Source of the DNA: Vairimorpha necatrix
Lineage: Eukaryota
Length of the DNA stretch: 64,000 nucleotides
Direction: 5' to 3'
NCBI GenBank assembly: GCA_036630325.1
Contig: CP142730.1
Location: 558,001-622,000, forward strand
The notes beneath the pieces were generated by a model. That model saw nothing but the letters and a program-made list of their open reading frames with translations. It was not told where the DNA came from and did no database searches. A program made the translations under genes and the position numbers. Shown here in pieces: positions 1 to 64,000 of this stretch (position 1 is the stretch's first letter; every line of letters starts with the position of its first letter).

Positions 1-754
1 ATATCGCGCCGAGTGGATTTTCCCCAGACAGCAAATTATATCTTTAGGCGAGGCATCATCTGAAAACTATGAAAGGCCCATATTATCATCCGCATCCTGC
101 TATTCGTCATTTTCACATATAGCTACCAACCGCATTTTATGTTTTGCGTTGACTTATTTTTTCAATAGCATTGCCGTCTTAGCTAATAGAATATAGATGG
201 GCATTCACAACCTTTTCCTACATCGTAAAGTTTTTTTAGTGTACCGAAGGATCACGCTTTCAGGACATAAACAGGGTCTTTTTTATTGTCCATATAGTAT
301 TTTATTGAGTTTGAAATAACAATAAAATAACAACAACCTTGCTAAAAGTACGTTTTATTATAAAACAAATTTTTCGAGAACCACATGTCTAAATAATCGG
401 TTTTTATTGACAGAATAAATTAAACATGTGAACAAATGTAAAATTTTTAGTAGTACAAGAACAAATGTCTCTCGAAAAAAACGAATTCGATTTCTTTTGA
501 ATCAAAAAACCTCTTTCGAGTACTAAAATGAGACATTCTTAGAGATCTCGTAATTTATAGACGTTATGGAATTTATTGACACTTAGCACCGAGACCTTTG
601 AGTAAAACATATGACTAAGATTAATCTGTCGTACATGAGGATAAATTCTATTTCTAAAAAATGTGCATCATTATAGACTTTGTAAAATTTTTATAAAAAA
701 TTAGTAGCAAAACCTAGGATTACATAAAAAAAAGATATAGATCAGATAAAATAA

Positions 755-1511
755 TTTTTTTTGCAAGTAAGTGTTAAAAATCTTATTGGCCTAGATGAAT
801 CGGATGTGATCCTTTTCCAATTTTACTGTTAAATTATTACTTACTTAAACTCCCCCATATTACATGCCGATGCAGCAATCTCCGCCTTGCCCATTGAACT
901 TGGCTCCAAAAGTCATTTTTTATTTATGCCTTTAATCGCGTTTAAGTGACCTCACGGCTGATATACTTAACAGGCATGGTTTTTTTAGCCCGAGGAGTGA
1001 CATCATTATGCTAACTCAAAGGTCTCAAAGAACATCTGTTAAGCACACAAGGGGTGTACAATCATTACATAACCAGCCAGGTATTTTCATTAGCTGTCAA
1101 CCTTAGTTCCTACCACTAGATTCATCCGCCAGATCACATACCCTGTAGAACAAGGTCCAAAAGGACTTCTGTTGCTTACTTCGTCTTGTCTTTGTTTAGC
1201 TTTAATATAACACTCTAGAGTGCTCCTGCCATGGGCTTCAATGAGGCCATATCCATCAGACACTTTCATGTATTATAAAGCCACTTTTAGAGGTTAGTGC
1301 TTCTGGTATTAAGTGCTGTTCCTATACCAGACACCAATTCACTTATTCCTGGGCCCATACAGGTTTCATTGAATCAACTTAATGATTTTGTAGACATTTC
1401 ATCCTCTGAGTTGATCCACTGCACCATAGAAAGTAGAAAAAAATTTTGGTAGCCCTGACATTCGAACTTAGCATTGTATAATGATAGCGTCGCCTTCTAC
1501 ATCTAAGGCTA
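755..1511 (-). mobile_element. tRNA-headed SINE-like element, copy 1 (diverged)
   Basis: Colinear similarity to the 11295-12080 copy (e.g. CCCGAGGAG.GACATCAT, CACTCTAGAGTG, TTTCATTGAA, CATAGAAAGTAGAA). T-run at 755-762 is the A-tail on the minus strand. Degenerate B box (GTTCGAAT on minus) near 1460. Confidence 0.85.
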
Positions 1512-2042
1512 AAAACTATTTTGAAGTTTTTTGTTAATTGTGATTTTTATGAAGATTGATCGCCGCAATTTTCTTTCATAATGTTGTAATGGTAAAATCC
1601 AAAAACGAATAAATATTTAACTATTGCATTAGACCGAGCAAATGTTCTAATTTAAATTGGGGAAATTAATAAAAAAATTTCCTGTATTTATAACACCACA
1701 ATTTTTGCCATTCAAGATCAATGTTCATACTTTTAATACACATAGAAAAAAATCTTTTTGTTAGTGTATTGACACATTGGTCGCTTACACTTGCAGTTTA
1801 ATCATACCTCTCTAAATACACAATACTCTTTGGGCCCTCCGTATTTTTTCAATATATATGATTATTTTTATGCTTTAAATACCTTGTAACAAGTATACAA
1901 GCATTTTATTGGGCAATAACTAGATCTTTTCCAATAAATATATATATTATATAAAATAACTCAGTATATCTATCCTGTGAATAAAATATAGTTTAATTTA
2001 AAATACACATGAATTTTTAGCTTATCCCTCTATATTTGTATA

Positions 2043-2819
2043 GGTGCCCTTAGCTCAGTGTTGAAGGCGATGATTCTATTGAGCAACGGCTGGGTTCGAT
2101 TCCCGTGGCAATAAAATAGCTTCTACTTTCTATGACGCAGTTGGAACAACTCAGATGATGAAAATCTCCATGATAATCATTAAATTGATTCATTGAAACT
2201 TGTGTGTGTCCAGCCACAAAGGGATTAGCATATATTGTAGAACGCACCTAAAGGCCAAAAAAATAGTATCACCTCCTTGGTAATTTAATGATACATAAAA
2301 GTATCTAATGGGTACGGCCTAGTTGGAGCCCATGGCTGGTGCACTCTAGAGTGGGATCCTAGAGCTAACTAAGAAAAAAGACGAAGTTAAGAAACAGAAG
2401 TCCTTTTGGACCTTGTTCTACGGGGTATGTGATCCGGTGGACGAATCTAGTGGGAGAGACTAAGGTCGAAAGCCAATGAAAATACCTGGCTGGTTATGTT
2501 GTGATTGTACACCCCTTGAATGCAATATGGATGATTGTAGGGACCTTTGAGTCAGTACGATGATGTCTCTCCTCGGGTTATAGATAACCATGTCAATAAG
2601 GATATCTGCTGTGAGGTTATTTTGGACGCAATTTGAGGTATTAATAGACAATGTTCTTTAATATCCAAATTTCAATATTATACGATAGGGGTTCTGCGCT
2701 TAAAAGTAATTTAATAGGAGTTTAAGTGAGTAAGAATTTAAGTAGCAGTTGGATGAGGATTAACATTGAATCCCTTTAGTCCTTACGTAACTGATATTTT
2801 CAACTTTTATTATAAAAAA
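2043..2819 (+). mobile_element. tRNA-headed SINE-like element, copy 2
   Basis: Starts GGTGCCCTTAGCTCAGTG (A box) and has GGGTTCGATTCCC (B box/T arm). The body matches the other copies, with a deletion near 2690-2720, and the end is A-rich. Confidence 0.88.
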
Positions 2820-3279
2820 TATGACAAAACGCGCTGAACAAAAAGTATTTTCTCAATAAATTTTTTTTTAATTAGCATGGTAAAATAAAATGCAAATATT
2901 TTTTTCACAAAAAGCATTATGTGAATACTAAAACAATTTTCTATCAACGAGTCCAACTATTGAACATGTATTAGATAATTCCTAAGTTATATGATTTTAC
3001 CTCACTTCTAAGTTTGTTCATAAATTCTTATAATTTTACACAAGAAGATTTGTGGCTAGTTTAAGAAAGTGAAGCTTATTATGATGAAGATGCCTTCGCT
3101 TTTGTTGTATAATTGCTTTGTCTAGTGATCTGAGAGAGATAATATAAGATACTTGATGTGCTAGAAAAAAGCAAATACGATGTCTCGTTAAAGTTATCCT
3201 AAGGGTTTTTTGTATCTGTCCTGCATTAAAAAGAGTTTATAATTTTAAAAATTGTGATGAAGTGGCCATATCATAGTAG

Positions 3280-3797
3280 AAAATGCTAACCACATCGTCT
3301 TTAAAAAGTTTTATCACTGACGACGCGGCTACTCAACATTTAAACAAAATAGTACTTTAGAAATGTGTAAATAATTGCAAAATCATTTATAGTTAGTAAG
3401 TGCTAAATAAAAATTTAATATAAAAAGAAGTTAATGTAAAGGGCTGGAATACAAAAGCGACAAAGAAGCCATCAATAAAAACCATAATATTGATGGTTAT
3501 TCAGAAAAATATTATAAAAATAGTATCGTTCCCATAATACAGGACAATAATATTTTTCTGAATAACCATCAATATTATAATTTTTATCGATGGCTTCCTT
3601 GTCGCTTTTGCATTCCACCCCTTACAACAAACTTCTTTTTATATTTTATTTTTAATTTAATTAGTTACTCAAGACTTATTAACTATTAATGACTTTACAA
3701 TTAAAAACACATTTCTAAAGTACTATTTTGTTTGCTTGTTGACGCGCCGAGTCGTCATTGATGAAACTTTTGACAGATGATGTGGTTGACATCTTTT
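3280..3797. repeat. Long imperfect palindrome (~240 bp arms, 31 bp spacer at 3516-3546)
   Basis: Examples of paired arm segments: AACCACATCGTCT with AGATGATGTGGTT, CAAAATAGTACTTTAGAAATGTGT with ACACATTTCTAAAGTACTATTTTG, TGATGGTTATTCAGAAAAATATTAT with ATAATATTTTTCTGAATAACCATCA. Confidence 0.9.
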
Positions 3798-6700
3798 ATT
3801 ACTAATTATTAACGATATTAGACGAAATAAAAAAAAACAAGTAATGCAGTATAAGGATGCGTAATTTAAGAGCAATAACAATAAGGCTTTATCAATAAAC
3901 GTATGCATGCTTAATATGCCATTTAAGCCATCTTCAATATTTGGACTATGTAGCGTCCTGAGCGCGCTATATCTTAAAGTAATTCCTTTTGCAAAGTCTG
4001 ATAGTTCGTCAAAATCTTCAACATAAACAACTTCTGAAAGTAGCTGTTTTTTGTATAAAATTTGTAAAGCAATAGCAGAAAAGAATCATAGATTTGAGTC
4101 TTCTTATTCTATATGTAAAGTGTTCCGCCTGCTTTCCTATATATTCAAATATTAGTATGTTAATATTATTGGTTTAATACAAATTAATTAAAAATTCGTC
4201 GGGAAAAAAGCAGTTATAAAAAAAGTCATTATCTAATTTTTAAGATAAAAATACATGTATTAGAATTACTTATTGTGATTTTTATTACATATAATCGCGC
4301 AATGAGCAATAAAATTGATTTAAAATGTAAACACATGTTTCTACATAAATCAAGAATTTTCAATACAGCAACATCTATAGTACTTTTTTTGCATTTGAGT
4401 TTAATACTATAACATAATTTTGTTATCTTAATCTTATTATATGTGGTCTCATGTTTAAAGACAAAAATCATGGAATTAAAAAAACAATTTGCTGTCATTT
4501 GTTTATAAAGCACAAAACATGATTTTCTTAATATATTTTGGTAAATACAAAACTTTTATATATGAATCGCAATAGTATTGCGGTAGAATAAGAGTTGTTT
4601 TTTTGCTTCGGTGCATATATTTTATCCTGATAGAGCTAATATATAGTCATATTACTTAGTGTAAGCACTATAGTTGTGGGAAACCATGGCTTATGTGGTC
4701 GTGTCGATTACCTATATATTTATTTGATTATAAGTTATTGTAAAATAAAGAAAAAACCTCAATGAGTTGCTAAAAACTATGTTGTCTGTAAAGGCATTTA
4801 TTGTTTACATTTAAGACGTATAAAACACATCTAAAAATATGTCAAATATAATTAAGAAAAGAAAACACTACAAAATTCTATTTTTGATAATTAAAAAGAG
4901 GTTTAACACTTTTTAATTTATTATTTTAATTTAAATGCCAGTAAATTTAAAATTGGTCGCATACTATCGTTTTTTTAGTCTTGTTCGCCAGATTTGGGTA
5001 AATGTATATAAATTTATAAAATTAATGCTACCAATGAAGTACATTGATGCGTAAATGAATGGCTGGAAAAAACTAAATCATGTATAACGATTATATAGAT
5101 AAAAATGTGTTGATTGTTAAAAGAAGGATTTCACTATGCTATTATGATATAGTTTATCATACAACGAAGTATCTAGTGATCTTTAAGATTAAAATATCAT
5201 CTAGCCACGTTAAATTAGCAAATATACAATTTTGAAAGGTTTTTTATGTAGAATTAAGTTTTAATATAATAATGTAAATATACAAAAAATTAGTATTGAC
5301 ACAAATTATGTGATGATTACTAATGAGGAAATAGATTAAGAATTAAATATAAAAGAAGTTAATGTAAAAGGTTGGAATACAAAAGCGACAAAGAAGCCAT
5401 CAATAAAAACAATAATATTGATGGTTATTCAGAAAAATATTATTGTCCTGTATTATGGGAACGATACTATTTTTATAATACTTTTCTGAATAACCATCAA
5501 TATTATGGTTTTTATTGATGGCTTCCTTGTCGCTTTTGCATTCCACCCCTTACAAAAAACTTCTTTTTATGTTTTACTTTTAATTTAATTAGTTACTCAA
5601 AACTTATTAACTTTTAATGACTTTACAATTATAAACACTTTTTAAAGTACTATTTTGTTTGTTTGTTGACACGCCGCGTCGTCATTGATGAAACTTTTGA
5701 CAGATGACGTGGTTGACATCTTTTATTACTAGTTATTAACGATATTAGACGAAATCAAAAAAAAAAAAGTAATGCAGTATAAGGTCCGAAATCGAAGAAC
5801 AATGACAATAAAGCTATATCAATAAACGCATGCATGCTTTATATGTCATTTAAGCTATCTTCAAAATATTTGGACTATGTAGCGTCCTGAGCGCGCTATA
5901 TCTTAAAGTAATTCCTTTTGCAAAGTCTGATGGTCCGTCGAAATCTTCAACATAAACAACTTCGGAAAGAAGCTGTTTTTTGTATAAAATTTATACAGCA
6001 ATAGTAGAAAAGAATCATATATTTGAGTCTTTCTATTCTTTCGTAAGGTGTCCCGCCTGCTTTACTATTTGAAAATATATTAGTATGTATATATTATTGG
6101 TTTAACACAAATTAATTTAAAATTCGTCACAAAAAAACCAGTTTATAATATAAAAGCCATTATATAATGTTTAAGATAAAAACACATGTAGAAGTATTAA
6201 TTTATTGTGATTTTTATTGCTCATAATCACGCAATGAGTAATAAAATAGATTTAAAAATAGAAACACATATTTCTACATAAATTTAATTTTCAATACAGC
6301 AACATCTATAGTATTTTTTTGCGTTAAGTTCACTCCTCTAACATAATTTTGTTATCTTATTCAAAATTATATGTGGTCTCATGTTTTAAAGACAAAAATT
6401 ATGGAATTACAATTATAATTTACTGTCATTTAATTATAAGACAAAAAATATGGTATTCTTATTATATTTTAGTAAATGAAAAAGTTTTATACATGAATTG
6501 CAATAATATTGGGGTATAATAAGAGTGTTACGATGCCTCAATTCATATATTCTAATCTGACAGAGCTAATATTATATCAAATTAATTAGTGCAAGCACTA
6601 TAAATGGGAAAATTGTGGCCTTTATGGTCGTGTCGATTACCTATAATTTATTTGATTATAAGCTATTGTAAATTAAGAAATATCCTTGATGAGTTGCTAA

Positions 6701-7268
6701 AAACTATGTTGTCTGTAAAGGCATTTATTGTTCACATTTAAGACTTATAAAACGCATCTAAAATATTGTAAAAACAATTAAGAAAGGAGAACACTAAAAA
6801 ATTCTATTTTTATAATTAAAAAGAGGTTAACACTATTTAATTAATTATTTTCCTTTAAATGCCAGTAAATTTTAATAGGGTCGCATACTATCGTTTTTAG
6901 GTCTCCTTCGTCCGATTTGGGTAAATGTATATAAATTAACAAAAATTAACGCTACCAATGAAGTATACCGATGCGCAAATTAATGGCTGGAAAAATCTAA
7001 ATCTTGTATAACGATTATATAGATAAAAATGTGTTGATTGCTAATAGATGGATTTCGCTATGCTCATATGGTATAGTTTATCATAAATGAACTATCTAGA
7101 GACCTTATGAGAAAATTTATTCCAAGACTCGACAATATAGTAAATAAACAATTTTGAAAGGTTTTTAAAGAAGATTAAGTTTCAATACAATAATGTTAGC
7201 ATACAAAAAATAGTATTGACATAAATAATGTGATGATTACTAATGAGGAAATGAATTATGAATTAACA
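3412..7268. repeat. Direct tandem duplication of a ~1.93 kb unit (about 3412-5345 and 5346-7268), followed by a (TA)n tract
   Basis: Matching blocks at an offset of ~1920-1930 bp throughout, e.g. GGACTATGTAGCGTCCTGAGCGCGCTATATC, TGGTCGTGTCGATTACCTATA and TGTGATGATTACTAATGAGGAAAT. There are many substitutions between the copies. Confidence 0.92.
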
Positions 7269-7294
7269 ATATATATATATATATATATATATAT
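7269..7294. repeat. (TA)n microsatellite
   Basis: Direct TA run at the end of the tandem duplication. Confidence 0.9.
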
Positions 7295-10064
7295 GGTATA
7301 AATATGAAAAAATATGTTCTTTTTGGTCTATATATAAAATGATGTGATTATAAATGTTTTAATACACCAAAGGAAGGTCAATATACAATCATAAAAATTT
7401 TATATTAAATGTGTAATATCAAAGAAAAGTTTTTTGATAACTCTTTATTAAAGAAATCGCGAAATTTAGAAGGGATGAGTATTGAGAAAATAAGAGCCGA
7501 ATCATTTACTAAAAGACAGAATCTAGTAAGGCTTAAGCTAAAGGCTTAGTTTTTTTTTTTGATATTTTATTCTTCTATTTTATTTTATCTTAGCCCAAAT
7601 GATAGGCAATTTATTCTCTCATAGCATAAACTAAAAAATTTAGAAGGTATGGTGATTCTAGGTATCAAACAATTAGTATATAAATTGCTGAAATATAAAA
7701 AAAAATCATTTCATTTTATTTATTTTTGTCGTTGCTTTAATTGTTTGTAGCTTTTTGTCATGTTTGTTTTTTTTATTTTATAAAAAATTGATAGTATAAC
7801 AACATTTTCGCATAGCATAATATCAAATAATCGAAGTAAAATTTCGACCTTTGAAGTAATAAACAATGAACATTGCGCTACATTAGAAACTAATTTATAT
7901 TTTTTATAATTAGCAATTTCTTTAAATTTTTAAGAAAGTTGTGAATACTACTCTAAGATTTAAATTAAAATTTTGATTTTAACGTCCGTCATACATATAT
8001 ACAAACTAGATATGGCCCGTGTTTGAGTTTTTCCATTTTAATTTTTATATTTTTTGTTTGTTTTTTAATTTATAATATTTGTAATATTGAAAAACGAATA
8101 TTTTTTACACGATCGCATTATGGTCTCATTTTAAATATTCGTATTTATGTCATAAAGGCATCAAATTTACCAAAATTTAATTAATTTTAATCTTATAAAA
8201 GAAAAGAAAAAACCAACCCCATCGGATGTTTTCTTATTTAGAGTTTTTATTTACATACAAGAAAAATCCGCTGCTAATAGTGTAAACAACTCAGATAAAC
8301 CTTTACAAGAAAATATCGAGGAATTGCATGAATATAAAAATTCTCACATCTAAGGAAACGAAGGTAAAATAAAGATAATTTTGACAGTTTTATAGATGAA
8401 ATGAGATTTCCAAAAAATCCAACCTGGTTGGCCAAAAGCAATTATCGGAGGAATATGAAATTCTACAAGAAGATTTAGATTTTCAAATATTTTAAAAAGC
8501 TCTTCTTAACAATTCTGATGAAATAGAACATCATGCCAAAGGAAAAGCTGTTGTATATTCCCTTGCTAATCAGCTTAAAAAATTGTGTAAAGCCGCCTTA
8601 TAAATTGATTTTTGAGAGAAAAAAAGAAATTCTGAAGGTATTAAACAATCTGTAAAAAAATTAGTTGCCAGTAAATAAGACAAAGAAATCAATTTATCAG
8701 ATGTTCAAGAAAACAAAGAACAATGTAAAAGTTTAAATTAATGATATAATCAATAAAATTTGTATCATCATAAAAAATAAATTTATCCTTTTAACTATAT
8801 GCGTCATTTATACTCGCATGTTGTTAAAACAATTTCTCATCTTTAATTGTCTCGTGTTCTATTTATTTCATATAATCATTGGTTTGCCCTACTTCAGCAA
8901 TATCCTCTGATGTTCATCGAAATTACCTTTTGAGGGATTCGTAGTTATTGGGAATATTAGACTATATATTAATAGTTATTATAATAGGTAAATTTTAATG
9001 TTTATGAAGAAAGTCGTAATTTTTTAGTTTTGTCTATATTAATCTAGGTTTTACTATTGAATATTGCAAAATCTTATTAAATAAATGTGGCATTTAAATA
9101 AATTAAATGAATTATATTATAATAGATTTATTATTTGATTCATAGACCAAAGCTTTAAGACTTAAATATATATATATATATATGTTTTTAATTTTTTTTT
9201 TGTCTAAAACACTCTTCTGCTTTAAAAATTCTAAAAAATGTATGATTCTGAATTTTTACTAGCATAATTACAGCTTTTGTTCATTATTAGCTTTAAGGAC
9301 AACATATTGTTGCAATAGTAACCAGATTAAGTCCTATGGGGACAAACATTACAGATTTTATTACATAACAAGTCGTAGCGATGATTCATGCTCCTTTAGT
9401 GGGGATGGTTTTTTTTTGATGTAGTCCTGGACCTTGAGAGCGAACTTAGACAGAATGGACTTGATATAAAAAGGATTTAGTAATTTTTTACTTAGATGCT
9501 TAAATATGACTCATAAAGGTTCTGTATAGTTGTATCGTGTTGACATCAAATTATAATGTATGCTTGCCATTCTAAGACAATTTACCGTATGTGTTTCGAA
9601 AATAAAAACAAGACATGATTTATTATCATAAATTGCATATCAATTGCTTGTAACCCTTAATTTTAACTCGATAATTTTTTCTGCAGAAATAGCACATCAG
9701 TCGAACGTAATAATATCCTTGTGGAGTTTTTATAATATGATTTTTAAGCGGTATTAATATATATATTAATATTGTCTTTTTTGTAATTTTGATATAATAT
9801 ATTTTTGCAATATTAAAAAGACAATGCAGTATTGTTATTAAAAGATAGTGTAATTTAATTTTATGTTGCAAGTAGTCTAAAAACTGTCAACATATAGACT
9901 TAATTTTCATTTAAAAACACAGATATCTTTTTTATTAAAAATGAGATAAATTTGAGGATTAAACTGTCGTATAAAATTATTTGATACGTCAATATTTGCT
10001 GTCAAAACAAGGCTTTAAAAAGAAAAGAAGAAATTTTGATTAAAACATTTGTTTTGAAAAAATA

Positions 10065-11207
10065 CTATTTATTCAATGCTTCCACGCCTGGCATCTTAGA
10101 GTTACCTAATAATTTTAGAAAAGCGCCGCCACCTGTAGAAACATGGTAAAAATCTTCTATTTTTCCAAATTTACGGACACAGGCCGCCGTTTCACCTCCG
10201 CCAACTACAACCCTCTGTTTGTTTGATAATATTTTTACTAAATTTTTACTGCCTGCGCTCGATTCGTCATTTTCAAATATTCCAGGCGGTCCATTCCAAA
10301 ATATTTTATCAGTTCCTCCAATAACTTCTTTAAGCTGTTCTAATGTTTCCATTCCAATGTCCACAACTTGCCCATCTTTTGGAATATCTTTAGCATAAAA
10401 AGTTTTCCCATTGCTGCTAACTTTATAATCATGTGTCACAAAAATTTTTACATTGTGATTACTAGCTAACTCATAAATTCTTTCAATAATATCAGCCGCA
10501 TCTTCTTCAATCTTTGACTTGCCTATTTCAACACGAAAATGATATTTTAGAAATGAACATGCTAATGCACCAACTATAAATACATTTTTACATTTGGGTA
10601 TTAATGTCTCCAATATGGTAATTTTATCTTTAATTTTGCATCCTCCTAAAATAATAAGTTCCACTCCTTCATTTTTAATATCCTCACCAATAGATAATTC
10701 TTTGCTAACTAAATTCCCTACGTATGGTGTTAACCCTGTATAACACACAGAATAATCATTCCTATGTAAAACTCCAAATGCGTCAACAATTAGAATGTCA
10801 ACATAGTTGTTAAAAAACGAACTTAATGATTTGTCGGAACTAGACTTTGAAAAATTTTGTTCTTCGGGATAAAATCGAAGATTTTCTATCATTACAAGTT
10901 TTTCGTTATTATAATCTTCAATACTACAAAATTTTAAATCTTCTCCCATTTCGTCCTTAATTAATTTTTTTAAGACGTTATAAATTGGCCTACAACTATA
11001 TCTTTCGTCAAATTTCCCTTCTGGGCGACTAAGATGACTTCCAATTATAATTCTAGCTGGGTTTTGATTTATTACATCTAAGATAGTTGAAAGTGATGCA
11101 CGTATTTTATAATCATCGATAATTTCTCCATTTTGTATTGCTACGTTGTAATCCATTCTGATAAAAACATTTTTATTTTCAATCGAAGCTTCTTGAATAG
11201 TTTTCAT
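10065..11207 (-). CDS. PGK1: Phosphoglycerate kinase
   Basis: Motifs RMDYNV, SHLSRP, ENLRFYPEE, LGGCKIKDKI, DIG, WNGPPGIFE, GGGETA, HVSTGGGAFL and MPGVEAL. Confidence 0.97.
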   Translation of the reverse strand: MKTIQEASIENKNVFIRMDYNVAIQNGEIIDDYKIRASLSTILDVINQNPARIIIGSHLSRPEGKFDERYSCRPIYNVLKKLIKDEMGEDLKFCSIEDYNNEKLVMIENLRFYPEEQNFSKSSSDKSLSSFFNNYVDILIVDAFGVLHRNDYSVCYTGLTPYVGNLVSKELSIGEDIKNEGVELIILGGCKIKDKITILETLIPKCKNVFIVGALACSFLKYHFRVEIGKSKIEEDAADIIERIYELASNHNVKIFVTHDYKVSSNGKTFYAKDIPKDGQVVDIGMETLEQLKEVIGGTDKIFWNGPPGIFENDESSAGSKNLVKILSNKQRVVVGGGETAACVRKFGKIEDFYHVSTGGGAFLKLLGNSKMPGVEALNK

Positions 11208-11294
11208 TGCTATAAAAAAGATATTTATTTTTATTTTTTAAATTACCAATAAAATTTTTTGCAAATTTATTTGTTTCATTTAAAACGTGTTTTT

Positions 11295-12080
11295 TTTTTC
11301 TTCAAAGTAAGAGGTAGAGAGAAACCTTACATAGGGACCAGAGGATTTGGGGTGTGATCCTCATTCAACTGGTATTGCGAGATTCTTACTCACTATAACT
11401 CCCTCCATACAACTTGCCGGTGCAGCAATTCTCCGCCGTATCCATTGGACTTTGTCTTCAGGAGAACACTTTCCATTTATACCTCAAATCGCGTCCAGAG
11501 TGACCTCGCAGCGGATATACTTAACGGGCATGGTTATCTATAACCCGAGGAGAGACATCATCGTACTGACTCAAAGGTCCCTACAATCATCTGTATTGCA
11601 CACACGGCTCCTTACACGACCACATCCCCAGCCCGTGCTTTTTATTGGGCTGCGTTGACCACCAGTCTCCCACTAGTTTAGGCCACCGTGTTACAGAATC
11701 ATGTAGGATAGGGTCCACGAGACCTCTATTGCCCCACTCCGTCTAGTCTCTTAGTTAGCTCCAGGAACCCACTCTAGAGTGCACCAGCCATGGGCTCCAA
11801 CTGGGCCGTGCCCATTAGATACTTTTATGTATCATTAAGTCACCAAAAGCGATACTGCTTTTTGGCTTTGAGGTGCGTTTCTACACTAGATGCTAATCCC
11901 CTTGTGGCTGGACACACACAAGTTTCATTGAATTAACTTAATGATTATCGTGGACATTTTCATCATCTGAGATGTTCCAACTGCATCATAGAAAGTAGAA
12001 AAAATTTTGGAGCCCCTGGGAATCGAACAAAGCCATTGCTCAATGGAAGCATAGCATTCTACCACTGTGCTAAGGGCACC
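11295..12080 (-). mobile_element. tRNA-headed SINE-like element, copy 3 (best preserved; poly(A) tail and 21 bp TSD)
   Basis: The minus strand begins GGTGCCCTTAGCACAGTGGTAGAA...GTTCGATTCCCAGGGGCTCCA and ends ...TTACTTTGAAG(A)n. It is flanked by TTTCATT(T/A)AAAACGTGTTTTT at 11274-11294 and 12081-12101 (one mismatch). Confidence 0.92.
12008..12080 (-). promoter_or_regulatory. tRNA-like head with internal Pol III A and B boxes (not a functional tRNA)
   Basis: 73 nt. Acceptor-like stem GGTGCCC/GGGC(T/A)CC-A, A box TAGCACAGTGG, B box GTTCGATTC. Anticodon-like stem TGCT-TCCATTG-AGCA has a non-canonical loop. Confidence 0.8.
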
Positions 12081-12414
12081 TTTCATTAAAAACGTGTTTT
12101 TCAAGTTAACGTTGCTTACATTTTTTTAGTTTATCTGCATATGTTCAACATAAATTTTAAACTTTATAATGGACATTGTTACTAAACTTAAAATAGTATA
12201 AAAAGTATTATTTGTTCTTCTATAGATTTATTCTATATTATAGTTATATATATATAATATGTGTATTACAAGTATTAATTCTTTTTTTTAGATAAAAAAA
12301 TTAATATCTAAGGAATTCGGAATTTTTATTAGGCAAATCACCTACAAGATATCTTTTTAATTATTAAAAAATATACTTTACCTATAAGGAAAAATAAAGT
12401 AAAATTCAATTTTT

Positions 12415-13590
12415 TTATTCATTTATCAAATTATCATGTTTTTTCAATAGTTCAATAATTTTTGGTATTGATATCTTTCTCGTCACACCTACTTCTATTT
12501 TATAATAAACCATTCCTTTATATTCATTTCTTATAAGTCCTACATCATCTGCCAAACTTTTAATAAATGGATAATCTAATATAATGACTGTTCTTACATT
12601 TTTAATTTTAGTAGATACAAGGTAGAAATCCAGACCCATATCATTTTTAAAAGATTGTAGTTTGCAAAATAGACCAAGTCCTTCCTTGTTTTGTTCAAAT
12701 CCTCTTATAATTTCGGCTTCTCTGTCTATCCATTTTTCGAATTTATATTTTATAACTGACATACCAAAATTATAACCACATGAGTTATAAGATTTGTAGT
12801 CTTTCAGTAAAATTATATTTGTATTGTGGTATTGATCATTTCGTCGAGCTTTTTTTATATTTTTTAGTTCGTTTTTTAATTCTTTTTTTGATAAATGAGA
12901 TAATTTTTTTAATTTTTTATATTCCTCAATGTCATAAGTACTAACTCTTCTTTTTAAAAATTTTGTGTCTACTATAATCGGTATAAGTAGTAGTGATGCG
13001 ATCTGAGTGCAGAGTTGGTTTTTATTTTTTTTTAATTTTTTTGTCACGATTGTAGCTTTCTTTGATAAATCATTACCAAGGTATCTTGATACTAATGTAG
13101 TAGCAGATCCAACATCAGTGTCGATATAAATTTTATTAGTATTAGATATTTTGTGTGTTAATGGATGATGGTCTATTATCATTTCTATTTCACAATGTTT
13201 TAGTTCATCAATTGGCTCATTATGATCGGTCAATATTAATTTTATGGATTTGTCAGTTATAAAAATTTTTTTATCGTCTACTAATAGATATGTTCCTATA
13301 GCTTTAGCTTCTTTTGAGAATGTACCCAAAGGTCTTTCTAGGAATATTAAGTCTTCTATATTTATTTCATATTTTTCGCAGACCCAGATTAATTCTCCTT
13401 TACTTTTAAATACATCTTTTCTCATGTTTACAACAAAAATTGCATTTATAGCATGCGCTAATATTAGTGAACTTATAAATGAGTCAAGGTCGCATGCCTC
13501 ATTCCCCATACAAATTTGTAAGTGGCTGTTTTGTACTTTATTTTTATTTTTTAGTAAAAATTTTTCTAGACTTTCTTTTAATTCAGTCAT
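12415..13590 (-). CDS. PPX1: Exopolyphosphatase (DHH/DHHA2 family, PPX1/prune-like)
   Basis: Motifs GNEACDLDS, LTDHN, IIDHH, VGSATTLV, IIVDT and LLKDYK. CCC lies directly before the ATG. Confidence 0.9.
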   Translation of the reverse strand: MTELKESLEKFLLKNKNKVQNSHLQICMGNEACDLDSFISSLILAHAINAIFVVNMRKDVFKSKGELIWVCEKYEINIEDLIFLERPLGTFSKEAKAIGTYLLVDDKKIFITDKSIKLILTDHNEPIDELKHCEIEMIIDHHPLTHKISNTNKIYIDTDVGSATTLVSRYLGNDLSKKATIVTKKLKKNKNQLCTQIASLLLIPIIVDTKFLKRRVSTYDIEEYKKLKKLSHLSKKELKNELKNIKKARRNDQYHNTNIILLKDYKSYNSCGYNFGMSVIKYKFEKWIDREAEIIRGFEQNKEGLGLFCKLQSFKNDMGLDFYLVSTKIKNVRTVIILDYPFIKSLADDVGLIRNEYKGMVYYKIEVGVTRKISIPKIIELLKKHDNLINE

Positions 13591-13862
13591 GGGTTTGTTT
13601 AATTATTTTTTTTTAATTATCAAGTTTCATTTGTGATATTTTTTCATATACATATTATGTATAACAAGTCTTTATTACCTTATAACATTAATATATTAGA
13701 TATAAACAAAATAATTTGCAATATTATTAATGACTAATGTGTTTGTTACATTAAGATACACTTATTTACAAAAATAAAAATCTCATTTACATTTAAAATA
13801 TTCATATGTTAATAAACTTATTACACAAACTATAATTTGTTTTTTTACATTTATATACATTT

Positions 13863-14333
13863 TTAATTATATAACTCTGAATACAATGGCGGCTCTTCTA
13901 CATTCTCGTCTTCTTCATCAATAAAAGTTGGTTTAAATGACACATTTTTCAACATTTCTTTTAGACATTTATAAAAGACTGTAGGATCAGAATCCTCAAA
14001 CGATAAATAAATAGAAGCCATGAAGTTATTCTCTACAATGAAATCTATTTTATTTTCTTGTTCTTGAAAAAACAATTTAGAAATAGGCACAGAAAAAGAG
14101 CTAAATTTTTCCGTTATTTGGTTTGGCCTGAAAATTAATCTGTAATTTGTTAAGTATAGAAATCCTTTATAGGATAAATATTTCCTTGTTGTGGCTGGTA
14201 TACCATCCCCAGTTTGAAATACAAATTTAGTATTAGGGTTGTAATAAAGAATGTCCTCGTCGTCTTCTACAGGTAGAGGAATATTATTAGAAGTGAAGAG
14301 TGTAGAATTTAGTTGTTCTAGAGTTTTCTTCAT
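13863..14333 (-). CDS. GRAM/PH-like domain protein with C-terminal PPxY motif (WBP2-like)
   Basis: KGFLYLTNYRLIF...FSSFSVP is a GRAM signature, and PPLY lies at the C terminus. Start placed at the first ATG (MKKTLEQ), which follows a CCC motif; the ORF track starts at an upstream TTG. Confidence 0.75.
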   Translation of the reverse strand: MKKTLEQLNSTLFTSNNIPLPVEDDEDILYYNPNTKFVFQTGDGIPATTRKYLSYKGFLYLTNYRLIFRPNQITEKFSSFSVPISKLFFQEQENKIDFIVENNFMASIYLSFEDSDPTVFYKCLKEMLKNVSFKPTFIDEEDENVEEPPLYSELYN

Positions 14334-14648
14334 TTTATGTTTTGAGGGTACCAAACAATAACAATTAACAACGTATATTTAATTAAGGCTACAAGTGAAA
14401 ATTATGAGATTTATATAATTTAAATGCATTTAGCCATGTATAAGATTAAAGATGTTGCATATGGGGTTTACTAATTAAAATTTAAGTATAAATAACGTTA
14501 ACTTAAACTGCAGATAAATTTAACTATAAAATTGATATAAAAGAAGGAAGTAAACATTTAAAATAAAATTTAATCTTTATGTCTAAAATTTATATTTAAC
14601 AAATCAAATTTTCATTATATTGAAAATTAAGATTAATCTTAAAAGTAA

Positions 14649-16208
14649 TCATATATATAAAAGAATTTTATTTAATTTTTTACCCCTCTTTTTGGGATTG
14701 AAGAATTTTTACACCATATATTTTTTGCTTTTTATGATATTTGAATATTAAATACAAATTTATTGCTTTAATTTGACTATTCTAAGTGTGTATGTTATTA
14801 GTTAATACTTTTTAATTTTGATTATTATTTAAGTGAAACTCGGTTTCAAAATATCATCAGAATCGTTTTTTAGAATTTATTTAACCCTTCTAGAAAAAAT
14901 TCACAAAAACAATAAACAAAAAAAATTGAATATAAGTGTCAAAAATTGAGCTTAGAATTCCATAAAATTATTTCAATGAGACTCATAAGTGTTTTTAACT
15001 TAACTTTACTCCTTCTATGTCACTAAAAAGTATTTTTAAAAATCATATCTTCACCCTGTCAAATTCAATCATCCCAAAATGGAAACTTAACAAAATTAAA
15101 GGAGGAAATACATACTAAAAAACTAAACATATAATTCCCGTTTTCAAAACGGGAAAGCATACGCTAGTCATATATATAAAAGAATTTTATTTAATTTTTT
15201 ACCCCTCTTTTTTATGGTTTTTTAAAATTTAAACTTCTTATTATAGCTTATTGTGTTTTTGTAATATCAAATATAAACTCAATGAAGGATTTTGACTATC
15301 ATATATGCGTGTACTGTATGTTAATACATTTTGATTTTAATTCTTTGTTTTGTAAAACTCAGTTCCAAATATCGTCAGATTCTTTTTTAGAATTTATTTA
15401 ACCCTTCCAAGAAAAATTGCAAAAATAATTAACAATAAAGATTTTGAATATAAGTGTCAAAAACTGAGCTTTAAGAGTTTTGAACATATCTCATTGAGAT
15501 TCATAAGTGTTTTTAACTCAACTTTACTCCTTCTATGTCACTAAAAAGTATTTTTAATAAACAAACATGTCTTCACCCTGTCAAATTCAATCATCCCAAA
15601 ATGGAAACTTAACGAAATTTACCGATCAGGGACATATTATAAAACTTAACATTTAGATCCCGTTTTCAAAACGGGAAAGCATACGCTAGTCATATATATA
15701 AAAGAATTTTATTTAATTTTTTACCCCTATTTTTTGTGATTTTGTAAAATCTAAACTTCTTATTATAGCTTATTGTGTAATTATGATATCAAATATAAAC
15801 TCAATGAAGGATCTTGACTATTCTAAGTGTGTATGTTATTAATTAATACATTTTTATTATGATTATTACTTTTGTAAAACTCAGTTCCAAAATATCGTTA
15901 GAATCGTTTTTTAGAATTTATTTAACCCTTCTAGAAAAAATTCACAAAAATATTAATCAAAGAAAAAGTTGAAAAAAGTGTCAAAAATTGAGCTTAGAAA
16001 TTCCCAGAATTATTTCAATGAGACTCATAAGTGTTTTTAACTCAACTTTACTCCTTATATGCTACTAAAAAGTATTTCTAATAAACATGTCTTCACCCTT
16101 TCAAATTTAATCATCCCAAAATGGAAACTTACCAAAACTTACCGAGGCGGGACATACAAAAAATAAAACATTTAAATCCCGTTTTCAAAACGGGAAAGCA
16201 TACGCTAG
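14649..16208 (+). mobile_element. Tandem array of three non-autonomous Helitron units (14649-15167, 15168-15689, 15690-16208)
   Basis: Each unit starts with 5'-TC and ends with hairpin CCCGTTTT-C-AAAACGGG, ~10 nt, then CTAG-3'. The array sits between A (14648) and T (16209) with no TSD, and the internal junctions are exact CTAG|TC. Confidence 0.9.
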
Positions 16209-16235
16209 TATTTTATATTTAATTTATCTTCTTAT

Positions 16236-16787
16236 TTATTTAATATTTTTAGTTTCATAAACTTCTAGAATTCTTATTGGTTTCTCTTTCATTTTCTTCT
16301 TCTGACATTTCAATATTTTCAACTGTTTTTCATTAATAGCTTCCCCTTTCTTGCACACAACATAATCATCTTCTAATATTGTTATATTCTTCTCAGTAAT
16401 TGTAGGCAATAAATCTGCCAGTTCTTTATTAGTTATTTTTCCTTTATTAATTATAAAATCTTCATCAGATATGTCATTTATATCATAATATGTTTCAAAT
16501 TTATATTTTTTAATATTTTCTATGCCCGAAGTATTAGTAAAAACTAAAAAGAAGTTTTTATCAAGTACGTCTTTATTAAAAAAATTGTATTTTTTACACA
16601 ACATCTTTTTCTTTACAAAGAGTATACTTGTATTTTCTAATTCTGTTCTCATTTTGTTCATTAATGATGCACTTATGTCTGTGTTTTCTACTACACAAAT
16701 GTATTCATGGTCTTTTATAAGAGAAGTAAATTTGTCAACAGTTTCGAGTTTTTTCTCTTTTAATTTTTTTTGGATTTTCCCACGCAT
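16236..16787 (-). CDS. MRT4: Ribosome assembly factor Mrt4-like (uL10/P0 paralog)
   Basis: L10-like N-terminus (YICVVEN...MNKMRTEL) and C-terminal DYVVCKKGEAINEKQLKIL, typical of Mrt4/P0. No acidic P0 tail. Confidence 0.75.
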   Translation of the reverse strand: MRGKIQKKLKEKKLETVDKFTSLIKDHEYICVVENTDISASLMNKMRTELENTSILFVKKKMLCKKYNFFNKDVLDKNFFLVFTNTSGIENIKKYKFETYYDINDISDEDFIINKGKITNKELADLLPTITEKNITILEDDYVVCKKGEAINEKQLKILKCQKKKMKEKPIRILEVYETKNIK

Positions 16788-17289
16788 AGGGCGAAAAAAT
16801 AAAAAAATTTAAAAAACATTTTATTATTATCATCTAGTATTGCCTACTTGTTTATATGTAGTTTAAAATTATTCAATAAAATGTATATTTATTTTATATT
16901 TGCCTCATTTATGCTTCCTCTTTGGGTGCTGTGGCATGTGCCGAAAGCAATGTCCTGAAATTTTCTTTTTTTAACCCCAAAAATAAATTTTCAAAAGTTA
17001 TAGAAAAAGACTTAAAAATTAGACAATTAACATGAAAACAACATGTGCCTATCTAAATCTTGTAATAAACTATTAAAATTATAAATAATCTTCTTCTAAT
17101 AATTTTTTTTTTTGTTTGAGAAACAAGTCCTTTGTTGCAATGATGCTTTTTTATAAAGTTAGCATTTTCTAAATATAATACTTCCAAATTATGGCCAATA
17201 AAAGCTCACTTTAATTCATTTTCTAAGTGATTTAGATAAGCCAAAGGTGAGCATAAGTAGTTTTGAAAAGAGATTATAATTTTCTCCAA

Positions 17290-17590
17290 CAAATTATACT
17301 GGAAATAGTATATATTGATGAATGAAATTTTCAAAAAAAATTAAAATATTTTTAGTGCATCTAGTAGATGGCATCTGGCTTTATAATATGATAGAAAATG
17401 GTTCCTTGAAATGTGCAGATCTGTTCTAAGTCGATGATAAGACAAAAAAAATCCTTACGAATCAAAATATAACACGGCAAGACAATTAGTAGCAAATCAT
17501 TTTACAAGTGTGAATATAAAAATAAGATATAAATTCTAATTTTAATAATAGGATAAAACATTGGCTTGAAATGCAAAGCTCAATATAATT
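17290..17590 (+). pseudogene. Decayed Merlin/IS1016 (ISXO2-like) transposase fragment
   Basis: Hand translation across stops and frameshifts gives EIVYIDE*..., then HLVDGIWLYNMIENGSLKC...VDDK. This resembles the VEIDE...G.WV.G.VER...V.DR core of Merlin transposases. Confidence 0.55.
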
Positions 17591-18601
17591 TTAAAATCAG
17601 AGCGCTTAATTGATTTGTTTGTTCTACGTCTAATAATTATAGTCATAGATTAAAGTTGTATAAATATACAATATAATAAAACTTTAGATCAAGAATAAAT
17701 TTATGATTATGTGTCTTTAAATTATCTCGTTACTTAAATATTTTTCTATTAAATATATGACGCGCTCTTATTTAAATTGTAAACAAAAATCCTCAGAATA
17801 TATAAATTTGTAAAATTTTTTCATGGTTATTATTTTTTAAAAATTTATCTGTTTTGTTTTATTTATATTATTAGTATAATTATTTGGTGGTGGTTGTGAT
17901 TGTACAATGGACAAATAAAGTTTATATTCTCTTGCAAAAACATTTAGATATAAAGCGACACATAAAATTCATATCTTACTCGAAAGACTAACACAAAAAA
18001 TAAAAAACCTTCATAATAAATGTCTCAATATAGAAATGTTATCTCATGACACATCACATTAAAACAATATCTGAGCCTTTTTAGAAGTACTTAGTCATAT
18101 TATAACCTATTGATATCGTTGCTTAAAGTATTTGCTTATATAAAGGTAAAAAACCTCTTAGGTGTACTAACATTGTAAAGTATAAAAATAATAGGCAAAA
18201 AGTCTATAAATAAGAATAAAATTATTGTTATCTGTTTTGAATTTGGCTATTATAACAAGTTAATCAACCCAAAAAGCACACAAAATAAATTAGATGTATA
18301 TAACCAATAATTTTTATACGAAAATTGTATTTTCTTTCTAATAACAAATAAGATTTCAAATTCAAAAAAATTATTCGTCATCAAATTAGAAATTTACTAA
18401 CTTGTATTCAAAACATTCGTTTTTTAATTAACCAACAATATTAATTTTTGACTACCACAAATTAATAAAGGCCTATCATCTATTTTCATTTCCATTTACC
18501 ATCTTTCTAATATTATTTTTCACCAATTATTTAATTTATCAAAATTAACCAATAATTTCTAAATTAAAACTATTTAAAAAAAATAATTAATTTATCAACA
18601 T

Positions 18602-20038
18602 ATGAACGACGCAGACAGTTCCGAATATTCAACATTTATCGACAATAATTGTATTGACAATTTACTTAAAAGAATGAAAAACACTCTTAATAAACTAGAA
18701 GAAGATTGTAATAAAACAGAACTCAACCAATTTTATGATTTATACGAAAGATATTTAAAATCTAGAGGCGAGACAATTGTTTGGGACGAGATTAAACACC
18801 CTAAAGATCGTATAATCCATTACAAAGATATTATTAGCCAAGACTCAAATGCTAAAGATTTATTAAATAAACTAGCAGTATTAAAACTTAATGGTGGTTT
18901 AGGTACAACAATGGGTTGTGTTGGGCCTAAAAGTGCTATACCTGTAAAAAATGGTAAAAATTTTATTGATTTAGTAGCTAAACAGTTAAAATTTTTAAGA
19001 CGACAATTTGATGTAGAAGTACCTTTGGTACTTATGAATTCTTTTAATACTGAAAGTATGACAGAGACATTAATATCAAGACACGATAATATTTTGACTT
19101 TTAATCAATCCAAATATCCACGTATTAGTGCTGACACTCTACTACCACCAATGAATTTAAACAAAAATGATCTTTTTTATCCACCTGGTCATGGCGATAT
19201 TTTACAATCTTTAGATTGTAGTGGTATGTTAGATAAATTGCTTGATGATGGTAAAGAATACCTGTTTATTTCTAATATTGATAATTTGGCAGCTACAGTT
19301 GATTTGAATTTGTTGGAATTTTTCGCTTCACAAGATTTGGAGTTTATGATGGAAGTTACTGAAAAAACTAGAGCTGATATAAAAGGTGGTACATTAATTG
19401 AGTATGGTGGAAATTTGAGATTATTAGAAATAGCACAAGTCCCGCCTTCTAAGAAGTCTGAGTTTACAAGTGTAAGGAAGTTTAAGATTTTTAATACTAA
19501 TTCTGCTTGGATTAATTTAAAAGCTTTAAAAAATAAATTAAAAACTGAAAGTTTTACACTTGATATTATTGAGAATGTCAAGACTGTTGGTGATGAGTCT
19601 GTTTTTCAATTAGAGACTGCTATAGGTTCAGCTATAAGGTTTTTTAATAAATCTTGTGGGGTAGTTGTACCTCGTTCTCGATTTTTACCAGTTAAGTCTT
19701 GTTCTGACCTATTTTTAGTTGAGTCAAATTTGTTTATTGAGAGAAATGGTCAGTTAGTTTTGAATCCCAATCGTGTACCTATGAATGTTCCTACAGTGAA
19801 ATTAATAGGCAAGAATTTTAAGATGATTGATAAATATGAAGATTCCTTCAGGGGTGTTCCTGATTTATTAGAGCTTGATAGTCTTACTGTTTCCGGGGAT
19901 GTTAAGTTTGGGAAGAATGTAGTTTTAAAGGGGACTGTGATTATTTTGGCTGATAAGAATAGTGTCATAAATATACCTGATGGGAGTATTTTAGATGACA
20001 ATATAGTGTATGGGAATTTGCCTATTATTGAGCATTAA
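18602..20038 (+). CDS. UGP1: UTP--glucose-1-phosphate uridylyltransferase
   Basis: Motifs KLAVLKLNGGLGTTMGCVGPKS, LMNSFNT, YPPGHGD, SNIDNL, ADIKGG, FNTN, QLETAIG and VPRSRFLPVK, plus a C-terminal beta-helix. Confidence 0.98.
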   Translation: MNDADSSEYSTFIDNNCIDNLLKRMKNTLNKLEEDCNKTELNQFYDLYERYLKSRGETIVWDEIKHPKDRIIHYKDIISQDSNAKDLLNKLAVLKLNGGLGTTMGCVGPKSAIPVKNGKNFIDLVAKQLKFLRRQFDVEVPLVLMNSFNTESMTETLISRHDNILTFNQSKYPRISADTLLPPMNLNKNDLFYPPGHGDILQSLDCSGMLDKLLDDGKEYLFISNIDNLAATVDLNLLEFFASQDLEFMMEVTEKTRADIKGGTLIEYGGNLRLLEIAQVPPSKKSEFTSVRKFKIFNTNSAWINLKALKNKLKTESFTLDIIENVKTVGDESVFQLETAIGSAIRFFNKSCGVVVPRSRFLPVKSCSDLFLVESNLFIERNGQLVLNPNRVPMNVPTVKLIGKNFKMIDKYEDSFRGVPDLLELDSLTVSGDVKFGKNVVLKGTVIILADKNSVINIPDGSILDDNIVYGNLPIIEH

Positions 20039-20296
20039 ATGGATAAAACTTTTGTTTATTATATTTGGAAATTAAGTTATATTGGTTTTTATATTGGTTT
20101 TTATATTGGTTTTTATATTTGGATATTTGTATGTAAATTTTAAATTACTTTTTAAGTTATATTGTTTGAGTATTAGTTTTTATGGTTATATTAGTTTTTA
20201 TATTAGTTTTTAAATTTGTTTATAAATTCAATATAACTTTTTTACAGCTTTTTATATTACTTTTTATATGTTTTTAAATATTACATGTTTTTTATT

Positions 20297-21373
20297 TTAT
20301 ATTAATAATAATACTATTAAACTATACAAAGTTATCTCCCATTTCTCATTCCCATTCTTCTTACATGCTTCCACTTCTGTATCTTCTAATACTCCACATA
20401 CATTAATTATCTCCCTATACATTTCTTCTACCTCGTTTTCATCTTCAAGTCTCATTTTTATTAGATCTCTAATAAAGAGTTTATTGTAGGTCGAGTATTC
20501 TACAGTAATTTCTTTTATAATCTTTTTATCTTTAGAAGTAAATACCCTGATTTTATAAGGGGTGTTTTTATTTAGTATTTCGTACATAGTGACGTATTTA
20601 TTATTATATTTATATTTATTATTATTATTATTGTCATTATTATTAATCATTATCTTATTGTCATTATTATCTTTCTTACTCTTTTCGTTGTCATTATTAT
20701 CTTTCTTACTCTTTTCGTTGTCATTATTGATCTCCTTCTTACTCTTTTCGTTGTCATTATTATCTTCTCTTTGAGAGTTCATCTTAATAGGTGTTATATC
20801 TTGTCCTGTATATATTTTCGCTGGTACTATTTGATACCCTTTATATTTTATTATCTCCACCACTCTTTCTAATATGTCCAGACTCTTCTCATATCTCTCT
20901 CTAAATACCATACTTATATTCCTTCTTCTTTCTTGATACAGTGTTGGTATAAGAAATGAATATATGTCTGCCTTCTGGTCATCTTCACTGTCTAAATTTG
21001 GTATATCTACAATATACCCTTTACTTTCTGATAAATCAATAGTCTTATTATTTATTTCTCCTACAGGAGGGAGTCTCAGTAGTCTCGGCTTGTATCCACT
21101 TTTATTTATAAATTCCTTCTCATATTTCTCTAGTACTTCTAGTACTGTCTCCTCAGAGGTTTCATCTCTTAAGATCATGCCTACTTCATAATTATTATCA
21201 AGTACTTCTTCTACTATTTCCTTATTAAAATCAGGAGAGAAAGGGTCAAAGAAGAATACTAGTGGGATATTCAAGTATACTCCTTTATTTATGATAGTAG
21301 ATATATTTTTAGTAGGGCCTTCGTCGAATGATATCATAGATTTCAAAGAGAAGACAAAAGGAAAAAAGATCAT
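20297..21373 (-). CDS. Polysaccharide (chitin) deacetylase-like surface protein, probably inactive
   Basis: ISFDEGP resembles TFDDGP and KPRLLRLPP resembles PxxFRPPY. No H(S/T)xxH motif. Hydrophobic N and C termini and an Asn/Lys-rich repeat linker. Confidence 0.7.
   Translation of the reverse strand: MIFFPFVFSLKSMISFDEGPTKNISTIINKGVYLNIPLVFFFDPFSPDFNKEIVEEVLDNNYEVGMILRDETSEETVLEVLEKYEKEFINKSGYKPRLLRLPPVGEINNKTIDLSESKGYIVDIPNLDSEDDQKADIYSFLIPTLYQERRRNISMVFRERYEKSLDILERVVEIIKYKGYQIVPAKIYTGQDITPIKMNSQREDNNDNEKSKKEINNDNEKSKKDNNDNEKSKKDNNDNKIMINNNDNNNNNKYKYNNKYVTMYEILNKNTPYKIRVFTSKDKKIIKEITVEYSTYNKLFIRDLIKMRLEDENEVEEMYREIINVCGVLEDTEVEACKKNGNEKWEITLYSLIVLLLI
20657..20765. repeat. 30-33 bp coding tandem repeat (NNDNEKSKK[D/E]) x3
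   Basis: TTGTCATTATTATCTTTCTTACTCTTTTCG is repeated inside the deacetylase-like CDS. Confidence 0.85.
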
Positions 21374-21803
21374 GAGGGAAGAAGAAGAGAAGTTTATATA
21401 GAAAAATAAGGCATATTATAATAAATTATAAGATACTTAAATTTACTACAGTATGAATTTTATAGTGAATAAAATATTATATAAAATAAATAAAATGCAG
21501 CACAATAAAATATTGCTAAATAAAATACGAAGTAGCATAAATTTTTGATAGATTAAATATTACTTAAATATATTATAGGGTAGCATAAATTTTTTATAGA
21601 TTAAATATGAATAAATTATATTTTGCTTAAATTTAATTTCCAAAAATGAAATTTGCAGCATAAACTACACATGCATAAATAAAATAAAATTTTAATAAAC
21701 TACGCATGCATAAATTAAATCTGCAATATAAACTACAATGCATAAACTACATATGCATAAATAATGTTTAAATATTATTTTAAAAATTATTATTTATTTT
21801 ACT

Positions 21804-24800
21804 TTATAACCATGCATATTCCTCTAAATTGATCTTAGACATGTTCTCTACACTAGTCCACTCGTTTATTGTCTTGATTATATCTTCAATATTCCTTGTT
21901 TTTATTATTCTTTCTTTTATCTTCTTTCTCTTTTCCTTGTTTAGATTTGTGTACACTTCTAAGATCTCCTCAGTGAAATCTTCTAGATCTTTAAATGAGT
22001 GGTAAATTAGTGACAAGAATTGTCCTTCTATTCCTTCCTTCCCGAAAAAGTGCTGTATATTCGGGGATATATAAATCTTTAGATTATAAGTCTCATTCAT
22101 TATTTCTGTATTAAATATCTTCTTATTTATATACATTCCCTTGTCTGAGTAGATCATTATATTACTAGGCCTCATATTTATAGTATGGAGCATATAAGAG
22201 ACTATGAAATGAGAAGAGTAAGACGAGATCAGTGAATTCCTAAAGAGGAGATATTTATAAGGACAAGAGAATGAAGATTTAAAGTGTTTCTTTAAGATAT
22301 CTTCCGTTACATTATTCTTTAGAATATTAGTAAAGGCCTTAAGCTTAGTCTTATTTGATAATTTCGGGGTAAATTTGCATATTTCAAATTTGCCCTGTAA
22401 TATGTCGTGTATTCTTGGGTCTTCTTTATTTATAATTTCCAAATTAGAGAAGACGAAATTATTATAGAAGTCTAAATTTAGCATTCTATTTGTATCTTCT
22501 TTAATATTCTTATTTTTATCTTGTATATTAATAGTATTAATAGTATTAATAGTATTTGTTATTTCTTTAATATTCGTACTATCTTCTTTACTATAATCCA
22601 TACAATTCGTACTATCTTCTTTAATATCATCTTTACTATAATCCATAAAATTTGTACTATCATTTATTACATTAATTGTGTGCTGATGTGTATTAATTTC
22701 TAGTTCTTTAATATATTCAAGAATGACATGCTCTAAATTATTCCTTATTCTATATTCCTCATAGATAAAGTCTAGATCTGTGTATGAATCTTCTACTACA
22801 TTTATAAACATGTCTTCTTTGGCTTGTACATTCTTCAATAGTGGGAAATATCCTTCTCTAATATTTATCTCATAATTATTACTCATCTTATAACTTAGTA
22901 GATTATAAATATGAGTCAGATTTGTCTCCTTCTTAGAAATCTGATAGAATTCATATTTGTATGACTTCCCATCTGAGCATACGAAAGTGAGATCTTCTAT
23001 CTTTTCATATTGTCTATTACAGTAACTTATCACTGTAGTGACTACTTCTATATAAGGAATATTCTTATAATCATGTCTTATCTCATTATATCCTCCAAAT
23101 AAATACTTCTTTATATTTCCCCGTACTAAGAAGTCATTGTATCTTACTCTTAGATCTATATTGTAATTATCTTCTGTACCACTCAGGAGAAGAGTAATCT
23201 TCTGTCTCATTAGTAGAAGAATCTCTAGTAATTTATAAGAACAGAACACTAGTGTCTCCTCCAGATTTGTAAAGAGAGACATAAAAGGGAGGAGAGTGTG
23301 GATCTGCCTCTTCATACTCTGAAACAAGTCTATAAATTTACTCTTTAGATCTCTCTGGTCATAATTAAATGTTATAATATCTGATATAATACTATCTAGT
23401 ATTTGGATTATAGATGACTCATTCTTAAATGCCCTGTAATCTACTACATTAATAAACTTAGATAATACTAAATTAGTATTATTTATATTCATAATATTAT
23501 TAAGATCTTCTAGAATACTCAGGGCTCTATTATAAATTATATTATCAGGTATCTTCTTAGTAGTCTCTAGGAATAAATTCATATAAAAGATCACGGGCTG
23601 GGGATAGACTTCAAATATCTTAGAGAGTATTTGACTTATATATTTATAATTATCTGTATGAATTAACTCTACTAATTTAGAAATGTAGAATACGAATGTA
23701 TTAACATTACAATTATTCATCAGATTTATAAAGAGATCCATCTCTGTATTAATGACTCTACTAGACAGGACATTAATAAAGATAATCATAATATTATGAG
23801 AGGTCTCTAATTCTGCACAGGATAAGCCCATTAAAATCGAGCAAATTATTTCATCATCAAGAAAGCTAGTAGATGTGTCTTTACTAGAATTAGTATGATT
23901 ATTTCTTATTAATATTCTGATGTAATGATAATAATTCTCCCCAATATTACTCAAATGTATGGACTGGAAATATAACTTCTCTGCTTCTTCATAAAGTCCT
24001 AATTTTTCACTGAATAATCCCCTCATTCTGAATAAATTACTACTCTGACTATCTAAGAAATGACTCACATTGGTAGAATTGGCCAGATCTAGTCCAAGTT
24101 TATATTCCTTCATTTCATAGAAGCACATTAATTCATAAATCACTTTATGATACGCGTCTAATACTTTGATACTCGGGAGATCAAAAACAGACTTAAAAGA
24201 AAACAAGGCATTGTCAAAATACCCCTTCCTCAGGGAGGCCAGTCCTAAATAATTACTATTCTTCCCTAATCCATTATTCCCTTTAAAATACATACTCTTC
24301 TTTAACTGCTTAATTGTCTCTGTGTACTCTTTATTCTTATTTACTATACCACTTATATCATTCTTAATATCTCCCTTTATTCCTGAGAGATCATTGTCTA
24401 ATACACTCAGATCTGAGAAAGTCAAGTCATTACTAAAATCTTCTATCTTTCTATAAGCATGTTTCCTCCAAGTACTGAACTTTAATAAACTTAAAAAGTC
24501 ATTTTCGAAATTGGGCTCTCTGTCTTCCCATCTGAAAAGTATGGAATTAATCTTGTCACTGTTCTCTAAAGAATTATTAAAAATAAAAGAAATCTCGTGC
24601 ATCTCAAAGATGATCTGTAAGAAAATCATGTACGAATTATCATGGAATACAGAATTGGGACCAAATAGAATCTTCTTATTAATTTCCTTAATCAAAGAGA
24701 CTGCTTTCTCTATACTGAAATTATCAAAGAGCATAATAAAGAGCTCATAAAATAACCACTCTGGATTATTTGATAAATTATTAAATCCACTTTCTACTCT

Positions 24801-27800
24801 GATAAAATTAGAGAATATTTCTCTTTCATGGACATTATTGAAATTATTAGTGTAGAACATCGAATCTGCTATTAAAATGACATCTCTCTTTTTTCTTCCT
24901 ATGTTCAGAGTCAAGTCCCATTGTTGTAACTCTTTGGCGCATTTAATCCATTCATCAAGCACTAGATCATACTCGTCTTTATAATAAGACATTTTAGATT
25001 CTATCGCTTTAGTCTGAAATTCCTCATAGATCTGCTGTGCCTCTTTAATTTTCCCTAATTGATGATAAAGTGTCGCCTTAGATAATTCTGGTAATTTTGA
25101 ATATGCCCTTAGAGATCCATAATAATAATCCTTCATACACATGTCATAAAGCGTCTTACTGTCTTTTAATTCCGCATAGAAAGCCCAGCAACTTGGTCCA
25201 TTTCTAAGATATTTAATAGACTTCTTAATATTCTCAATATTATCAAAATAATTATGTCTAGAAAGATATCTCAAGAATAAAAGAGAAATCTTCTCATTAT
25301 TATTTATATGAGACACTAAAATAAATATTCTATTAGCAATATCTTCAATATCACTAGTATTATCTTTAGGACTGTTTGGTAACTCTAAATTTAATATTAT
25401 CGACTCCAAGATATTTATACATGAATCATAAGAATGATAAATGAAATCTAAAATATTAGATAATTGATTACAGGGAGAATATTGCTGGACGAAATCATGG
25501 AAATTGACTATATATTTCTCTACGTAAGTTTTATATGTTTCTTCTATATATTCAAATGGGATCTTCTCTAAGGATTCGTCAAAGTAAAATGAAGACTTCG
25601 ACACACCGGCGCCAAATAGCCTGAAAGTAGACAAGTCAACATCTCCAAGAGGAATAAGTAACATCCTGGCTATAATATAAGGAATATAATATTCATCTGT
25701 AAATGACCAGTCTAAATTTAGTAATTCTAAGAATCTTATATTTAAATTTCTAGAAATCATCTCGTCGAATAATTGGAAATATCTCAGTCTTATCTCTGAC
25801 TTCTTATTAATAAGGCCATAATAAAAAATCATGCTCAAATTACTTAGACTGTGAATCTTTACATTCTTATTTGCAAGGAAGAAATTCAGTGCACAATTCA
25901 GAAAGTCATTCTGCTTAATTATAAATATTCCTTCTTTTAATTTATTATAAATTATCGAATACATAGTCATTGTGTCATTTATAGACAAATCTTCTATCAA
26001 GACTGACCCTATGACTTCTGAAATATCTAGTGAATTATTATTGTAATTTTTCAGTATCTTAGTGATAAATGATAATATCTTATGAACATTCCCTTTATCT
26101 GTCATCATTTTCAGAATTTTATTAAAATAATACTGTCCGTCTGGATTTAAATTATATTTCATATCTAATTCATCCTTAAATATTTCATATATTTTTTCAT
26201 GGTCTATTTCTACCTCATCATTATTAAATTGTACTTCTAGAATATGATAAATAAGACTTTTTTCGTATTTTGTATCTTCTGATAAATTTATGTGTTCTCT
26301 GATATATTTTACTAACTCTTTAGATATCTGAATATTGTACAAATATGGCTTGATTATTGAAATGTAACTCGGTATTAATTTCTTTATATGTTCAATATTC
26401 TTAGTATCTTCATTGTTCTTACTCTTAATTTCTAAATATCTGATCATATTATGAATGTTGACATTATTAAATTCTAAAAGATCCAAATTTATATCAAAAT
26501 CGTATTTCTTGAAAATATCCATGAAAATATCTGAGGCGTCATTTGTCTTCTGGAGATTATTGTAATATGAGACAATTTTAGAATAGAAATCTATGAGAAT
26601 TTCATTCTCATAAATATTAACCTGGTTTTTTGTATAAAATCCACAGATTATATCGAATAAATATGTCCCAGTCTTATAATACAATTGTATAGAAGTATTA
26701 AATAGTCTATAAACTACTAGTACTAATTCCATGACTATATCAGAAGTAAGTAAATCAGGCTTAGAAATTAGTAAAGGATAAAGTATGAAAATATTGGAAA
26801 TATATTTCGACTCTAATCTTATGTACTTCAATATGTCTTTCTCGTAAATACTATTATCTGAATCATTGTTCTGCTCTACTATCTTTTTTAGACAATATAA
26901 AGTATATTTTCTTTCTTCGTGGGACAAGTCTAAAAGCATAGAGAAATATTCTTGTCTGGGCTGGAATGTACACAAGTAATACAGGAGGCAAGACCTTATA
27001 TTGATATTATTTATATTCTCATTACAATATCTGGACATTTTCGAATTATAAAACTTTTCTTCTACAAATATTTCTATTAACATCCAGGAATGTTCACCAA
27101 AATAATCTATTAATTTCTCGTAATTGCTCACATCTGCTCTTGACAAGCTCTTTAGTAGGCAACCCATGACAGATTTATTTCTTAATTTCGCAAATGTCTT
27201 GACCTTGACAGAATCGTAAATTCTAAACAGTGGATCTATTTTGAAGATGACTTCTAAATCATCATCACTGAAATTATTGATAGAATATTTAAAATATTCT
27301 ATGATCGAGTCTGTGGTCTTATTCGTCTTCTTTAGTTCACTGAAAATCATGAGTGCCAATTGTATCTGAGTATGAGATATTTCATATTCTATTAGTTTAA
27401 GAAATCTTAAGAGATTTATTCCTTTTTCTATGTCTACGGTATTCGAGATATCTAAATTATCAATCATGATTTTTAATTCGTCTTCATTTTTTATGTCTAA
27501 AACATTCGAAATTTCTAAATTATTGAGCATCTTCTTTACATTATCCTCATCTAATGAGCTAATTGCGACTAGTCCTAATTTATTACCTGATACTTTTAGA
27601 TTATTTATATATTTTCTAAATGAGTCTACTTTCTTATAAAGGATTTCTGACAGATACAAAATTGGATTACTTGTAATATTCATGACAATTAATGGATAAG
27701 TTAGATTTGAATATGTCTCTAAATATTCCAGAAACCTTTTCTCTATCTTTTTGATGTAAGACCTAGAAAACTCAAAGAGTAAGGTGTAGACCATAAGGAT

Positions 27801-30800
27801 AACTTTGTCGTATAATTGTTCCTGGTCAGGATAAAGAAGACTAAGCTCAAATGTCTTTATGAGAATGGAATTTTCTTCTGATTCAGTAAAAATACAAATT
27901 TCTCTGTGAGTTCTAAATTCCAAGAAAATCTTCTCAATAAACGCCACCAATCTTTCGTCTTTGAATTTTGATAATATTAATAATATGGAAATCATCTTCT
28001 TAATTGTGTCTACTGATAATAATTCAGATAATAACTCTTCATATTTCGTTTTTACAATTGTCTCTACTACAGTATTATTTGCCTCTTCAAATTTCAATAA
28101 TGGAAGTACTAGTCCCTTAGGTAAAGTGGAAAATATAAAGTCAAATGACAATTTTCCGTTCACTTTGTTATTACAATACGCGAGATATAAAAATGCGGTC
28201 TCATATTTTAGATATTTTGTATAAGATTTCTCATCGTCGTCATAATATAAAGAATATATAAAATCTCGACTTTTCAAAATATTATTTTGATATTCTATGA
28301 AATCACTGGAGTAAATTACGGACACATCTGTTTGGAAAAATGAATTAGGAGGTATCTCGAAAGCCTTGAAATGTTTAAGATAATAATAAAACATTTTCAC
28401 AAAGCCCTTAATTTCTGCATTGCCCAAAAAGAAGAGGAATGCTTTAAGTATAAAAACAAATACATCTAGTCTCATATAAATATCTTCTAGGTCCTTTTTA
28501 AGTCCAATATCTTTTAGGAATAATTTTACTGATTCGTGGTAGACTGAAATCTGCTCAATATCCTTAAATTTCCTTTTTAGTTTCTTCAAGCATTTCTTCG
28601 CAAAACTTCTTTCTAGCTCATCTTTGCTCATAAGGAAATTTATTAGTGGGCTGTATAAAACATTGACACTAGATTCTATGCCATTTAAGATTAATAAATC
28701 CAGAAGACAATCAAATGTAATAGTAATCTTAGTATAATCCCCTTTGCTATACCTAATATATTTTAGAATTTGATTAAATATTGAAAGTAATTCTTTTCTT
28801 ACCCAAGTCATTGGTAAATAGTCCCAAATTATTAATCCACAGATTGCATTGACCCCTGCTCGCTTCTTTCGTTCATTTGAAGATTCGCTCAATTTAATTA
28901 TTTGCTTAAAAATGAACTGTAAAATTCCAAGTTTCAAAAAGTTGTCAACAGATCCAGAAAATTCAAATGTTCTAGTTAGTAAATCGTGCAATAGAACTAT
29001 TGGCATCTTTTTATCATTGAATTCAAACCCTTCTAAAAATGCTCTGTACACTAAAAAATGATTAAAATAAATTATAAATTTGGCTTTGGGCCATTTAAGT
29101 CTTCTAGCCATCCAAAAATTATTTGATACTTCAGAAATACATTTTAGTAAAGATGTGGCTTTTGATTCTAAGAAAGTACCTTCACAAGCATATAATGCCT
29201 GTATAGAATCATAAAGGTATTGTGATTTCTTCAGTTGACTAAAATATGACAAGTTACATAATTCTGATAAATATATGTCGTCATTTGTATCTTGAATATT
29301 TTTAGGAATTAAGTTTATGTTTTTATGAAGTTCTCCCCACCACTTTAATAATTGAGGCGTTATATCCAATTTAACATAGTCACTAAAGCCTAAAATTGAA
29401 CATATAAATCCAGAAAGAATGTCTAAGGCAGCTTGCAATTGTTTTTTATTGTCTAGTTTAACTTTATCAAATTTCTTGAACATAATTGCAAGTCTGTGAT
29501 TTCTAATTCTCATGGCATTTGAATATTTTAAAGATCCTCTAAAATAATATAGTATTTCCTCGATTAAACTGTGCAATTGAATCTTAAATGGTGAAGAATC
29601 TTCAGAAATATCTAAACTTACAATATTTTGATTGGCGCTAATTCCATAAATCTGATCTCTATAAAAAGATCCATCTTCATAATATAAATTATTGTACAAA
29701 TATTTCTTATGGAAAGACTTCAGTCTTCCAAGGATTTGTGCACAATATGTTGACAATTTTGGATTTGACAATGAAGACTTAACTTCTTTAAAAAGTTCTA
29801 TTAGTAAATTTTCTTTTTTCTCTGAGTAAGTCTCCTTCTTCGTGTTATCAATTAAATAGAGTAAATAATTTAAGGCTTTTATGGTGACCTCACTTCTATT
29901 TTTCAAAGATTCTATTATTGGTAAAATTAAAATTTCCCAATCTGCTAGTATTAAATTTAGATTAATTGGTATGGAAAATATTAGGTCCAAATAAAGGTTA
30001 TTCTTTTCTAAGGTATGGAAATTTATGAATATTTCTACATAATCTTTAAAATTCTTAAAAAAATGCATTTGAAATACATTGATATTTTCCTTTAAATTAT
30101 TAAGACTCTTAAAGCATAAGAGTAGAATTTCATGCATATCTTGAACATTAGATTTTACCAAAATATCTAAACATTTTAAGACATTTTCTGTGTCTTGTTG
30201 TGTAAAATTAAACCCATCTCTACAAAATCTCTCAATTATTAAATCGAAATACAGATTATAAAAATTATGCTTGTTATATTTTCTTAGATCTGATTGCTCT
30301 TGGAAAGTATTGGTTCTATTTTTACTAGAGAAATTTCCAACGGGTTTTAAATCTTCGTTAATAACAGATGATACGAAATCCTGTGTTAATATATTTTTTA
30401 GTAAATTCAGATAATTTGAAATTCCATAATACTGACCCACTGTAGTGGACGCCATCTTCTTGATAATTTGGAACGAAAATATTTTTTTATGGGACAGTTT
30501 TACAAGTTTAGTTGAGAACTCTCTGTTTAAATCATTAAATATAAATTCAAAAGGACTACAAAATAACAATATAAAATCATCTATGACTTGATATTCCGTA
30601 TCATCAAAATCTAAAATTGACAGCAAGTCAAGAGAAGCATCAAAAGTTCTGAAAAAAAGATCCTTTTTAAAGTACCCTGAAATCAATGTTTCCGATGTCG
30701 ACTGCACAAATTCCTGAATTTTTTCGGTGAGATCTCTACAAACTTTACTTATTGAAATAAAAATAGACTTGATTAATAACAAATGCCGCGGCTCTTTTGT

Positions 30801-32102
30801 AGACTTTGCAAAAATCTCTAATCCTTCTATGATCCTTGTTATTAGCGAGAAAGCATTGCAAGATAATTCGATTTGTTCTAGTTTTTGAAGTCTTCCCTTA
30901 TATATGTAGTACATTTCTCTGTTTATGCAAGAGACGAGTTCTTTCACAATTTCCAGATGGAATTTGACCGATTTTTCATAAATCAAAAATTTATCATCTT
31001 CTACTAAAAACACAGCTCCCTTCTTTTCTAAGTCTTCTAATTTACATAAGTTTTGTATGTCTGTGTTTTCATTGTATCTACTAATTATTGATAAACTTGT
31101 GTATAAAACTTCTTCAGTTCTATACAATAATTCAAAATATATTCTAGCCCCAAAGTGATCAGAATATGATCCCAATACGTCTATTAATCCAATCAATCCT
31201 TTAATATTAGTGACATGAGCTTCAGAGCTATAGAAAAATCTCAAATCAAAAAGCTCTTCTATTTTTGACACATAAATGTCCCTTGTTTTTAAGATCATTA
31301 CAAATATAAAATACAATAATTCTTTTCGTATTTCAGTCGCATTAAGCGGACAATAAAATATAGCAAATTTAGATAATTCGAGAATTGTATTGCTATAGTT
31401 TTCATTTCTAGATATAAAAACATTTGTATTTGATATCAATTTGATTAACTTTGAAATTGATGATATCACTACCAAAGATATATTCTTCTTAAAATTTATC
31501 ATATCCATTACTTTTTTCTCATCTAAATATGAAATAAAGAAATTTACACATTTAAAAATTATAATTTCTATTTTCTTCTTCAAATAGGCGTATCTCTGGT
31601 TTAATTCTGAAATATAAATAAATAATTCTATTAAACACATAAAAGATTCTTGGATTAATTCATCATTGCTATTTTCTAATTTTCCAAATATTCGATTTAC
31701 TAATTGTAGTAAAATATTAGTATGATCTTCTATAGTATCTTCATTTTGATTTGTATATCTATTAATTAAAGCAAAGCACTTAATAGCTAACATTGTATTA
31801 ATCATATAATCTTTCTCTAATACATCATTAAGAATATCAATTAAATCTTGTGTAATGAATTGTTCTATAGAAATCTTATTCATAATATTCAAAATAAAAA
31901 ATCTACACTTATTATTTTCACTGTTACTGTTTTTATCAGGAGGCACTTTTTCTAATACTTTAATAGAAAAAGGAAGGAAGTCGGAAATAAATTCATCTGG
32001 TTTTAGTAACTGAAAAAAATCTTTTTTGTTCCTGAGAATCTGTTCAATCTTTACACACTTCATTATATATGAATCGTTATTGTAAATAATTTCTTTTAAC
32101 AT
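21804..32102 (-). CDS. TRA1: TRRAP/Tra1 PIKK-family pseudokinase scaffold (SAGA/NuA4)
   Basis: 3432 aa. HEAT-like region, FAT segment (LYHQLGKIKEAQQIYE...WIKCAKELQQWD), SDGKSY before a kinase-like domain lacking catalytic motifs, ISPNIQHFFG.EGIEG, and a FATC-like end ...YAWL. Confidence 0.85.
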   Translation of the reverse strand: MLKEIIYNNDSYIMKCVKIEQILRNKKDFFQLLKPDEFISDFLPFSIKVLEKVPPDKNSNSENNKCRFFILNIMNKISIEQFITQDLIDILNDVLEKDYMINTMLAIKCFALINRYTNQNEDTIEDHTNILLQLVNRIFGKLENSNDELIQESFMCLIELFIYISELNQRYAYLKKKIEIIIFKCVNFFISYLDEKKVMDMINFKKNISLVVISSISKLIKLISNTNVFISRNENYSNTILELSKFAIFYCPLNATEIRKELLYFIFVMILKTRDIYVSKIEELFDLRFFYSSEAHVTNIKGLIGLIDVLGSYSDHFGARIYFELLYRTEEVLYTSLSIISRYNENTDIQNLCKLEDLEKKGAVFLVEDDKFLIYEKSVKFHLEIVKELVSCINREMYYIYKGRLQKLEQIELSCNAFSLITRIIEGLEIFAKSTKEPRHLLLIKSIFISISKVCRDLTEKIQEFVQSTSETLISGYFKKDLFFRTFDASLDLLSILDFDDTEYQVIDDFILLFCSPFEFIFNDLNREFSTKLVKLSHKKIFSFQIIKKMASTTVGQYYGISNYLNLLKNILTQDFVSSVINEDLKPVGNFSSKNRTNTFQEQSDLRKYNKHNFYNLYFDLIIERFCRDGFNFTQQDTENVLKCLDILVKSNVQDMHEILLLCFKSLNNLKENINVFQMHFFKNFKDYVEIFINFHTLEKNNLYLDLIFSIPINLNLILADWEILILPIIESLKNRSEVTIKALNYLLYLIDNTKKETYSEKKENLLIELFKEVKSSLSNPKLSTYCAQILGRLKSFHKKYLYNNLYYEDGSFYRDQIYGISANQNIVSLDISEDSSPFKIQLHSLIEEILYYFRGSLKYSNAMRIRNHRLAIMFKKFDKVKLDNKKQLQAALDILSGFICSILGFSDYVKLDITPQLLKWWGELHKNINLIPKNIQDTNDDIYLSELCNLSYFSQLKKSQYLYDSIQALYACEGTFLESKATSLLKCISEVSNNFWMARRLKWPKAKFIIYFNHFLVYRAFLEGFEFNDKKMPIVLLHDLLTRTFEFSGSVDNFLKLGILQFIFKQIIKLSESSNERKKRAGVNAICGLIIWDYLPMTWVRKELLSIFNQILKYIRYSKGDYTKITITFDCLLDLLILNGIESSVNVLYSPLINFLMSKDELERSFAKKCLKKLKRKFKDIEQISVYHESVKLFLKDIGLKKDLEDIYMRLDVFVFILKAFLFFLGNAEIKGFVKMFYYYLKHFKAFEIPPNSFFQTDVSVIYSSDFIEYQNNILKSRDFIYSLYYDDDEKSYTKYLKYETAFLYLAYCNNKVNGKLSFDFIFSTLPKGLVLPLLKFEEANNTVVETIVKTKYEELLSELLSVDTIKKMISILLILSKFKDERLVAFIEKIFLEFRTHREICIFTESEENSILIKTFELSLLYPDQEQLYDKVILMVYTLLFEFSRSYIKKIEKRFLEYLETYSNLTYPLIVMNITSNPILYLSEILYKKVDSFRKYINNLKVSGNKLGLVAISSLDEDNVKKMLNNLEISNVLDIKNEDELKIMIDNLDISNTVDIEKGINLLRFLKLIEYEISHTQIQLALMIFSELKKTNKTTDSIIEYFKYSINNFSDDDLEVIFKIDPLFRIYDSVKVKTFAKLRNKSVMGCLLKSLSRADVSNYEKLIDYFGEHSWMLIEIFVEEKFYNSKMSRYCNENINNINIRSCLLYYLCTFQPRQEYFSMLLDLSHEERKYTLYCLKKIVEQNNDSDNSIYEKDILKYIRLESKYISNIFILYPLLISKPDLLTSDIVMELVLVVYRLFNTSIQLYYKTGTYLFDIICGFYTKNQVNIYENEILIDFYSKIVSYYNNLQKTNDASDIFMDIFKKYDFDINLDLLEFNNVNIHNMIRYLEIKSKNNEDTKNIEHIKKLIPSYISIIKPYLYNIQISKELVKYIREHINLSEDTKYEKSLIYHILEVQFNNDEVEIDHEKIYEIFKDELDMKYNLNPDGQYYFNKILKMMTDKGNVHKILSFITKILKNYNNNSLDISEVIGSVLIEDLSINDTMTMYSIIYNKLKEGIFIIKQNDFLNCALNFFLANKNVKIHSLSNLSMIFYYGLINKKSEIRLRYFQLFDEMISRNLNIRFLELLNLDWSFTDEYYIPYIIARMLLIPLGDVDLSTFRLFGAGVSKSSFYFDESLEKIPFEYIEETYKTYVEKYIVNFHDFVQQYSPCNQLSNILDFIYHSYDSCINILESIILNLELPNSPKDNTSDIEDIANRIFILVSHINNNEKISLLFLRYLSRHNYFDNIENIKKSIKYLRNGPSCWAFYAELKDSKTLYDMCMKDYYYGSLRAYSKLPELSKATLYHQLGKIKEAQQIYEEFQTKAIESKMSYYKDEYDLVLDEWIKCAKELQQWDLTLNIGRKKRDVILIADSMFYTNNFNNVHEREIFSNFIRVESGFNNLSNNPEWLFYELFIMLFDNFSIEKAVSLIKEINKKILFGPNSVFHDNSYMIFLQIIFEMHEISFIFNNSLENSDKINSILFRWEDREPNFENDFLSLLKFSTWRKHAYRKIEDFSNDLTFSDLSVLDNDLSGIKGDIKNDISGIVNKNKEYTETIKQLKKSMYFKGNNGLGKNSNYLGLASLRKGYFDNALFSFKSVFDLPSIKVLDAYHKVIYELMCFYEMKEYKLGLDLANSTNVSHFLDSQSSNLFRMRGLFSEKLGLYEEAEKLYFQSIHLSNIGENYYHYIRILIRNNHTNSSKDTSTSFLDDEIICSILMGLSCAELETSHNIMIIFINVLSSRVINTEMDLFINLMNNCNVNTFVFYISKLVELIHTDNYKYISQILSKIFEVYPQPVIFYMNLFLETTKKIPDNIIYNRALSILEDLNNIMNINNTNLVLSKFINVVDYRAFKNESSIIQILDSIISDIITFNYDQRDLKSKFIDLFQSMKRQIHTLLPFMSLFTNLEETLVFCSYKLLEILLLMRQKITLLLSGTEDNYNIDLRVRYNDFLVRGNIKKYLFGGYNEIRHDYKNIPYIEVVTTVISYCNRQYEKIEDLTFVCSDGKSYKYEFYQISKKETNLTHIYNLLSYKMSNNYEINIREGYFPLLKNVQAKEDMFINVVEDSYTDLDFIYEEYRIRNNLEHVILEYIKELEINTHQHTINVINDSTNFMDYSKDDIKEDSTNCMDYSKEDSTNIKEITNTINTINTINIQDKNKNIKEDTNRMLNLDFYNNFVFSNLEIINKEDPRIHDILQGKFEICKFTPKLSNKTKLKAFTNILKNNVTEDILKKHFKSSFSCPYKYLLFRNSLISSYSSHFIVSYMLHTINMRPSNIMIYSDKGMYINKKIFNTEIMNETYNLKIYISPNIQHFFGKEGIEGQFLSLIYHSFKDLEDFTEEILEVYTNLNKEKRKKIKERIIKTRNIEDIIKTINEWTSVENMSKINLEEYAWL

Positions 32103-32569
32103 TTTATGGGCAAAAAAATTATTCCTTAAATATTTTTAATTTTTTATGCGATTTTTTCTCCTTAAATATTTTTAAAAAATAGTTTGTTGGTTTAAACCAA
32201 CAAACTGATAAATTTAACTCTAAAGTAAAAAAGAATGTCTTGCCGTAGGATATTTTCATATTTAATAATAAAAAAAGACCTTTATTATAAGGTGAGTCAG
32301 TGACAAATGACATTTTTAAAGTCATTTATTTAATGTATTTACAAAATGAAAAGTTTTCTTTGCTTTATTAGTAATTCCATCAAGTTTTAAATCATCAATA
32401 CCAATAAATGTTTTATTCGTGCTACAATATCTACTTCATTAATTTTTTTATAATATTTCTGGCAATAAAGTGTTATTTGTGCTGTTATTACATTTCTTAT
32501 AGATTTTTGCATGTAATTAATCATCTTTTAGAAATGTCTTCTTCGTTTTCTTTATAAAATTCCCCTCCA

Positions 32570-33250
32570 ATGGAACAACATTTTATTTTGAGACTCAAAG
32601 ATGAACTTAAAGATATTATTGATTTAAAAGAATCAACTCTAGAAAGTTTAGACCATGAAATGGTACAACTAGTTTATAAAAACAAGAAATATCCCGGTAT
32701 TATTGTTAAACTACCATGTATTATGGAGTCCCAGAAGACACTGGACAAGAAACAATTTTATAAAATTTCAGATATTTCAAGAATGGTTGTAATATTCCCT
32801 CATAATGATTTTGATTTTGAAAAAGAGAGAAAAATGTACGAAATGAGTGGATTGTCCGCTCCCTTGAAATATTGCAAAGTGCGCCGGTTTAGGAAAAAAT
32901 TTACTGGTAAAATTCATTTACTCAATGAAATCGAACAGAAAGTCAATGAATTATTAGAAAAAGATAAAAGAGCGAAGAAAGTTGTAATAGAAGGAGAAGA
33001 AACTAATACAGCAGATGAAGACATTTTAGGCATAGTAGCAGAAATAGAAAATAATTTAGAAGATACAAATTTCGAAGCCAAACAAGAACAGACAAATGTA
33101 ATATTAGAGACACCAGAAATTATTCAGTTAAAAAGAGAAATTGAACAACAAAAATCTCTGGTTGATAATGCCCTGAATCCCATTTTACAACAAAGATTTA
33201 AAGCAAAATTAGACATTTTACTGGATAAATTAGAAAACATGTATAAATAA
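32570..33250 (+). CDS. TAF7: TFIID subunit TAF7
   Basis: MEQHFILRL, IVKLPCIMESQKTLDKKQFYKISDISRM and SGLSAPLK..K.RRFRK match the TAFII55 N domain. The C terminus is coiled-coil. Confidence 0.93.
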   Translation: MEQHFILRLKDELKDIIDLKESTLESLDHEMVQLVYKNKKYPGIIVKLPCIMESQKTLDKKQFYKISDISRMVVIFPHNDFDFEKERKMYEMSGLSAPLKYCKVRRFRKKFTGKIHLLNEIEQKVNELLEKDKRAKKVVIEGEETNTADEDILGIVAEIENNLEDTNFEAKQEQTNVILETPEIIQLKREIEQQKSLVDNALNPILQQRFKAKLDILLDKLENMYK

Positions 33251-33845
33251 ATAAAGAATTAAATTAAATAAATCTTTATATTTAATCTATTAATAAACAC
33301 AATATAGTCTTTTTCTTGATACCTTTAAATTTGGCTTTTATTTATTTTTCCAATATTATAATAGAATTTATGTTTAACATGACTGGACTGCGTCATTATT
33401 ACACTTTTAGTTTAAAATTAATTAAGAAGCCTCTAGTTAGTTAAATATATTTTCTGTATAACTGTATGTGCTAAGAATAAATTAAATGTTTGATATTAAT
33501 AGTGCCTGTTTATATAATATCAAATTTATGGCTTCATATTTATTCTTACTGAAAAAGATATAGATCAAGAATATACGCCGAGTAACGTAGTTACGGGACA
33601 TTAATATCTTCAAATAACAAAGCTATAATTTCTTATTAAATAACATCAGCTTAATTAAGGAATTATGACTTGTAGATTTATAGTTTTTAAGTAATCCTAT
33701 TATTTTAAATATCTCTGTACTACAATCATATAGAAATACATCGTAATTTTGTGGCCATAAACACGCAAAATATGAATAAAAAAGATTTAAACACATTTTC
33801 TGTACTTATTTCTAAGCTTTGGTGAAATCTTAATATTGGAAAGAT

Positions 33846-34270
33846 ATCATTAAGTTGATTCAATGAAACTTGTGTGCGTTAAACACAATTTGATTATAGT
33901 TTGGAATAGCATCTTAAGTCCTCAATAATATAGCTTAGGATCTACATTAATGTATGTTTATACTAAATAAAGATACAAGGCCATTGGCTTTTAGACTTGC
34001 ACAAGATTGTGTAAGTAAAGTTAAGAGACTAGACGAAGTAGAGCTGTGTGGTTTCAAGTGTCATTTTTTAAGTATTCTTATATGCTAATCTCTTATAACA
34101 GGCCTAGACCTATAGAACGAAAGACCTACAATATGTATGTAATGGGGCACGATCTATATTCAAGAAATAATGTCATGTTTCCGATTAGTACGATGATGTC
34201 TCTCCTCGGGTAATTTCCACCTAGTGAACTTTATATCTGCTATGAAATATTCTCGAAGCAAAGTGAGCAT
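33846..34270 (+). mobile_element. Highly diverged, headless relative of the SINE-like element (copy 4)
   Basis: Three motif islands occur in the same order as in the other copies: ATCATTAAGTTGATTCAATGAAACTTGTGTG (from 33846), AAGAGACTAGACGAAGTAG (34023-34041) and AGTACGATGATGTCTCTCCTCGGGT (34187-34211). The sequence between them is diverged and the boundaries are uncertain. Confidence 0.8.
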
Positions 34271-34954
34271 AAAGCTAATGTATAGCACAATCACTTTCTG
34301 TATGTTTATTTAAGTGTGTTATGATTTGAATTCACAATATAACGAGTATAGCGCACTTAAAACATATAAAATTATGATGTGAGTTATTTCTTTACTATAC
34401 CTTATAAGAAATAATTTACATTGCCGAAATCTGTTTTCCTAAGTATAAAAGCTACCAACACTAGCAGCAGCCCACTAAAAAAGACTAATTTTCATAGTAA
34501 ACAGTTTTTAGTTTAAAAATTATCAGGCTACAATACTGACAATATTTCACAATGCTTTTATTGCGCCTGTGGTTGTTCTAAGCCATTTTGTCAAATTTTG
34601 TATATTCTTTCACTGAGACTTGCGATAAAACAGGAGATCGGAAAATCAAAACATTAAGAAGAATTCTTATGAATTTACTTTTAAGTTCTGCTAATATTAT
34701 CGTTTATTCTTACGGATATAATTTATGTATATTAAAATTTATCTACTTACATCTTTTTTTTGGTTTCTTTGGGACATCAATGCTCAATATTTTTTTTTAA
34801 GTAAATCTTATTTTTTTATGCGAAATATGCTAAATCATTTTTTTTATGACGTTTAAATATGTTAGATTTTTTAATATAAAATAAAATTGATAAATTTTAG
34901 TAATTTATAACTAAATAAAGTTTATTTATTTCTATAAAATTTGTTTATTTTAAA

Positions 34955-35635
34955 TTATTCGATATTTTTAAATATCTTATGTTTGTTATTATACTTATAA
35001 TCTACTAGGACATCTTGTATATCATTCCATATTTCATAAAAATCTGATATTTTAAAAATTGTTTCTTTTTCATTTTCAAACATGAATCTTTTTCTTTTTT
35101 GTTCTTCCAAAACATTATTCAAATTTATATCAATTTTCTCTACCTTTTTTTTCAAAAAAATTATTTCGCAATTTTTTATAAATTTTTTCATTTCTTCGTC
35201 TTTTTCAATTTTGTCATTTACATAATTAATTTTTATTTTTGGTTTATAATCAAGATCATTCAAATTATTACGAGCTATTCCTGTAAAATTTTGATCATTT
35301 GGTAGAATTCTTAAACAATGTAATAAAGATTTATTATTTCCAATGTCATTTAAATTTTTTTTTAAAGTATTTTGAGCTTTTAAAAAAGAAATCAGTTCTT
35401 TTTCTTGTAAAGAATTTTCAGAAAAAAAACTTTCTATTAGAAATTTCGTGGTTGGTTCAGAAAATATTTCTGAACCAATAGATTTATTGAGTTTTAATGA
35501 TATTTGTATTATGTAATATTTAAGTACATCAGAAATGAGATTTAGACTCTGTTCTGATATTCTATCAAATCCAATTTGTAAACAAATCTCTGAGACGCAA
35601 AGTTTTAATATGTGGAAGTTTAGATTTGACTTCAT
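34955..35635 (-). CDS. Bromodomain-associated (Bromo_TP) histone-fold protein, TAF3/TAF8-like
   Basis: ILKLCVSEICLQIGFDRISEQSLNLISDVLKYYI is the typical histone-fold start of TAF3/TAF8. Start placed at ATG 35635 (MKSNL), downstream of a CCC motif. Confidence 0.7.
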   Translation of the reverse strand: MKSNLNFHILKLCVSEICLQIGFDRISEQSLNLISDVLKYYIIQISLKLNKSIGSEIFSEPTTKFLIESFFSENSLQEKELISFLKAQNTLKKNLNDIGNNKSLLHCLRILPNDQNFTGIARNNLNDLDYKPKIKINYVNDKIEKDEEMKKFIKNCEIIFLKKKVEKIDINLNNVLEEQKRKRFMFENEKETIFKISDFYEIWNDIQDVLVDYKYNNKHKIFKNIE

Positions 35636-36116
35636 GATTTTTAATAATAGGGATAAAAAATAAGAAATTCCGAAAAAAGTAAACAAATTTGAAATCAAGT
35701 GTGAAACTTAAAGAGAAGTAATAAATAAAGCAAATCATTGTGTTTACATTACATCACATGGGCATAAAATTGATTGTACTCAATTTTAATGTTGGAAAAA
35801 TATAATTTGCGAACAAAATCGTTGTTTACAAATGATTTATTGTCACAATTTATTTAAAAAAGGATGTCTTCTAAGATTGCTGATACTTGTGTTGAAAGAT
35901 TTTCATTTGTCTAACAGAAATTTATAAAACTTTTGATTGATTTTTTGATTTTATTTTCAAGGGGTGCAATTTTTGACATCTATTAAAAATGAATATCAAT
36001 TGCAGAAATGCAACACTTAAATGGCCTGAAATACGCAAATTAAGTTATTATAATGCAATGTATTTGTTTTCTGGCAATAGAATAAAAAATATTTTTATAA
36101 AATTTTTCTTTATTAT

Positions 36117-36422
36117 TTAAAAGATTTTATTGCAAATAGAACTTAAAATTGGCTTCAGTATGGGGCCAAAAACTAGCCAAACGAGTAAGCCTATTACTAA
36201 CACCAGGATTATTGTATATTTCGCCCACTTAATAAACATTCTTCTCCTTGTTTCCTGTGAGGTCTGTTGATGTTCCTCTGTCGTCTTTACAAGCCCTGAT
36301 GATTTCTTATGTAAACCTCCTTCTAAATCAGCCAAATCTTCTGTTTCTTTTAATCTGTCCGCGACTTTACTTTTCAACGCATTTACTTCGTCTTCAATCT
36401 TGTCAGCTAAATCGTCACTCAT
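36117..36422 (-). CDS. Synaptobrevin/VAMP-like R-SNARE (divergent)
   Basis: 101 aa with a coiled-coil SNARE-like segment (L.DL..KS..L), basic RRRMFIKWAK, then one transmembrane helix. Confidence 0.7.
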   Translation of the reverse strand: MSDDLADKIEDEVNALKSKVADRLKETEDLADLEGGLHKKSSGLVKTTEEHQQTSQETRRRMFIKWAKYTIILVLVIGLLVWLVFGPILKPILSSICNKIF

Positions 36423-36590
36423 TGTTATTTATATGATTTTTTATTTATCTTTGTTACAAAAAATGTTAAAATCATATTGTTTTATTTATCAAATATAAAA
36501 TATTTAATTCAATATTAAAAGTTCTTGATCTAATATCCATACTATTTGTGTTTGTTCTAAAATTATTTAGTACTTAATCTTTTATGTTTA

Positions 36591-37721
36591 TTACAAATCA
36601 TCAAATAAATTCTCAATAACAGAATAATTTATCTTACTAGATACTCTTTTATTAAGAGATTTCAATACATCTGACACATTATTATATTGCTTTTTATTAT
36701 TTTTTCTTTTTGGTTTTTTTATATGTTTAAGCTTTTCTTCTTTTTCTATCATAAATGATCCATACATTTCTTCCCACATTTTTTCTCTTTCAGCTACTTC
36801 CTCTTCATTCAGAAGATCTTCTTCCGAATTATCTTCAAAAATTTTATTATCTGAAAAATTTTCAATTTTTTTAAAATTTTTTTTTGATTCATTTTTTAGT
36901 ACTGGCGGGTCTTCTTCTTTAATTTTCCATTCAGAATTAAATTCATTTAAACTTAACTGTGCTGATTCTGTGTCTCCAATTTCCATCAATCTTTTTCTTA
37001 AGATTGTTTCTGACACATGTACCACTTTGGCTATTTCAATAATACTTCTTTCTTCGTTATAAACTCGACTGGCTATCAAAATTGCCACGCCGCAAATATT
37101 ATTTGGTCTTCTTCCTGTTGTTATCCAGTCTCTATTCATTCTAGAAATAATTCTCAAAGCCAAAGATGTTATTTTCGGATTTTTCAAATTTAATTTAATT
37201 ATATATCTCTGGATATACAGCGTAGGGTCTACATTTGGTATATTAAGATTTAAAACTTCTACAATTTTATTAAACGACTTGCCAATTTTAAATACATCTA
37301 TATTTAGAGCATTAGAAAAATCTATCAATAAATGAGGAGTTTTTTCTTCTCTACACACAATATAAATACAAGCACTGAGAGTGTACAAGATAGACTTCCC
37401 TTTACTGAGATTATAAGGAAGAAGTAATCTGTAATATCTATATGAACATTCTAAGAAATTATTCCCTAGTCCCATATTTGAACAAATACTAGAGATGGTA
37501 TTTTTAATATAGAAGCTTGCGTCTACATATTGCGTGCCGACATGTTTAGAATCAATATTGATTATTTTGCCATTAAGTGTGCTTTTAGTTCCATTATCAG
37601 TAAAATTTATTGTGTTTACTATTATGTTCTCTTCTTGTACCATACCACAATTGGTACAATAGACTACTCCTTGGACACTGTCAGTGGCAGTATTGGAAGA
37701 ATTACAGTTACTACAAATCAT
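36591..37721 (-). CDS. BRF1: TFIIIB subunit Brf1
   Basis: Zn ribbon CxxC...CTNCG.V.EEN, ACIYIVCREEKTPHLLIDFS, DPTLYI.R, MNRDWITTGRRP..ICG and C-terminal SSKINY. Confidence 0.95.
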   Translation of the reverse strand: MICSNCNSSNTATDSVQGVVYCTNCGMVQEENIIVNTINFTDNGTKSTLNGKIINIDSKHVGTQYVDASFYIKNTISSICSNMGLGNNFLECSYRYYRLLLPYNLSKGKSILYTLSACIYIVCREEKTPHLLIDFSNALNIDVFKIGKSFNKIVEVLNLNIPNVDPTLYIQRYIIKLNLKNPKITSLALRIISRMNRDWITTGRRPNNICGVAILIASRVYNEERSIIEIAKVVHVSETILRKRLMEIGDTESAQLSLNEFNSEWKIKEEDPPVLKNESKKNFKKIENFSDNKIFEDNSEEDLLNEEEVAEREKMWEEMYGSFMIEKEEKLKHIKKPKRKNNKKQYNNVSDVLKSLNKRVSSKINYSVIENLFDDL

Positions 37722-38651
37722 TGGGGGTGAAAAAAGAGAAATAAATAAAACCAGTAAGAATTTGTTGATAAATAAATTAAAAAAAAATCAAATATTGGAA
37801 TTTTGATTTTTTGAAAATGTTAAATATGTCAAATCGAAAAATTATGATATGACCCCTTTTAATTATCTTAACGACATATTTTTTAAATTTAAAATTTATT
37901 TAATTGATACGTGTCCATGTAATATTAAAAAGGCGTCTTTTTGCTTTTTTATTTTACAATGTGCCACAATTAAATTAATTTAGACTTGTTATATTTTCCC
38001 TTTTATTTATTTAATAATTCAATGTCTCTTTTACATGTATATTTATTTTTTTTAGATGTTATTTATACATGTGTTCATTCCGTCTGCTTTATATAATCTG
38101 TTACAGATTTCAATATTTCTGGTGTTTTTTGACTTAACCTCGAAACACACGAGTATTTCGGTCTGTACAACTTTATTTCATAAGCATTATCTTTCTAGCA
38201 AGTGCTTTTTCTTGTCATTGTTTCTTTCTCTCCAGCAACTTTTGATCGTATCTGCGTCTCTGAACCAATGAGAAAGAGTCTATAATTTTTCTTAAGCACA
38301 TTTTGCGGGATGTATGCTTCAAAAAAAAATTGATTTTATCAACCTGATGTACTTTCTGTAATTTTGAGTTGCTAAATAGTTTCGTATCATCCTAAAAAAC
38401 GTCCTTTCGAGAATATATGTTTTTTTTTTGGATATCATACTTTCCCGGGCTTTTCTTTTCCTACGTTAGATATTAATTCCAATTGGTATTTGAACTTTTA
38501 TTATTAATATTCGCCTTTTCTTCTTGCTAAATACACAGATGTTGGTTATTTTTTTTCGTAAAAAAACATATTTCCTACATACACTTATTTCAGCTCATCG
38601 CTTTATTATCTCTGTATTAAGCGTCCTGTATTTTTTTGATTCTTAAAATCA

Positions 38652-38762
38652 TATTAATGTTACATTACATTTCATTTAATTGTTAAATTAATGTTACATT
38701 GAATTTCATTTAATTGTTAAATTAATGCTACATTGAATTTCATTTAATTGTTAAATTAATGC
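38652..38762. repeat. 34 bp minisatellite, ~3 copies
   Basis: ATTAATGTTACATTGAATTTCATTTAATTGTTAA repeated in tandem. Confidence 0.85.
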
Positions 38763-41170
38763 AATGTACCAAGGTTGTAATTATGAAAAAATTCTGAAAA
38801 TACAAAACAAATTAAAAAAAAATTTTGGCAATAAAAAAAATTAAATAAGTTATTTATTTTGTAGGAATGCCAAAATATAACTTATTAAAGATCCTAAAGT
38901 CTGAATTAAAATTCTCATAAGTGTTTACAGACTCATAAAAATGATTATAACGAGCCACGGGTTTATATTTTTTTTGCTATACCGTAGAGTAGGTACAAGA
39001 CATTTTTATATTAAATGCTACTAAAAAATTCATATTTCTATGTTAATTTAAATATATATAGGGTAAAAAAGCAATATTTGTTATTTAATTGTCAATCGAA
39101 GAAAGAAACAATTTATTGTTGTTGTGAATAAATAAAATGTATTTCCATCTTTCCATCTAAAAAGCATATACATGAAGTAATAACTATAATTATTGTATGC
39201 TCTTATTATAATCTTGAGTTTTATTGACATTTATTGTCTCTTAATAATGTTATTCTATATTTTTTCTTTTATTTAAAAAATAGTATAAAATTAGACGCAA
39301 ATACTCTCATTTTACGTATATCTTGCATTAGTAGATATATTTTTGTATAATTTCATATAAAACGTTAAATTGAAATTTCTTATGTAGGACAAATTATCTC
39401 GGCAGTATTAATTTATGTCAACTCTTCCAGGGCTACAAATTCATAACCATACATTTAATATACAAGCAGAATATATTCTAGCCGAGATACAAATAGCGCA
39501 AGAACATTTCCCATAAAGTCATAGTGAGAATCTTTTGTTTCTTTGGTAGGTATATGTAATTTGTATATCATGAAAGTAACAAAAGATTTTTTGTGTTACC
39601 ATTGCACCATAAATGAAAAAAATGTGCACTATAACCTAAATTTTTTAATCAACAGTATATTAATTCTGAGACTATCAATAGAGTTTAGGTCAGGACAACA
39701 AGTAGTTTTTATATTTGTGTCGTGCTAGAACAAATCACGCCTTAAAAGTTTTCAAACACAGAATAAGTAGTTCAGTTAGAAATTGTCATATTAGCTCTGA
39801 AGACACAGCATCAGCACATTTCACTGCCTTTTTGCTCGATACATAACCAGCCTGTGTATTTATAATGCTTTATCACATGTTGAAATTAAGTATCAGCTAT
39901 TTTAATACCTCAAGAGCATAATAACCCAAGATCTTGATTAAAGTGAAATTTAATTATAATTGCTCGGATTACTTCTCGTAAAAGTGCTTTAATGTATTTG
40001 AAATGGATCCGTTTTTTTTTGTACATTGAATAATTCTTATGCAATATTATTTTAATTTTTAATAGGTCACTTTGTTACAAGGCAGTGCTCCTGTCCGTTG
40101 AACTAGTGTCTTTTTATACGTATAAAGAGTATAAAATTTTTTTATAGACATTTTTTCATTTTTGATGACTTAATTATAGAAACTAAAAATATTTTATTAA
40201 TAATGAATCTGGTTTTGTGTGTGAACACACTCCCCCATGCACCAAATACAGATTTAATGCAAAAAATCAGCTCGCATGTTTTTACTTAGACTAAGATTGT
40301 TATAGATCATGATATATTTATGCAGTTTATATATTTTTTGCTTTTATTTTGCAAATAATATTTGTTGACAATAGCATAAATCATGTTGAAAGACTTTCTA
40401 ATAAGCTTTTAATTCTAAAACGCAAACCTAAAGCCAATCAAACTTTACAGAGTAACATAACATTTTAGCTACATTTATAGAATGGTTGAGTCCGATAAAA
40501 TTTGACATTCTGCATTGTAAGACTTGTATGAGATAAAATATGCACTCCAAACAAGCCAAATGATTTTCTAAGATTGCGCAATAATGCTAAATTTTTTTTA
40601 AAAAAATATACGAGGAATACAATATTGTACAAACGAGCTTATTGAGAAATTAATTTAATTTCGTGATATATATATATATAGAATAAAAAAAAAGGTTTAT
40701 TCATTATAATATCAAAAATACGAATATTAGCAAGAGAAAGGAAGAAATTTTATTTTACTCATCTGAAAAAGTTTAAAAAAATGAATAATTTTTTTTTTAT
40801 TTGTTAGAGACCTCTTTATACATCTAGAATAAAAAAATAAATATCTCGACTTGAAGAAAAAATATCAAATGTTTAAATAAATCAACACGGTAATTTTAAC
40901 GAATTTAAGCATTAACTCTTAATAACAAGCCGTCTAAGAAGCATAACTCAATTTATAAAAAATAACATGTAGGAAACAGTTGTATATTTCATTTTTTATC
41001 TAGAACTTTTGTATCCGACAATTATAAGTCAGGCTCCTGTAAAAAAACGAATCTCAGTATAAAATTATTGCTCAGATCTTCAGATTTTTATAATTAACTA
41101 TATTTTTAGTCTCAATATAATTAGATAAATTTTCTGGATATTTTTATTGGTGTTTTATGCAAATATAAAA

Positions 41171-41949
41171 GGATTCGCCCAGTAGTCGAAGGCGATGCTT
41201 CCATTGAGCATTAACTAAGTTCGAATCATAGGGCACCAAAATTGTTTCTACTTTCTATGATGCAGATGGAACAACTCAGATGATGAAAATGTCCACGATA
41301 ATCATTTAGTTAGTTCAATGAAACTTGTGTGTGTTCAGCCACAAGGGGATTAGCATCTAGTGTAGAAACGCACCTCAAAGCCAAAAAGCAGTATCGCCCT
41401 TTGATGACTTAATGATACATAAAAGTATCTGATTGATACGGTCTATGTGGAACACATAGTAGATGCACTTTAGAGTGAAATCCTAGAGCTAACTAAGAGA
41501 CTAGACGAAGTAGGGCAATAGAAGGTCTCGTGGAGCCTATCCTACAAGATTCTGTAACACAGCGGACGAGACTAGTGGGAGATTGGTGGCCAACACAGCC
41601 CTTCAAAAATGCCAGGGCAGGTGATGTGTCGATGCTGAGGCTGCGTGCGATACAAATGATTATATAAAGCTTAATTTAGAAGATGATGTATCTCTTCGAG
41701 TTTTAGATAACCATGCTCGTCCGTATATCCGCCGTGAGGTCATTCTGGGCGCGATTTGAGATTAAATGGAAAGTGTTTTCATTGAGCCAAAGTCCTTTGG
41801 TTACGACGGAGCTTGCTGCGCTGGCAAGTTATTTGGATGTAGTTTTAGTGAGTAACAATCCCAATGTACCAGTTGGATAAGGATCTTACATAGATCCTCT
41901 GGTCCCTATGTAAGGTTTCTTTCCACATCTTACTTGGAACGAAAAAAAT
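41171..41949 (+). mobile_element. tRNA-headed SINE-like element, copy 5 (11 bp TSD)
   Basis: Head contains GCTTCCATTGAGC, GTTCGAATC and GGGCACCA; the body is full length and the end is A-rich. TGCAAATATAA flanks both sides (41158-41168 and 41950-41960). Confidence 0.9.
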
Positions 41950-42825
41950 TGCAAATATAAGTTTATATTAAGATTAATATACAGTGAAGGAATATTTTCA
42001 TGGAGAACAGACAGAATGCTCGCACTGATATAAAGCGTAAAGACACGACGAGATGCCAATAACAATGTAAAACATGGAGCACATGGTTAAATAAGATGGG
42101 AGTGTGCCGAATCATAAATACAATTAAGATATAAAGGTTATCTCGTGTTCAAAGTGAAGCCATATAGTCTTAAATTAGCAGATAAATTAGGTTGGGTTCT
42201 TAATCTACAGGATATATATCAAATTATCAAGGCTAACATTGTAATTGTGGACAAATTGAGCAATTAGCCGCTCAATATGGGATAGGATTATAAGATCTAA
42301 TATAATGCATGCGGCGGAGAAGATAAAAAACAAAATCGACCTTCTAGCACTATTATGGAATCACAACGAAAAAACAAGCGTCTTTTTTTTATGTGCTTGA
42401 GGCGGAATTTATTCCAACTTTGTCCACGCACACACTAAAGAGCTTAAATTTAAGCACAACAAAGGATAAAAGTGTTTAATGACCTCGAAAAATAGCTGTG
42501 CGAAGCAGAAGTGAACTTTAAAAAAGATAAGCAAGCTACTTGCGAAAAAAAGAGGAAGATGTCTAAAACAACTCCAGGGCCGATGACTCTGGGGAAAGTC
42601 AGTATACAGAGATTGCAAAACATTAATAAAATGACACTATACCAGATCAAATTGAATGTAAAACATTATAATTAAAATTTAAATAATATTTTAGTTAGTC
42701 GTTTGATATAAGACTTTAATCTAATGCGATTTTAAGAACATTTTAAAATTTAGAGTGTGCGTTTTCCACTGCATTTTTCTTATGGCCCTTGATCTCGTTT
42801 GAATTTCTGCCCAAATTTTCACCCC

Positions 42826-43491
42826 ATGGTCGAAAATGAAAAGTGCGATTTTTCTCATTCTAAAATATCTCAGATTCCTAAAATACCTCCACAAACTCAC
42901 AAACTTGATCTAAGGCGTAATTTAATAGAAATTATGAATTTACCCCACTTACCAAATCTTATAGAACTAGATCTCTCAGATAATAAAATCCAAGAAATAA
43001 AATATCTCGAAAATATACCAAATATAAAAATCTTAGACTTAAGTTATAACTTGATTTCTAATATAAAAATTCCTCCTCTAAATTTAGAAGAATTATATTT
43101 GATTTGCAATGACATAGAAAAAATAGAAGGCTTAAATTTGCCATCTCTAAAAATTTTAGATTTGGCAGTAAATGAAATTTCACTTATTGAGAACTTAGAA
43201 AAATGCACAAATTTGACTGAGTTGTATTTGGGCAGTAATAAAATTTCAGACTTGCCTGATTTGACATTTTTAAGAAATTTGAAAATTTTGGATTTACAAA
43301 ATAATAATTTGGTAGAAATAGATTGTAGAAAATTACCAAAATCGATTACACAATTTTTAGTGAGTGAAAATCATAAATTAAAAGAAATTAAAGGAATAGA
43401 ATATTTAGAGAATTTAACATTATTGGGAATTAGGAAAACAAGAATAAAAGAAATAAAATGTAAAAAAACAATAGAAATATGGAAAGATTAG
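42826..43491 (+). CDS. Leucine-rich repeat protein, Sds22/PP1 regulatory subunit 7-like
   Basis: Repeated LxxLDLSxNxIxxIxxL units. The real start is probably the ATG at 42826 after CCCC. Confidence 0.85.
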   Translation: MVENEKCDFSHSKISQIPKIPPQTHKLDLRRNLIEIMNLPHLPNLIELDLSDNKIQEIKYLENIPNIKILDLSYNLISNIKIPPLNLEELYLICNDIEKIEGLNLPSLKILDLAVNEISLIENLEKCTNLTELYLGSNKISDLPDLTFLRNLKILDLQNNNLVEIDCRKLPKSITQFLVSENHKLKEIKGIEYLENLTLLGIRKTRIKEIKCKKTIEIWKD

Positions 43492-43549
43492 AAAAAAACA
43501 GAATTGAAGCTTAGTTTTAATTGGTAAGAATTTTAAGATAAAAAAAACA

Positions 43550-43755
43550 TTATTTTAAATCTAAAAATTTGTAATTTATTAGCATGATTTTAAATCTAAA
43601 AACTTCGTAATTTATTAGCATGATTTTATATAGAAAAATCTTAGCTTAAAAACATGATTTTAAATGTAAAAATTTTCAGCTTAAAAACATGATTTTAAAT
43701 GTAAAAATTTGCAGTTTATTAATACTTGATTTTAAATGCAAAATTTTGCAGTTTA
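43550..43755. repeat. Degenerate ~36 bp minisatellite between convergent genes
   Basis: Recurrent ATGATTTTAAAT(C/G)TAAAAATTT units, about 6 copies. Confidence 0.7.
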
Positions 43756-43836
43756 GAAATATTTGATTCGAAATAATTTATTTATTTAATATACAATACA
43801 AAAATTGAAATTTCTAAAAAACTTTATTTTTTTATT

Positions 43837-44205
43837 TTATTTCTTACGCTTAATATTCAATTTATGAATTATTAATATCTTTTTATATTCAAAATCCATT
43901 TTCTTGACTAAATTAGAAATTGATGGAGCAACACAAGGATTCTTCTTCTTCTTATTTTCTTTTAATACTAAAATATCATGAACTTTATTTTTTAGTTCAG
44001 AATGAATTAATTCATTCTTAATAATATTTTTTTGCTTTAATTCTTCTAATGTGGGTCTATTTTTAAATTTATTATTTAATAATTTAGAAGTAAAATCAAT
44101 TTTCTCTAATAAAAATTCTCTAGATTCTAACGTGAAATTCATTTCTTTAAATTTTAAAGGTCCAGTTAAATATTTAGCAATTTGTAATCTTAAATCATTA
44201 TTCAT
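43837..44205 (-). CDS. Small RPEL-motif protein
   Basis: LLNNKFKNRPTLEELKQKNII matches the RPEL consensus L..KL..RP...EL..+NIL. Confidence 0.7.
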   Translation of the reverse strand: MNNDLRLQIAKYLTGPLKFKEMNFTLESREFLLEKIDFTSKLLNNKFKNRPTLEELKQKNIIKNELIHSELKNKVHDILVLKENKKKKNPCVAPSISNLVKKMDFEYKKILIIHKLNIKRKK

Positions 44206-44417
44206 TGAATGAAGAAAAATGTAATTAATCTTTTATATTTTTATTTATGTGTCAATAAAATAATAACCAATCATATTAATTTGATCCTTTTTTCGATAAT
44301 TAGATTTCTTCTAAAAATGAGTTTGTTTGTTTCAACAAACAAACTCTTCTTTTTTTCTATAAATTCAATTTTTAGCATAAAATACAAGCGAAAAATAAAA
44401 AAAATATTTATCCCCAC

Positions 44418-46640
44418 ATGAAACTAGAACAATTATTTAAAGAATTATCAAAAAACCCAAATGTCATAAAAAGCATAGAAATGGAAATTCAGTCACTTAT
44501 CAATGCAAACTCGATAGATCAAACACTTGAGCTTTACAAATCTCCCATTCCTGAAATGAAGATTTATGCCATAAAAATCATAGAAGAACGAATCAAATTA
44601 AAAAAAATTAAGAACGAGAATTTAGATATAGAAATATTAGCTATGAAAAATATTGTATTTATTGATGATAATGACAAGACAGCAGAAGTATTTGCTAAAT
44701 TGGGGATATTTGAATGGCCTAAAATGTTCCCTGATTTTTTCCAAATTATTATAGATTTTATTTCTAATAAGCATATTATGGGATATAAAATTTTATATAA
44801 ATTTTTATATAAATTTTTATATTTGTTGAATAATAGTCAAGAGATAAATGATAAAAGAAAAGGTGAATTAAAGAAAGCTCTTAGAATTATTTATAAAGGA
44901 TATATGCAATTATTTGAAGATGAGTTTGCTATTTTTATAATACCAATTTTAACAGAATCTTTGAAAATATTACCAAAAGATTTCGATTATTCTATAATTT
45001 ATAGAAAAGGGTTTGAATTTCCAGAACAGACAATTGAATTTGTAAATGACATGGGGGATGCCTTGAATATTGTAGACGTAATTGAGTTGTCGTCTAAAAT
45101 GCCTATTTCTGTGGGTATGCTGATTTATTTCAATTCTATCAAGAACAAGTCTCCTAATACGCCCAATGTAACCAAAATGTATGAATATGTCTACAAGGGA
45201 CTTAGAGTTAACATGTCGACATTTTTAATTTCTTTAGATTTCTGGTTGAAATTTTTCCTTATGAAAAACAAGGATCAATTCGTAGACCAAATCTTGACAG
45301 AAGTGATTTCGATATTTGTAAGTTTAGATGAAAATAATAAGTCAGAAGTAGAAAGCGAAGTGTGGGGATTTTTTAATGTTTTAATAAGAAATTATACAGA
45401 GAGAGCCTATTTATTTGTAAAGACGAATGGAGATCGATTACCTAAAAAATTGGGTCTGTTTTTCATCAAGAAATTACATGAACAGTTGAAGTATAAACCT
45501 TATTTTAAATTTTCAGATTTAAATTTCCAAGATGCTGTACTAAGAGGGACAGTATTAGAATTATGCAGTGACGAGAGAGTTTTAGAATTAATTGAATATT
45601 TAGATTTATCAGATAAAGATACTGCGAAATTGTGTATGAGGGTTATTAATAAATTTCCAGTTTCGGAAATGTTCCTAAATAAAATTATTGCACAGTGCTA
45701 CTGCCCAGGCAAGGAAACTGCCAATGAGGTCATTGTGGAGTGTTGCATAAAATTAGACAAGATCGAGAAATTTGATGGGGCTTGGGATGATGACAAGTGT
45801 TTAAGATTTTTTTATTATTTAAAAAGAGTGCCTATGAAAGTCGCACAATATTCCTCTTCTTTCTTGAATATTTTCATCGAGAAGAGTCCTTTTAATAGAT
45901 GTTTTTCTATTTTAAGGATGCTTGGAGATTTCCCTAAGGAAATCTATGAGAAGATTTATGTGGATATTTTAAGGTATCCTTATGAGGATTTGGCTTGTTT
46001 CAATAGAGATTTATTATTACATTTACAATTACAAGATCCTTTTATTAGACGAGAAATAGATCGACTTTTACATGACTGGAATATTTTAGAGAACACAGAT
46101 TTGCTTATTCTTTGTACTAAATCTTTACTCAGTGTTATATCTGATGGAATTAATAAGTCAAACACGGAAAAGAGGCCTTATTCGTCAATAGATTCCTTGT
46201 TCGATTTATTAAGAATTGATGATTCAGGCATTATAAGAAAAATAAGTGAAATGTTCTGCACTTACAATGGGCCATTTGATGTCAAGAAGGCCTTGTATTT
46301 CTTACTAGTGAATTATAATTCCAGTTATGTCGAGTCATCTCATTTAAATGTCTCGGCCGCGCTTACTAAATGCATAAAAAGCGAAGGAGGAGCAGAGGCA
46401 CTACATGAAATCTTAAATGGAATTCCATTAGACAATTGTATAAATTTAAGGAATGATTGTTTAAAATATAATACGAAGAGAGGACAGACACTCGTCAGAA
46501 ATTTCCTACGAAGTTTCAAAGGCAAGCCACTGAGCACATTGTATGAGAATAGTTTCAAAGTTAGAGAGCAGAATTTTATAAATAATTCTAAAAAAGTCAG
46601 TGGATTTGAATTCGAAATAGATAAAACATTCTTTGGATAA
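44418..46640 (+). CDS. Importin-beta/exportin family HEAT protein (Xpo1-like domain)
   Basis: AKLGIFEWPKMFPDFF resembles the exportin EWP..WP.F motif. The protein is 740 aa and helical, with CCCC before the ATG. Confidence 0.65.
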   Translation: MKLEQLFKELSKNPNVIKSIEMEIQSLINANSIDQTLELYKSPIPEMKIYAIKIIEERIKLKKIKNENLDIEILAMKNIVFIDDNDKTAEVFAKLGIFEWPKMFPDFFQIIIDFISNKHIMGYKILYKFLYKFLYLLNNSQEINDKRKGELKKALRIIYKGYMQLFEDEFAIFIIPILTESLKILPKDFDYSIIYRKGFEFPEQTIEFVNDMGDALNIVDVIELSSKMPISVGMLIYFNSIKNKSPNTPNVTKMYEYVYKGLRVNMSTFLISLDFWLKFFLMKNKDQFVDQILTEVISIFVSLDENNKSEVESEVWGFFNVLIRNYTERAYLFVKTNGDRLPKKLGLFFIKKLHEQLKYKPYFKFSDLNFQDAVLRGTVLELCSDERVLELIEYLDLSDKDTAKLCMRVINKFPVSEMFLNKIIAQCYCPGKETANEVIVECCIKLDKIEKFDGAWDDDKCLRFFYYLKRVPMKVAQYSSSFLNIFIEKSPFNRCFSILRMLGDFPKEIYEKIYVDILRYPYEDLACFNRDLLLHLQLQDPFIRREIDRLLHDWNILENTDLLILCTKSLLSVISDGINKSNTEKRPYSSIDSLFDLLRIDDSGIIRKISEMFCTYNGPFDVKKALYFLLVNYNSSYVESSHLNVSAALTKCIKSEGGAEALHEILNGIPLDNCINLRNDCLKYNTKRGQTLVRNFLRSFKGKPLSTLYENSFKVREQNFINNSKKVSGFEFEIDKTFFG

Positions 46641-46861
46641 ATAAAATAAAAAATTAATCTTTAAATATGAAGCCTATTTTTTTGGTTCATCGACTTTAAA
46701 TTTTTTATTTTAATAGATTACTAAAGTTTAGGCAAATGCGTCATATTTATACTCCTTTTTATCAGACTTGTCTCATTTAACTTGCAAAAATAAGGAGGTT
46801 TCATTTTTTATTCGTCTTTTTCCTCCTTTTTAGCTTAAAATTAATTTTTAATTTCTTTTTT

Positions 46862-47125
46862 ATGAACTCTGAGAGCGAAGTCATGTTTTGCGACACAAAT
46901 GTCCCATGTCAAATATTCCCTAATAATGACAGGGCTTTAGATTATCATTTATGTATCCTCAAGCTACAAGATGATCCTTATAGGCACATTCTTAACAATA
47001 GAAAAAATATTAAGAAAAAAAGAATTATTATGTGTGTTTCATTAGGTATGTTCAGTTTAATATTTATGGGATTATTGATGTGTACTAATTCATTTATACC
47101 AACTCATAAAAATGAACTAGTTTAA
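46862..47125 (+). CDS. Small single-pass membrane protein, unknown function
   Basis: ATG-initiated, 87 aa, with a basic patch followed by one hydrophobic helix. An AATAAA-like signal follows the stop. Confidence 0.55.
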   Translation: MNSESEVMFCDTNVPCQIFPNNDRALDYHLCILKLQDDPYRHILNNRKNIKKKRIIMCVSLGMFSLIFMGLLMCTNSFIPTHKNELV

Positions 47126-47361
47126 AAAAAAATAAACTTAAATCAATAGAATTTTAAATTATATTTTATACTTATAAATTTGTAATTCTTATATGTAATA
47201 GTTAGTAATTTACACTAAGTTTCGGCCCAAACATTGTACTTAATTAATTTAATAACCTCTTTTTTACAATTAGTTTCTTGATTACATCACTGTTTTATTT
47301 GACTGATGTCTTCGTTTGGACTTTTGTAACTTATAAATAAAAAATAAAAAAAAAAGCACAC

Positions 47362-48075
47362 ATGTTCATTTTCCTATTTCTTATCTTCATATCTTCTAAA
47401 TGTTCAAATAAAGAAGGTTCTTACATTCTCAAAGTCAAAATCCATTTAGACGAGCTCACCATACAAAAAATTTTACTCTCAAAATCAATATTAATTCCTG
47501 AATCCGACAATCTTACAAGCAGAAATACAGTAATAAAATATCTCAACGCTATTTTCAATGATATAAACGAAGATATAGAAGACTACGGCGTACAAGTAGC
47601 TGGCGACTACTCGTTACTAAACTTCGAAGACTTAGAAACCACACTGAAAACACAGTCAATGTGTATGAAGAAGTTTATGTTAATAGAATCAACAATAAAA
47701 CTATTAACAAACCTCTCGTACCCTAATACAGACGGACTGGGGTTGAGAATAGTAGCCTTGTCTTGTAAAGTATTCGAGCCGATGCAGATACCTTTTTTTA
47801 TGACACCGAGTTTTACATGTGGTAATTTGGGGACAATATTCGTGATAGATCCATTTACATTAAAAGTACAGATAAAACTTTTAATAAAAAATTTTATAAC
47901 TAATAGTATGGGTGGATTTTTACCAATGAAAAGTATAGGATTTGAAAAGACATTGTGTAATTTTGTAAACCGGTGTACTAAAAAAAACGAAATGGTGGGG
48001 AAATTTGTGGATAATCTTAAGAAAGTTAAAGGGGAGAGAGAAGATAGGCAGAATTTTAAACAAATAAAGATATAA
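47362..48075 (+). CDS. Secreted Cys-containing protein, unknown function (possible spore-wall family)
   Basis: N-terminal signal-like peptide MFIFLFLIFISSKC; 237 aa ORF with several cysteines. Confidence 0.7.
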   Translation: MFIFLFLIFISSKCSNKEGSYILKVKIHLDELTIQKILLSKSILIPESDNLTSRNTVIKYLNAIFNDINEDIEDYGVQVAGDYSLLNFEDLETTLKTQSMCMKKFMLIESTIKLLTNLSYPNTDGLGLRIVALSCKVFEPMQIPFFMTPSFTCGNLGTIFVIDPFTLKVQIKLLIKNFITNSMGGFLPMKSIGFEKTLCNFVNRCTKKNEMVGKFVDNLKKVKGEREDRQNFKQIKI

Positions 48076-48499
48076 ATTATAAAAAAAATCAATGTATATT
48101 TTCTTGTATAGTCATTATTGGTACTTATCTATTAAAATATGATTGTTGTAGTTATAAAAAAATACCTTCACATTTTTCGACAAATGAAGATATGTTATTG
48201 GCCACTAAAACTATAAATTTGTATGAAAAAAGAGGAGATATAAGCCATAAATACAGGGGTTTGCAATTTTAAATCCAGCTTTTGAATTTTTATAGATTAT
48301 TTTTTTTATTTATAAGGTCTTTTTGAAACAACGTCAATGCTAAGAAAAGCTCGAGCAAGGGTTAGCATACGTCTTAAATCTAACTAAAAAACACTAAAAA
48401 CGAAATATGACCCTTAAAAATGTTGCTGTCACTTTATACTTAACTTAGAAAAAAAGTATGGGGAATTCGTAAAAAAAATCCATGAGGAACAATCGACTT

Positions 48500-48810
48500 T
48501 TCTAAAAATGATATGTATCGTTCAATAATTTTATCTCCTCGGATTTTAAAATCGATAGATCTTGTATTTAAAATCGTCATTGCACGTAGCATTGACATGA
48601 CCTCAGTGAAATAATAGAAAACCTTAATACAAATATAAATGTCTCAATGTCGTTGTCGACTATTCAAGGAGGTTATATTATAACTTGTATAAAAAAATAT
48701 CAAAATTGCTGCGAAACATAATTTACAGGATAAAATTGATAAAACAGCTTAAAATGCCATGGAACATTTGAATATTTACAGAAAATTGAAAATTTCGGAT
48801 AAACTGGATT
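48500..48810 (+). pseudogene. Possible decayed IS630/Tc1-type transposase HTH fragment
   Basis: SEIIENLNTNINVSMSLSTI resembles the L.EI...L......VS.STI helix-turn-helix pattern; interrupted by stops. Confidence 0.3.
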
Positions 48811-48813
48811 CAA

Positions 48814-49591
48814 TTTTTTTTTTTTGCAAATAAGAGGCAAGGAGAAACCTTACATAGAGACCAAAAAACTTTAAGTGTGATCCTTATCCAACTGGTACTA
48901 TGAGATTTAAACTCACTAAAACTCCCTCCATATAACTTACCGGTGCAGCAAGCTACGACGTAACCATTGGACTTTGGCTCCAGGAGAACACTTTCCATTT
49001 ATACCTCAGATCGCGTCCAGAGTGACCTCATGACGGATATACTTAACGGACATGGTTATCTATGATCCTAGGAGAAACATCATCGTACTAACTCAAAGAT
49101 CCCTACAATCATCTGTATTGCACACGGTTCCTTACATCGCCACATCACCAACCCGGAATTTTTATCGGGCTGCGGGTACTACCAGTTTCACACTAAATTT
49201 GGGCACTGTGTTACAATCTTGTAGGATAATGACCATGAAACCTTCAATTGCCTCGCCTCGTCTAGTCTCTTAGTTAGCTCTGGGGTCCCACTCTAAATGC
49301 ACCAGCCCTGGGCTCTAACTAGGCCGTATCCATCAGATACTTCATTTTCAATAATTAAACAAAGGAGGAGACTGTTTTCTGACTTATGGTGCATTTCTAA
49401 ACCAAATACTAATTTTTTATGTCTTAACACACACAATACATTTCCACAAGTTTATGATTTTTCTGAACACTTCTCATTCCGAATTGTTCCAACTGCATCT
49501 TAAAAAGTAAAAGCGTTTTTGAGTCCCCGGGATTCATACCCAGATATGCTCAATGCTGGTTTCTTTATTTGGCCTCTAGGCCAAGAGCACA
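48814..49591 (-). mobile_element. tRNA-headed SINE-like element, copy 6 (head degenerate)
   Basis: T12 run at 48814-48825 is the poly(A) tail. The body is colinear with copy 3 (GAAACCTTACATAG, GGAGAACACTTTCCATTTATACCTC, GTCTAGTCTCTTAGTTAGCTC). Confidence 0.88.
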
Positions 49592-49759
49592 ACTCCTATA
49601 ATGAGAGAATTGTGAAAAAACAGGTATTAAAATTTAATTCCGAATTTTATATCCACATTTTGAATTTTAACTACTGTTTCATAATAAATTTTTATTTCGG
49701 ATCTATTGGCTGCTCTAAGCGAATAAATTGAAATTTTAACAACGGTTGTTTGGTAAAAC

Positions 49760-50300
49760 ACCGTGCCTGATTGTATTAATATCCGCTCCTGTGTCAATGA
49801 GCACGTTAAATTATTTTTTAAAACATATAATGAAGCCTTTTACACACCATTTAATCATTATTTTTCAAAAATTATAAAAGTGAATCTATTTTTTCGAATC
49901 TTTAATAGTAATTTTCCTCCTTTTTTCATCATTTTTCCTACTTCCATAATATTTTTACGGAAGGTAGTGCTATTACATTATTATTTATTGGGCCTTCCTA
50001 CATACAAATAAGCATCTCATTAAACGTTTCGCTCAAGAACATACTTGTTTTATACTAGATTTACAGCTAATCACATCTACATTATTAAGCTGCTCGTGAG
50101 CCCCTGTATATATAAATCATTAACCATAAAAACATTACTCAAAGCTTTGTAAAGGTAGAACCAAGATAATGAGCTCTTATTTTACACTAAAACAGCATTT
50201 GCCAAATTAAAAAAGGGGTTTTCATTACAAAATTGATCAATATGGTCTCTATACATTCCCCTTTGCGTACAATCAGGGCATGAATTCCACGTAATTAGAC
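49760..50300 (-). pseudogene. Possible decayed Mutator/MULE transposase
   Basis: Minus-strand hand translation gives FNLANAVLV*NKSSLSWF and CKSSIKQVCS*AKRLMRC. These resemble the MULE F.LA.A...E...S..WF and AI..VFP.A.H..C..H motifs. Confidence 0.4.
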
Positions 50301-51181
50301 TGATTGAATTGGTACCGAAGGTCGAGAAGTTCATCTATACTTATTTTCGGCGCCATGCTATTAATAACTTCCTATGAATAAGAAACACAGCCTTTTAGTC
50401 GAACCTCGTTTAGCTGGCGTTCTAAAATACCTTGCACCCATTACTAGGAGAACTTTAACAGGTGCACATGTTTGCCATCGATGTAACTCCTCATGCCTTC
50501 TCAGCTCCAGCTAATTCTCTAAGAATTCTGTGGGTCATATTTTTCTTCATTTCTGAAAATAAATAAGTTTTTTCTCGTTGTCGCCAAATTGTTGATTTAA
50601 AACATGAATTTATTAAGCATAAAACATTTAGCGCTACTTCATTTTTTCGCCCCCCCCCCAAAAAAAAAAAGTTATTCAAGGAAAATTTATTGTACAATCT
50701 GACACACAAATTTCCAAAATTTTATTAAGAGGGCACTTATCATCATTATTTGAATATTTGATATTAATTTTTTTTTCCATATGAATTGCTCTTAGAAATA
50801 AATTAATGCTATCCCTAATTATCCCACTTCTAGATCTATATTTGTTGTTACAAAGATACCAAAACTTTTCATTATGATTTTTGTCGACTCCATCAGCATT
50901 TATAAAGCCAATCGAATGTTTAACTTTATAATGTTCGCTTCCAAAATTTCTAAAGTCTGAAGAAAAAGATATAACAATCAATAATTATTATAGAGCCATT
51001 TTTACTTTGCGTCTAAAAAAACCTTCAAATATTGCTTCATTGTTTTAAAGCACACATCTTCACAATATATTCATTTCCCGAATAGTCTTCTTAAGATTTA
51101 ACTTATGGGGATTTAAAAATAAATTTTTTTTAACCCCGAAATGTTGAATTTTAAAAGACAATCAAAAATTCTCAAATCGTC

Positions 51182-51486
51182 TGTGGTATTATAAATACCA
51201 CAAATTATTTATTTTTATTTTATCAATTTTCCCTTTTTGGAAAATAGACCATTCGACCGGTCTATTCCAAAAATCAAATATTTATTTCCTTTTTGCCCTG
51301 ACCCACACACAAAATTATGAGACAAGACAAAGATCAATACCCTTGGAATCCACGACCAAGGAAGGGCCTCAGAGCCAGGGACCAGTATCCCATTACGGAT
51401 GCCCGACGAGGCTTTAATCAATCAAATAAAACGTATAATTTAATAGAACTATATTTGTCCAGAGGTAGCTCCTCTGGATTGCGTCA
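51182..51486 (+). repeat. 5' LTR
   Basis: TGTGGTATT...GCGTCA, near-identical to 55093-55395. Confidence 0.95.
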
Positions 51487-54400
51487 TTTTGAATTCAAAG
51501 ACGAATTAAATAGTAATTACGAAGATAGAAATTCCATGTTCGAATACAGAGAATTCGACATGAAGATCACTGGAACAGATGTGATAAGTAAAGAAAAAAT
51601 AAAAATTATTAAAAAACCATCAGAAATTTCAATGTTGGAGCTACAGAAATTTGAGAATCTAGCAGAGGCCAATGGCTGGAATGATGAGCAGATGGGAAGA
51701 ATATATGGGACCATGTTAGTTGGCGATCACTTTTTAAACGCCAAGTATAGTGAATCATACTTAAAATTAAGAGCGGCATCACTAGAAATTGCCTATCCTA
51801 GAAACATGAGATTTAGAATTGCACAGGAGCTCGAAGATGTTAGGCAGTGCAACCACATATATCTGGAAGATTATGTGAAGAATATTTCCCAAAAGTTAGA
51901 TGCCTACAGTTTCTCAAATAATTTAACTAAGCAAGAAGCTGAGAGAAAATTTTCAGAAGTATTTTTTAGAGGACTAGGTAAACAAACTGAGATGGAACTT
52001 TGCAAAAATGAGGTTAATACGCGGACCACTTCAGACGTTATTGCTTATCTAAAGACTTTAGAATCAACTATTATTTCTCAAATAGGAAGACGAAACGAGA
52101 ATGGATATGTACCTAATGAAACAAGCAAAATTTGCAAATCAAGAAATCCTTATTGTAGTGTGCACAAGAGCTTTTCGCACAATACAAGAGATTGTAGACT
52201 TCGGAACAATCTCAAAGATACTAAAGATAAAACGATACATTTTGAAGAAAAAACAAAAAGAAATAATATGGTTATTCAGCTAGGAACAACAAGTAATCAG
52301 AAAGAAGTAAAAATAATAGGAATATTAGACTCAAATAATTACTTATTGTTAATCGATACAGGTTCACACTTGAATTTTGTGAGTGAACAAGTGGTCAACA
52401 TGAATGATCATATAGCTGAACCGTGTCAGCCCTTCACTACTATATTTGGAAATGGAGATGAAAGAATGATTAACACTAAAGCTAGAATACGAATAAGGTT
52501 GTCTCCAAATATTATCATGGATATTGAATTCTATATTATTAAAAATTGCCCAGTCGATTTACTACTAGGATCTGAATGGCTAAGGAAGAATAAAGCTACA
52601 ATTGATTTTGCTAACCAATCACTTGTTATCAACAATGAAGAAATTCCCTTTATGGACGCGATACCAAACACGGATGAGATGTTAAATGAACGATTTAACA
52701 ATTTACTTTATGTGTCTCCTTCGAAGGAAATTTATATTTCACACCTTGAAAATTATAAGAAACTAAATGATAAATTTTACTCTATGAAAATGGATGAAGC
52801 TCGATTTACGGTTATAAAGAAGTTGAATATCACGCGACATAAATTCTACAATATAGCTTTCAAATATTATGAAAGAGCAAGAAAGGAGGTTAAAAGATTA
52901 CTTGATGAAGATATTATAGAGAAGTCTAGAGCAACTTTCGCAAGCCCAGGATATTTCATCGAAAAGAAAACTGGTGAATTAAGACTGGTCATAAATTTTA
53001 AAGAGATAAATGATCACATCGAAGATGACATTTTTTCAATACCAAAAATAGATGACTGTATACTAAGGATGGGAAGAAATAAGTACTTTTCTCAAATAGA
53101 TTTAAAGAACGGATTCAACCAGATTAAAATCCAGCAAGAAAGCAGAGACTTGACATCATTTATGATTATGGGAGCCCAATACCGATACAAACGTATACCC
53201 TTTGGCATTAAACCGGGTCCAAAAATTTTCCAAAGATACATCACTGAAATATTACACGAAGTGGATAACTGCTTCGTGTACATAGATGATATTGTATTAT
53301 TCTCAGAAACCAAGGAAGAACACAACAAATTAATAGTAAATGTTTTGAACAAACTCAAAGAGAAAAATGTAAAAATAAACTTTGAAAAAAGTAACTTTAT
53401 GAAAGATGAAATCACGGTACTAGGAAATACAATAAATGCTGATGGTGTGTTTCCAGCGAACAAATTGATTCCTAAAGAAATATTAGAGAGAAGACTAAAA
53501 ACTAAAAGAGATGTCCAAAAACTATTAGGGACGATTGGATGGTATAGAAAATTCCTACCAAATTTGTCTACAAAATTACTCCCATTGACAAACATGCTGC
53601 AGCAAGGAGCAAAAATAGAATCGACTCAGCATGTTAAGAACATTATTAAGGACATAAGCGAATTTATTAAAAATAGAGCGAGATTAATCTGCCCAGATTA
53701 CACAAAGTCATTCACCTTAGAATGTGATGCTTCTGATATGGGGATAGGTAGTGTACTTTACCAAGAGGATGGTCCAATTGGATATTTTAGTAAAAAATTT
53801 GGAAAGGTTGAACTAAATTATAGTATTGTAGAAAAGGAATATCTTGGAATCCTTTTATCACTCATACACTTTAAAGGCATCTTGCAAGGAAATTTTGTAG
53901 AAGTCAGAACAGACAGTAAAAATTGCTTAAACAACGTGAAACTAGAAACCTCAAGAATGTGTCGTTGGAAGTTAATCATTAATGAATTTAACCATAAATT
54001 AATACACATAGAAGGTAAAGAAAATGTAATTGCAGATAGTTTATCGAGATGCTTCACAATTATCAAAAACAATGAAGATGGATACATAAAAATGGTCAAA
54101 GATGCAATGATAAAGGACAAAAATCAAAGGATAAAAATGAATAAAGACGGAAAAATTTTTATGAAACCAAACAAAGTAAAACACTGGTTATATAAAATAC
54201 ATCATGAACAAGGCCATAGAGGAATAACAACAATGTACAATAATCTAAAGAATTTTTTTTATGTTCCACATCTATTCCATAGGATCAAACAAATAGTAAA
54301 TGATTGTCGAAAATGCAAAGCTTACAAAGTAACTTATGTCAAAAGAGGGGTAGGAGCCCATATGTCAGCCGAAAACAATCTTGAAAGAATTAGCTCGGAC

Positions 54401-55081
54401 ATATATGGTCCATTTAATTTAGAGAAATTTAAGGACGCGGGTAAGCATAATAAAGGATTTATTATTACAGTAACAGACATAAAGACACGATACACGAAAC
54501 TATATTTAGCATATAAAATAAGAGGAGAAGAGATTATAAGCGCAATCAGCAATTGGACTGAATTAACAAAATCTAAACCTACAATACTAATATCAGATAA
54601 CGGAAAGCAGTATACAAGCAAACAAGTTGAACAATATTTAAACGAAGTGGACATAAAGCACTTACGCGTTCCAACATATACCCCAAGTTCAAATGGTATA
54701 TCAGAGTCAGTAAACCGCACTATAACATTCATACTGTCTATAATGAAAGGCGAAAATATAATCACAGCCATTGATATGTGCGAATGGGTGATCAATAATA
54801 ATTATAATAGATCAATAGGTTGTTCCCCCAATGCTGCGTTAAATGGGAAAGAATACTATGATCCACTAGAAAGAGCAATACAAATGCGTAATATAAAAAA
54901 AACATTAACTACTCCCAAATTCAGGCTAGGCGACGAAGTATATGTAAGGAATTTGACAGCTACGAAATTAGACCGGAAGTACTTAAGAAAGAGAAAGGTA
55001 ACGCAATTAGGATCCAAAGGAAAATGGGTAAAGGTGAATGGAATCTCTGAGTGGATACATGTCAAGAACATAAAACTTTAG
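51317..55081 (+). CDS. Single-ORF Gag-Pol polyprotein (PR-RT-RH-IN)
   Basis: Zn knuckle CSVHKSFSHNTRDC, protease LIDTGS, RT IPFGIK...YIDD, RNase H CDAS, integrase HHCC and D,D,E (SDI/SDNG/SESVN). The true start may be downstream of the LTR. Confidence 0.96.
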   Translation: MRQDKDQYPWNPRPRKGLRARDQYPITDARRGFNQSNKTYNLIELYLSRGSSSGLRHFEFKDELNSNYEDRNSMFEYREFDMKITGTDVISKEKIKIIKKPSEISMLELQKFENLAEANGWNDEQMGRIYGTMLVGDHFLNAKYSESYLKLRAASLEIAYPRNMRFRIAQELEDVRQCNHIYLEDYVKNISQKLDAYSFSNNLTKQEAERKFSEVFFRGLGKQTEMELCKNEVNTRTTSDVIAYLKTLESTIISQIGRRNENGYVPNETSKICKSRNPYCSVHKSFSHNTRDCRLRNNLKDTKDKTIHFEEKTKRNNMVIQLGTTSNQKEVKIIGILDSNNYLLLIDTGSHLNFVSEQVVNMNDHIAEPCQPFTTIFGNGDERMINTKARIRIRLSPNIIMDIEFYIIKNCPVDLLLGSEWLRKNKATIDFANQSLVINNEEIPFMDAIPNTDEMLNERFNNLLYVSPSKEIYISHLENYKKLNDKFYSMKMDEARFTVIKKLNITRHKFYNIAFKYYERARKEVKRLLDEDIIEKSRATFASPGYFIEKKTGELRLVINFKEINDHIEDDIFSIPKIDDCILRMGRNKYFSQIDLKNGFNQIKIQQESRDLTSFMIMGAQYRYKRIPFGIKPGPKIFQRYITEILHEVDNCFVYIDDIVLFSETKEEHNKLIVNVLNKLKEKNVKINFEKSNFMKDEITVLGNTINADGVFPANKLIPKEILERRLKTKRDVQKLLGTIGWYRKFLPNLSTKLLPLTNMLQQGAKIESTQHVKNIIKDISEFIKNRARLICPDYTKSFTLECDASDMGIGSVLYQEDGPIGYFSKKFGKVELNYSIVEKEYLGILLSLIHFKGILQGNFVEVRTDSKNCLNNVKLETSRMCRWKLIINEFNHKLIHIEGKENVIADSLSRCFTIIKNNEDGYIKMVKDAMIKDKNQRIKMNKDGKIFMKPNKVKHWLYKIHHEQGHRGITTMYNNLKNFFYVPHLFHRIKQIVNDCRKCKAYKVTYVKRGVGAHMSAENNLERISSDIYGPFNLEKFKDAGKHNKGFIITVTDIKTRYTKLYLAYKIRGEEIISAISNWTELTKSKPTILISDNGKQYTSKQVEQYLNEVDIKHLRVPTYTPSSNGISESVNRTITFILSIMKGENIITAIDMCEWVINNNYNRSIGCSPNAALNGKEYYDPLERAIQMRNIKKTLTTPKFRLGDEVYVRNLTATKLDRKYLRKRKVTQLGSKGKWVKVNGISEWIHVKNIKL

Positions 55082-55092
55082 AGGAGGTAGAA

Positions 55093-55395
55093 TGTGGTAT
55101 TATAAATACCACAAATTATTTATTTTTATTTTATCAATTTTCCCTTTTTGGAAAATAGACCATTCGACCGGTCTATTCCAAAAATCAAATATTTATTTCC
55201 TTTTTGCCCTGACCCCAACAAAATTATGAGACAAGACAAAGATCAGTACCCTTGGAATCCACGACCAAGGAAGGGCCTCAGAGCCAGGGACCAGCATCCC
55301 ATTACGGATGCCCGACGAGGCTTTAATCAATCAAATAAAACGTATAATTTAATAGAACTATATTTGTCCAGAGGTAGCTCCTCTGGATTGCGTCA
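55093..55395 (+). repeat. 3' LTR
   Basis: Duplicate of the 5' LTR, preceded by the PPT. Confidence 0.95.
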
Positions 55396-55948
55396 TCGTC
55401 AAAAAATACCTTGCCTTTATTTTCTTGCCCCCCCTCAAAAATAATGTTAACTTTAAAAAAATTTTATATCTTTTTATTGATTTTTTTTTAGCGGGGGGGG
55501 GGGGGTGCAAGAAAATGAAGTAGCGCCAAAAATGCAAAGTTGGACTATAAAAATGCAAAGCTTATAATTTTGAGAAAGAATTATGCAATATATACACAGA
55601 TTAGAAACAAAAACATGAACTATGAAAACATCTACAAATCAAAATATAATTATACTGTCAATTGTGCCTAATATTATGATTATTTAGAACAATGTTCAAA
55701 ATTAGAAAGATATTATTTTCAGATACAATGTGTAATGAAAAAAATTAGAACCAAATAAAAAAAAGCATTAGGATTATACAAAAATCATGATTATTGGTAA
55801 CAATAAAAAAGTTTATTAGTACAAATAATAAAAAATATCAATGACAAGATAAAAAAATGAAACAACGTCTTATTTTAATATATCCGAAACAATCTATGTA
55901 GAATACTTTCTTAAAATCAAGAATGCTTATTAGAAATATAATAAAATT

Positions 55949-58900
55949 TAAGTGCTTAACATAATTGGGGTTTAATATTATTACTGAATATAACATCCTC
56001 CTCCAGACGGTTAGTCTCCTTTAACATACTTTAAATCCCCTACACCCTTAAGATTATAATGCCTTTTTTTCACCAACCTTCCATTCTCTAATCTCACTAT
56101 ATATGAATCCCCTGGACATAGCTCAATCACTCTTCCCATGTCTAAAAATCGACCCTTACTATACTTACTACATCCCTTTAAATTCTCATTCTTGGCAGCC
56201 CTAACTATCTGGTTCCTTTTGAACTTTTCTCTAAACCAACTTTTAAACTGCTGCGCATACTTCCCCTCTGGACTATTCTCCATACTAACATTTCCTGTAT
56301 TATTGGTTAAAGCTTCTACTGGCGTGCACTTAATTCCAGCATGAAAACTTAAATTATATTTCTCAATAGCTTCAACTATCTTGTTCTCGAATTTCTCTTT
56401 TTGGCTCTTTAAAATACTATCTCTTACTTTCTAAAAACACTTTCTACTCTTCCATTACTTCTTTGCGACTCAACGCTGACCTTTCTATGACTAATATTTA
56501 AATTTCTACATAGCTTGGTAACTTTTTCGTTGCAAAACTCTTTACCATTATTTGTAATGATTTTCTCGGGGGTTCTGCCTTGTTTACACAAATCCTTAAT
56601 TAATTCGGCAATTCCATCTGCGTGCTTGCTCTTCAATATTCTCCCCCACAATTTCCTTGTAAAGTAATCAACTGCTAAGACACAAAACCGCTTTCTCTTC
56701 CCTGAATTCTATTAAATCTATGTCAACCTTCTCTAAATATCTTGTTGTGGTCACTAAATCAGTACCGCCAGTTGTTTTTCTATTATAAATCTGACAGGTC
56801 TCGCAGTTCTTAAGTACTTTTTCGATCTGATCTTTAATTCCTGGCCAATAATACTGTTTCCTCAACTCATAATATACCGTAATCTGCTTCTGTGGCTCAA
56901 ATGATATGACAATCCATTAAAATCTCTCTCTGTCTTGTTCCAAAGGCATCTCGCCTTCTCTACCACTATCAAATACCCAGTATTCTTTACCTTCTACTAT
57001 TTTTACGTGCTTATTTCTTTTCCCATCTATTTGTCCATCACGGCGTGTTTCATTTCTCCTTTTCTTTTGTATATACCCTACTTTCCGCATCAGCTACGAC
57101 CATATTTTCTGGAGTTCTATATTCTATCTCGAAATCAAATTCCTGAATCTTCTCTGCCCATATATTAATTCTAGCATTCTTAAAGTCGGGCTAGTTTCTA
57201 ATTTCTCCCAACGCTTTATGATCAGTTTCTATTCTAAATTTCTTACCTCTTAATTCAAATTTAAACTTTTTAACGCCCCCCCCCCCAAAAAAAAAAAAAA
57301 CTGCGTACATTTCTTTTCCCGATATTCCATAATTAATCTCCGCAATGGTAAACTTCTTAGACGCCCACTGTACTGGCACCCATTCTCCTTGATTATTTTT
57401 CTGTAACAGTACTGCGCCCATGCCTACATTACTAGCGTCAGTCCTCAACAAAAATTCTTTATCATAATCTGCTATTTGCAGCTTTCCTAGGCCTTTCAAT
57501 ACTTCTTTTAAATTATTAAACTCGTTTTTCATATCATCCGTCCACGTCCACTTATCATTCTTCCCTTTTAAACTGCCTGTCAACTTAACTGTCAATCCGG
57601 CGTAATTCTTAATAAAAGCTCCGAACCAACCCGTCATTCCTAAAAATCATCTTACATCTGACACGCATGTTGGTATCGAAAACTCTAGGGCTTCATTTTT
57701 CTTTATCTCTGACGGCATTATATCATCTCCATTTAAAGTGACTCCCAATAATTTAACTTCCCGTTGACAAAACTGAACTTTATTTGCATTCAGCTTCATA
57801 TTGTTTTCCTTCAGTCTATTTAATACTGTTTTCGCTATTTGCTCGTGTTCTCCTATCGTTCGGCTGTACAACACAATATCGTCCATATACACCTCTACTC
57901 CTTTGCCTTTCATATCTCTAAAAATCCTATCCATAATTCTCTGCAATATCTACGGGCCATTCTTATATCCCATAACAATAGAGTTCCATTCATAAACCTT
58001 GCCATTAAAATCAAACGCCGTCTTATGTTTATCCACCTCCTCCATCTCTATACTATAGAAAGCTTCTCTAAATCGAAAACTGTCATATGTTTTGCACCTT
58101 GCGTAGCCCTTACAACATCTCTTATGTTAGACAATCTATACTCGTCCTTTTCTACAATATCGTTCAATGCCATAAAATTACTATCCAGTCCTATCTCGCC
58201 ACTTGGCTTTCTGATTGACCTTATAGGATTCCTCCAACTTAAATTTGACTCTCTTATCACTTCCTTTTTAATAAATCTTCTAAATATAACTCTGTATCTT
58301 TTATCAACGCCCGCAGAACCATTTGTTCTTTTTTAGATACCTCACTACCCGCTTCTGTATTAATTTTACATTTTTCCAGTTTAAAATATTTTATCTCCTC
58401 TTTTCCTAGCTTAAAAACCTCTCCGAAACTCTTCGCATACTTATCTAAATTCATCTGATTCTCTTACTCTCCTCTTTAATAGCATATTCTTTTTGATTTT
58501 TCTCAAATTTAACTCTAAGTCCTCTTTTTGATCTTCTAAAATCTCGCTCCTGACTTGACTCTGATTCCCTACCTACTTCAATTTTGCAACTGTTATCCTC
58601 GTTATTCTTTTTATAATAATTATCTCTATTAATCTTCAGTCTGCATTCAAACACCCTATGCCCTTGTCTATCACAATAGAAGCATCTCGGTACTCTCAAT
58701 TTTTGTCTGGGTTGTTCTCTACTAATTTCTTCATTTATAGTCCTAGAAATAAATTCTTTCATTTCCTCATATATCTTCTCTTCCTCCTCTATTTCCTAAA
58801 TTCTCAACAATAGCTTCTTCCTTATTCCTTCAATATTTTCTTCCTTTTTGATATTTCTCACAATAAAATCTTTTAAATCTATCGAAGCCAACTTGAACAG

Positions 58901-59082
58901 CTCACTCTTCCATTTCTCTCTATCCACATCTCTCAAATCCAATTCATACAATATACGCTCTAACTCCTGTAACATCTTTCTGACTACTTGGCCACAAACC
59001 TCTCTAGTGAACTCTTCTTTAGGTATCGCTCCCATATAAGTGCTTAACATAATTGGGTTAAATATAATTACTGAATATAACA
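55949..59082 (-). mobile_element. Second, frameshifted Ty3/gypsy element of a different family
   Basis: Fragments in order: Gag with CFYCDRQGHRVFEC, RT (YMDD), RNase H (LRTDAS...WASKK), integrase (YYWPG..CETCQ, ITNNGKEF, SNGRVE). A ~46 bp direct repeat starting TGTTATATTCAG (minus) lies at 55949-55995 and 59037-59082. A purine tract GGAGGAGGA precedes the 3' repeat. The far end of the 3' LTR is not defined. Confidence 0.9.
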
Positions 59083-59096
59083 TAAAATGATTTTTC

Positions 59097-59936
59097 GGAG
59101 GAAGGATCCGAAACACCCCCCCCTCAGAGGGTGTTCACTTTATTTTTTTGAACCCCCAAAACGAAGTGCAAAATAAAGGAGGAGCAAAGAAGAGACAAAA
59201 ATTACTAAGTACTTATTACATTAAAAATAACAAATAAATATATGCTTGTATACAAAAATTAATTTTAAATGTAGTTCTAATAATCATTTAAAGTGTTGTA
59301 TCTTTTTTGCCCTTCTTATTTTTCTAAATTTTTTTTTAATTACTGGTTTATTATAAAAGTAGATTTTCTTCAAAAATCTACTTTTATAATAAACCAGTAA
59401 TTAAAATTATAAATATTATTTATATAAGAAAATTTAAATAAATGTTCAACGATCTATACAGATTGTTAAATCAAAAAAATTAATTTGAAAGATGCCAAGT
59501 TATTTAGAATTTTGTAGTTTTATGATTATATTCTTTTTTTAAATTAAATTTCGTATACAAATATATAATTATTTGGTATTTTTACTGTTTAAAGATGCAA
59601 GTAATTTGAATGCTAATGATTGCTCCTCCTTTATTTTGCACTTCGTTTTTGGGGTTTAAAATAATAAAGTGAACACCCTCAGAGGAAGGCATTTTGGTCC
59701 CCAATTCTAATAAATCAGAAGGGTAAAAACTGCTTATCAATTGTTATAAATATACAAACTTAAATTAAAATATAATTCTGTACATAAACGTATGTTTATT
59801 TTTTGTTTTTAATGTAATAAGTGCTTAGTAATTTTTGTCTCTTCTTTGCTCCTCCTTTATTTTGCACTTCAATTTTGGGGTTCGAAAAAATAAAGTGAAC
59901 ACCCTCTGAGGGGGGGGTGTTTGGGCATCTTCAGCC
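59097..59936. mobile_element. Non-autonomous Merlin-type MITE, copy A (840 bp)
   Basis: GG...CC termini, ~170 bp TIRs, 8 bp TSD GATTTTTC (59089-59096 and 59937-59944), internal perfect hairpin at 59334-59406. Confidence 0.88.
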
Positions 59937-60337
59937 GATTTTTCTATTTTCATTTTAAATATTCATTGTATTTGATTCTAAATTCACTTTAAATAAGCGA
60001 AAAAATATTTATTAAAATTTTTTTTTTAATTCAAAAAGAAAAATCAACACGCCATCTGATAAATTAAAAAACCTCAATTAATTTTATAAAATATTCAGAA
60101 AAATCAAAAACAAAATAATATTTGACACGAGTACAATTAATTTTAAGATTAGGGAATGAATAATATATGGATGTATAGACGATTTATAAATAAAAAAGGT
60201 GATTTGTCTTTTTGATCATCTCCGAATAGAGAAAAAAAAAATCAAAATTCTATATTAAATTTCAGACATCATTTTAATTTATAAATGCGGAATAATTTAA
60301 TTAATTATTTCAAAATCAAAGAACATAAGGTAAATTA

Positions 60338-61175
60338 GGGTGAAGGATACTTTAGACCCCCCCCCCTTTGAAGCGCTTCAATTTTTTTTTCGAACCCCAA
60401 AATTGAAGTGCAAAAAAAAAGAGGAGCAAGAAAGGGACAAAAATTTCTTATCACTTTAAACATTAAAAATAACAAATAAATATATGCTTTTATACAAAAA
60501 TTAATTTTAGATTTAGTTATAATAATCATTTGAAGTATTGTGTCTTTTTTCGCCCTTCTTATTTTTTCAATTTTTTTTAATTGTTGGTTTATTATTAAAG
60601 TAGATTTTCTTCAAAAATCTACTTTAATAATAAACCAACAATTAAAATTATAAATATTATTTATAAAAGAAAATTTAAATAAATGTTCAACGATCTACAC
60701 ATATTGTTAAATCAAAAAATTTAATTTAAATATGTTAAGTTATAAAGAATTATATAGTTTTATGGTTATAATCTTTTTTTAAATTAAATTTCGTATACAA
60801 ATATATATTTATTTGGTATTTTTACTGTTTGAAGATGCAAGTAATTTGAGTACTAATGATTGCTTCTCCTTTATTTTGCACTTCGTTTTTGGGGTTCAAA
60901 ATTATAAAGTGAACACTCTCAGAGGGGAGCGTTTTTGTCCCCAATTCTAAAAAATCAGAAGGGCAAAATTAGCTTATTGGTTTATATTATTGTAAAAACT
61001 TGTATTAAAATATAATTGTGTACATAAATATATATTTATTTTGTATTTTTAATGTTTAAAGTGATAAGAAATTTTTGTCCCTTTCTTGCTCCTCTTTTTT
61101 TTTGCACTTCAATTTTGGGGTTCGAAAAAAAAATTAAAGCGCTTCAAAGGGGGGGGGTCTAAAGTACCCACCTCC
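60338..61175. mobile_element. Non-autonomous Merlin-type MITE, copy B (838 bp)
   Basis: Colinear with copy A. GG...CC termini, long TIRs, 9 bp TSD GGTAAATTA (60329-60337 and 61176-61184), internal hairpin at 60575-60647. Confidence 0.88.
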
Positions 61176-61362
61176 GGTAAATTATTAGAATATGATTAGT
61201 GATATTATATAAAACGAGATATAAATATCTTATCATTTTAAATTAAAAAAAATTATACCTGTCATCTAGATTACAGACTAATTTTTGTTGTTATATCTCA
61301 AAAAATGGCGCAATATTTTCATTTAATTTTGTTATAAATAAGAATTTTAATGCTACCCCATT

Positions 61363-62880
61363 ATGAATCTCTTAAAAGTTTTTTTTGTGATTATCTTTGG
61401 ATTTGCACAAACCAAAGAACTAAATGAAATAATGAGAGATGAGCTCGTGAAAAAATTTGAAATGGGGAATTATCATTTTTGTGATAAGAGAAAAGATAAT
61501 AATTACATGAATATACATGCAGCTTTTTATAGTGAAAAATATAATATTGAATTTTTTTTGAAAACTCCCCGCGAAAAGAGATGCATTAAAAAGCTAACAA
61601 TTCCGAAAGAAAACAAATCATTTGAAGATATTATTAAGAAAATTGAAGATAACATAAAAACACTATCGAATGATTCGCAGGAGTACACATATCTATTTTA
61701 CTGCGAAGATCGAAAATTTGTAGATTCTATAACTGAAAATTTAGTGGAAAAACTTAAAGAAATAAATGCCTTAAGGAGAATTGATAGGCAGAATACAGAA
61801 ATTTACTATGAAAATATTTTCTATGGCGGAGATATATTGCAAAAAATAATGACAAAAATGAAGACTTTCAAAAACGGATCTATTACAGAACCACAATCTT
61901 CGATATGTTATTATGATGAATTATGGACACATAAAAAAATTGTTTTGCTGATTATCGACATAGAAGATGTTCTATATTTCTTTGAGTTTGCCATCGACGA
62001 GCTGTTTAACAAAGTAGACGTCAAAATTTTTGAAGATTGCAGTAGTGAGGAAAAAATTTTGCAGAAAATTCTTGATATACATAAGTTATCACAAGAAAAA
62101 TTTGATTTGTTTATCAATAATGAATTAGAAGCTGTAGAATTTGATAGTAGTTGCATCTTTAAAAGATTATATGATCAAGTATTTAAAATTTCTATTGAAG
62201 CAGAAAAGGTAATTTTTTACATAGAAAATAAGCGTGAAAACACTTTTCAAATAGAGAATTCTATGCCTAAAAATAAATATAAAGATTACATAAGCAAAAA
62301 TTGCTATATGGAGTTTCAAAGAATATTTTCTAGACTATCTAATACAGATTATATAAGAGAAATTGAGCTATTTTACGATTTATTAAAAAATCATAACAAG
62401 ATGGAATTCTTTATTGGAAGAATTTTGAACAAACCAGGATCATCTTTAAATATGATATTTGCTTGGCATTTGTTTGGAGAGGGATTAACACATCATTTTG
62501 GTTCAGGTTTTACTATTGGAGATGAAGGAGACAGTAGAAGATTCAAATTGACAAAAGAATTAACAGAACTTATAGAGAATAAATATAATGGCATTGATCT
62601 TTATGTAGTAATTATTTGTTTAATATTTGAGGCGGAAATATATATACAAGAAGATGATTTAAGTGACGATAAATTGTGTAAAACATTAACCGAAATTGGT
62701 GAAATAATTGCTGAAAGGGATGCTACAACTGATGGTGGTTCGAGTTCGAGTAGCACTGAAGGAAATATAGATTTATTCGAAATTCTCGAGGAAATGGTAA
62801 TTTTGTACGATGATGCTTTAGAAATATACAATGAAAATATTCCGGAAAAAGTCAACAGTATAGCACATTTTTTTTACTGA
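61363..62880 (+). CDS. Signal-peptide protein of unknown function (likely lineage-specific secreted family); may extend to 63055 across a frameshift
   Basis: Signal-like N terminus MNLLKVFFVIIFGFAQ, CCCC before the ATG, 505 aa ORF. An open +1 frame continues after a T8 run. Confidence 0.8.
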   Translation: MNLLKVFFVIIFGFAQTKELNEIMRDELVKKFEMGNYHFCDKRKDNNYMNIHAAFYSEKYNIEFFLKTPREKRCIKKLTIPKENKSFEDIIKKIEDNIKTLSNDSQEYTYLFYCEDRKFVDSITENLVEKLKEINALRRIDRQNTEIYYENIFYGGDILQKIMTKMKTFKNGSITEPQSSICYYDELWTHKKIVLLIIDIEDVLYFFEFAIDELFNKVDVKIFEDCSSEEKILQKILDIHKLSQEKFDLFINNELEAVEFDSSCIFKRLYDQVFKISIEAEKVIFYIENKRENTFQIENSMPKNKYKDYISKNCYMEFQRIFSRLSNTDYIREIELFYDLLKNHNKMEFFIGRILNKPGSSLNMIFAWHLFGEGLTHHFGSGFTIGDEGDSRRFKLTKELTELIENKYNGIDLYVVIICLIFEAEIYIQEDDLSDDKLCKTLTEIGEIIAERDATTDGGSSSSSTEGNIDLFEILEEMVILYDDALEIYNENIPEKVNSIAHFFY

Positions 62881-64000
62881 TTTGAGCTCTATAAGTATCT
62901 ATGAATATAAGGTGGAAGAACTTATCGAAAAAAAGAAAATTAAAAAGGAAACAGCTGTACAAGAATTTGATCTCAATGCAAGTGAGCTAGAAAAAAATAT
63001 GGGAGAGTTTTTTAAAAAATTAAAAGAAAAAAGCCGAGAATTCAGAAGTCTATAGTGGAAGTAACAACATTGTAGTTCAAATACACTAGAACATTTATGG
63101 ATAAATAATTGATAGTATAAATTTTGAATCCAATAGTAAAATCTTAGATTTATTTAATTTGAGAAAAAAAAATTGTCAAAAATAAAAATATCTATAATAA
63201 ATAATGACAAAACCCATTTAATATGGCGTTTAAATAGAGATGAATTATTTGCCAAAATTAAACAAAATTCTTTGACTAGCATGAATAATCGTAAAACCCC
63301 CTTTTCTTAACTACAGTAAATCGTTAAATATAGTTTAAGAATGCTAGACTAATATACTTATAAAATATGATCCAATAACAAGCAGCTGTTGGGAAAACTT
63401 TAATGTATATTAGCGAATAATTTACAGTTATATAATGTTGTATACGAACAAACAATAAAAATTTCTTTATTTTATCTTTACTTAAATATATTTATGTAGT
63501 AAATCTCACAAAATAAAGTGCTGATTCTTATTTAGACAGTATGTTTTCGACCATGAAATTCAGCACCAAAAGTCTATAGTTTCTGTTTTTGCTATTAGTT
63601 TCAATTTTAGCATCATTATCTATTACACGCTTTTTTTTAAGTACCTTACAAGTTTTTTTCTTTTTCATCTCTCTAGCATTTTACTTAACATGTAATTGTC
63701 GTCGTTCCTTGGAGATTAACTTTTATATCTTCTCAAAAAAATGTTGATGAGTGTATGCTCCAAGATATACTTTGAGTCTTGGCCTTTTAATGTATTAATG
63801 TTATGTTATAAAATTTATGATTGAATTTTTAGTAGACGATATTATTTTATTATCAATAAATATTAATATAGTGAATTTTACAGGAACCAAAAGCAAATTA
63901 TATTAAGCGCTCTTTATACCCTATCTTATAGAGAAGCATTAATTGAACGACCAAGTAATCGATGCAAAAATGATAAACGTTAGCAAAAAAATTGACTAAT

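What the first reader, a model, noticed from the sequence alone, without database searches (positions are those of the whole stretch)
11274..12101. A tRNA-headed, poly(A)-tailed, TSD-flanked ~0.78 kb retroposon family, six copies in 64 kb
Seen: related copies at 755-1511(-), 2043-2819(+), 11295-12080(-), 33846-34270(+, partial), 41171-41949(+) and 48814-49591(-). The head folds like a tRNA with A and B boxes. The tail is A-rich. Copy 3 has a 21 bp TSD and copy 5 an 11 bp TSD. No ORF is conserved in full. Established: a Pol III tRNA head, an A-tail and variable-length TSDs are the marks of SINEs mobilised by LINE target-primed reverse transcription, and most SINEs are shorter than this. Inference: this is an abundant, unusually long SINE in a reduced-genome parasite, whose partner LINE is not in this window. 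I recall that an unexplained dispersed repeat of similar size was reported from Nosema ceranae; whether it is the same family needs checking.
Basis: partly seen in the sequence, partly recalled or inferred. Interest (0 to 1): 0.85.

Follow-up and report, generated by a model that had tools for sequence, protein, structure and literature searches.

The report
tRNA-headed SINE family in a microsporidian
This is a family of about 780-base non-coding jumping elements with a tRNA-like front end and an A-rich tail, an ordinary kind of genomic parasite (a SINE), but one not yet described for microsporidian parasites in the papers searched here.

Summary
The window has five full-length copies (765-789 bp) and one decayed partial copy of one repeat. 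All five full copies start at the same base, position 1 of a tRNA-Met(CAT)-like cloverleaf. In copy 3 the A box lies at 9-19 and the B box at 52-62. All five end in 6-11 A. The two least decayed copies have flush target-site duplications of 21 bp (20/21) and 11 bp (11/11). Only 2 of 5000 random site pairs gave a flush repeat of 11 bp or more. There is no conserved ORF, TIR or LTR. Contigs of two public runs put 384 and 262 pieces on the element, and cover steps up and down at its ends.

The best reading is a tRNA-derived SINE copied by a LINE enzyme. Pol III transcription and the LINE partner are inferred. The window holds no LINE, no RNA run was listed and no genome is held.

Fungal SINEs of 700-900 bp are already on record, so the length is not exceptional. 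Identity with the unexplained ~700 bp repeat of Nosema ceranae could not be tested.

Verdict: a new member of a known kind, of moderate interest.

The parts
11292..12080 (-). Copy 3, full length (789 bp). It is the least decayed copy: GC 0.46 and 17 private substitutions.
12008..12080 (-). tRNA-Met(CAT)-like head of copy 3 (element bases 1-73)
   Evidence: ARAGORN at relaxed thresholds. No Rfam tRNA match.
12062..12072 (-). A box (TAGCACAGTGG), element bases 9-19
   Evidence: Read. The consensus TRGCNNAGTGG is recalled. Combined A/B motif: 1 match in the window, 0 of 100 shuffles.
12019..12029 (-). B box (TGTTCGATTCC, 10/11), element bases 52-62
   Evidence: The family majority reads G at 12029 and 12030 (element strand), which gives 11/11 (table 3).
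11292..11299 (-). A tail of copy 3 (8 A, running into the A-rich start of the TSD)
12081..12101 (.). Target-site duplication of copy 3, upstream copy
   Evidence: 21 nt, 20/21
11274..11294 (.). Target-site duplication of copy 3, downstream copy
41169..41949 (+). Copy 5, full length. A few bases are missing in the acceptor arm. There is no T run of 5 or more.
41158..41168 (.). Target-site duplication of copy 5, upstream copy (TGCAAATATAA)
   Evidence: 11/11
41950..41960 (.). Target-site duplication of copy 5, downstream copy
48815..49591 (-). Copy 6, full length, 11-A tail, no TSD detectable
2043..2824 (+). Copy 2, full length, second subtype, B box 11/11, no TSD detectable
752..1516 (-). Copy 1, full length, second subtype, the most decayed copy (78 private substitutions), no TSD detectable
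33846..34273 (+). Copy 4, a decayed partial copy in two pieces (profile positions 137-352 and 514-607)

Best explanation
This is a tRNA-derived SINE, a non-coding retroposon of about 780 bp that cannot move on its own.

Proposed mechanism:
1. The first 73 bases descend from a tRNA-Met(CAT)-type gene and keep its internal promoter (A box at 9-19, B box at 52-62).
2. RNA polymerase III therefore probably starts at element base 1 and reads through the GC-rich body to the A-rich end. TFIIIB is present: its Brf1 subunit is encoded in this same window.
3. A reverse transcriptase/endonuclease encoded by a LINE elsewhere in the genome nicks an AT-rich target and primes on the A tail (target-primed reverse transcription).
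4. A staggered second nick then leaves a target-site duplication of variable length.
5. Inserted copies decay under the genome's AT-biased mutation.

Shown here: the family itself, the common 5' end, the tRNA-like head with its boxes, the A tails, two flush TSDs of different lengths, the lack of coding capacity, the abundance, and the decay pattern.

Inferred: Pol III transcription, LINE dependence, and which LINE is the partner.
For: Family. There are five full-length copies and one partial copy in 64 kb. All six lie between ORFs.

Common 5' end. All 5 full copies begin within about 2 nt of tRNA position 1. In run X2, 3 contigs lose likeness exactly at 12081, and their flanks are unlike one another (agreement 0.59). 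One X3 contig does the same after the head (table 7).

Head. ARAGORN (relaxed) calls tRNA-Met(CAT) on bases 1-73 of copy 3 and on the five-copy consensus. The A and B boxes sit at canonical positions, and the combined motif appears in 0 of 100 shuffles. At four places where copy 3 breaks the fold or carries a T run, most other copies in public runs read the base that restores it (table 3):
- 12029 and 12030: depth 4316/5053 and 4517/5053 in X1, 407/416 and 403/407 in X2. This gives a 5/5 T stem and an 11/11 B box.
- 12011: 6257/7207 in X1 and 279/279 in X2. This gives a 7/7 acceptor stem.
- 12002: 23573/24964 in X1 and 758/770 in X2. This breaks the T6 run behind the head.

Retroposition marks. 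The tails are 6-11 A. Flush TSDs of 21 bp (20/21) and 11 bp (11/11) sit on the two least decayed copies, against 2 of 5000 random pairs. There are no terminal inverted or direct repeats and no conserved ORF.

Read-through is feasible. Copies 5 and 2 have no T run of 5 or more.

Abundance. 384 (X1) and 262 (X2) contig pieces lie on the element at 80% likeness or more. Summed cover steps up in bin 11303-11369 and down after bin 12040-12106. In X2 the flank stands at about 4.65, against 273-867 inside the element. The tool warns that this is not a copy number.

Decay. Private substitutions number 17, 38, 46, 62 and 78 in copies 3, 5, 2, 6 and 1. G/C-to-A/T changes exceed the reverse in the four older copies, and GC falls from 0.46 to 0.385.

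Context. LINE families are reported in Nosema species: 4 to 15 families (table 1 of PMC4202319). A Brf1 gene lies at 36591-37721.
Against: - The Rfam tRNA covariance model gives no match at E<=10 on copy 3 or copy 2, even when only 96 nt are searched.
- ARAGORN at default settings finds no tRNA in the window, and at -ps it calls only 1 of 5 heads.
- The head's folding energy is not unusual: z -1.36, with 20 of 200 shuffles folding as well.
- Only 2 of 5 full copies have a TSD.
- Copy 3 has a T6 run and copy 1 a T7 run just behind the head, and copy 6 has T5 and T6 runs. Each would stop Pol III in those copies.
- No LINE lies in the window, and no similarity to anything else in the window was found.
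- No contig bridged an empty site.
- At about 780 bp the element is longer than most SINEs.
Confidence: 0.75

Rival explanations
1. The copies are retroposed copies of a long non-coding RNA made by Pol II or by read-through transcription. On this reading the tRNA-like head is not a promoter. It is a processing signal: RNase P cuts at its 5' side, which would also give every copy the same first base. The element would still be non-autonomous and LINE-dependent, but it would not be a Pol III SINE.
For: The element is 780 bp long. T runs of 5-7 occur in 3 of 5 copies. The N. ceranae ~700 bp repeat was reported to carry a conserved candidate Pol II promoter (PMC2685015, section 13). The head scores poorly as a tRNA.
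Against: The A and B boxes sit at exactly the canonical positions. The family-majority bases give a perfect B box and break the T run behind the head. Copies 5 and 2 have no T run of 5 or more. No Pol II signal was tested here.
Confidence: 0.12
2. The SINE was acquired recently by horizontal transfer from an arthropod host or another GC-richer genome. This is a claim about origin and is compatible with the SINE mechanism.
For: The body has GC 0.46 in a window of GC 0.28. Pieces of the family appear in a bat-gut metagenome run and a freshwater metagenome run without cover of the flanks. Transposon exchange between microsporidia and animals is documented (title and abstract of PMC4202319).
Against: Copies as low as 64-71% identical, with strong AT-biased decay, show long residence in this genome. 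Two subtypes coexist. The other transposons in the window are also GC-richer than the background. No host sequence could be searched.
Confidence: 0.08
3. The copies are 5'-truncated tails of a LINE rather than a separate SINE family, as an earlier follow-up found for 'SINE-like' repeats in a red alga.
For: A tail and TSDs are shared by both kinds of copy. Earlier findings e1-554100 and e1-555848 show this is a common mistake.
Against: All 5 full copies share one 5' end, at base 1 of a tRNA-like head. Contigs from other runs lose likeness at that same base. Truncation would scatter the 5' ends. No open frame is shared between copies 3 and 5.
Confidence: 0.03
4. The copies are DNA transposon derivatives (MITEs) or solo LTRs.
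For: MITEs are known in Nosema bombycis (passages of PMC10946416), and gypsy elements lie in this window.
Against: There are no terminal inverted repeats and no terminal direct repeats. The TSDs are 21 and 11 bp, not a fixed short length. The copies have an A tail and a tRNA-like head. They show no similarity to the gypsy elements in the window.
Confidence: 0.02

Closest known systems
Long fungal SINEs: mgsr1 (800 bp) and Mg-SINE (472 bp, tRNA-derived) of Magnaporthe grisea, Egr1 (700 bp) and EGH24 (900 bp) of Erysiphe graminis, Foxy of Fusarium oxysporum
   Same: They are non-coding dispersed retroposons in fungal-lineage genomes. Copy numbers are in the tens to hundreds, and several are tRNA-derived. 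Lengths of 700-900 bp are on record (introduction of PMC5063351, passages).
   Different: No sequence comparison was possible, since no Repbase, Dfam or SINEBase was on hand. Those families come from ascomycetes, not microsporidia. The head here is tRNA-Met(CAT)-like, and the body is much GC-richer than its host genome.
The 'novel dispersed repeat' of Nosema ceranae (Cornman et al. 2009, PMC2685015)
   Same: Its conserved core is about 700 bp. It has no conserved coding potential and two or more subtypes. It is highly abundant (matches on 250 contigs), had no match in GenBank or Repbase, and comes from the same group of microsporidia (section 13 read in full).
   Different: It is described as often tandem, with unclear ends and a candidate Pol II promoter. 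Here 0 of 6 copies are tandem and the ends are sharp. The sequence (their Fig. S2) is a supplement that could not be opened, and no N. ceranae genome is held. This organism's PGK is only 59% identical to that of the nearest named relative, Vairimorpha bombi, so shared sequence is uncertain.
Canonical tRNA-derived SINEs of animals and plants moved by LINEs
   Same: They have a tRNA-derived head with A and B boxes, a unique body, an A-rich tail, variable TSDs and no ORF.
   Different: They are usually 80-600 bp (recalled). The partner LINE and any shared 3' end are unknown here.
R2 3'UTR RNA element (Rfam RF00524)
   Same: The tail of copy 3 (11310-11415) gives a weak match: 19.8 bits, E 0.12.
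   Different: The match is below the gathering score of 38 and is not reproduced in copy 5. R2 inserts at one site in rDNA and needs no A tail, whereas these copies are dispersed. I treat the match as chance.

Membership tests
SINE (non-autonomous non-LTR retroposon) | No coding capacity of its own | tested here: met
   The longest open frame is 107 aa, antisense in copy 3, and it is broken in copy 5. No frame is shared.
SINE | 5' head derived from a small Pol III RNA, with internal A and B boxes | tested here: met
   The A box is 11/11 at positions 9-19. The B box is 10/11 at 52-62 in copy 3 and 11/11 in copy 2. The combined motif occurs once, against 0 of 100 shuffles. ARAGORN (relaxed) calls tRNA-Met(CAT) on bases 1-73. 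Family-majority bases restore the T and acceptor stems. Against this, Rfam's tRNA model gives no match.
SINE | Transcribed by RNA polymerase III | not testable with these tools
   No RNA run was listed. A Brf1 gene lies in the window, and 2 of 5 copies have no T run of 5 or more.
SINE | A-rich or LINE-like 3' end | tested here: met
   All 5 full copies end in 6-11 A.
SINE | Target-site duplications of variable length | tested here: inconclusive
   Two of 5 copies have them: 21 bp (20/21) and 11 bp (11/11). The control gave 2 of 5000. The three older copies show none.
SINE | Dispersed, with many copies | tested here: met
   There are six copies in 64 kb. 384 and 262 contig pieces from two runs lie on the element.
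SINE | A partner LINE in the same genome, often sharing the 3' end | not testable with these tools
   No genome is held. There is no LINE in the window and no similarity to other parts of the window.
SINE | Typical length under about 600 bp | tested here: not met
   The copies are 765-789 bp. This is a convention rather than part of the mechanism, and fungal SINEs of 700-900 bp are on record.
Functional tRNA gene | Passes tRNA detectors | tested here: not met
   ARAGORN at default settings finds 0 in the window. Rfam finds nothing at gathering score and no tRNA match at E<=10.
Nosema ceranae ~700 bp dispersed repeat | Sequence homology | not testable with these tools
   Their Fig. S2 is a closed supplement, and no N. 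ceranae sequence is held.
Nosema ceranae ~700 bp dispersed repeat | Size, lack of coding potential, two or more subtypes, abundance | tested here: met
   The element is about 780 bp. It has no ORF. Copies 1 and 2 share a variant segment against copies 3, 5 and 6 (columns about 484-545). It is abundant.
Nosema ceranae ~700 bp dispersed repeat | Frequent tandem arrangement | tested here: not met
   None of the 6 window copies is tandem. One X1 contig end shows an A run followed by the last ~90 nt of another copy (table 7).
R2 3'UTR element (RF00524) | Reaches Rfam's gathering score | tested here: not met
   It scores 19.8 bits against 38 and is absent in copy 5.

The most novel reading that the evidence does not exclude
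This is the first characterised SINE of the phylum Microsporidia and the same family as the ~700 bp 'novel dispersed repeat' left unexplained in the Nosema ceranae genome paper of 2009. If so, it is a long-lived tRNA-Met-headed SINE lineage shared across Nosematidae. Its GC-rich body would be held by selection against strong AT pressure because the partner LINE enzyme recognises it.
Probability: 0.3. Interest if true: 0.6.

Novelty: new member of a known kind. Interest (0 to 1): 0.45.

Why it matters
Microsporidia are the textbook case of genome reduction, yet about 7% of this window is one non-coding retroposon family. Public read sets put hundreds of contig pieces on it.

The survey of microsporidian transposons does not use the word SINE in its main text (PMC4202319). 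Three other microsporidian genome or transposon papers gave 0 occurrences of the whole word. Two others give only RepeatMasker categories.

A defined SINE would:
- improve repeat masking and gene calling in these AT-rich genomes, where its GC-rich body can look like a gene;
- give presence/absence markers for strain typing;
- point to an active LINE partner;
- possibly explain the unexplained N. ceranae repeat.

It is not a new kind of element.

Tried and rejected
- Whole genome: none is held for this window. Genome-wide tables of ends, tails and TSDs, the parent tRNA gene and the LINE partner could therefore not be examined.
- RNA evidence: no RNA holder was listed.
- Empty site: no contig in the four runs laid bridged the insertion of copy 3. 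The joints listed there are internal skips in other copies.
- Metagenome scan with a 19-base motif: 5 stretches matched, and 0 of 5 matched the family profile at E<=10. They are chance hits.
- Prokaryote genome scan with a 21-base motif: 1 stretch matched, from a GC 0.50 Clostridia bin, with no profile match.
- Viral contigs: 0 matches for both motifs.
- Rfam at gathering score: 0 matches in the window.
- The weak R2-element match in the tail of copy 3 was not reproduced in copy 5 and is rejected as chance. Weak C/D-box snoRNA matches (E 0.29-9.8) are likewise rejected.
- Whole-element folding: z -0.90 sense and -1.26 antisense over 20 shuffles. There is no sign of unusual structure.
- Consensus fold of the tail: -5.33 kcal/mol with a covariation term of +1.09. 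It is not convincing.
- Copies 1 and 2 as an inverted segmental duplication: the similarity stops at the element ends, so they are separate insertions.
- Earlier notes of this scan: none on this genome or this sequence.
- Supplements of the papers were closed. Fig. S2 of PMC2685015 and the supplementary consensus files of PMC4202319 may bear on identity and on the partner LINE.

Full report
**What the window is.** The window has GC 0.28 and closely spaced ORFs for housekeeping proteins. These include PGK, UDP-glucose pyrophosphorylase, Brf1, TAF-like proteins and a 3432-aa FAT-domain protein. The PGK protein is 59% identical to that of Vairimorpha bombi, 48% to Nosema granulosis and 42% to Encephalitozoon hellem. 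Its own contig is 1.30 Mb long. The source is therefore a microsporidian of the Nosema/Vairimorpha neighbourhood, but none of the named species. No whole genome is held for it.

**The observation.** BLASTN of the reported interval against the window gives four further full-length matches (72-82% identity) and two short ones. A profile built from the five long copies recovers them at E 1e-210 to 1e-265. It also recovers two pieces of a decayed sixth copy, at E 5e-11 and 8e-6. A maximum-sensitivity search of the window with these copies masked finds nothing more (best E 5.1). The copies are:
- c1, 752-1516(-)
- c2, 2043-2824(+)
- c3, 11292-12080(-)
- c4, 33846-34273(+), partial
- c5, 41169-41949(+)
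- c6, 48815-49591(-)

All lie between ORFs. Pairwise identities run from 63.7 to 81.6%, and c3 is the closest to every other copy. c1 and c2 share a variant segment (columns about 484-545 of alignment A1), so at least two subtypes exist. c1 and c2 face away from each other 526 bp apart. Their similarity stops at the element ends, so they are separate insertions.

**Ends.** All five full copies end in 6-11 A. c3 is flanked flush by a 21-nt direct repeat (20/21) and c5 by an 11-nt exact one. A script and the repeat finder found both independently. Among 5000 random site pairs 780 bp apart in this window, 2 showed an exact flush repeat of 11 bp or more. c1, c2 and c6 show none, so the count is 2 of 5. 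The two copies with TSDs have the fewest private substitutions: 17 and 38, against 46, 62 and 78. There are no terminal inverted repeats or LTR-like direct repeats. The TSD of c3 begins with AAAAA directly after the A tail, as expected if a T-rich nicked strand primed on the tail. The TSD of c5 does not, and two cases cannot define a target preference.

**The head.** All five full copies begin within about 2 nt of one base. In c3 that base is position 1 of a 73-nt cloverleaf that ARAGORN, at relaxed thresholds only, calls tRNA-Met(CAT). The same call is made on the five-copy consensus of the head. The A box (TAGCACAGTGG) lies at 9-19 and the B box (TGTTCGATTCC) at 52-62, the canonical positions in a tRNA gene. 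c2 has an exact B box. The combined motif occurs once in the window and in none of 100 shuffles.

Several results count against the tRNA reading:
- ARAGORN at default settings finds no tRNA in the window.
- At -ps it calls only 1 of 5 heads.
- The Rfam tRNA model gives no match at E<=10, even on 96-nt stretches of c3 and c2.
- The head's folding energy is ordinary (z -1.36).

Most of this is explained by decay of the individual copies. When contigs of public runs are laid on c3, most of the depth from other copies reads a different base at four places in the head (table 3):
- At 12029 and 12030 the majority base makes the B box 11/11 and the T stem 5/5.
- At 12011 it makes the acceptor stem 7/7.
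- At 12002 it interrupts the T6 run that follows the head in c3.

The source sequence of the family is therefore a better tRNA mimic than any copy in the window, and it lacks a terminator directly behind the head.

**Body and tail.** The body has no conserved ORF and no match in Rfam at gathering score. It shows no unusual folding energy on either strand. It is not similar to any other part of the window, including the two gypsy elements. A weak match of the c3 tail to the R2 3'UTR model (19.8 bits, E 0.12) is not reproduced in c5, so I treat it as chance. A consensus fold of the last 150 nt is weak. GC is 0.46 in c3 and falls to 0.385 in c1 and c2. Private changes in the four older copies run mainly from G/C to A/T. 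The ancestral element was thus GC-rich and the copies decay toward the genome's composition.

**Abundance and spread.** Contigs of four coded public runs were laid on 10700-12700 at 80% likeness or more. The numbers of pieces laid were 384 (X1), 262 (X2), 19 (X3, a bat-gut metagenome) and 7 (X4, a freshwater metagenome). Cover is low in the flanks, rises in bin 11303-11369 and falls after bin 12040-12106, which matches the element's ends. In X2 the flank stands at about 4.65 and the element at 273-867. The tool states that summed contig depth is not a copy number, so I claim only that the family is highly repeated. Three X2 contigs stop matching exactly at 12081 and run on into unlike flanks. 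This supports the common 5' end outside the window. No contig bridges an empty site. No RNA run was listed.

**Mechanism.** The anatomy is that of a tRNA-derived SINE. Pol III, recruited by the internal boxes, would start at base 1. Brf1, a TFIIIB subunit, is encoded at 36591-37721. Copies c5 and c2 carry no T run of 5 or more, so read-through of about 780 nt is feasible. A LINE-encoded enzyme would then copy the RNA at a nicked target, leaving an A tail and TSDs of different lengths. The window holds only Ty3/gypsy-type reverse transcriptases, an intact 1254-aa ORF and a decayed remnant. Their integrases would give short TSDs of fixed length. LINE families are reported in Nosema species: 4 in N. 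ceranae, 15 in N. apis and 11 in N. bombycis (table 1 of PMC4202319). Pol III transcription, LINE dependence and the identity of the partner are inferences.

**Rivals.**
- Truncated LINE tails were the outcome of two earlier follow-ups in a red alga. The single shared 5' end at a tRNA-like head excludes this reading here.
- A MITE or solo LTR is excluded by the ends.
- A Pol II or read-through RNA whose tRNA-like head serves as an RNase P processing site cannot be excluded without RNA data.
- Horizontal origin of the GC-rich element is possible, but the old decayed copies show long residence in this genome.

**Comparison with what is known.**
Cornman et al. 2009 (PMC2685015, section 13 read in full) report a 'novel dispersed repeat' in N. 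ceranae with a core of about 700 bp. It matches on 250 contigs and has no coding potential, no database match and two or more subtypes. It is often tandem and carries a candidate Pol II promoter.
- A phrase search finds only that paper.
- The sequence is in a closed supplement and no N. ceranae DNA is held, so identity is untested.
- 'SINE' as a whole word occurs 0 times in the main text of the transposon survey PMC4202319 and of PMC8206274, PMC7313128 and PMC12558613.
- Two other genome papers give only RepeatMasker categories.
- A search for 'short interspersed' plus 'microsporidia' returned 42 papers. None of the 25 listed titles describes a microsporidian SINE family (listing only).
- The N. 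apis genome paper reports 16 tRNA-derived pseudogenes by tRNAscan-SE (passage). This is a lead, not a test.
- Length alone is not exceptional, since fungal SINEs of 700, 800 and 900 bp are on record.

**Verdict.** It is a new member of a known kind, possibly the first SINE defined in microsporidia and possibly the explanation of the N. ceranae repeat. Interest is moderate.

Noticed in passing
window 51317-55081 (+): An intact 1254-aa Ty3/gypsy-type polyprotein ORF with protease, RT, RNase H and integrase domains. It may belong to an active LTR retrotransposon.
   Followed up: partly
window about 56011-59134 (-): A decayed gypsy-type remnant in broken frames (an RNase H domain at E 5e-23 and a weak zinc knuckle). 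It explains the GC-rich stretch with strong GC skew at 56-60 kb.
   Followed up: partly
window 36591-37721 (-): A Brf1 gene (TFIIB repeats, zinc ribbon and the Brf1 TBP-binding domain). The Pol III initiation factor that a tRNA-type promoter needs is therefore encoded here.
   Followed up: partly
window 11207-11292: The 3' end of copy 3 lies 84 bp upstream of the PGK start codon, on the same strand. The insertion has therefore replaced most of the gene's former upstream region, and any effect on PGK expression is unknown.
   Followed up: no
window 3462-3515 and 3547-3600: A 54-nt inverted repeat, 93% complementary, with a 31-nt spacer. It could be a hairpin or a MITE-like end and was not examined.
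   Followed up: no
window 44418-46640 (+) and 61363-62880 (+): ORFs of 740 aa and 505 aa with no Pfam family.
   Followed up: no
window 21804-32102 (-): A 3432-aa ORF in which Pfam finds only a FAT domain. It may be a Tra1/TRRAP-like or PIKK-like giant protein.
   Followed up: no
runs X3 and X4 laid on window 11367-12028: Pieces of the family lie in a bat-gut metagenome run and a freshwater metagenome run with little or no cover of the flanks. X3 has 19 pieces, the best with about 3 differences in 100. X4 has 7 short pieces, a few of them weak matches in the flanks. A carrier of this family therefore occurs in such samples.
   Followed up: partly
run X1, loose end at window 11383: One contig shows a run of 14 A, then 13 other bases, then the last ~90 nt of the element. 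It could be a 5'-truncated copy inserted behind an A run or behind another copy's tail, which recalls the tandem arrangement described for N. ceranae.
   Followed up: no

What the first reader, a model, noticed from the sequence alone, without database searches (positions are those of the whole stretch)
33846..34270. A deeply diverged copy keeps three near-invariant motif islands and rebuilds the stems with different sequence
Seen: most of this copy cannot be aligned, yet ATCATTAAGTTGATTCAATGAAACTTGTGTG, AAGAGACTAGACGAAGTAG and AGTACGATGATGTCTCTCCTCGGGT are essentially identical to the young copies. At equivalent positions, hairpins reappear with new sequence: TTGTGT/ACACAA (33870-33888), TCCT/AGGA, GTAT/ATAC, AAGGCC/GGCTTT (33977-33991), ACTTGCACA/TGTGTAAGT (33995-34016, replacing CACTCTAGAGTG) and GAGAC/GTTTC. 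Two islands are mutually complementary over 6 nt (AGAGAC/GTCTCT). Neutral decay would scatter mutations evenly. Inference: this is either a distant, separately active subfamily or a cellular or domesticated ncRNA related to the SINE body, and the islands mark the functional core.
Basis: partly seen in the sequence, partly recalled or inferred. Interest (0 to 1): 0.8.

Follow-up and report, generated by a model that had tools for sequence, protein, structure and literature searches.

The report
SINE relic with three perfect islands
Between two transcription-factor genes of a microsporidian-like parasite lies a headless, tailless remnant of a jumping-gene (SINE) body that keeps three short stretches letter-perfect while the rest has drifted away, which points to some pressure on those stretches, but the "rebuilt RNA stems" are no more than chance.

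Summary
The three islands are real: 33846-33876 (31 nt), 34021-34041 (about 21 nt) and 34184-34211 (about 28 nt). They are collinear with five roughly 780-nt A-tailed SINE copies in the window, two of which have clear target-site duplications. The islands match the copies' majority sequence exactly, while the whole stretch is only 46% identical. Runs like these appeared in 0 of 20000 permutations.

A profile search shows homology only to SINE positions 142-357 and 519-612. There is no box A/B head, no tail and no second copy in the window.

The "rebuilt stems" are not supported:
- Hairpin counts and folding energy match shuffled sequence.
- Only 27 of 66 family-predicted pairs are kept, which is the control level.
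- The 6-nt complementarity between islands occurs by chance in 10-26% of trials.

The active copies are mosaics. A hypervariable module lies exactly where this copy is unalignable, and the islands sit in stretches shared between the subfamilies.

A related strain (coded run X2) has contigs of the same variant, 5-9% diverged. Island 3 is unchanged there, while 14 of the 60 flanking letters differ.

Best reading (0.38): an old relic of a distant lineage of this modular SINE family, with sequence-level constraint on the islands. It is not an active subfamily and not a demonstrably structured RNA. A neutral copy of a distant lineage (0.30) is not excluded.

The parts
33846..33876 (+). Island 1, 31 nt. 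It equals the five-copy majority sequence exactly and is the first position of detectable homology (SINE model position 142).
   Evidence: Contigs of a SINE variant in runs X1 and X2 match from 33843 (table 7).
33877..34020 (+). Segment between islands 1 and 2. It keeps weak but significant homology to the SINE body and is AT-shifted.
   Evidence: z 4.76, 0 of 500 shuffles; z 2.6-5.0 against each of the 5 copies; 40 GC>AT against 17 AT>GC changes.
34021..34044 (+). Island 2, with a 19-nt exact core at 34023-34041. It is of the type seen in copies c11, c41 and c49 (subfamily B).
34045..34183 (+). Middle segment with no detectable homology. It corresponds to the module that is hypervariable between the SINE subfamilies.
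   Evidence: z 0.35; z -1.0 to 1.8 against 5 copies; gap between the two profile hits; 47 of 54 subfamily-diagnostic body columns fall here.
34184..34211 (+). Island 3, with a 25-nt exact core at 34187-34211 and a 27-nt exact run against the majority sequence.
   Evidence: Unchanged in the X2 contig over 34112-34380, which shows no difference between 34183 and 34217.
34212..34273 (+). Last homologous segment (to SINE model position 612). It contains a minor semi-conserved block around 34232-34245.
   Evidence: second profile hit, 34185-34273; z 2.68, 4 of 500 shuffles.
11292..12084 (-). Reference SINE copy c11 (subfamily B). It has box A/B-like motifs, an A-run and a target-site duplication of about 17 nt.
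41162..41948 (+). SINE copy c41 (subfamily B), with an 11-nt target-site duplication.
48815..49585 (-). SINE copy c49 (subfamily B).
2037..2818 (+). SINE copy c2 (subfamily A middle module).
755..1513 (-). SINE copy c1 (subfamily A middle module, the most decayed copy).
32558..33250 (+). TAF7 gene. It converges on the relic from the left.
   Evidence: TAFII55_N, E 4.6e-23..
34955..35707 (-). Histone-fold Bromo_TP_like (TAF3/TAF8-like) gene. It converges on the relic from the right.
   Evidence: PF17027, E 8.3e-37.

Best explanation
33846-34273 is an old remnant of the body of a distant lineage of the window's modular SINE family. It has no Pol III head and no LINE-type tail, so it cannot transcribe or copy itself.

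Its three letter-perfect islands are the segments shared by all lineages of the family; they flank the exchangeable middle module. At this apparently single-copy locus, shared with a related strain, the islands are held by constraint on the sequence itself, not on RNA stems.

Inferred and untested: the constraint acts because the islands must stay identical to the active SINE transcripts. They would be recognised by base pairing, or by a factor that also reads SINE RNA. Their lengths of 19-31 nt are in the size range of small-RNA guides, and the two convergent flanking genes could supply both strands by read-through.

Shown: the homology, its limits, the non-neutral pattern and the absence of head and tail. 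Inferred: the age, the selection at this locus and the mode of action.
For: - The profile of the five copies hits only 33846-34044 (model 142-357, E 1e-12) and 34185-34273 (model 519-612, E 3e-7). Nothing matches model positions 1-141 or 613-795.
- There are no box A/B-like motifs between the two genes and no A-run.
- Exact runs of 31, 27 and 18 at 46% identity were reached by 0 of 20000 permutations.
- The same islands carry 6 to 19 mismatches per 80 nt in the five ordinary copies, so they are not mutational cold spots. Conservation among those copies is even along the element.
- Inter-island GC is 30-34%, between the SINE's 44% and the flanks' 23-24%. Changes number 91 GC>AT against 43 AT>GC, as expected for long residence.
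- The whole-window profile search finds only the 5 full copies plus this stretch.
- Run X2 holds contigs of this variant: 33847-34141 with 16 differences and 8 gaps, and 34112-34380 with 22 differences and 5 gaps. Contigs on the flanking intergenic DNA are similarly diverged (15 of 159, 11 of 198), and gene contigs are nearly identical (1 of 157, 3 of 197). In the contig over island 3 there is no difference between 34183 and 34217, against 8 in 34145-34182 and 6 in 34218-34239.
- My estimate (inference): at 5-9% divergence, 2-4 changes would be expected in the 80 island letters since that split. P(0) is about 0.02-0.1.
Against: - No expression data bear on the stretch.
- There is no folding or covariation signal and no Rfam match.
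- Only island 3 could be compared in X2. The differences in the contig over islands 1 and 2 were not listed.
- No X2 contig bridges from the relic into unique flank, so orthology is probable, not proven. The contigs have word depth under 5.
- Loss of homology coincides with the modules that vary between active subfamilies. That fits descent from a different lineage and needs no selection at this locus.
- Zero tolerance over 31 nt is extreme for any known exapted element.
- RNAi genes could not be looked for, because no genome is held.
Confidence: 0.38

Rival explanations
1. This is a neutral copy, or a captured internal fragment, of a distant third lineage of the same modular SINE superfamily. 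The islands are that superfamily's conserved anchor segments, kept by selection in the source genes. They are still intact here only because the insertion is not very old. The AT-rich stretches between them are that lineage's own modules.
For: - The active copies are mosaics. c2 against c11 is 86% identical from island 1 to 2, 61% in the middle module, 98% around island 3 and 57% in the tail.
- 47 of 54 subfamily-diagnostic body columns lie in the segment where this stretch is unalignable. The islands carry 3 of 80.
- Residual homology is confined to modules shared by both subfamilies.
- Conserved body domains shared by otherwise divergent SINE families are a described phenomenon (abstract of PMC5804259).
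- P(0 island changes) since the X2 split is small but not negligible (about 0.02-0.1, my estimate).
Against: - A copy young enough to keep 80 of 80 island letters should still show a tail or A-run and a target-site duplication, as c11 and c41 do. None is seen. The best flanking direct repeat, 33794 and 34292, is 74% alike over 23 nt, and another copy of its core word lies at 33441-33458.
- There is no box A/B head within the intergenic DNA.
- There is no second copy in the window.
- The specific parts are in low-depth contigs, like unique DNA, in X2 (a hint only).
- Island 3 is unchanged in X2 amid heavily changed flanks.
Confidence: 0.3
2. This is an old SINE copy whose islands are kept identical to the abundant family by short-tract ectopic gene conversion, or by repair templated on SINE copies or cDNA, not by any function.
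For: - Many donors exist. There are five copies in 64 kb, and the bin holding island 1 sums to word depth 6769 in X1 and 168 in X2 from ordinary SINE contigs.
- The islands equal the family majority sequence exactly.
- Partial conversion of old SINE copies by younger ones is described for primate Alu (recalled, not read here).
- Conserved SINE domains have been proposed as recombination hotspots (abstract of PMC5804259).
Against: - The letters next to the islands are too diverged to support strand invasion.
- The tracts would have to be only 19-31 nt, three times over.
- The edges of islands 1 and 3 grade into 60-70% identity and are not sharp.
- There is no direct evidence for conversion.
Confidence: 0.1
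3. This is a host non-coding RNA gene or regulatory element that is the ancestor of the SINE body, not its descendant. The SINE keeps the motifs to mimic it.
For: - Homology covers only the body (model 142-612), never the head or tail.
- The locus looks single-copy.
- A T6 run at 34066-34071 follows island 2. Such runs are common in this AT-rich DNA.
Against: - There is no Rfam family on either strand.
- The fold is no more stable than shuffles.
- No promoter motif was found.
- The SINE is 44% GC and this stretch 33%, with 2:1 GC>AT changes. That is easier to read as decay of a SINE-derived piece.
Confidence: 0.08
4. The islands are chance similarity or an assembly or polishing artefact.
For: Island 1 is exactly 31 nt, a common assembler word length.
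Against: - 0 of 100 shuffles give any match for each island, and 0 of 20000 permutations reach the runs.
- Independent X2 contigs join islands 1-2 and island 3 to the variant's own specific sequence.
Confidence: 0.02

Closest known systems
SINE superfamilies with highly conserved body domains (CORE, V, Deu, Nin, Ceph, Meta). Source: Luchetti & Mantovani 2016, PMC5804259, abstract read; MetaSINE and mollusc papers seen only in the listing.
   Same: Short conserved body segments are shared by otherwise divergent SINE lineages with a modular head, body and tail. A link to recombination between lineages has been proposed.
   Different: Here there are three separate islands of 19-31 nt, not one domain of 50-200 nt. 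They sit in a headless, tailless single locus. The host is a microsporidian-like genome, while the described superfamilies are metazoan. Membership of any named domain could not be tested.
Exapted ancient SINE copies: the CORE-SINE-derived POMC enhancer nPE2 (PMC2000970, listing only), and AmnSINE1 and LF-SINE elements (recalled).
   Same: An old, immobile SINE remnant is kept at one locus, with parts evolving more slowly than their surroundings.
   Different: Those cases rest on conservation across many species and on enhancer assays. Here there is one partial comparison with one relative, and identity is to the active family consensus, not only between orthologues.
SINE middle bodies derived from LINE 5' parts (Kojima 2018, PMC5786205, abstract read).
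   Same: It offers a source for body-only homology outside a complete SINE. The relic could stem from a bipartite LINE derivative or the partner LINE.
   Different: No LINE is present in the window for comparison. No reverse-transcriptase remnant lies next to the stretch.
Partial gene conversion of old Alu copies by younger subfamilies (Kass, Batzer & Deininger 1995; recalled, not read).
   Same: The result is a mosaic of old background and family-consensus patches.
   Different: Alu donors and acceptors are 85-90% alike. Here the background is at or near the level of unrelated sequence.
Transposon-derived small-RNA source loci (piRNA-cluster-like or siRNA 'traps'; recalled).
   Same: An immobile transposon remnant keeps guide-length perfect matches to active elements and lies between convergent transcription units.
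   Different: No small-RNA or antisense evidence exists for this locus. The rest of the relic does not match the SINE, which is unlike typical cluster fragments.

Membership tests
The window's own SINE family (as an intact retroposed copy) | Pol III head with box A- and box B-like motifs about 43-44 nt apart | tested here: not met
   The motifs sit at the heads of c2, c11 and c41 but nowhere in 33251-34954. The profile finds no homology to model positions 1-141. The motif consensus was recalled. The Rfam tRNA model does not recognise even the intact heads, and ARAGORN finds 0 tRNAs.
The window's own SINE family (as an intact retroposed copy) | 3' tail ending in an A-run | tested here: not met
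   There is no homology to model positions 613-795 (z -0.03). No A-run lies downstream. c11, c41 and c49 end in A-runs.
The window's own SINE family (as an intact retroposed copy) | Target-site duplication | tested here: inconclusive
   c11 and c41 have duplications of 17 and 11 nt. Around this stretch the best flanking direct repeat (33794 and 34292) is 74% alike over 23 nt, and another copy of its core word lies at 33441-33458.
The window's own SINE family (as an intact retroposed copy) | Homology of the body | tested here: met
   nhmmer E 1e-12 and 3e-7 for model positions 142-357 and 519-612.
Separately active SINE subfamily | Several close copies of the variant | tested here: inconclusive
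   No second copy in 64 kb. In X2 the specific parts lie in 1-2 contigs of word depth 2.6-4.1, like the unique flanks (depth is not a copy number). No whole genome is held.
Named conserved-domain SINE superfamilies (CORE, V, Deu, Nin, Ceph, Meta) | Body matches the superfamily's consensus domain | not testable with these tools
   No SINE or repeat library is on hand. The island strings occur in none of the searched papers. Supplements are closed.
Exapted conserved non-coding element | Orthologous in relatives and slower-evolving than flanks | tested here: inconclusive
   One relative (X2). Island 3 shows 0 differences across 34183-34217, against 14 in the adjoining 60 nt. Islands 1 and 2 were not resolved, and no contig bridges to unique flank.
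Known structured RNA families (Rfam 15) | Covariance-model match at or near the gathering score | tested here: not met
   0 matches at gathering over the window. Only chance-level matches (E 3.4-9.3) in 33500-34600. Nothing at the locus in the whole-window E-value search.
Structured RNA sharing the SINE body's fold | Keeps the family's base pairs, with compensatory change | tested here: not met
   27 of 66 pairs are kept. Slid controls give 16-28, and 1089 of 5000 permutations do as well. The family alignment itself has a covariation term of +3.16.
Gene-conversion mosaic | Enough flanking homology for strand exchange around each patch | tested here: not met
   The segment between islands 2 and 3 and the upstream flank are at shuffle level.

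The most novel reading that the evidence does not exclude
The relic is a domesticated 'SINE trap'. Read-through from the two convergent genes makes double-stranded RNA over it. The three islands (19-31 nt, guide-sized, letter-perfect to the active SINE consensus and placed on the SINE's least changeable segments) are kept by selection because they yield small RNAs that silence the SINE family in trans. This would be a transposon-derived silencing locus in a microsporidian.
Probability: 0.1. Interest if true: 0.8.

Novelty: new variant of a known kind. Interest (0 to 1): 0.45.

Why it matters
SINE bodies often carry conserved segments whose role is unknown. Here a small, gene-dense parasite genome offers a natural dissection. 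One immobile relic has kept only three short segments of the body, and these lie in the stretches shared by the family's two subfamilies, on either side of the module that differs between them.

If the constraint is real, it pinpoints about 80 nucleotides that matter. They could matter for recombination between SINE lineages, for a factor that reads SINE RNA, or for silencing. All of these can be tested with comparative genomes and small-RNA data.

If the stretch proves to be a neutral copy of a third lineage, it still documents modular, mosaic SINE evolution in a Nosema/Vairimorpha-like microsporidian. My four literature searches found no description of SINEs in this group.

Tried and rejected
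- Whole genome: none is held, so copy number could not be counted.
- Expression: no RNA holder is listed for 32500-35800. X1's contigs cover the two genes but not the relic's specific parts or the other intergenic DNA. This is no evidence either way. X1 is labelled 'DNA?', although its very uneven, gene-only cover looks like cDNA (my inference).
- Public collections:
  - Island 3 as an exact 23-mer: 0 hits in metagenome, prokaryote-genome and viral contigs.
126 loci were held for the blastn. None was SINE-like for c11 or c33, and there was one 24-nt chance hit for c2.
- Protein database as a proxy for DNA: an antisense ORF across SINE copy c11 and the 62-codon frame spanning islands 2-3 found no candidates.
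- Earlier notes of this scan: nothing on this genome or sequence.
- Literature: the island strings appear in no paper. Four searches for SINEs in microsporidia, Nosema or Vairimorpha gave nothing specific, and a fifth was swamped by unrelated hits.
- The ESM Atlas search with PGK gave no taxonomic help.
- An R2-element-like match to the tail of c11 (E 0.12, below gathering) did not recur in the whole-window search, so it was dropped.
- A snoRNA reading of island 3 (snoR66, E 8.1, in c11 only) was rejected.
- RIP-like or editing hypermutation was rejected, because the changes include many transversions and indels.
- Complementarity of the islands to rRNA or snRNA was not tested.

Full report
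CONTEXT

The window is 28% GC and carries long intron-free reading frames. The stretch lies in a 1.7-kb gap between two convergent genes:
- TAF7 at 32558-33250 on the + strand (Pfam TAFII55_N, E 4.6e-23).
- A histone-fold Bromo_TP_like (TAF3/TAF8-like) gene at 34955-35707 on the - strand (E 8.3e-37).

TAF7's nearest named relative among 35 hits is Vairimorpha bombi at 68% identity. Encephalitozoon species are at 47-51%. The genome is therefore that of a Nosema/Vairimorpha-like microsporidian. No whole genome is held.

THE REPEAT FAMILY

A profile search finds five full copies of 760-790 nt: 755-1513(-), 2037-2818(+), 11292-12084(-), 41162-41948(+) and 48815-49585(-). They are 70-82% alike pairwise.
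- Box A- and box B-like motifs lie 43-44 nt apart at the 5' end of c2, c11 and c41. The motif consensus was recalled.
- The copies end in A-runs. c11 and c41 have target-site duplications of about 17 and 11 nt.
- They therefore behave as retroposed SINEs. However, ARAGORN and the Rfam tRNA model do not recognise the heads.
- Their majority sequence is 44% GC, far above the genome.

THE OBSERVATION

They recur only in these copies, with 0 matches expected by chance in shuffles. Order and spacing are kept: 177 against 193-194 nt, and 341 against 378 nt.

The profile of the five copies matches 33846-34044 (model 142-357, E 1e-12) and 34185-34273 (model 519-612, E 3e-7). It matches nothing else between the genes. 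The stretch therefore corresponds to the SINE body only. It has no head (1-141), no tail (613-795) and no detectable middle (358-518).

Against the majority of the five copies it is 46% identical over 499 columns, with exact runs of 31, 27 and 18, then 6 and 6. None of 20000 permutations reaches this.

The islands are not cold spots. The five ordinary copies carry 6 to 19 mismatches in the same 80 letters, and conservation among them is even along the element.

Homology outside the islands:
- Islands 1 to 2: weak homology remains (z 4.76, 0 of 500 shuffles; z 2.6-5.0 against each copy).
- After island 3: a little remains (z 2.68).
- Upstream, islands 2 to 3, and the far downstream part: at shuffle level.

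Inter-island GC is 30-34%, against 23-24% in the flanks. Changes run 91 GC>AT to 43 AT>GC.

STEMS AND COMPLEMENTARITY

- Hairpins: 19 stems of 5 bp or more against 23.2 in shuffles. The 9-bp stem at 33995-34016 is matched or beaten in 44% of shuffles and 49% of 150 genomic windows.
- Folding energy: z +0.24 on the + strand and +0.13 on the - strand. SINE copy c11 gives -1.45.
- Family consensus structure: its covariation term is unfavourable, at +3.16. The stretch forms 27 of its 66 pairs. Slid partners give 16-28, and 1089 of 5000 permutations do as well.
- Two of the 'new' stems reuse retained letters.
- The AGAGAC/GTCTCT match arises in 522 of 5000 shuffles, and in 1316 of 5000 for any island pair.
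- Island 2 to 3 pairing is predicted in only 1 of the 5 sequences computed (c49 was not computed). Copy c2 lacks AGAGAC yet keeps GTCTCT.

FAMILY ARCHITECTURE

The copies are mosaics.

| Region | c2 vs c11 | c2 vs c1 |
|---|---|---|
| Island 1 to 2 | 86% | 67% |
| Middle module | 61% | 86% |
| Around island 3 | 98% | 76% |
| Tail | 57% | 50% |

Of 54 columns in the body that separate c1 and c2 from c11, c41 and c49, 47 lie in the middle module. That is exactly where the stretch is unalignable. The islands hold 3 of 80. The islands therefore sit on the segments that all lineages share, on either side of an exchangeable module. The stretch has lost, or never had, just the parts that vary among active lineages.

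A RELATIVE

Only two runs hold parts of 32500-35800. X2 has low-depth contigs on:
- 33847-34141 (16 differences, 8 gaps).
- 34112-34380 (22 differences, 5 gaps).
- The intergenic flank at 34564-34920 (15 of 159 and 11 of 198).
- The genes (1 of 157 and 3 of 197).

This pattern, with genes nearly identical and intergenic DNA 5-9% apart, speaks for real divergence and not read error. The contig over island 3 has no difference from 34183 to 34217, but 8 in 34145-34182 and 6 in 34218-34239.

Three caveats apply:
- Differences over islands 1 and 2 were not listed.
- No contig bridges into unique flank.
- Depth is not a copy number.

READING

Chance and artefact are excluded for practical purposes.

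An active subfamily is unlikely, because the stretch has no head, no tail and no further copy.

What remains is a body-only relic of a distant lineage of this modular family. The open question is where the pressure on the islands acted.
- If the insertion predates the split from X2, I estimate 2-4 changes should have hit the 80 island letters (P of none about 0.02-0.1). A copy young enough to escape them should still show a tail and a target-site duplication, as c11 and c41 do.
- This tips me toward constraint at the locus (0.38) over a neutral copy of a third lineage (0.30).
- Gene conversion (0.10) lacks the flanking homology it needs.
- A host RNA gene ancestral to the body (0.08) has no structural or Rfam support.

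The constraint is on sequence, not on stems. Perfect identity to the active consensus over guide-sized lengths suggests recognition by base pairing with SINE RNA. That step is inference only.

COMPARISON WITH WHAT IS KNOWN

The nearest concept is the conserved body domains of SINE superfamilies, which have been proposed to act as recombination hotspots (abstract of PMC5804259). Also close are exapted SINE remnants (PMC2000970, listing only) and SINE bodies of LINE origin (abstract of PMC5786205). Membership of any named domain could not be tested, because no repeat library was available and supplements are closed.

Noticed in passing
window 755-1513, 2037-2818, 11292-12084, 41162-41948, 48815-49585: A SINE family of about 780 nt, at 44% GC in a 28% GC microsporidian-like genome. 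It has box A/B-like heads, A-runs and target-site duplications. Five copies lie in 64 kb. Four literature searches found no description of SINEs in this group. The high GC raises the question of recent arrival, for example from a host.
   Followed up: partly
window copies c1, c2 vs c11, c41, c49 (alignment columns 378-520 and 641-800): The copies are mosaics. The middle module and the tail come in two types that do not follow the rest of the element. c2 against c11 is 86%, 61%, 98% and 57% identical across successive segments. This suggests recombination or template switching between SINE lineages.
   Followed up: partly
window 33833-33973 bin, run X1: Contigs of ordinary SINE copies that share island 1 sum to word depth 6769 in X1. 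The neighbouring genes have 72-2218. X1 covers genes only and looks like cDNA. If it is, SINE-containing RNA is abundant.
   Followed up: no
window 51302-55396: A Ty3/gypsy-like element with an open 1259-codon frame and 179-nt terminal repeats that are 99% alike (51309-51487 and 55218-55396), so it is probably young. A broken second retroelement lies at about 56011-58795 on the - strand.
   Followed up: no
window 14598-16242 and 59140-61163: Two tandem arrays with long units of about 520 nt and about 1240 nt, whose copies are 72-95% alike. The first holds a short GC-rich hairpin (CCCGTTTTCAAAACGGG).
   Followed up: no
window 11310-11415 (-): The tail of SINE copy c11 gives a weak match to the R2 retrotransposon 3' element (19.8 bits against a gathering score of 38, E 0.12 in a 901-nt search). 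It was not seen again in the whole-window search.
   Followed up: partly
window 33575-33600: A GC-rich near-palindrome (GTAACGTAGTTAC core) in otherwise 23% GC intergenic DNA. An X2 contig departs from the window just downstream, at 33624.
   Followed up: no
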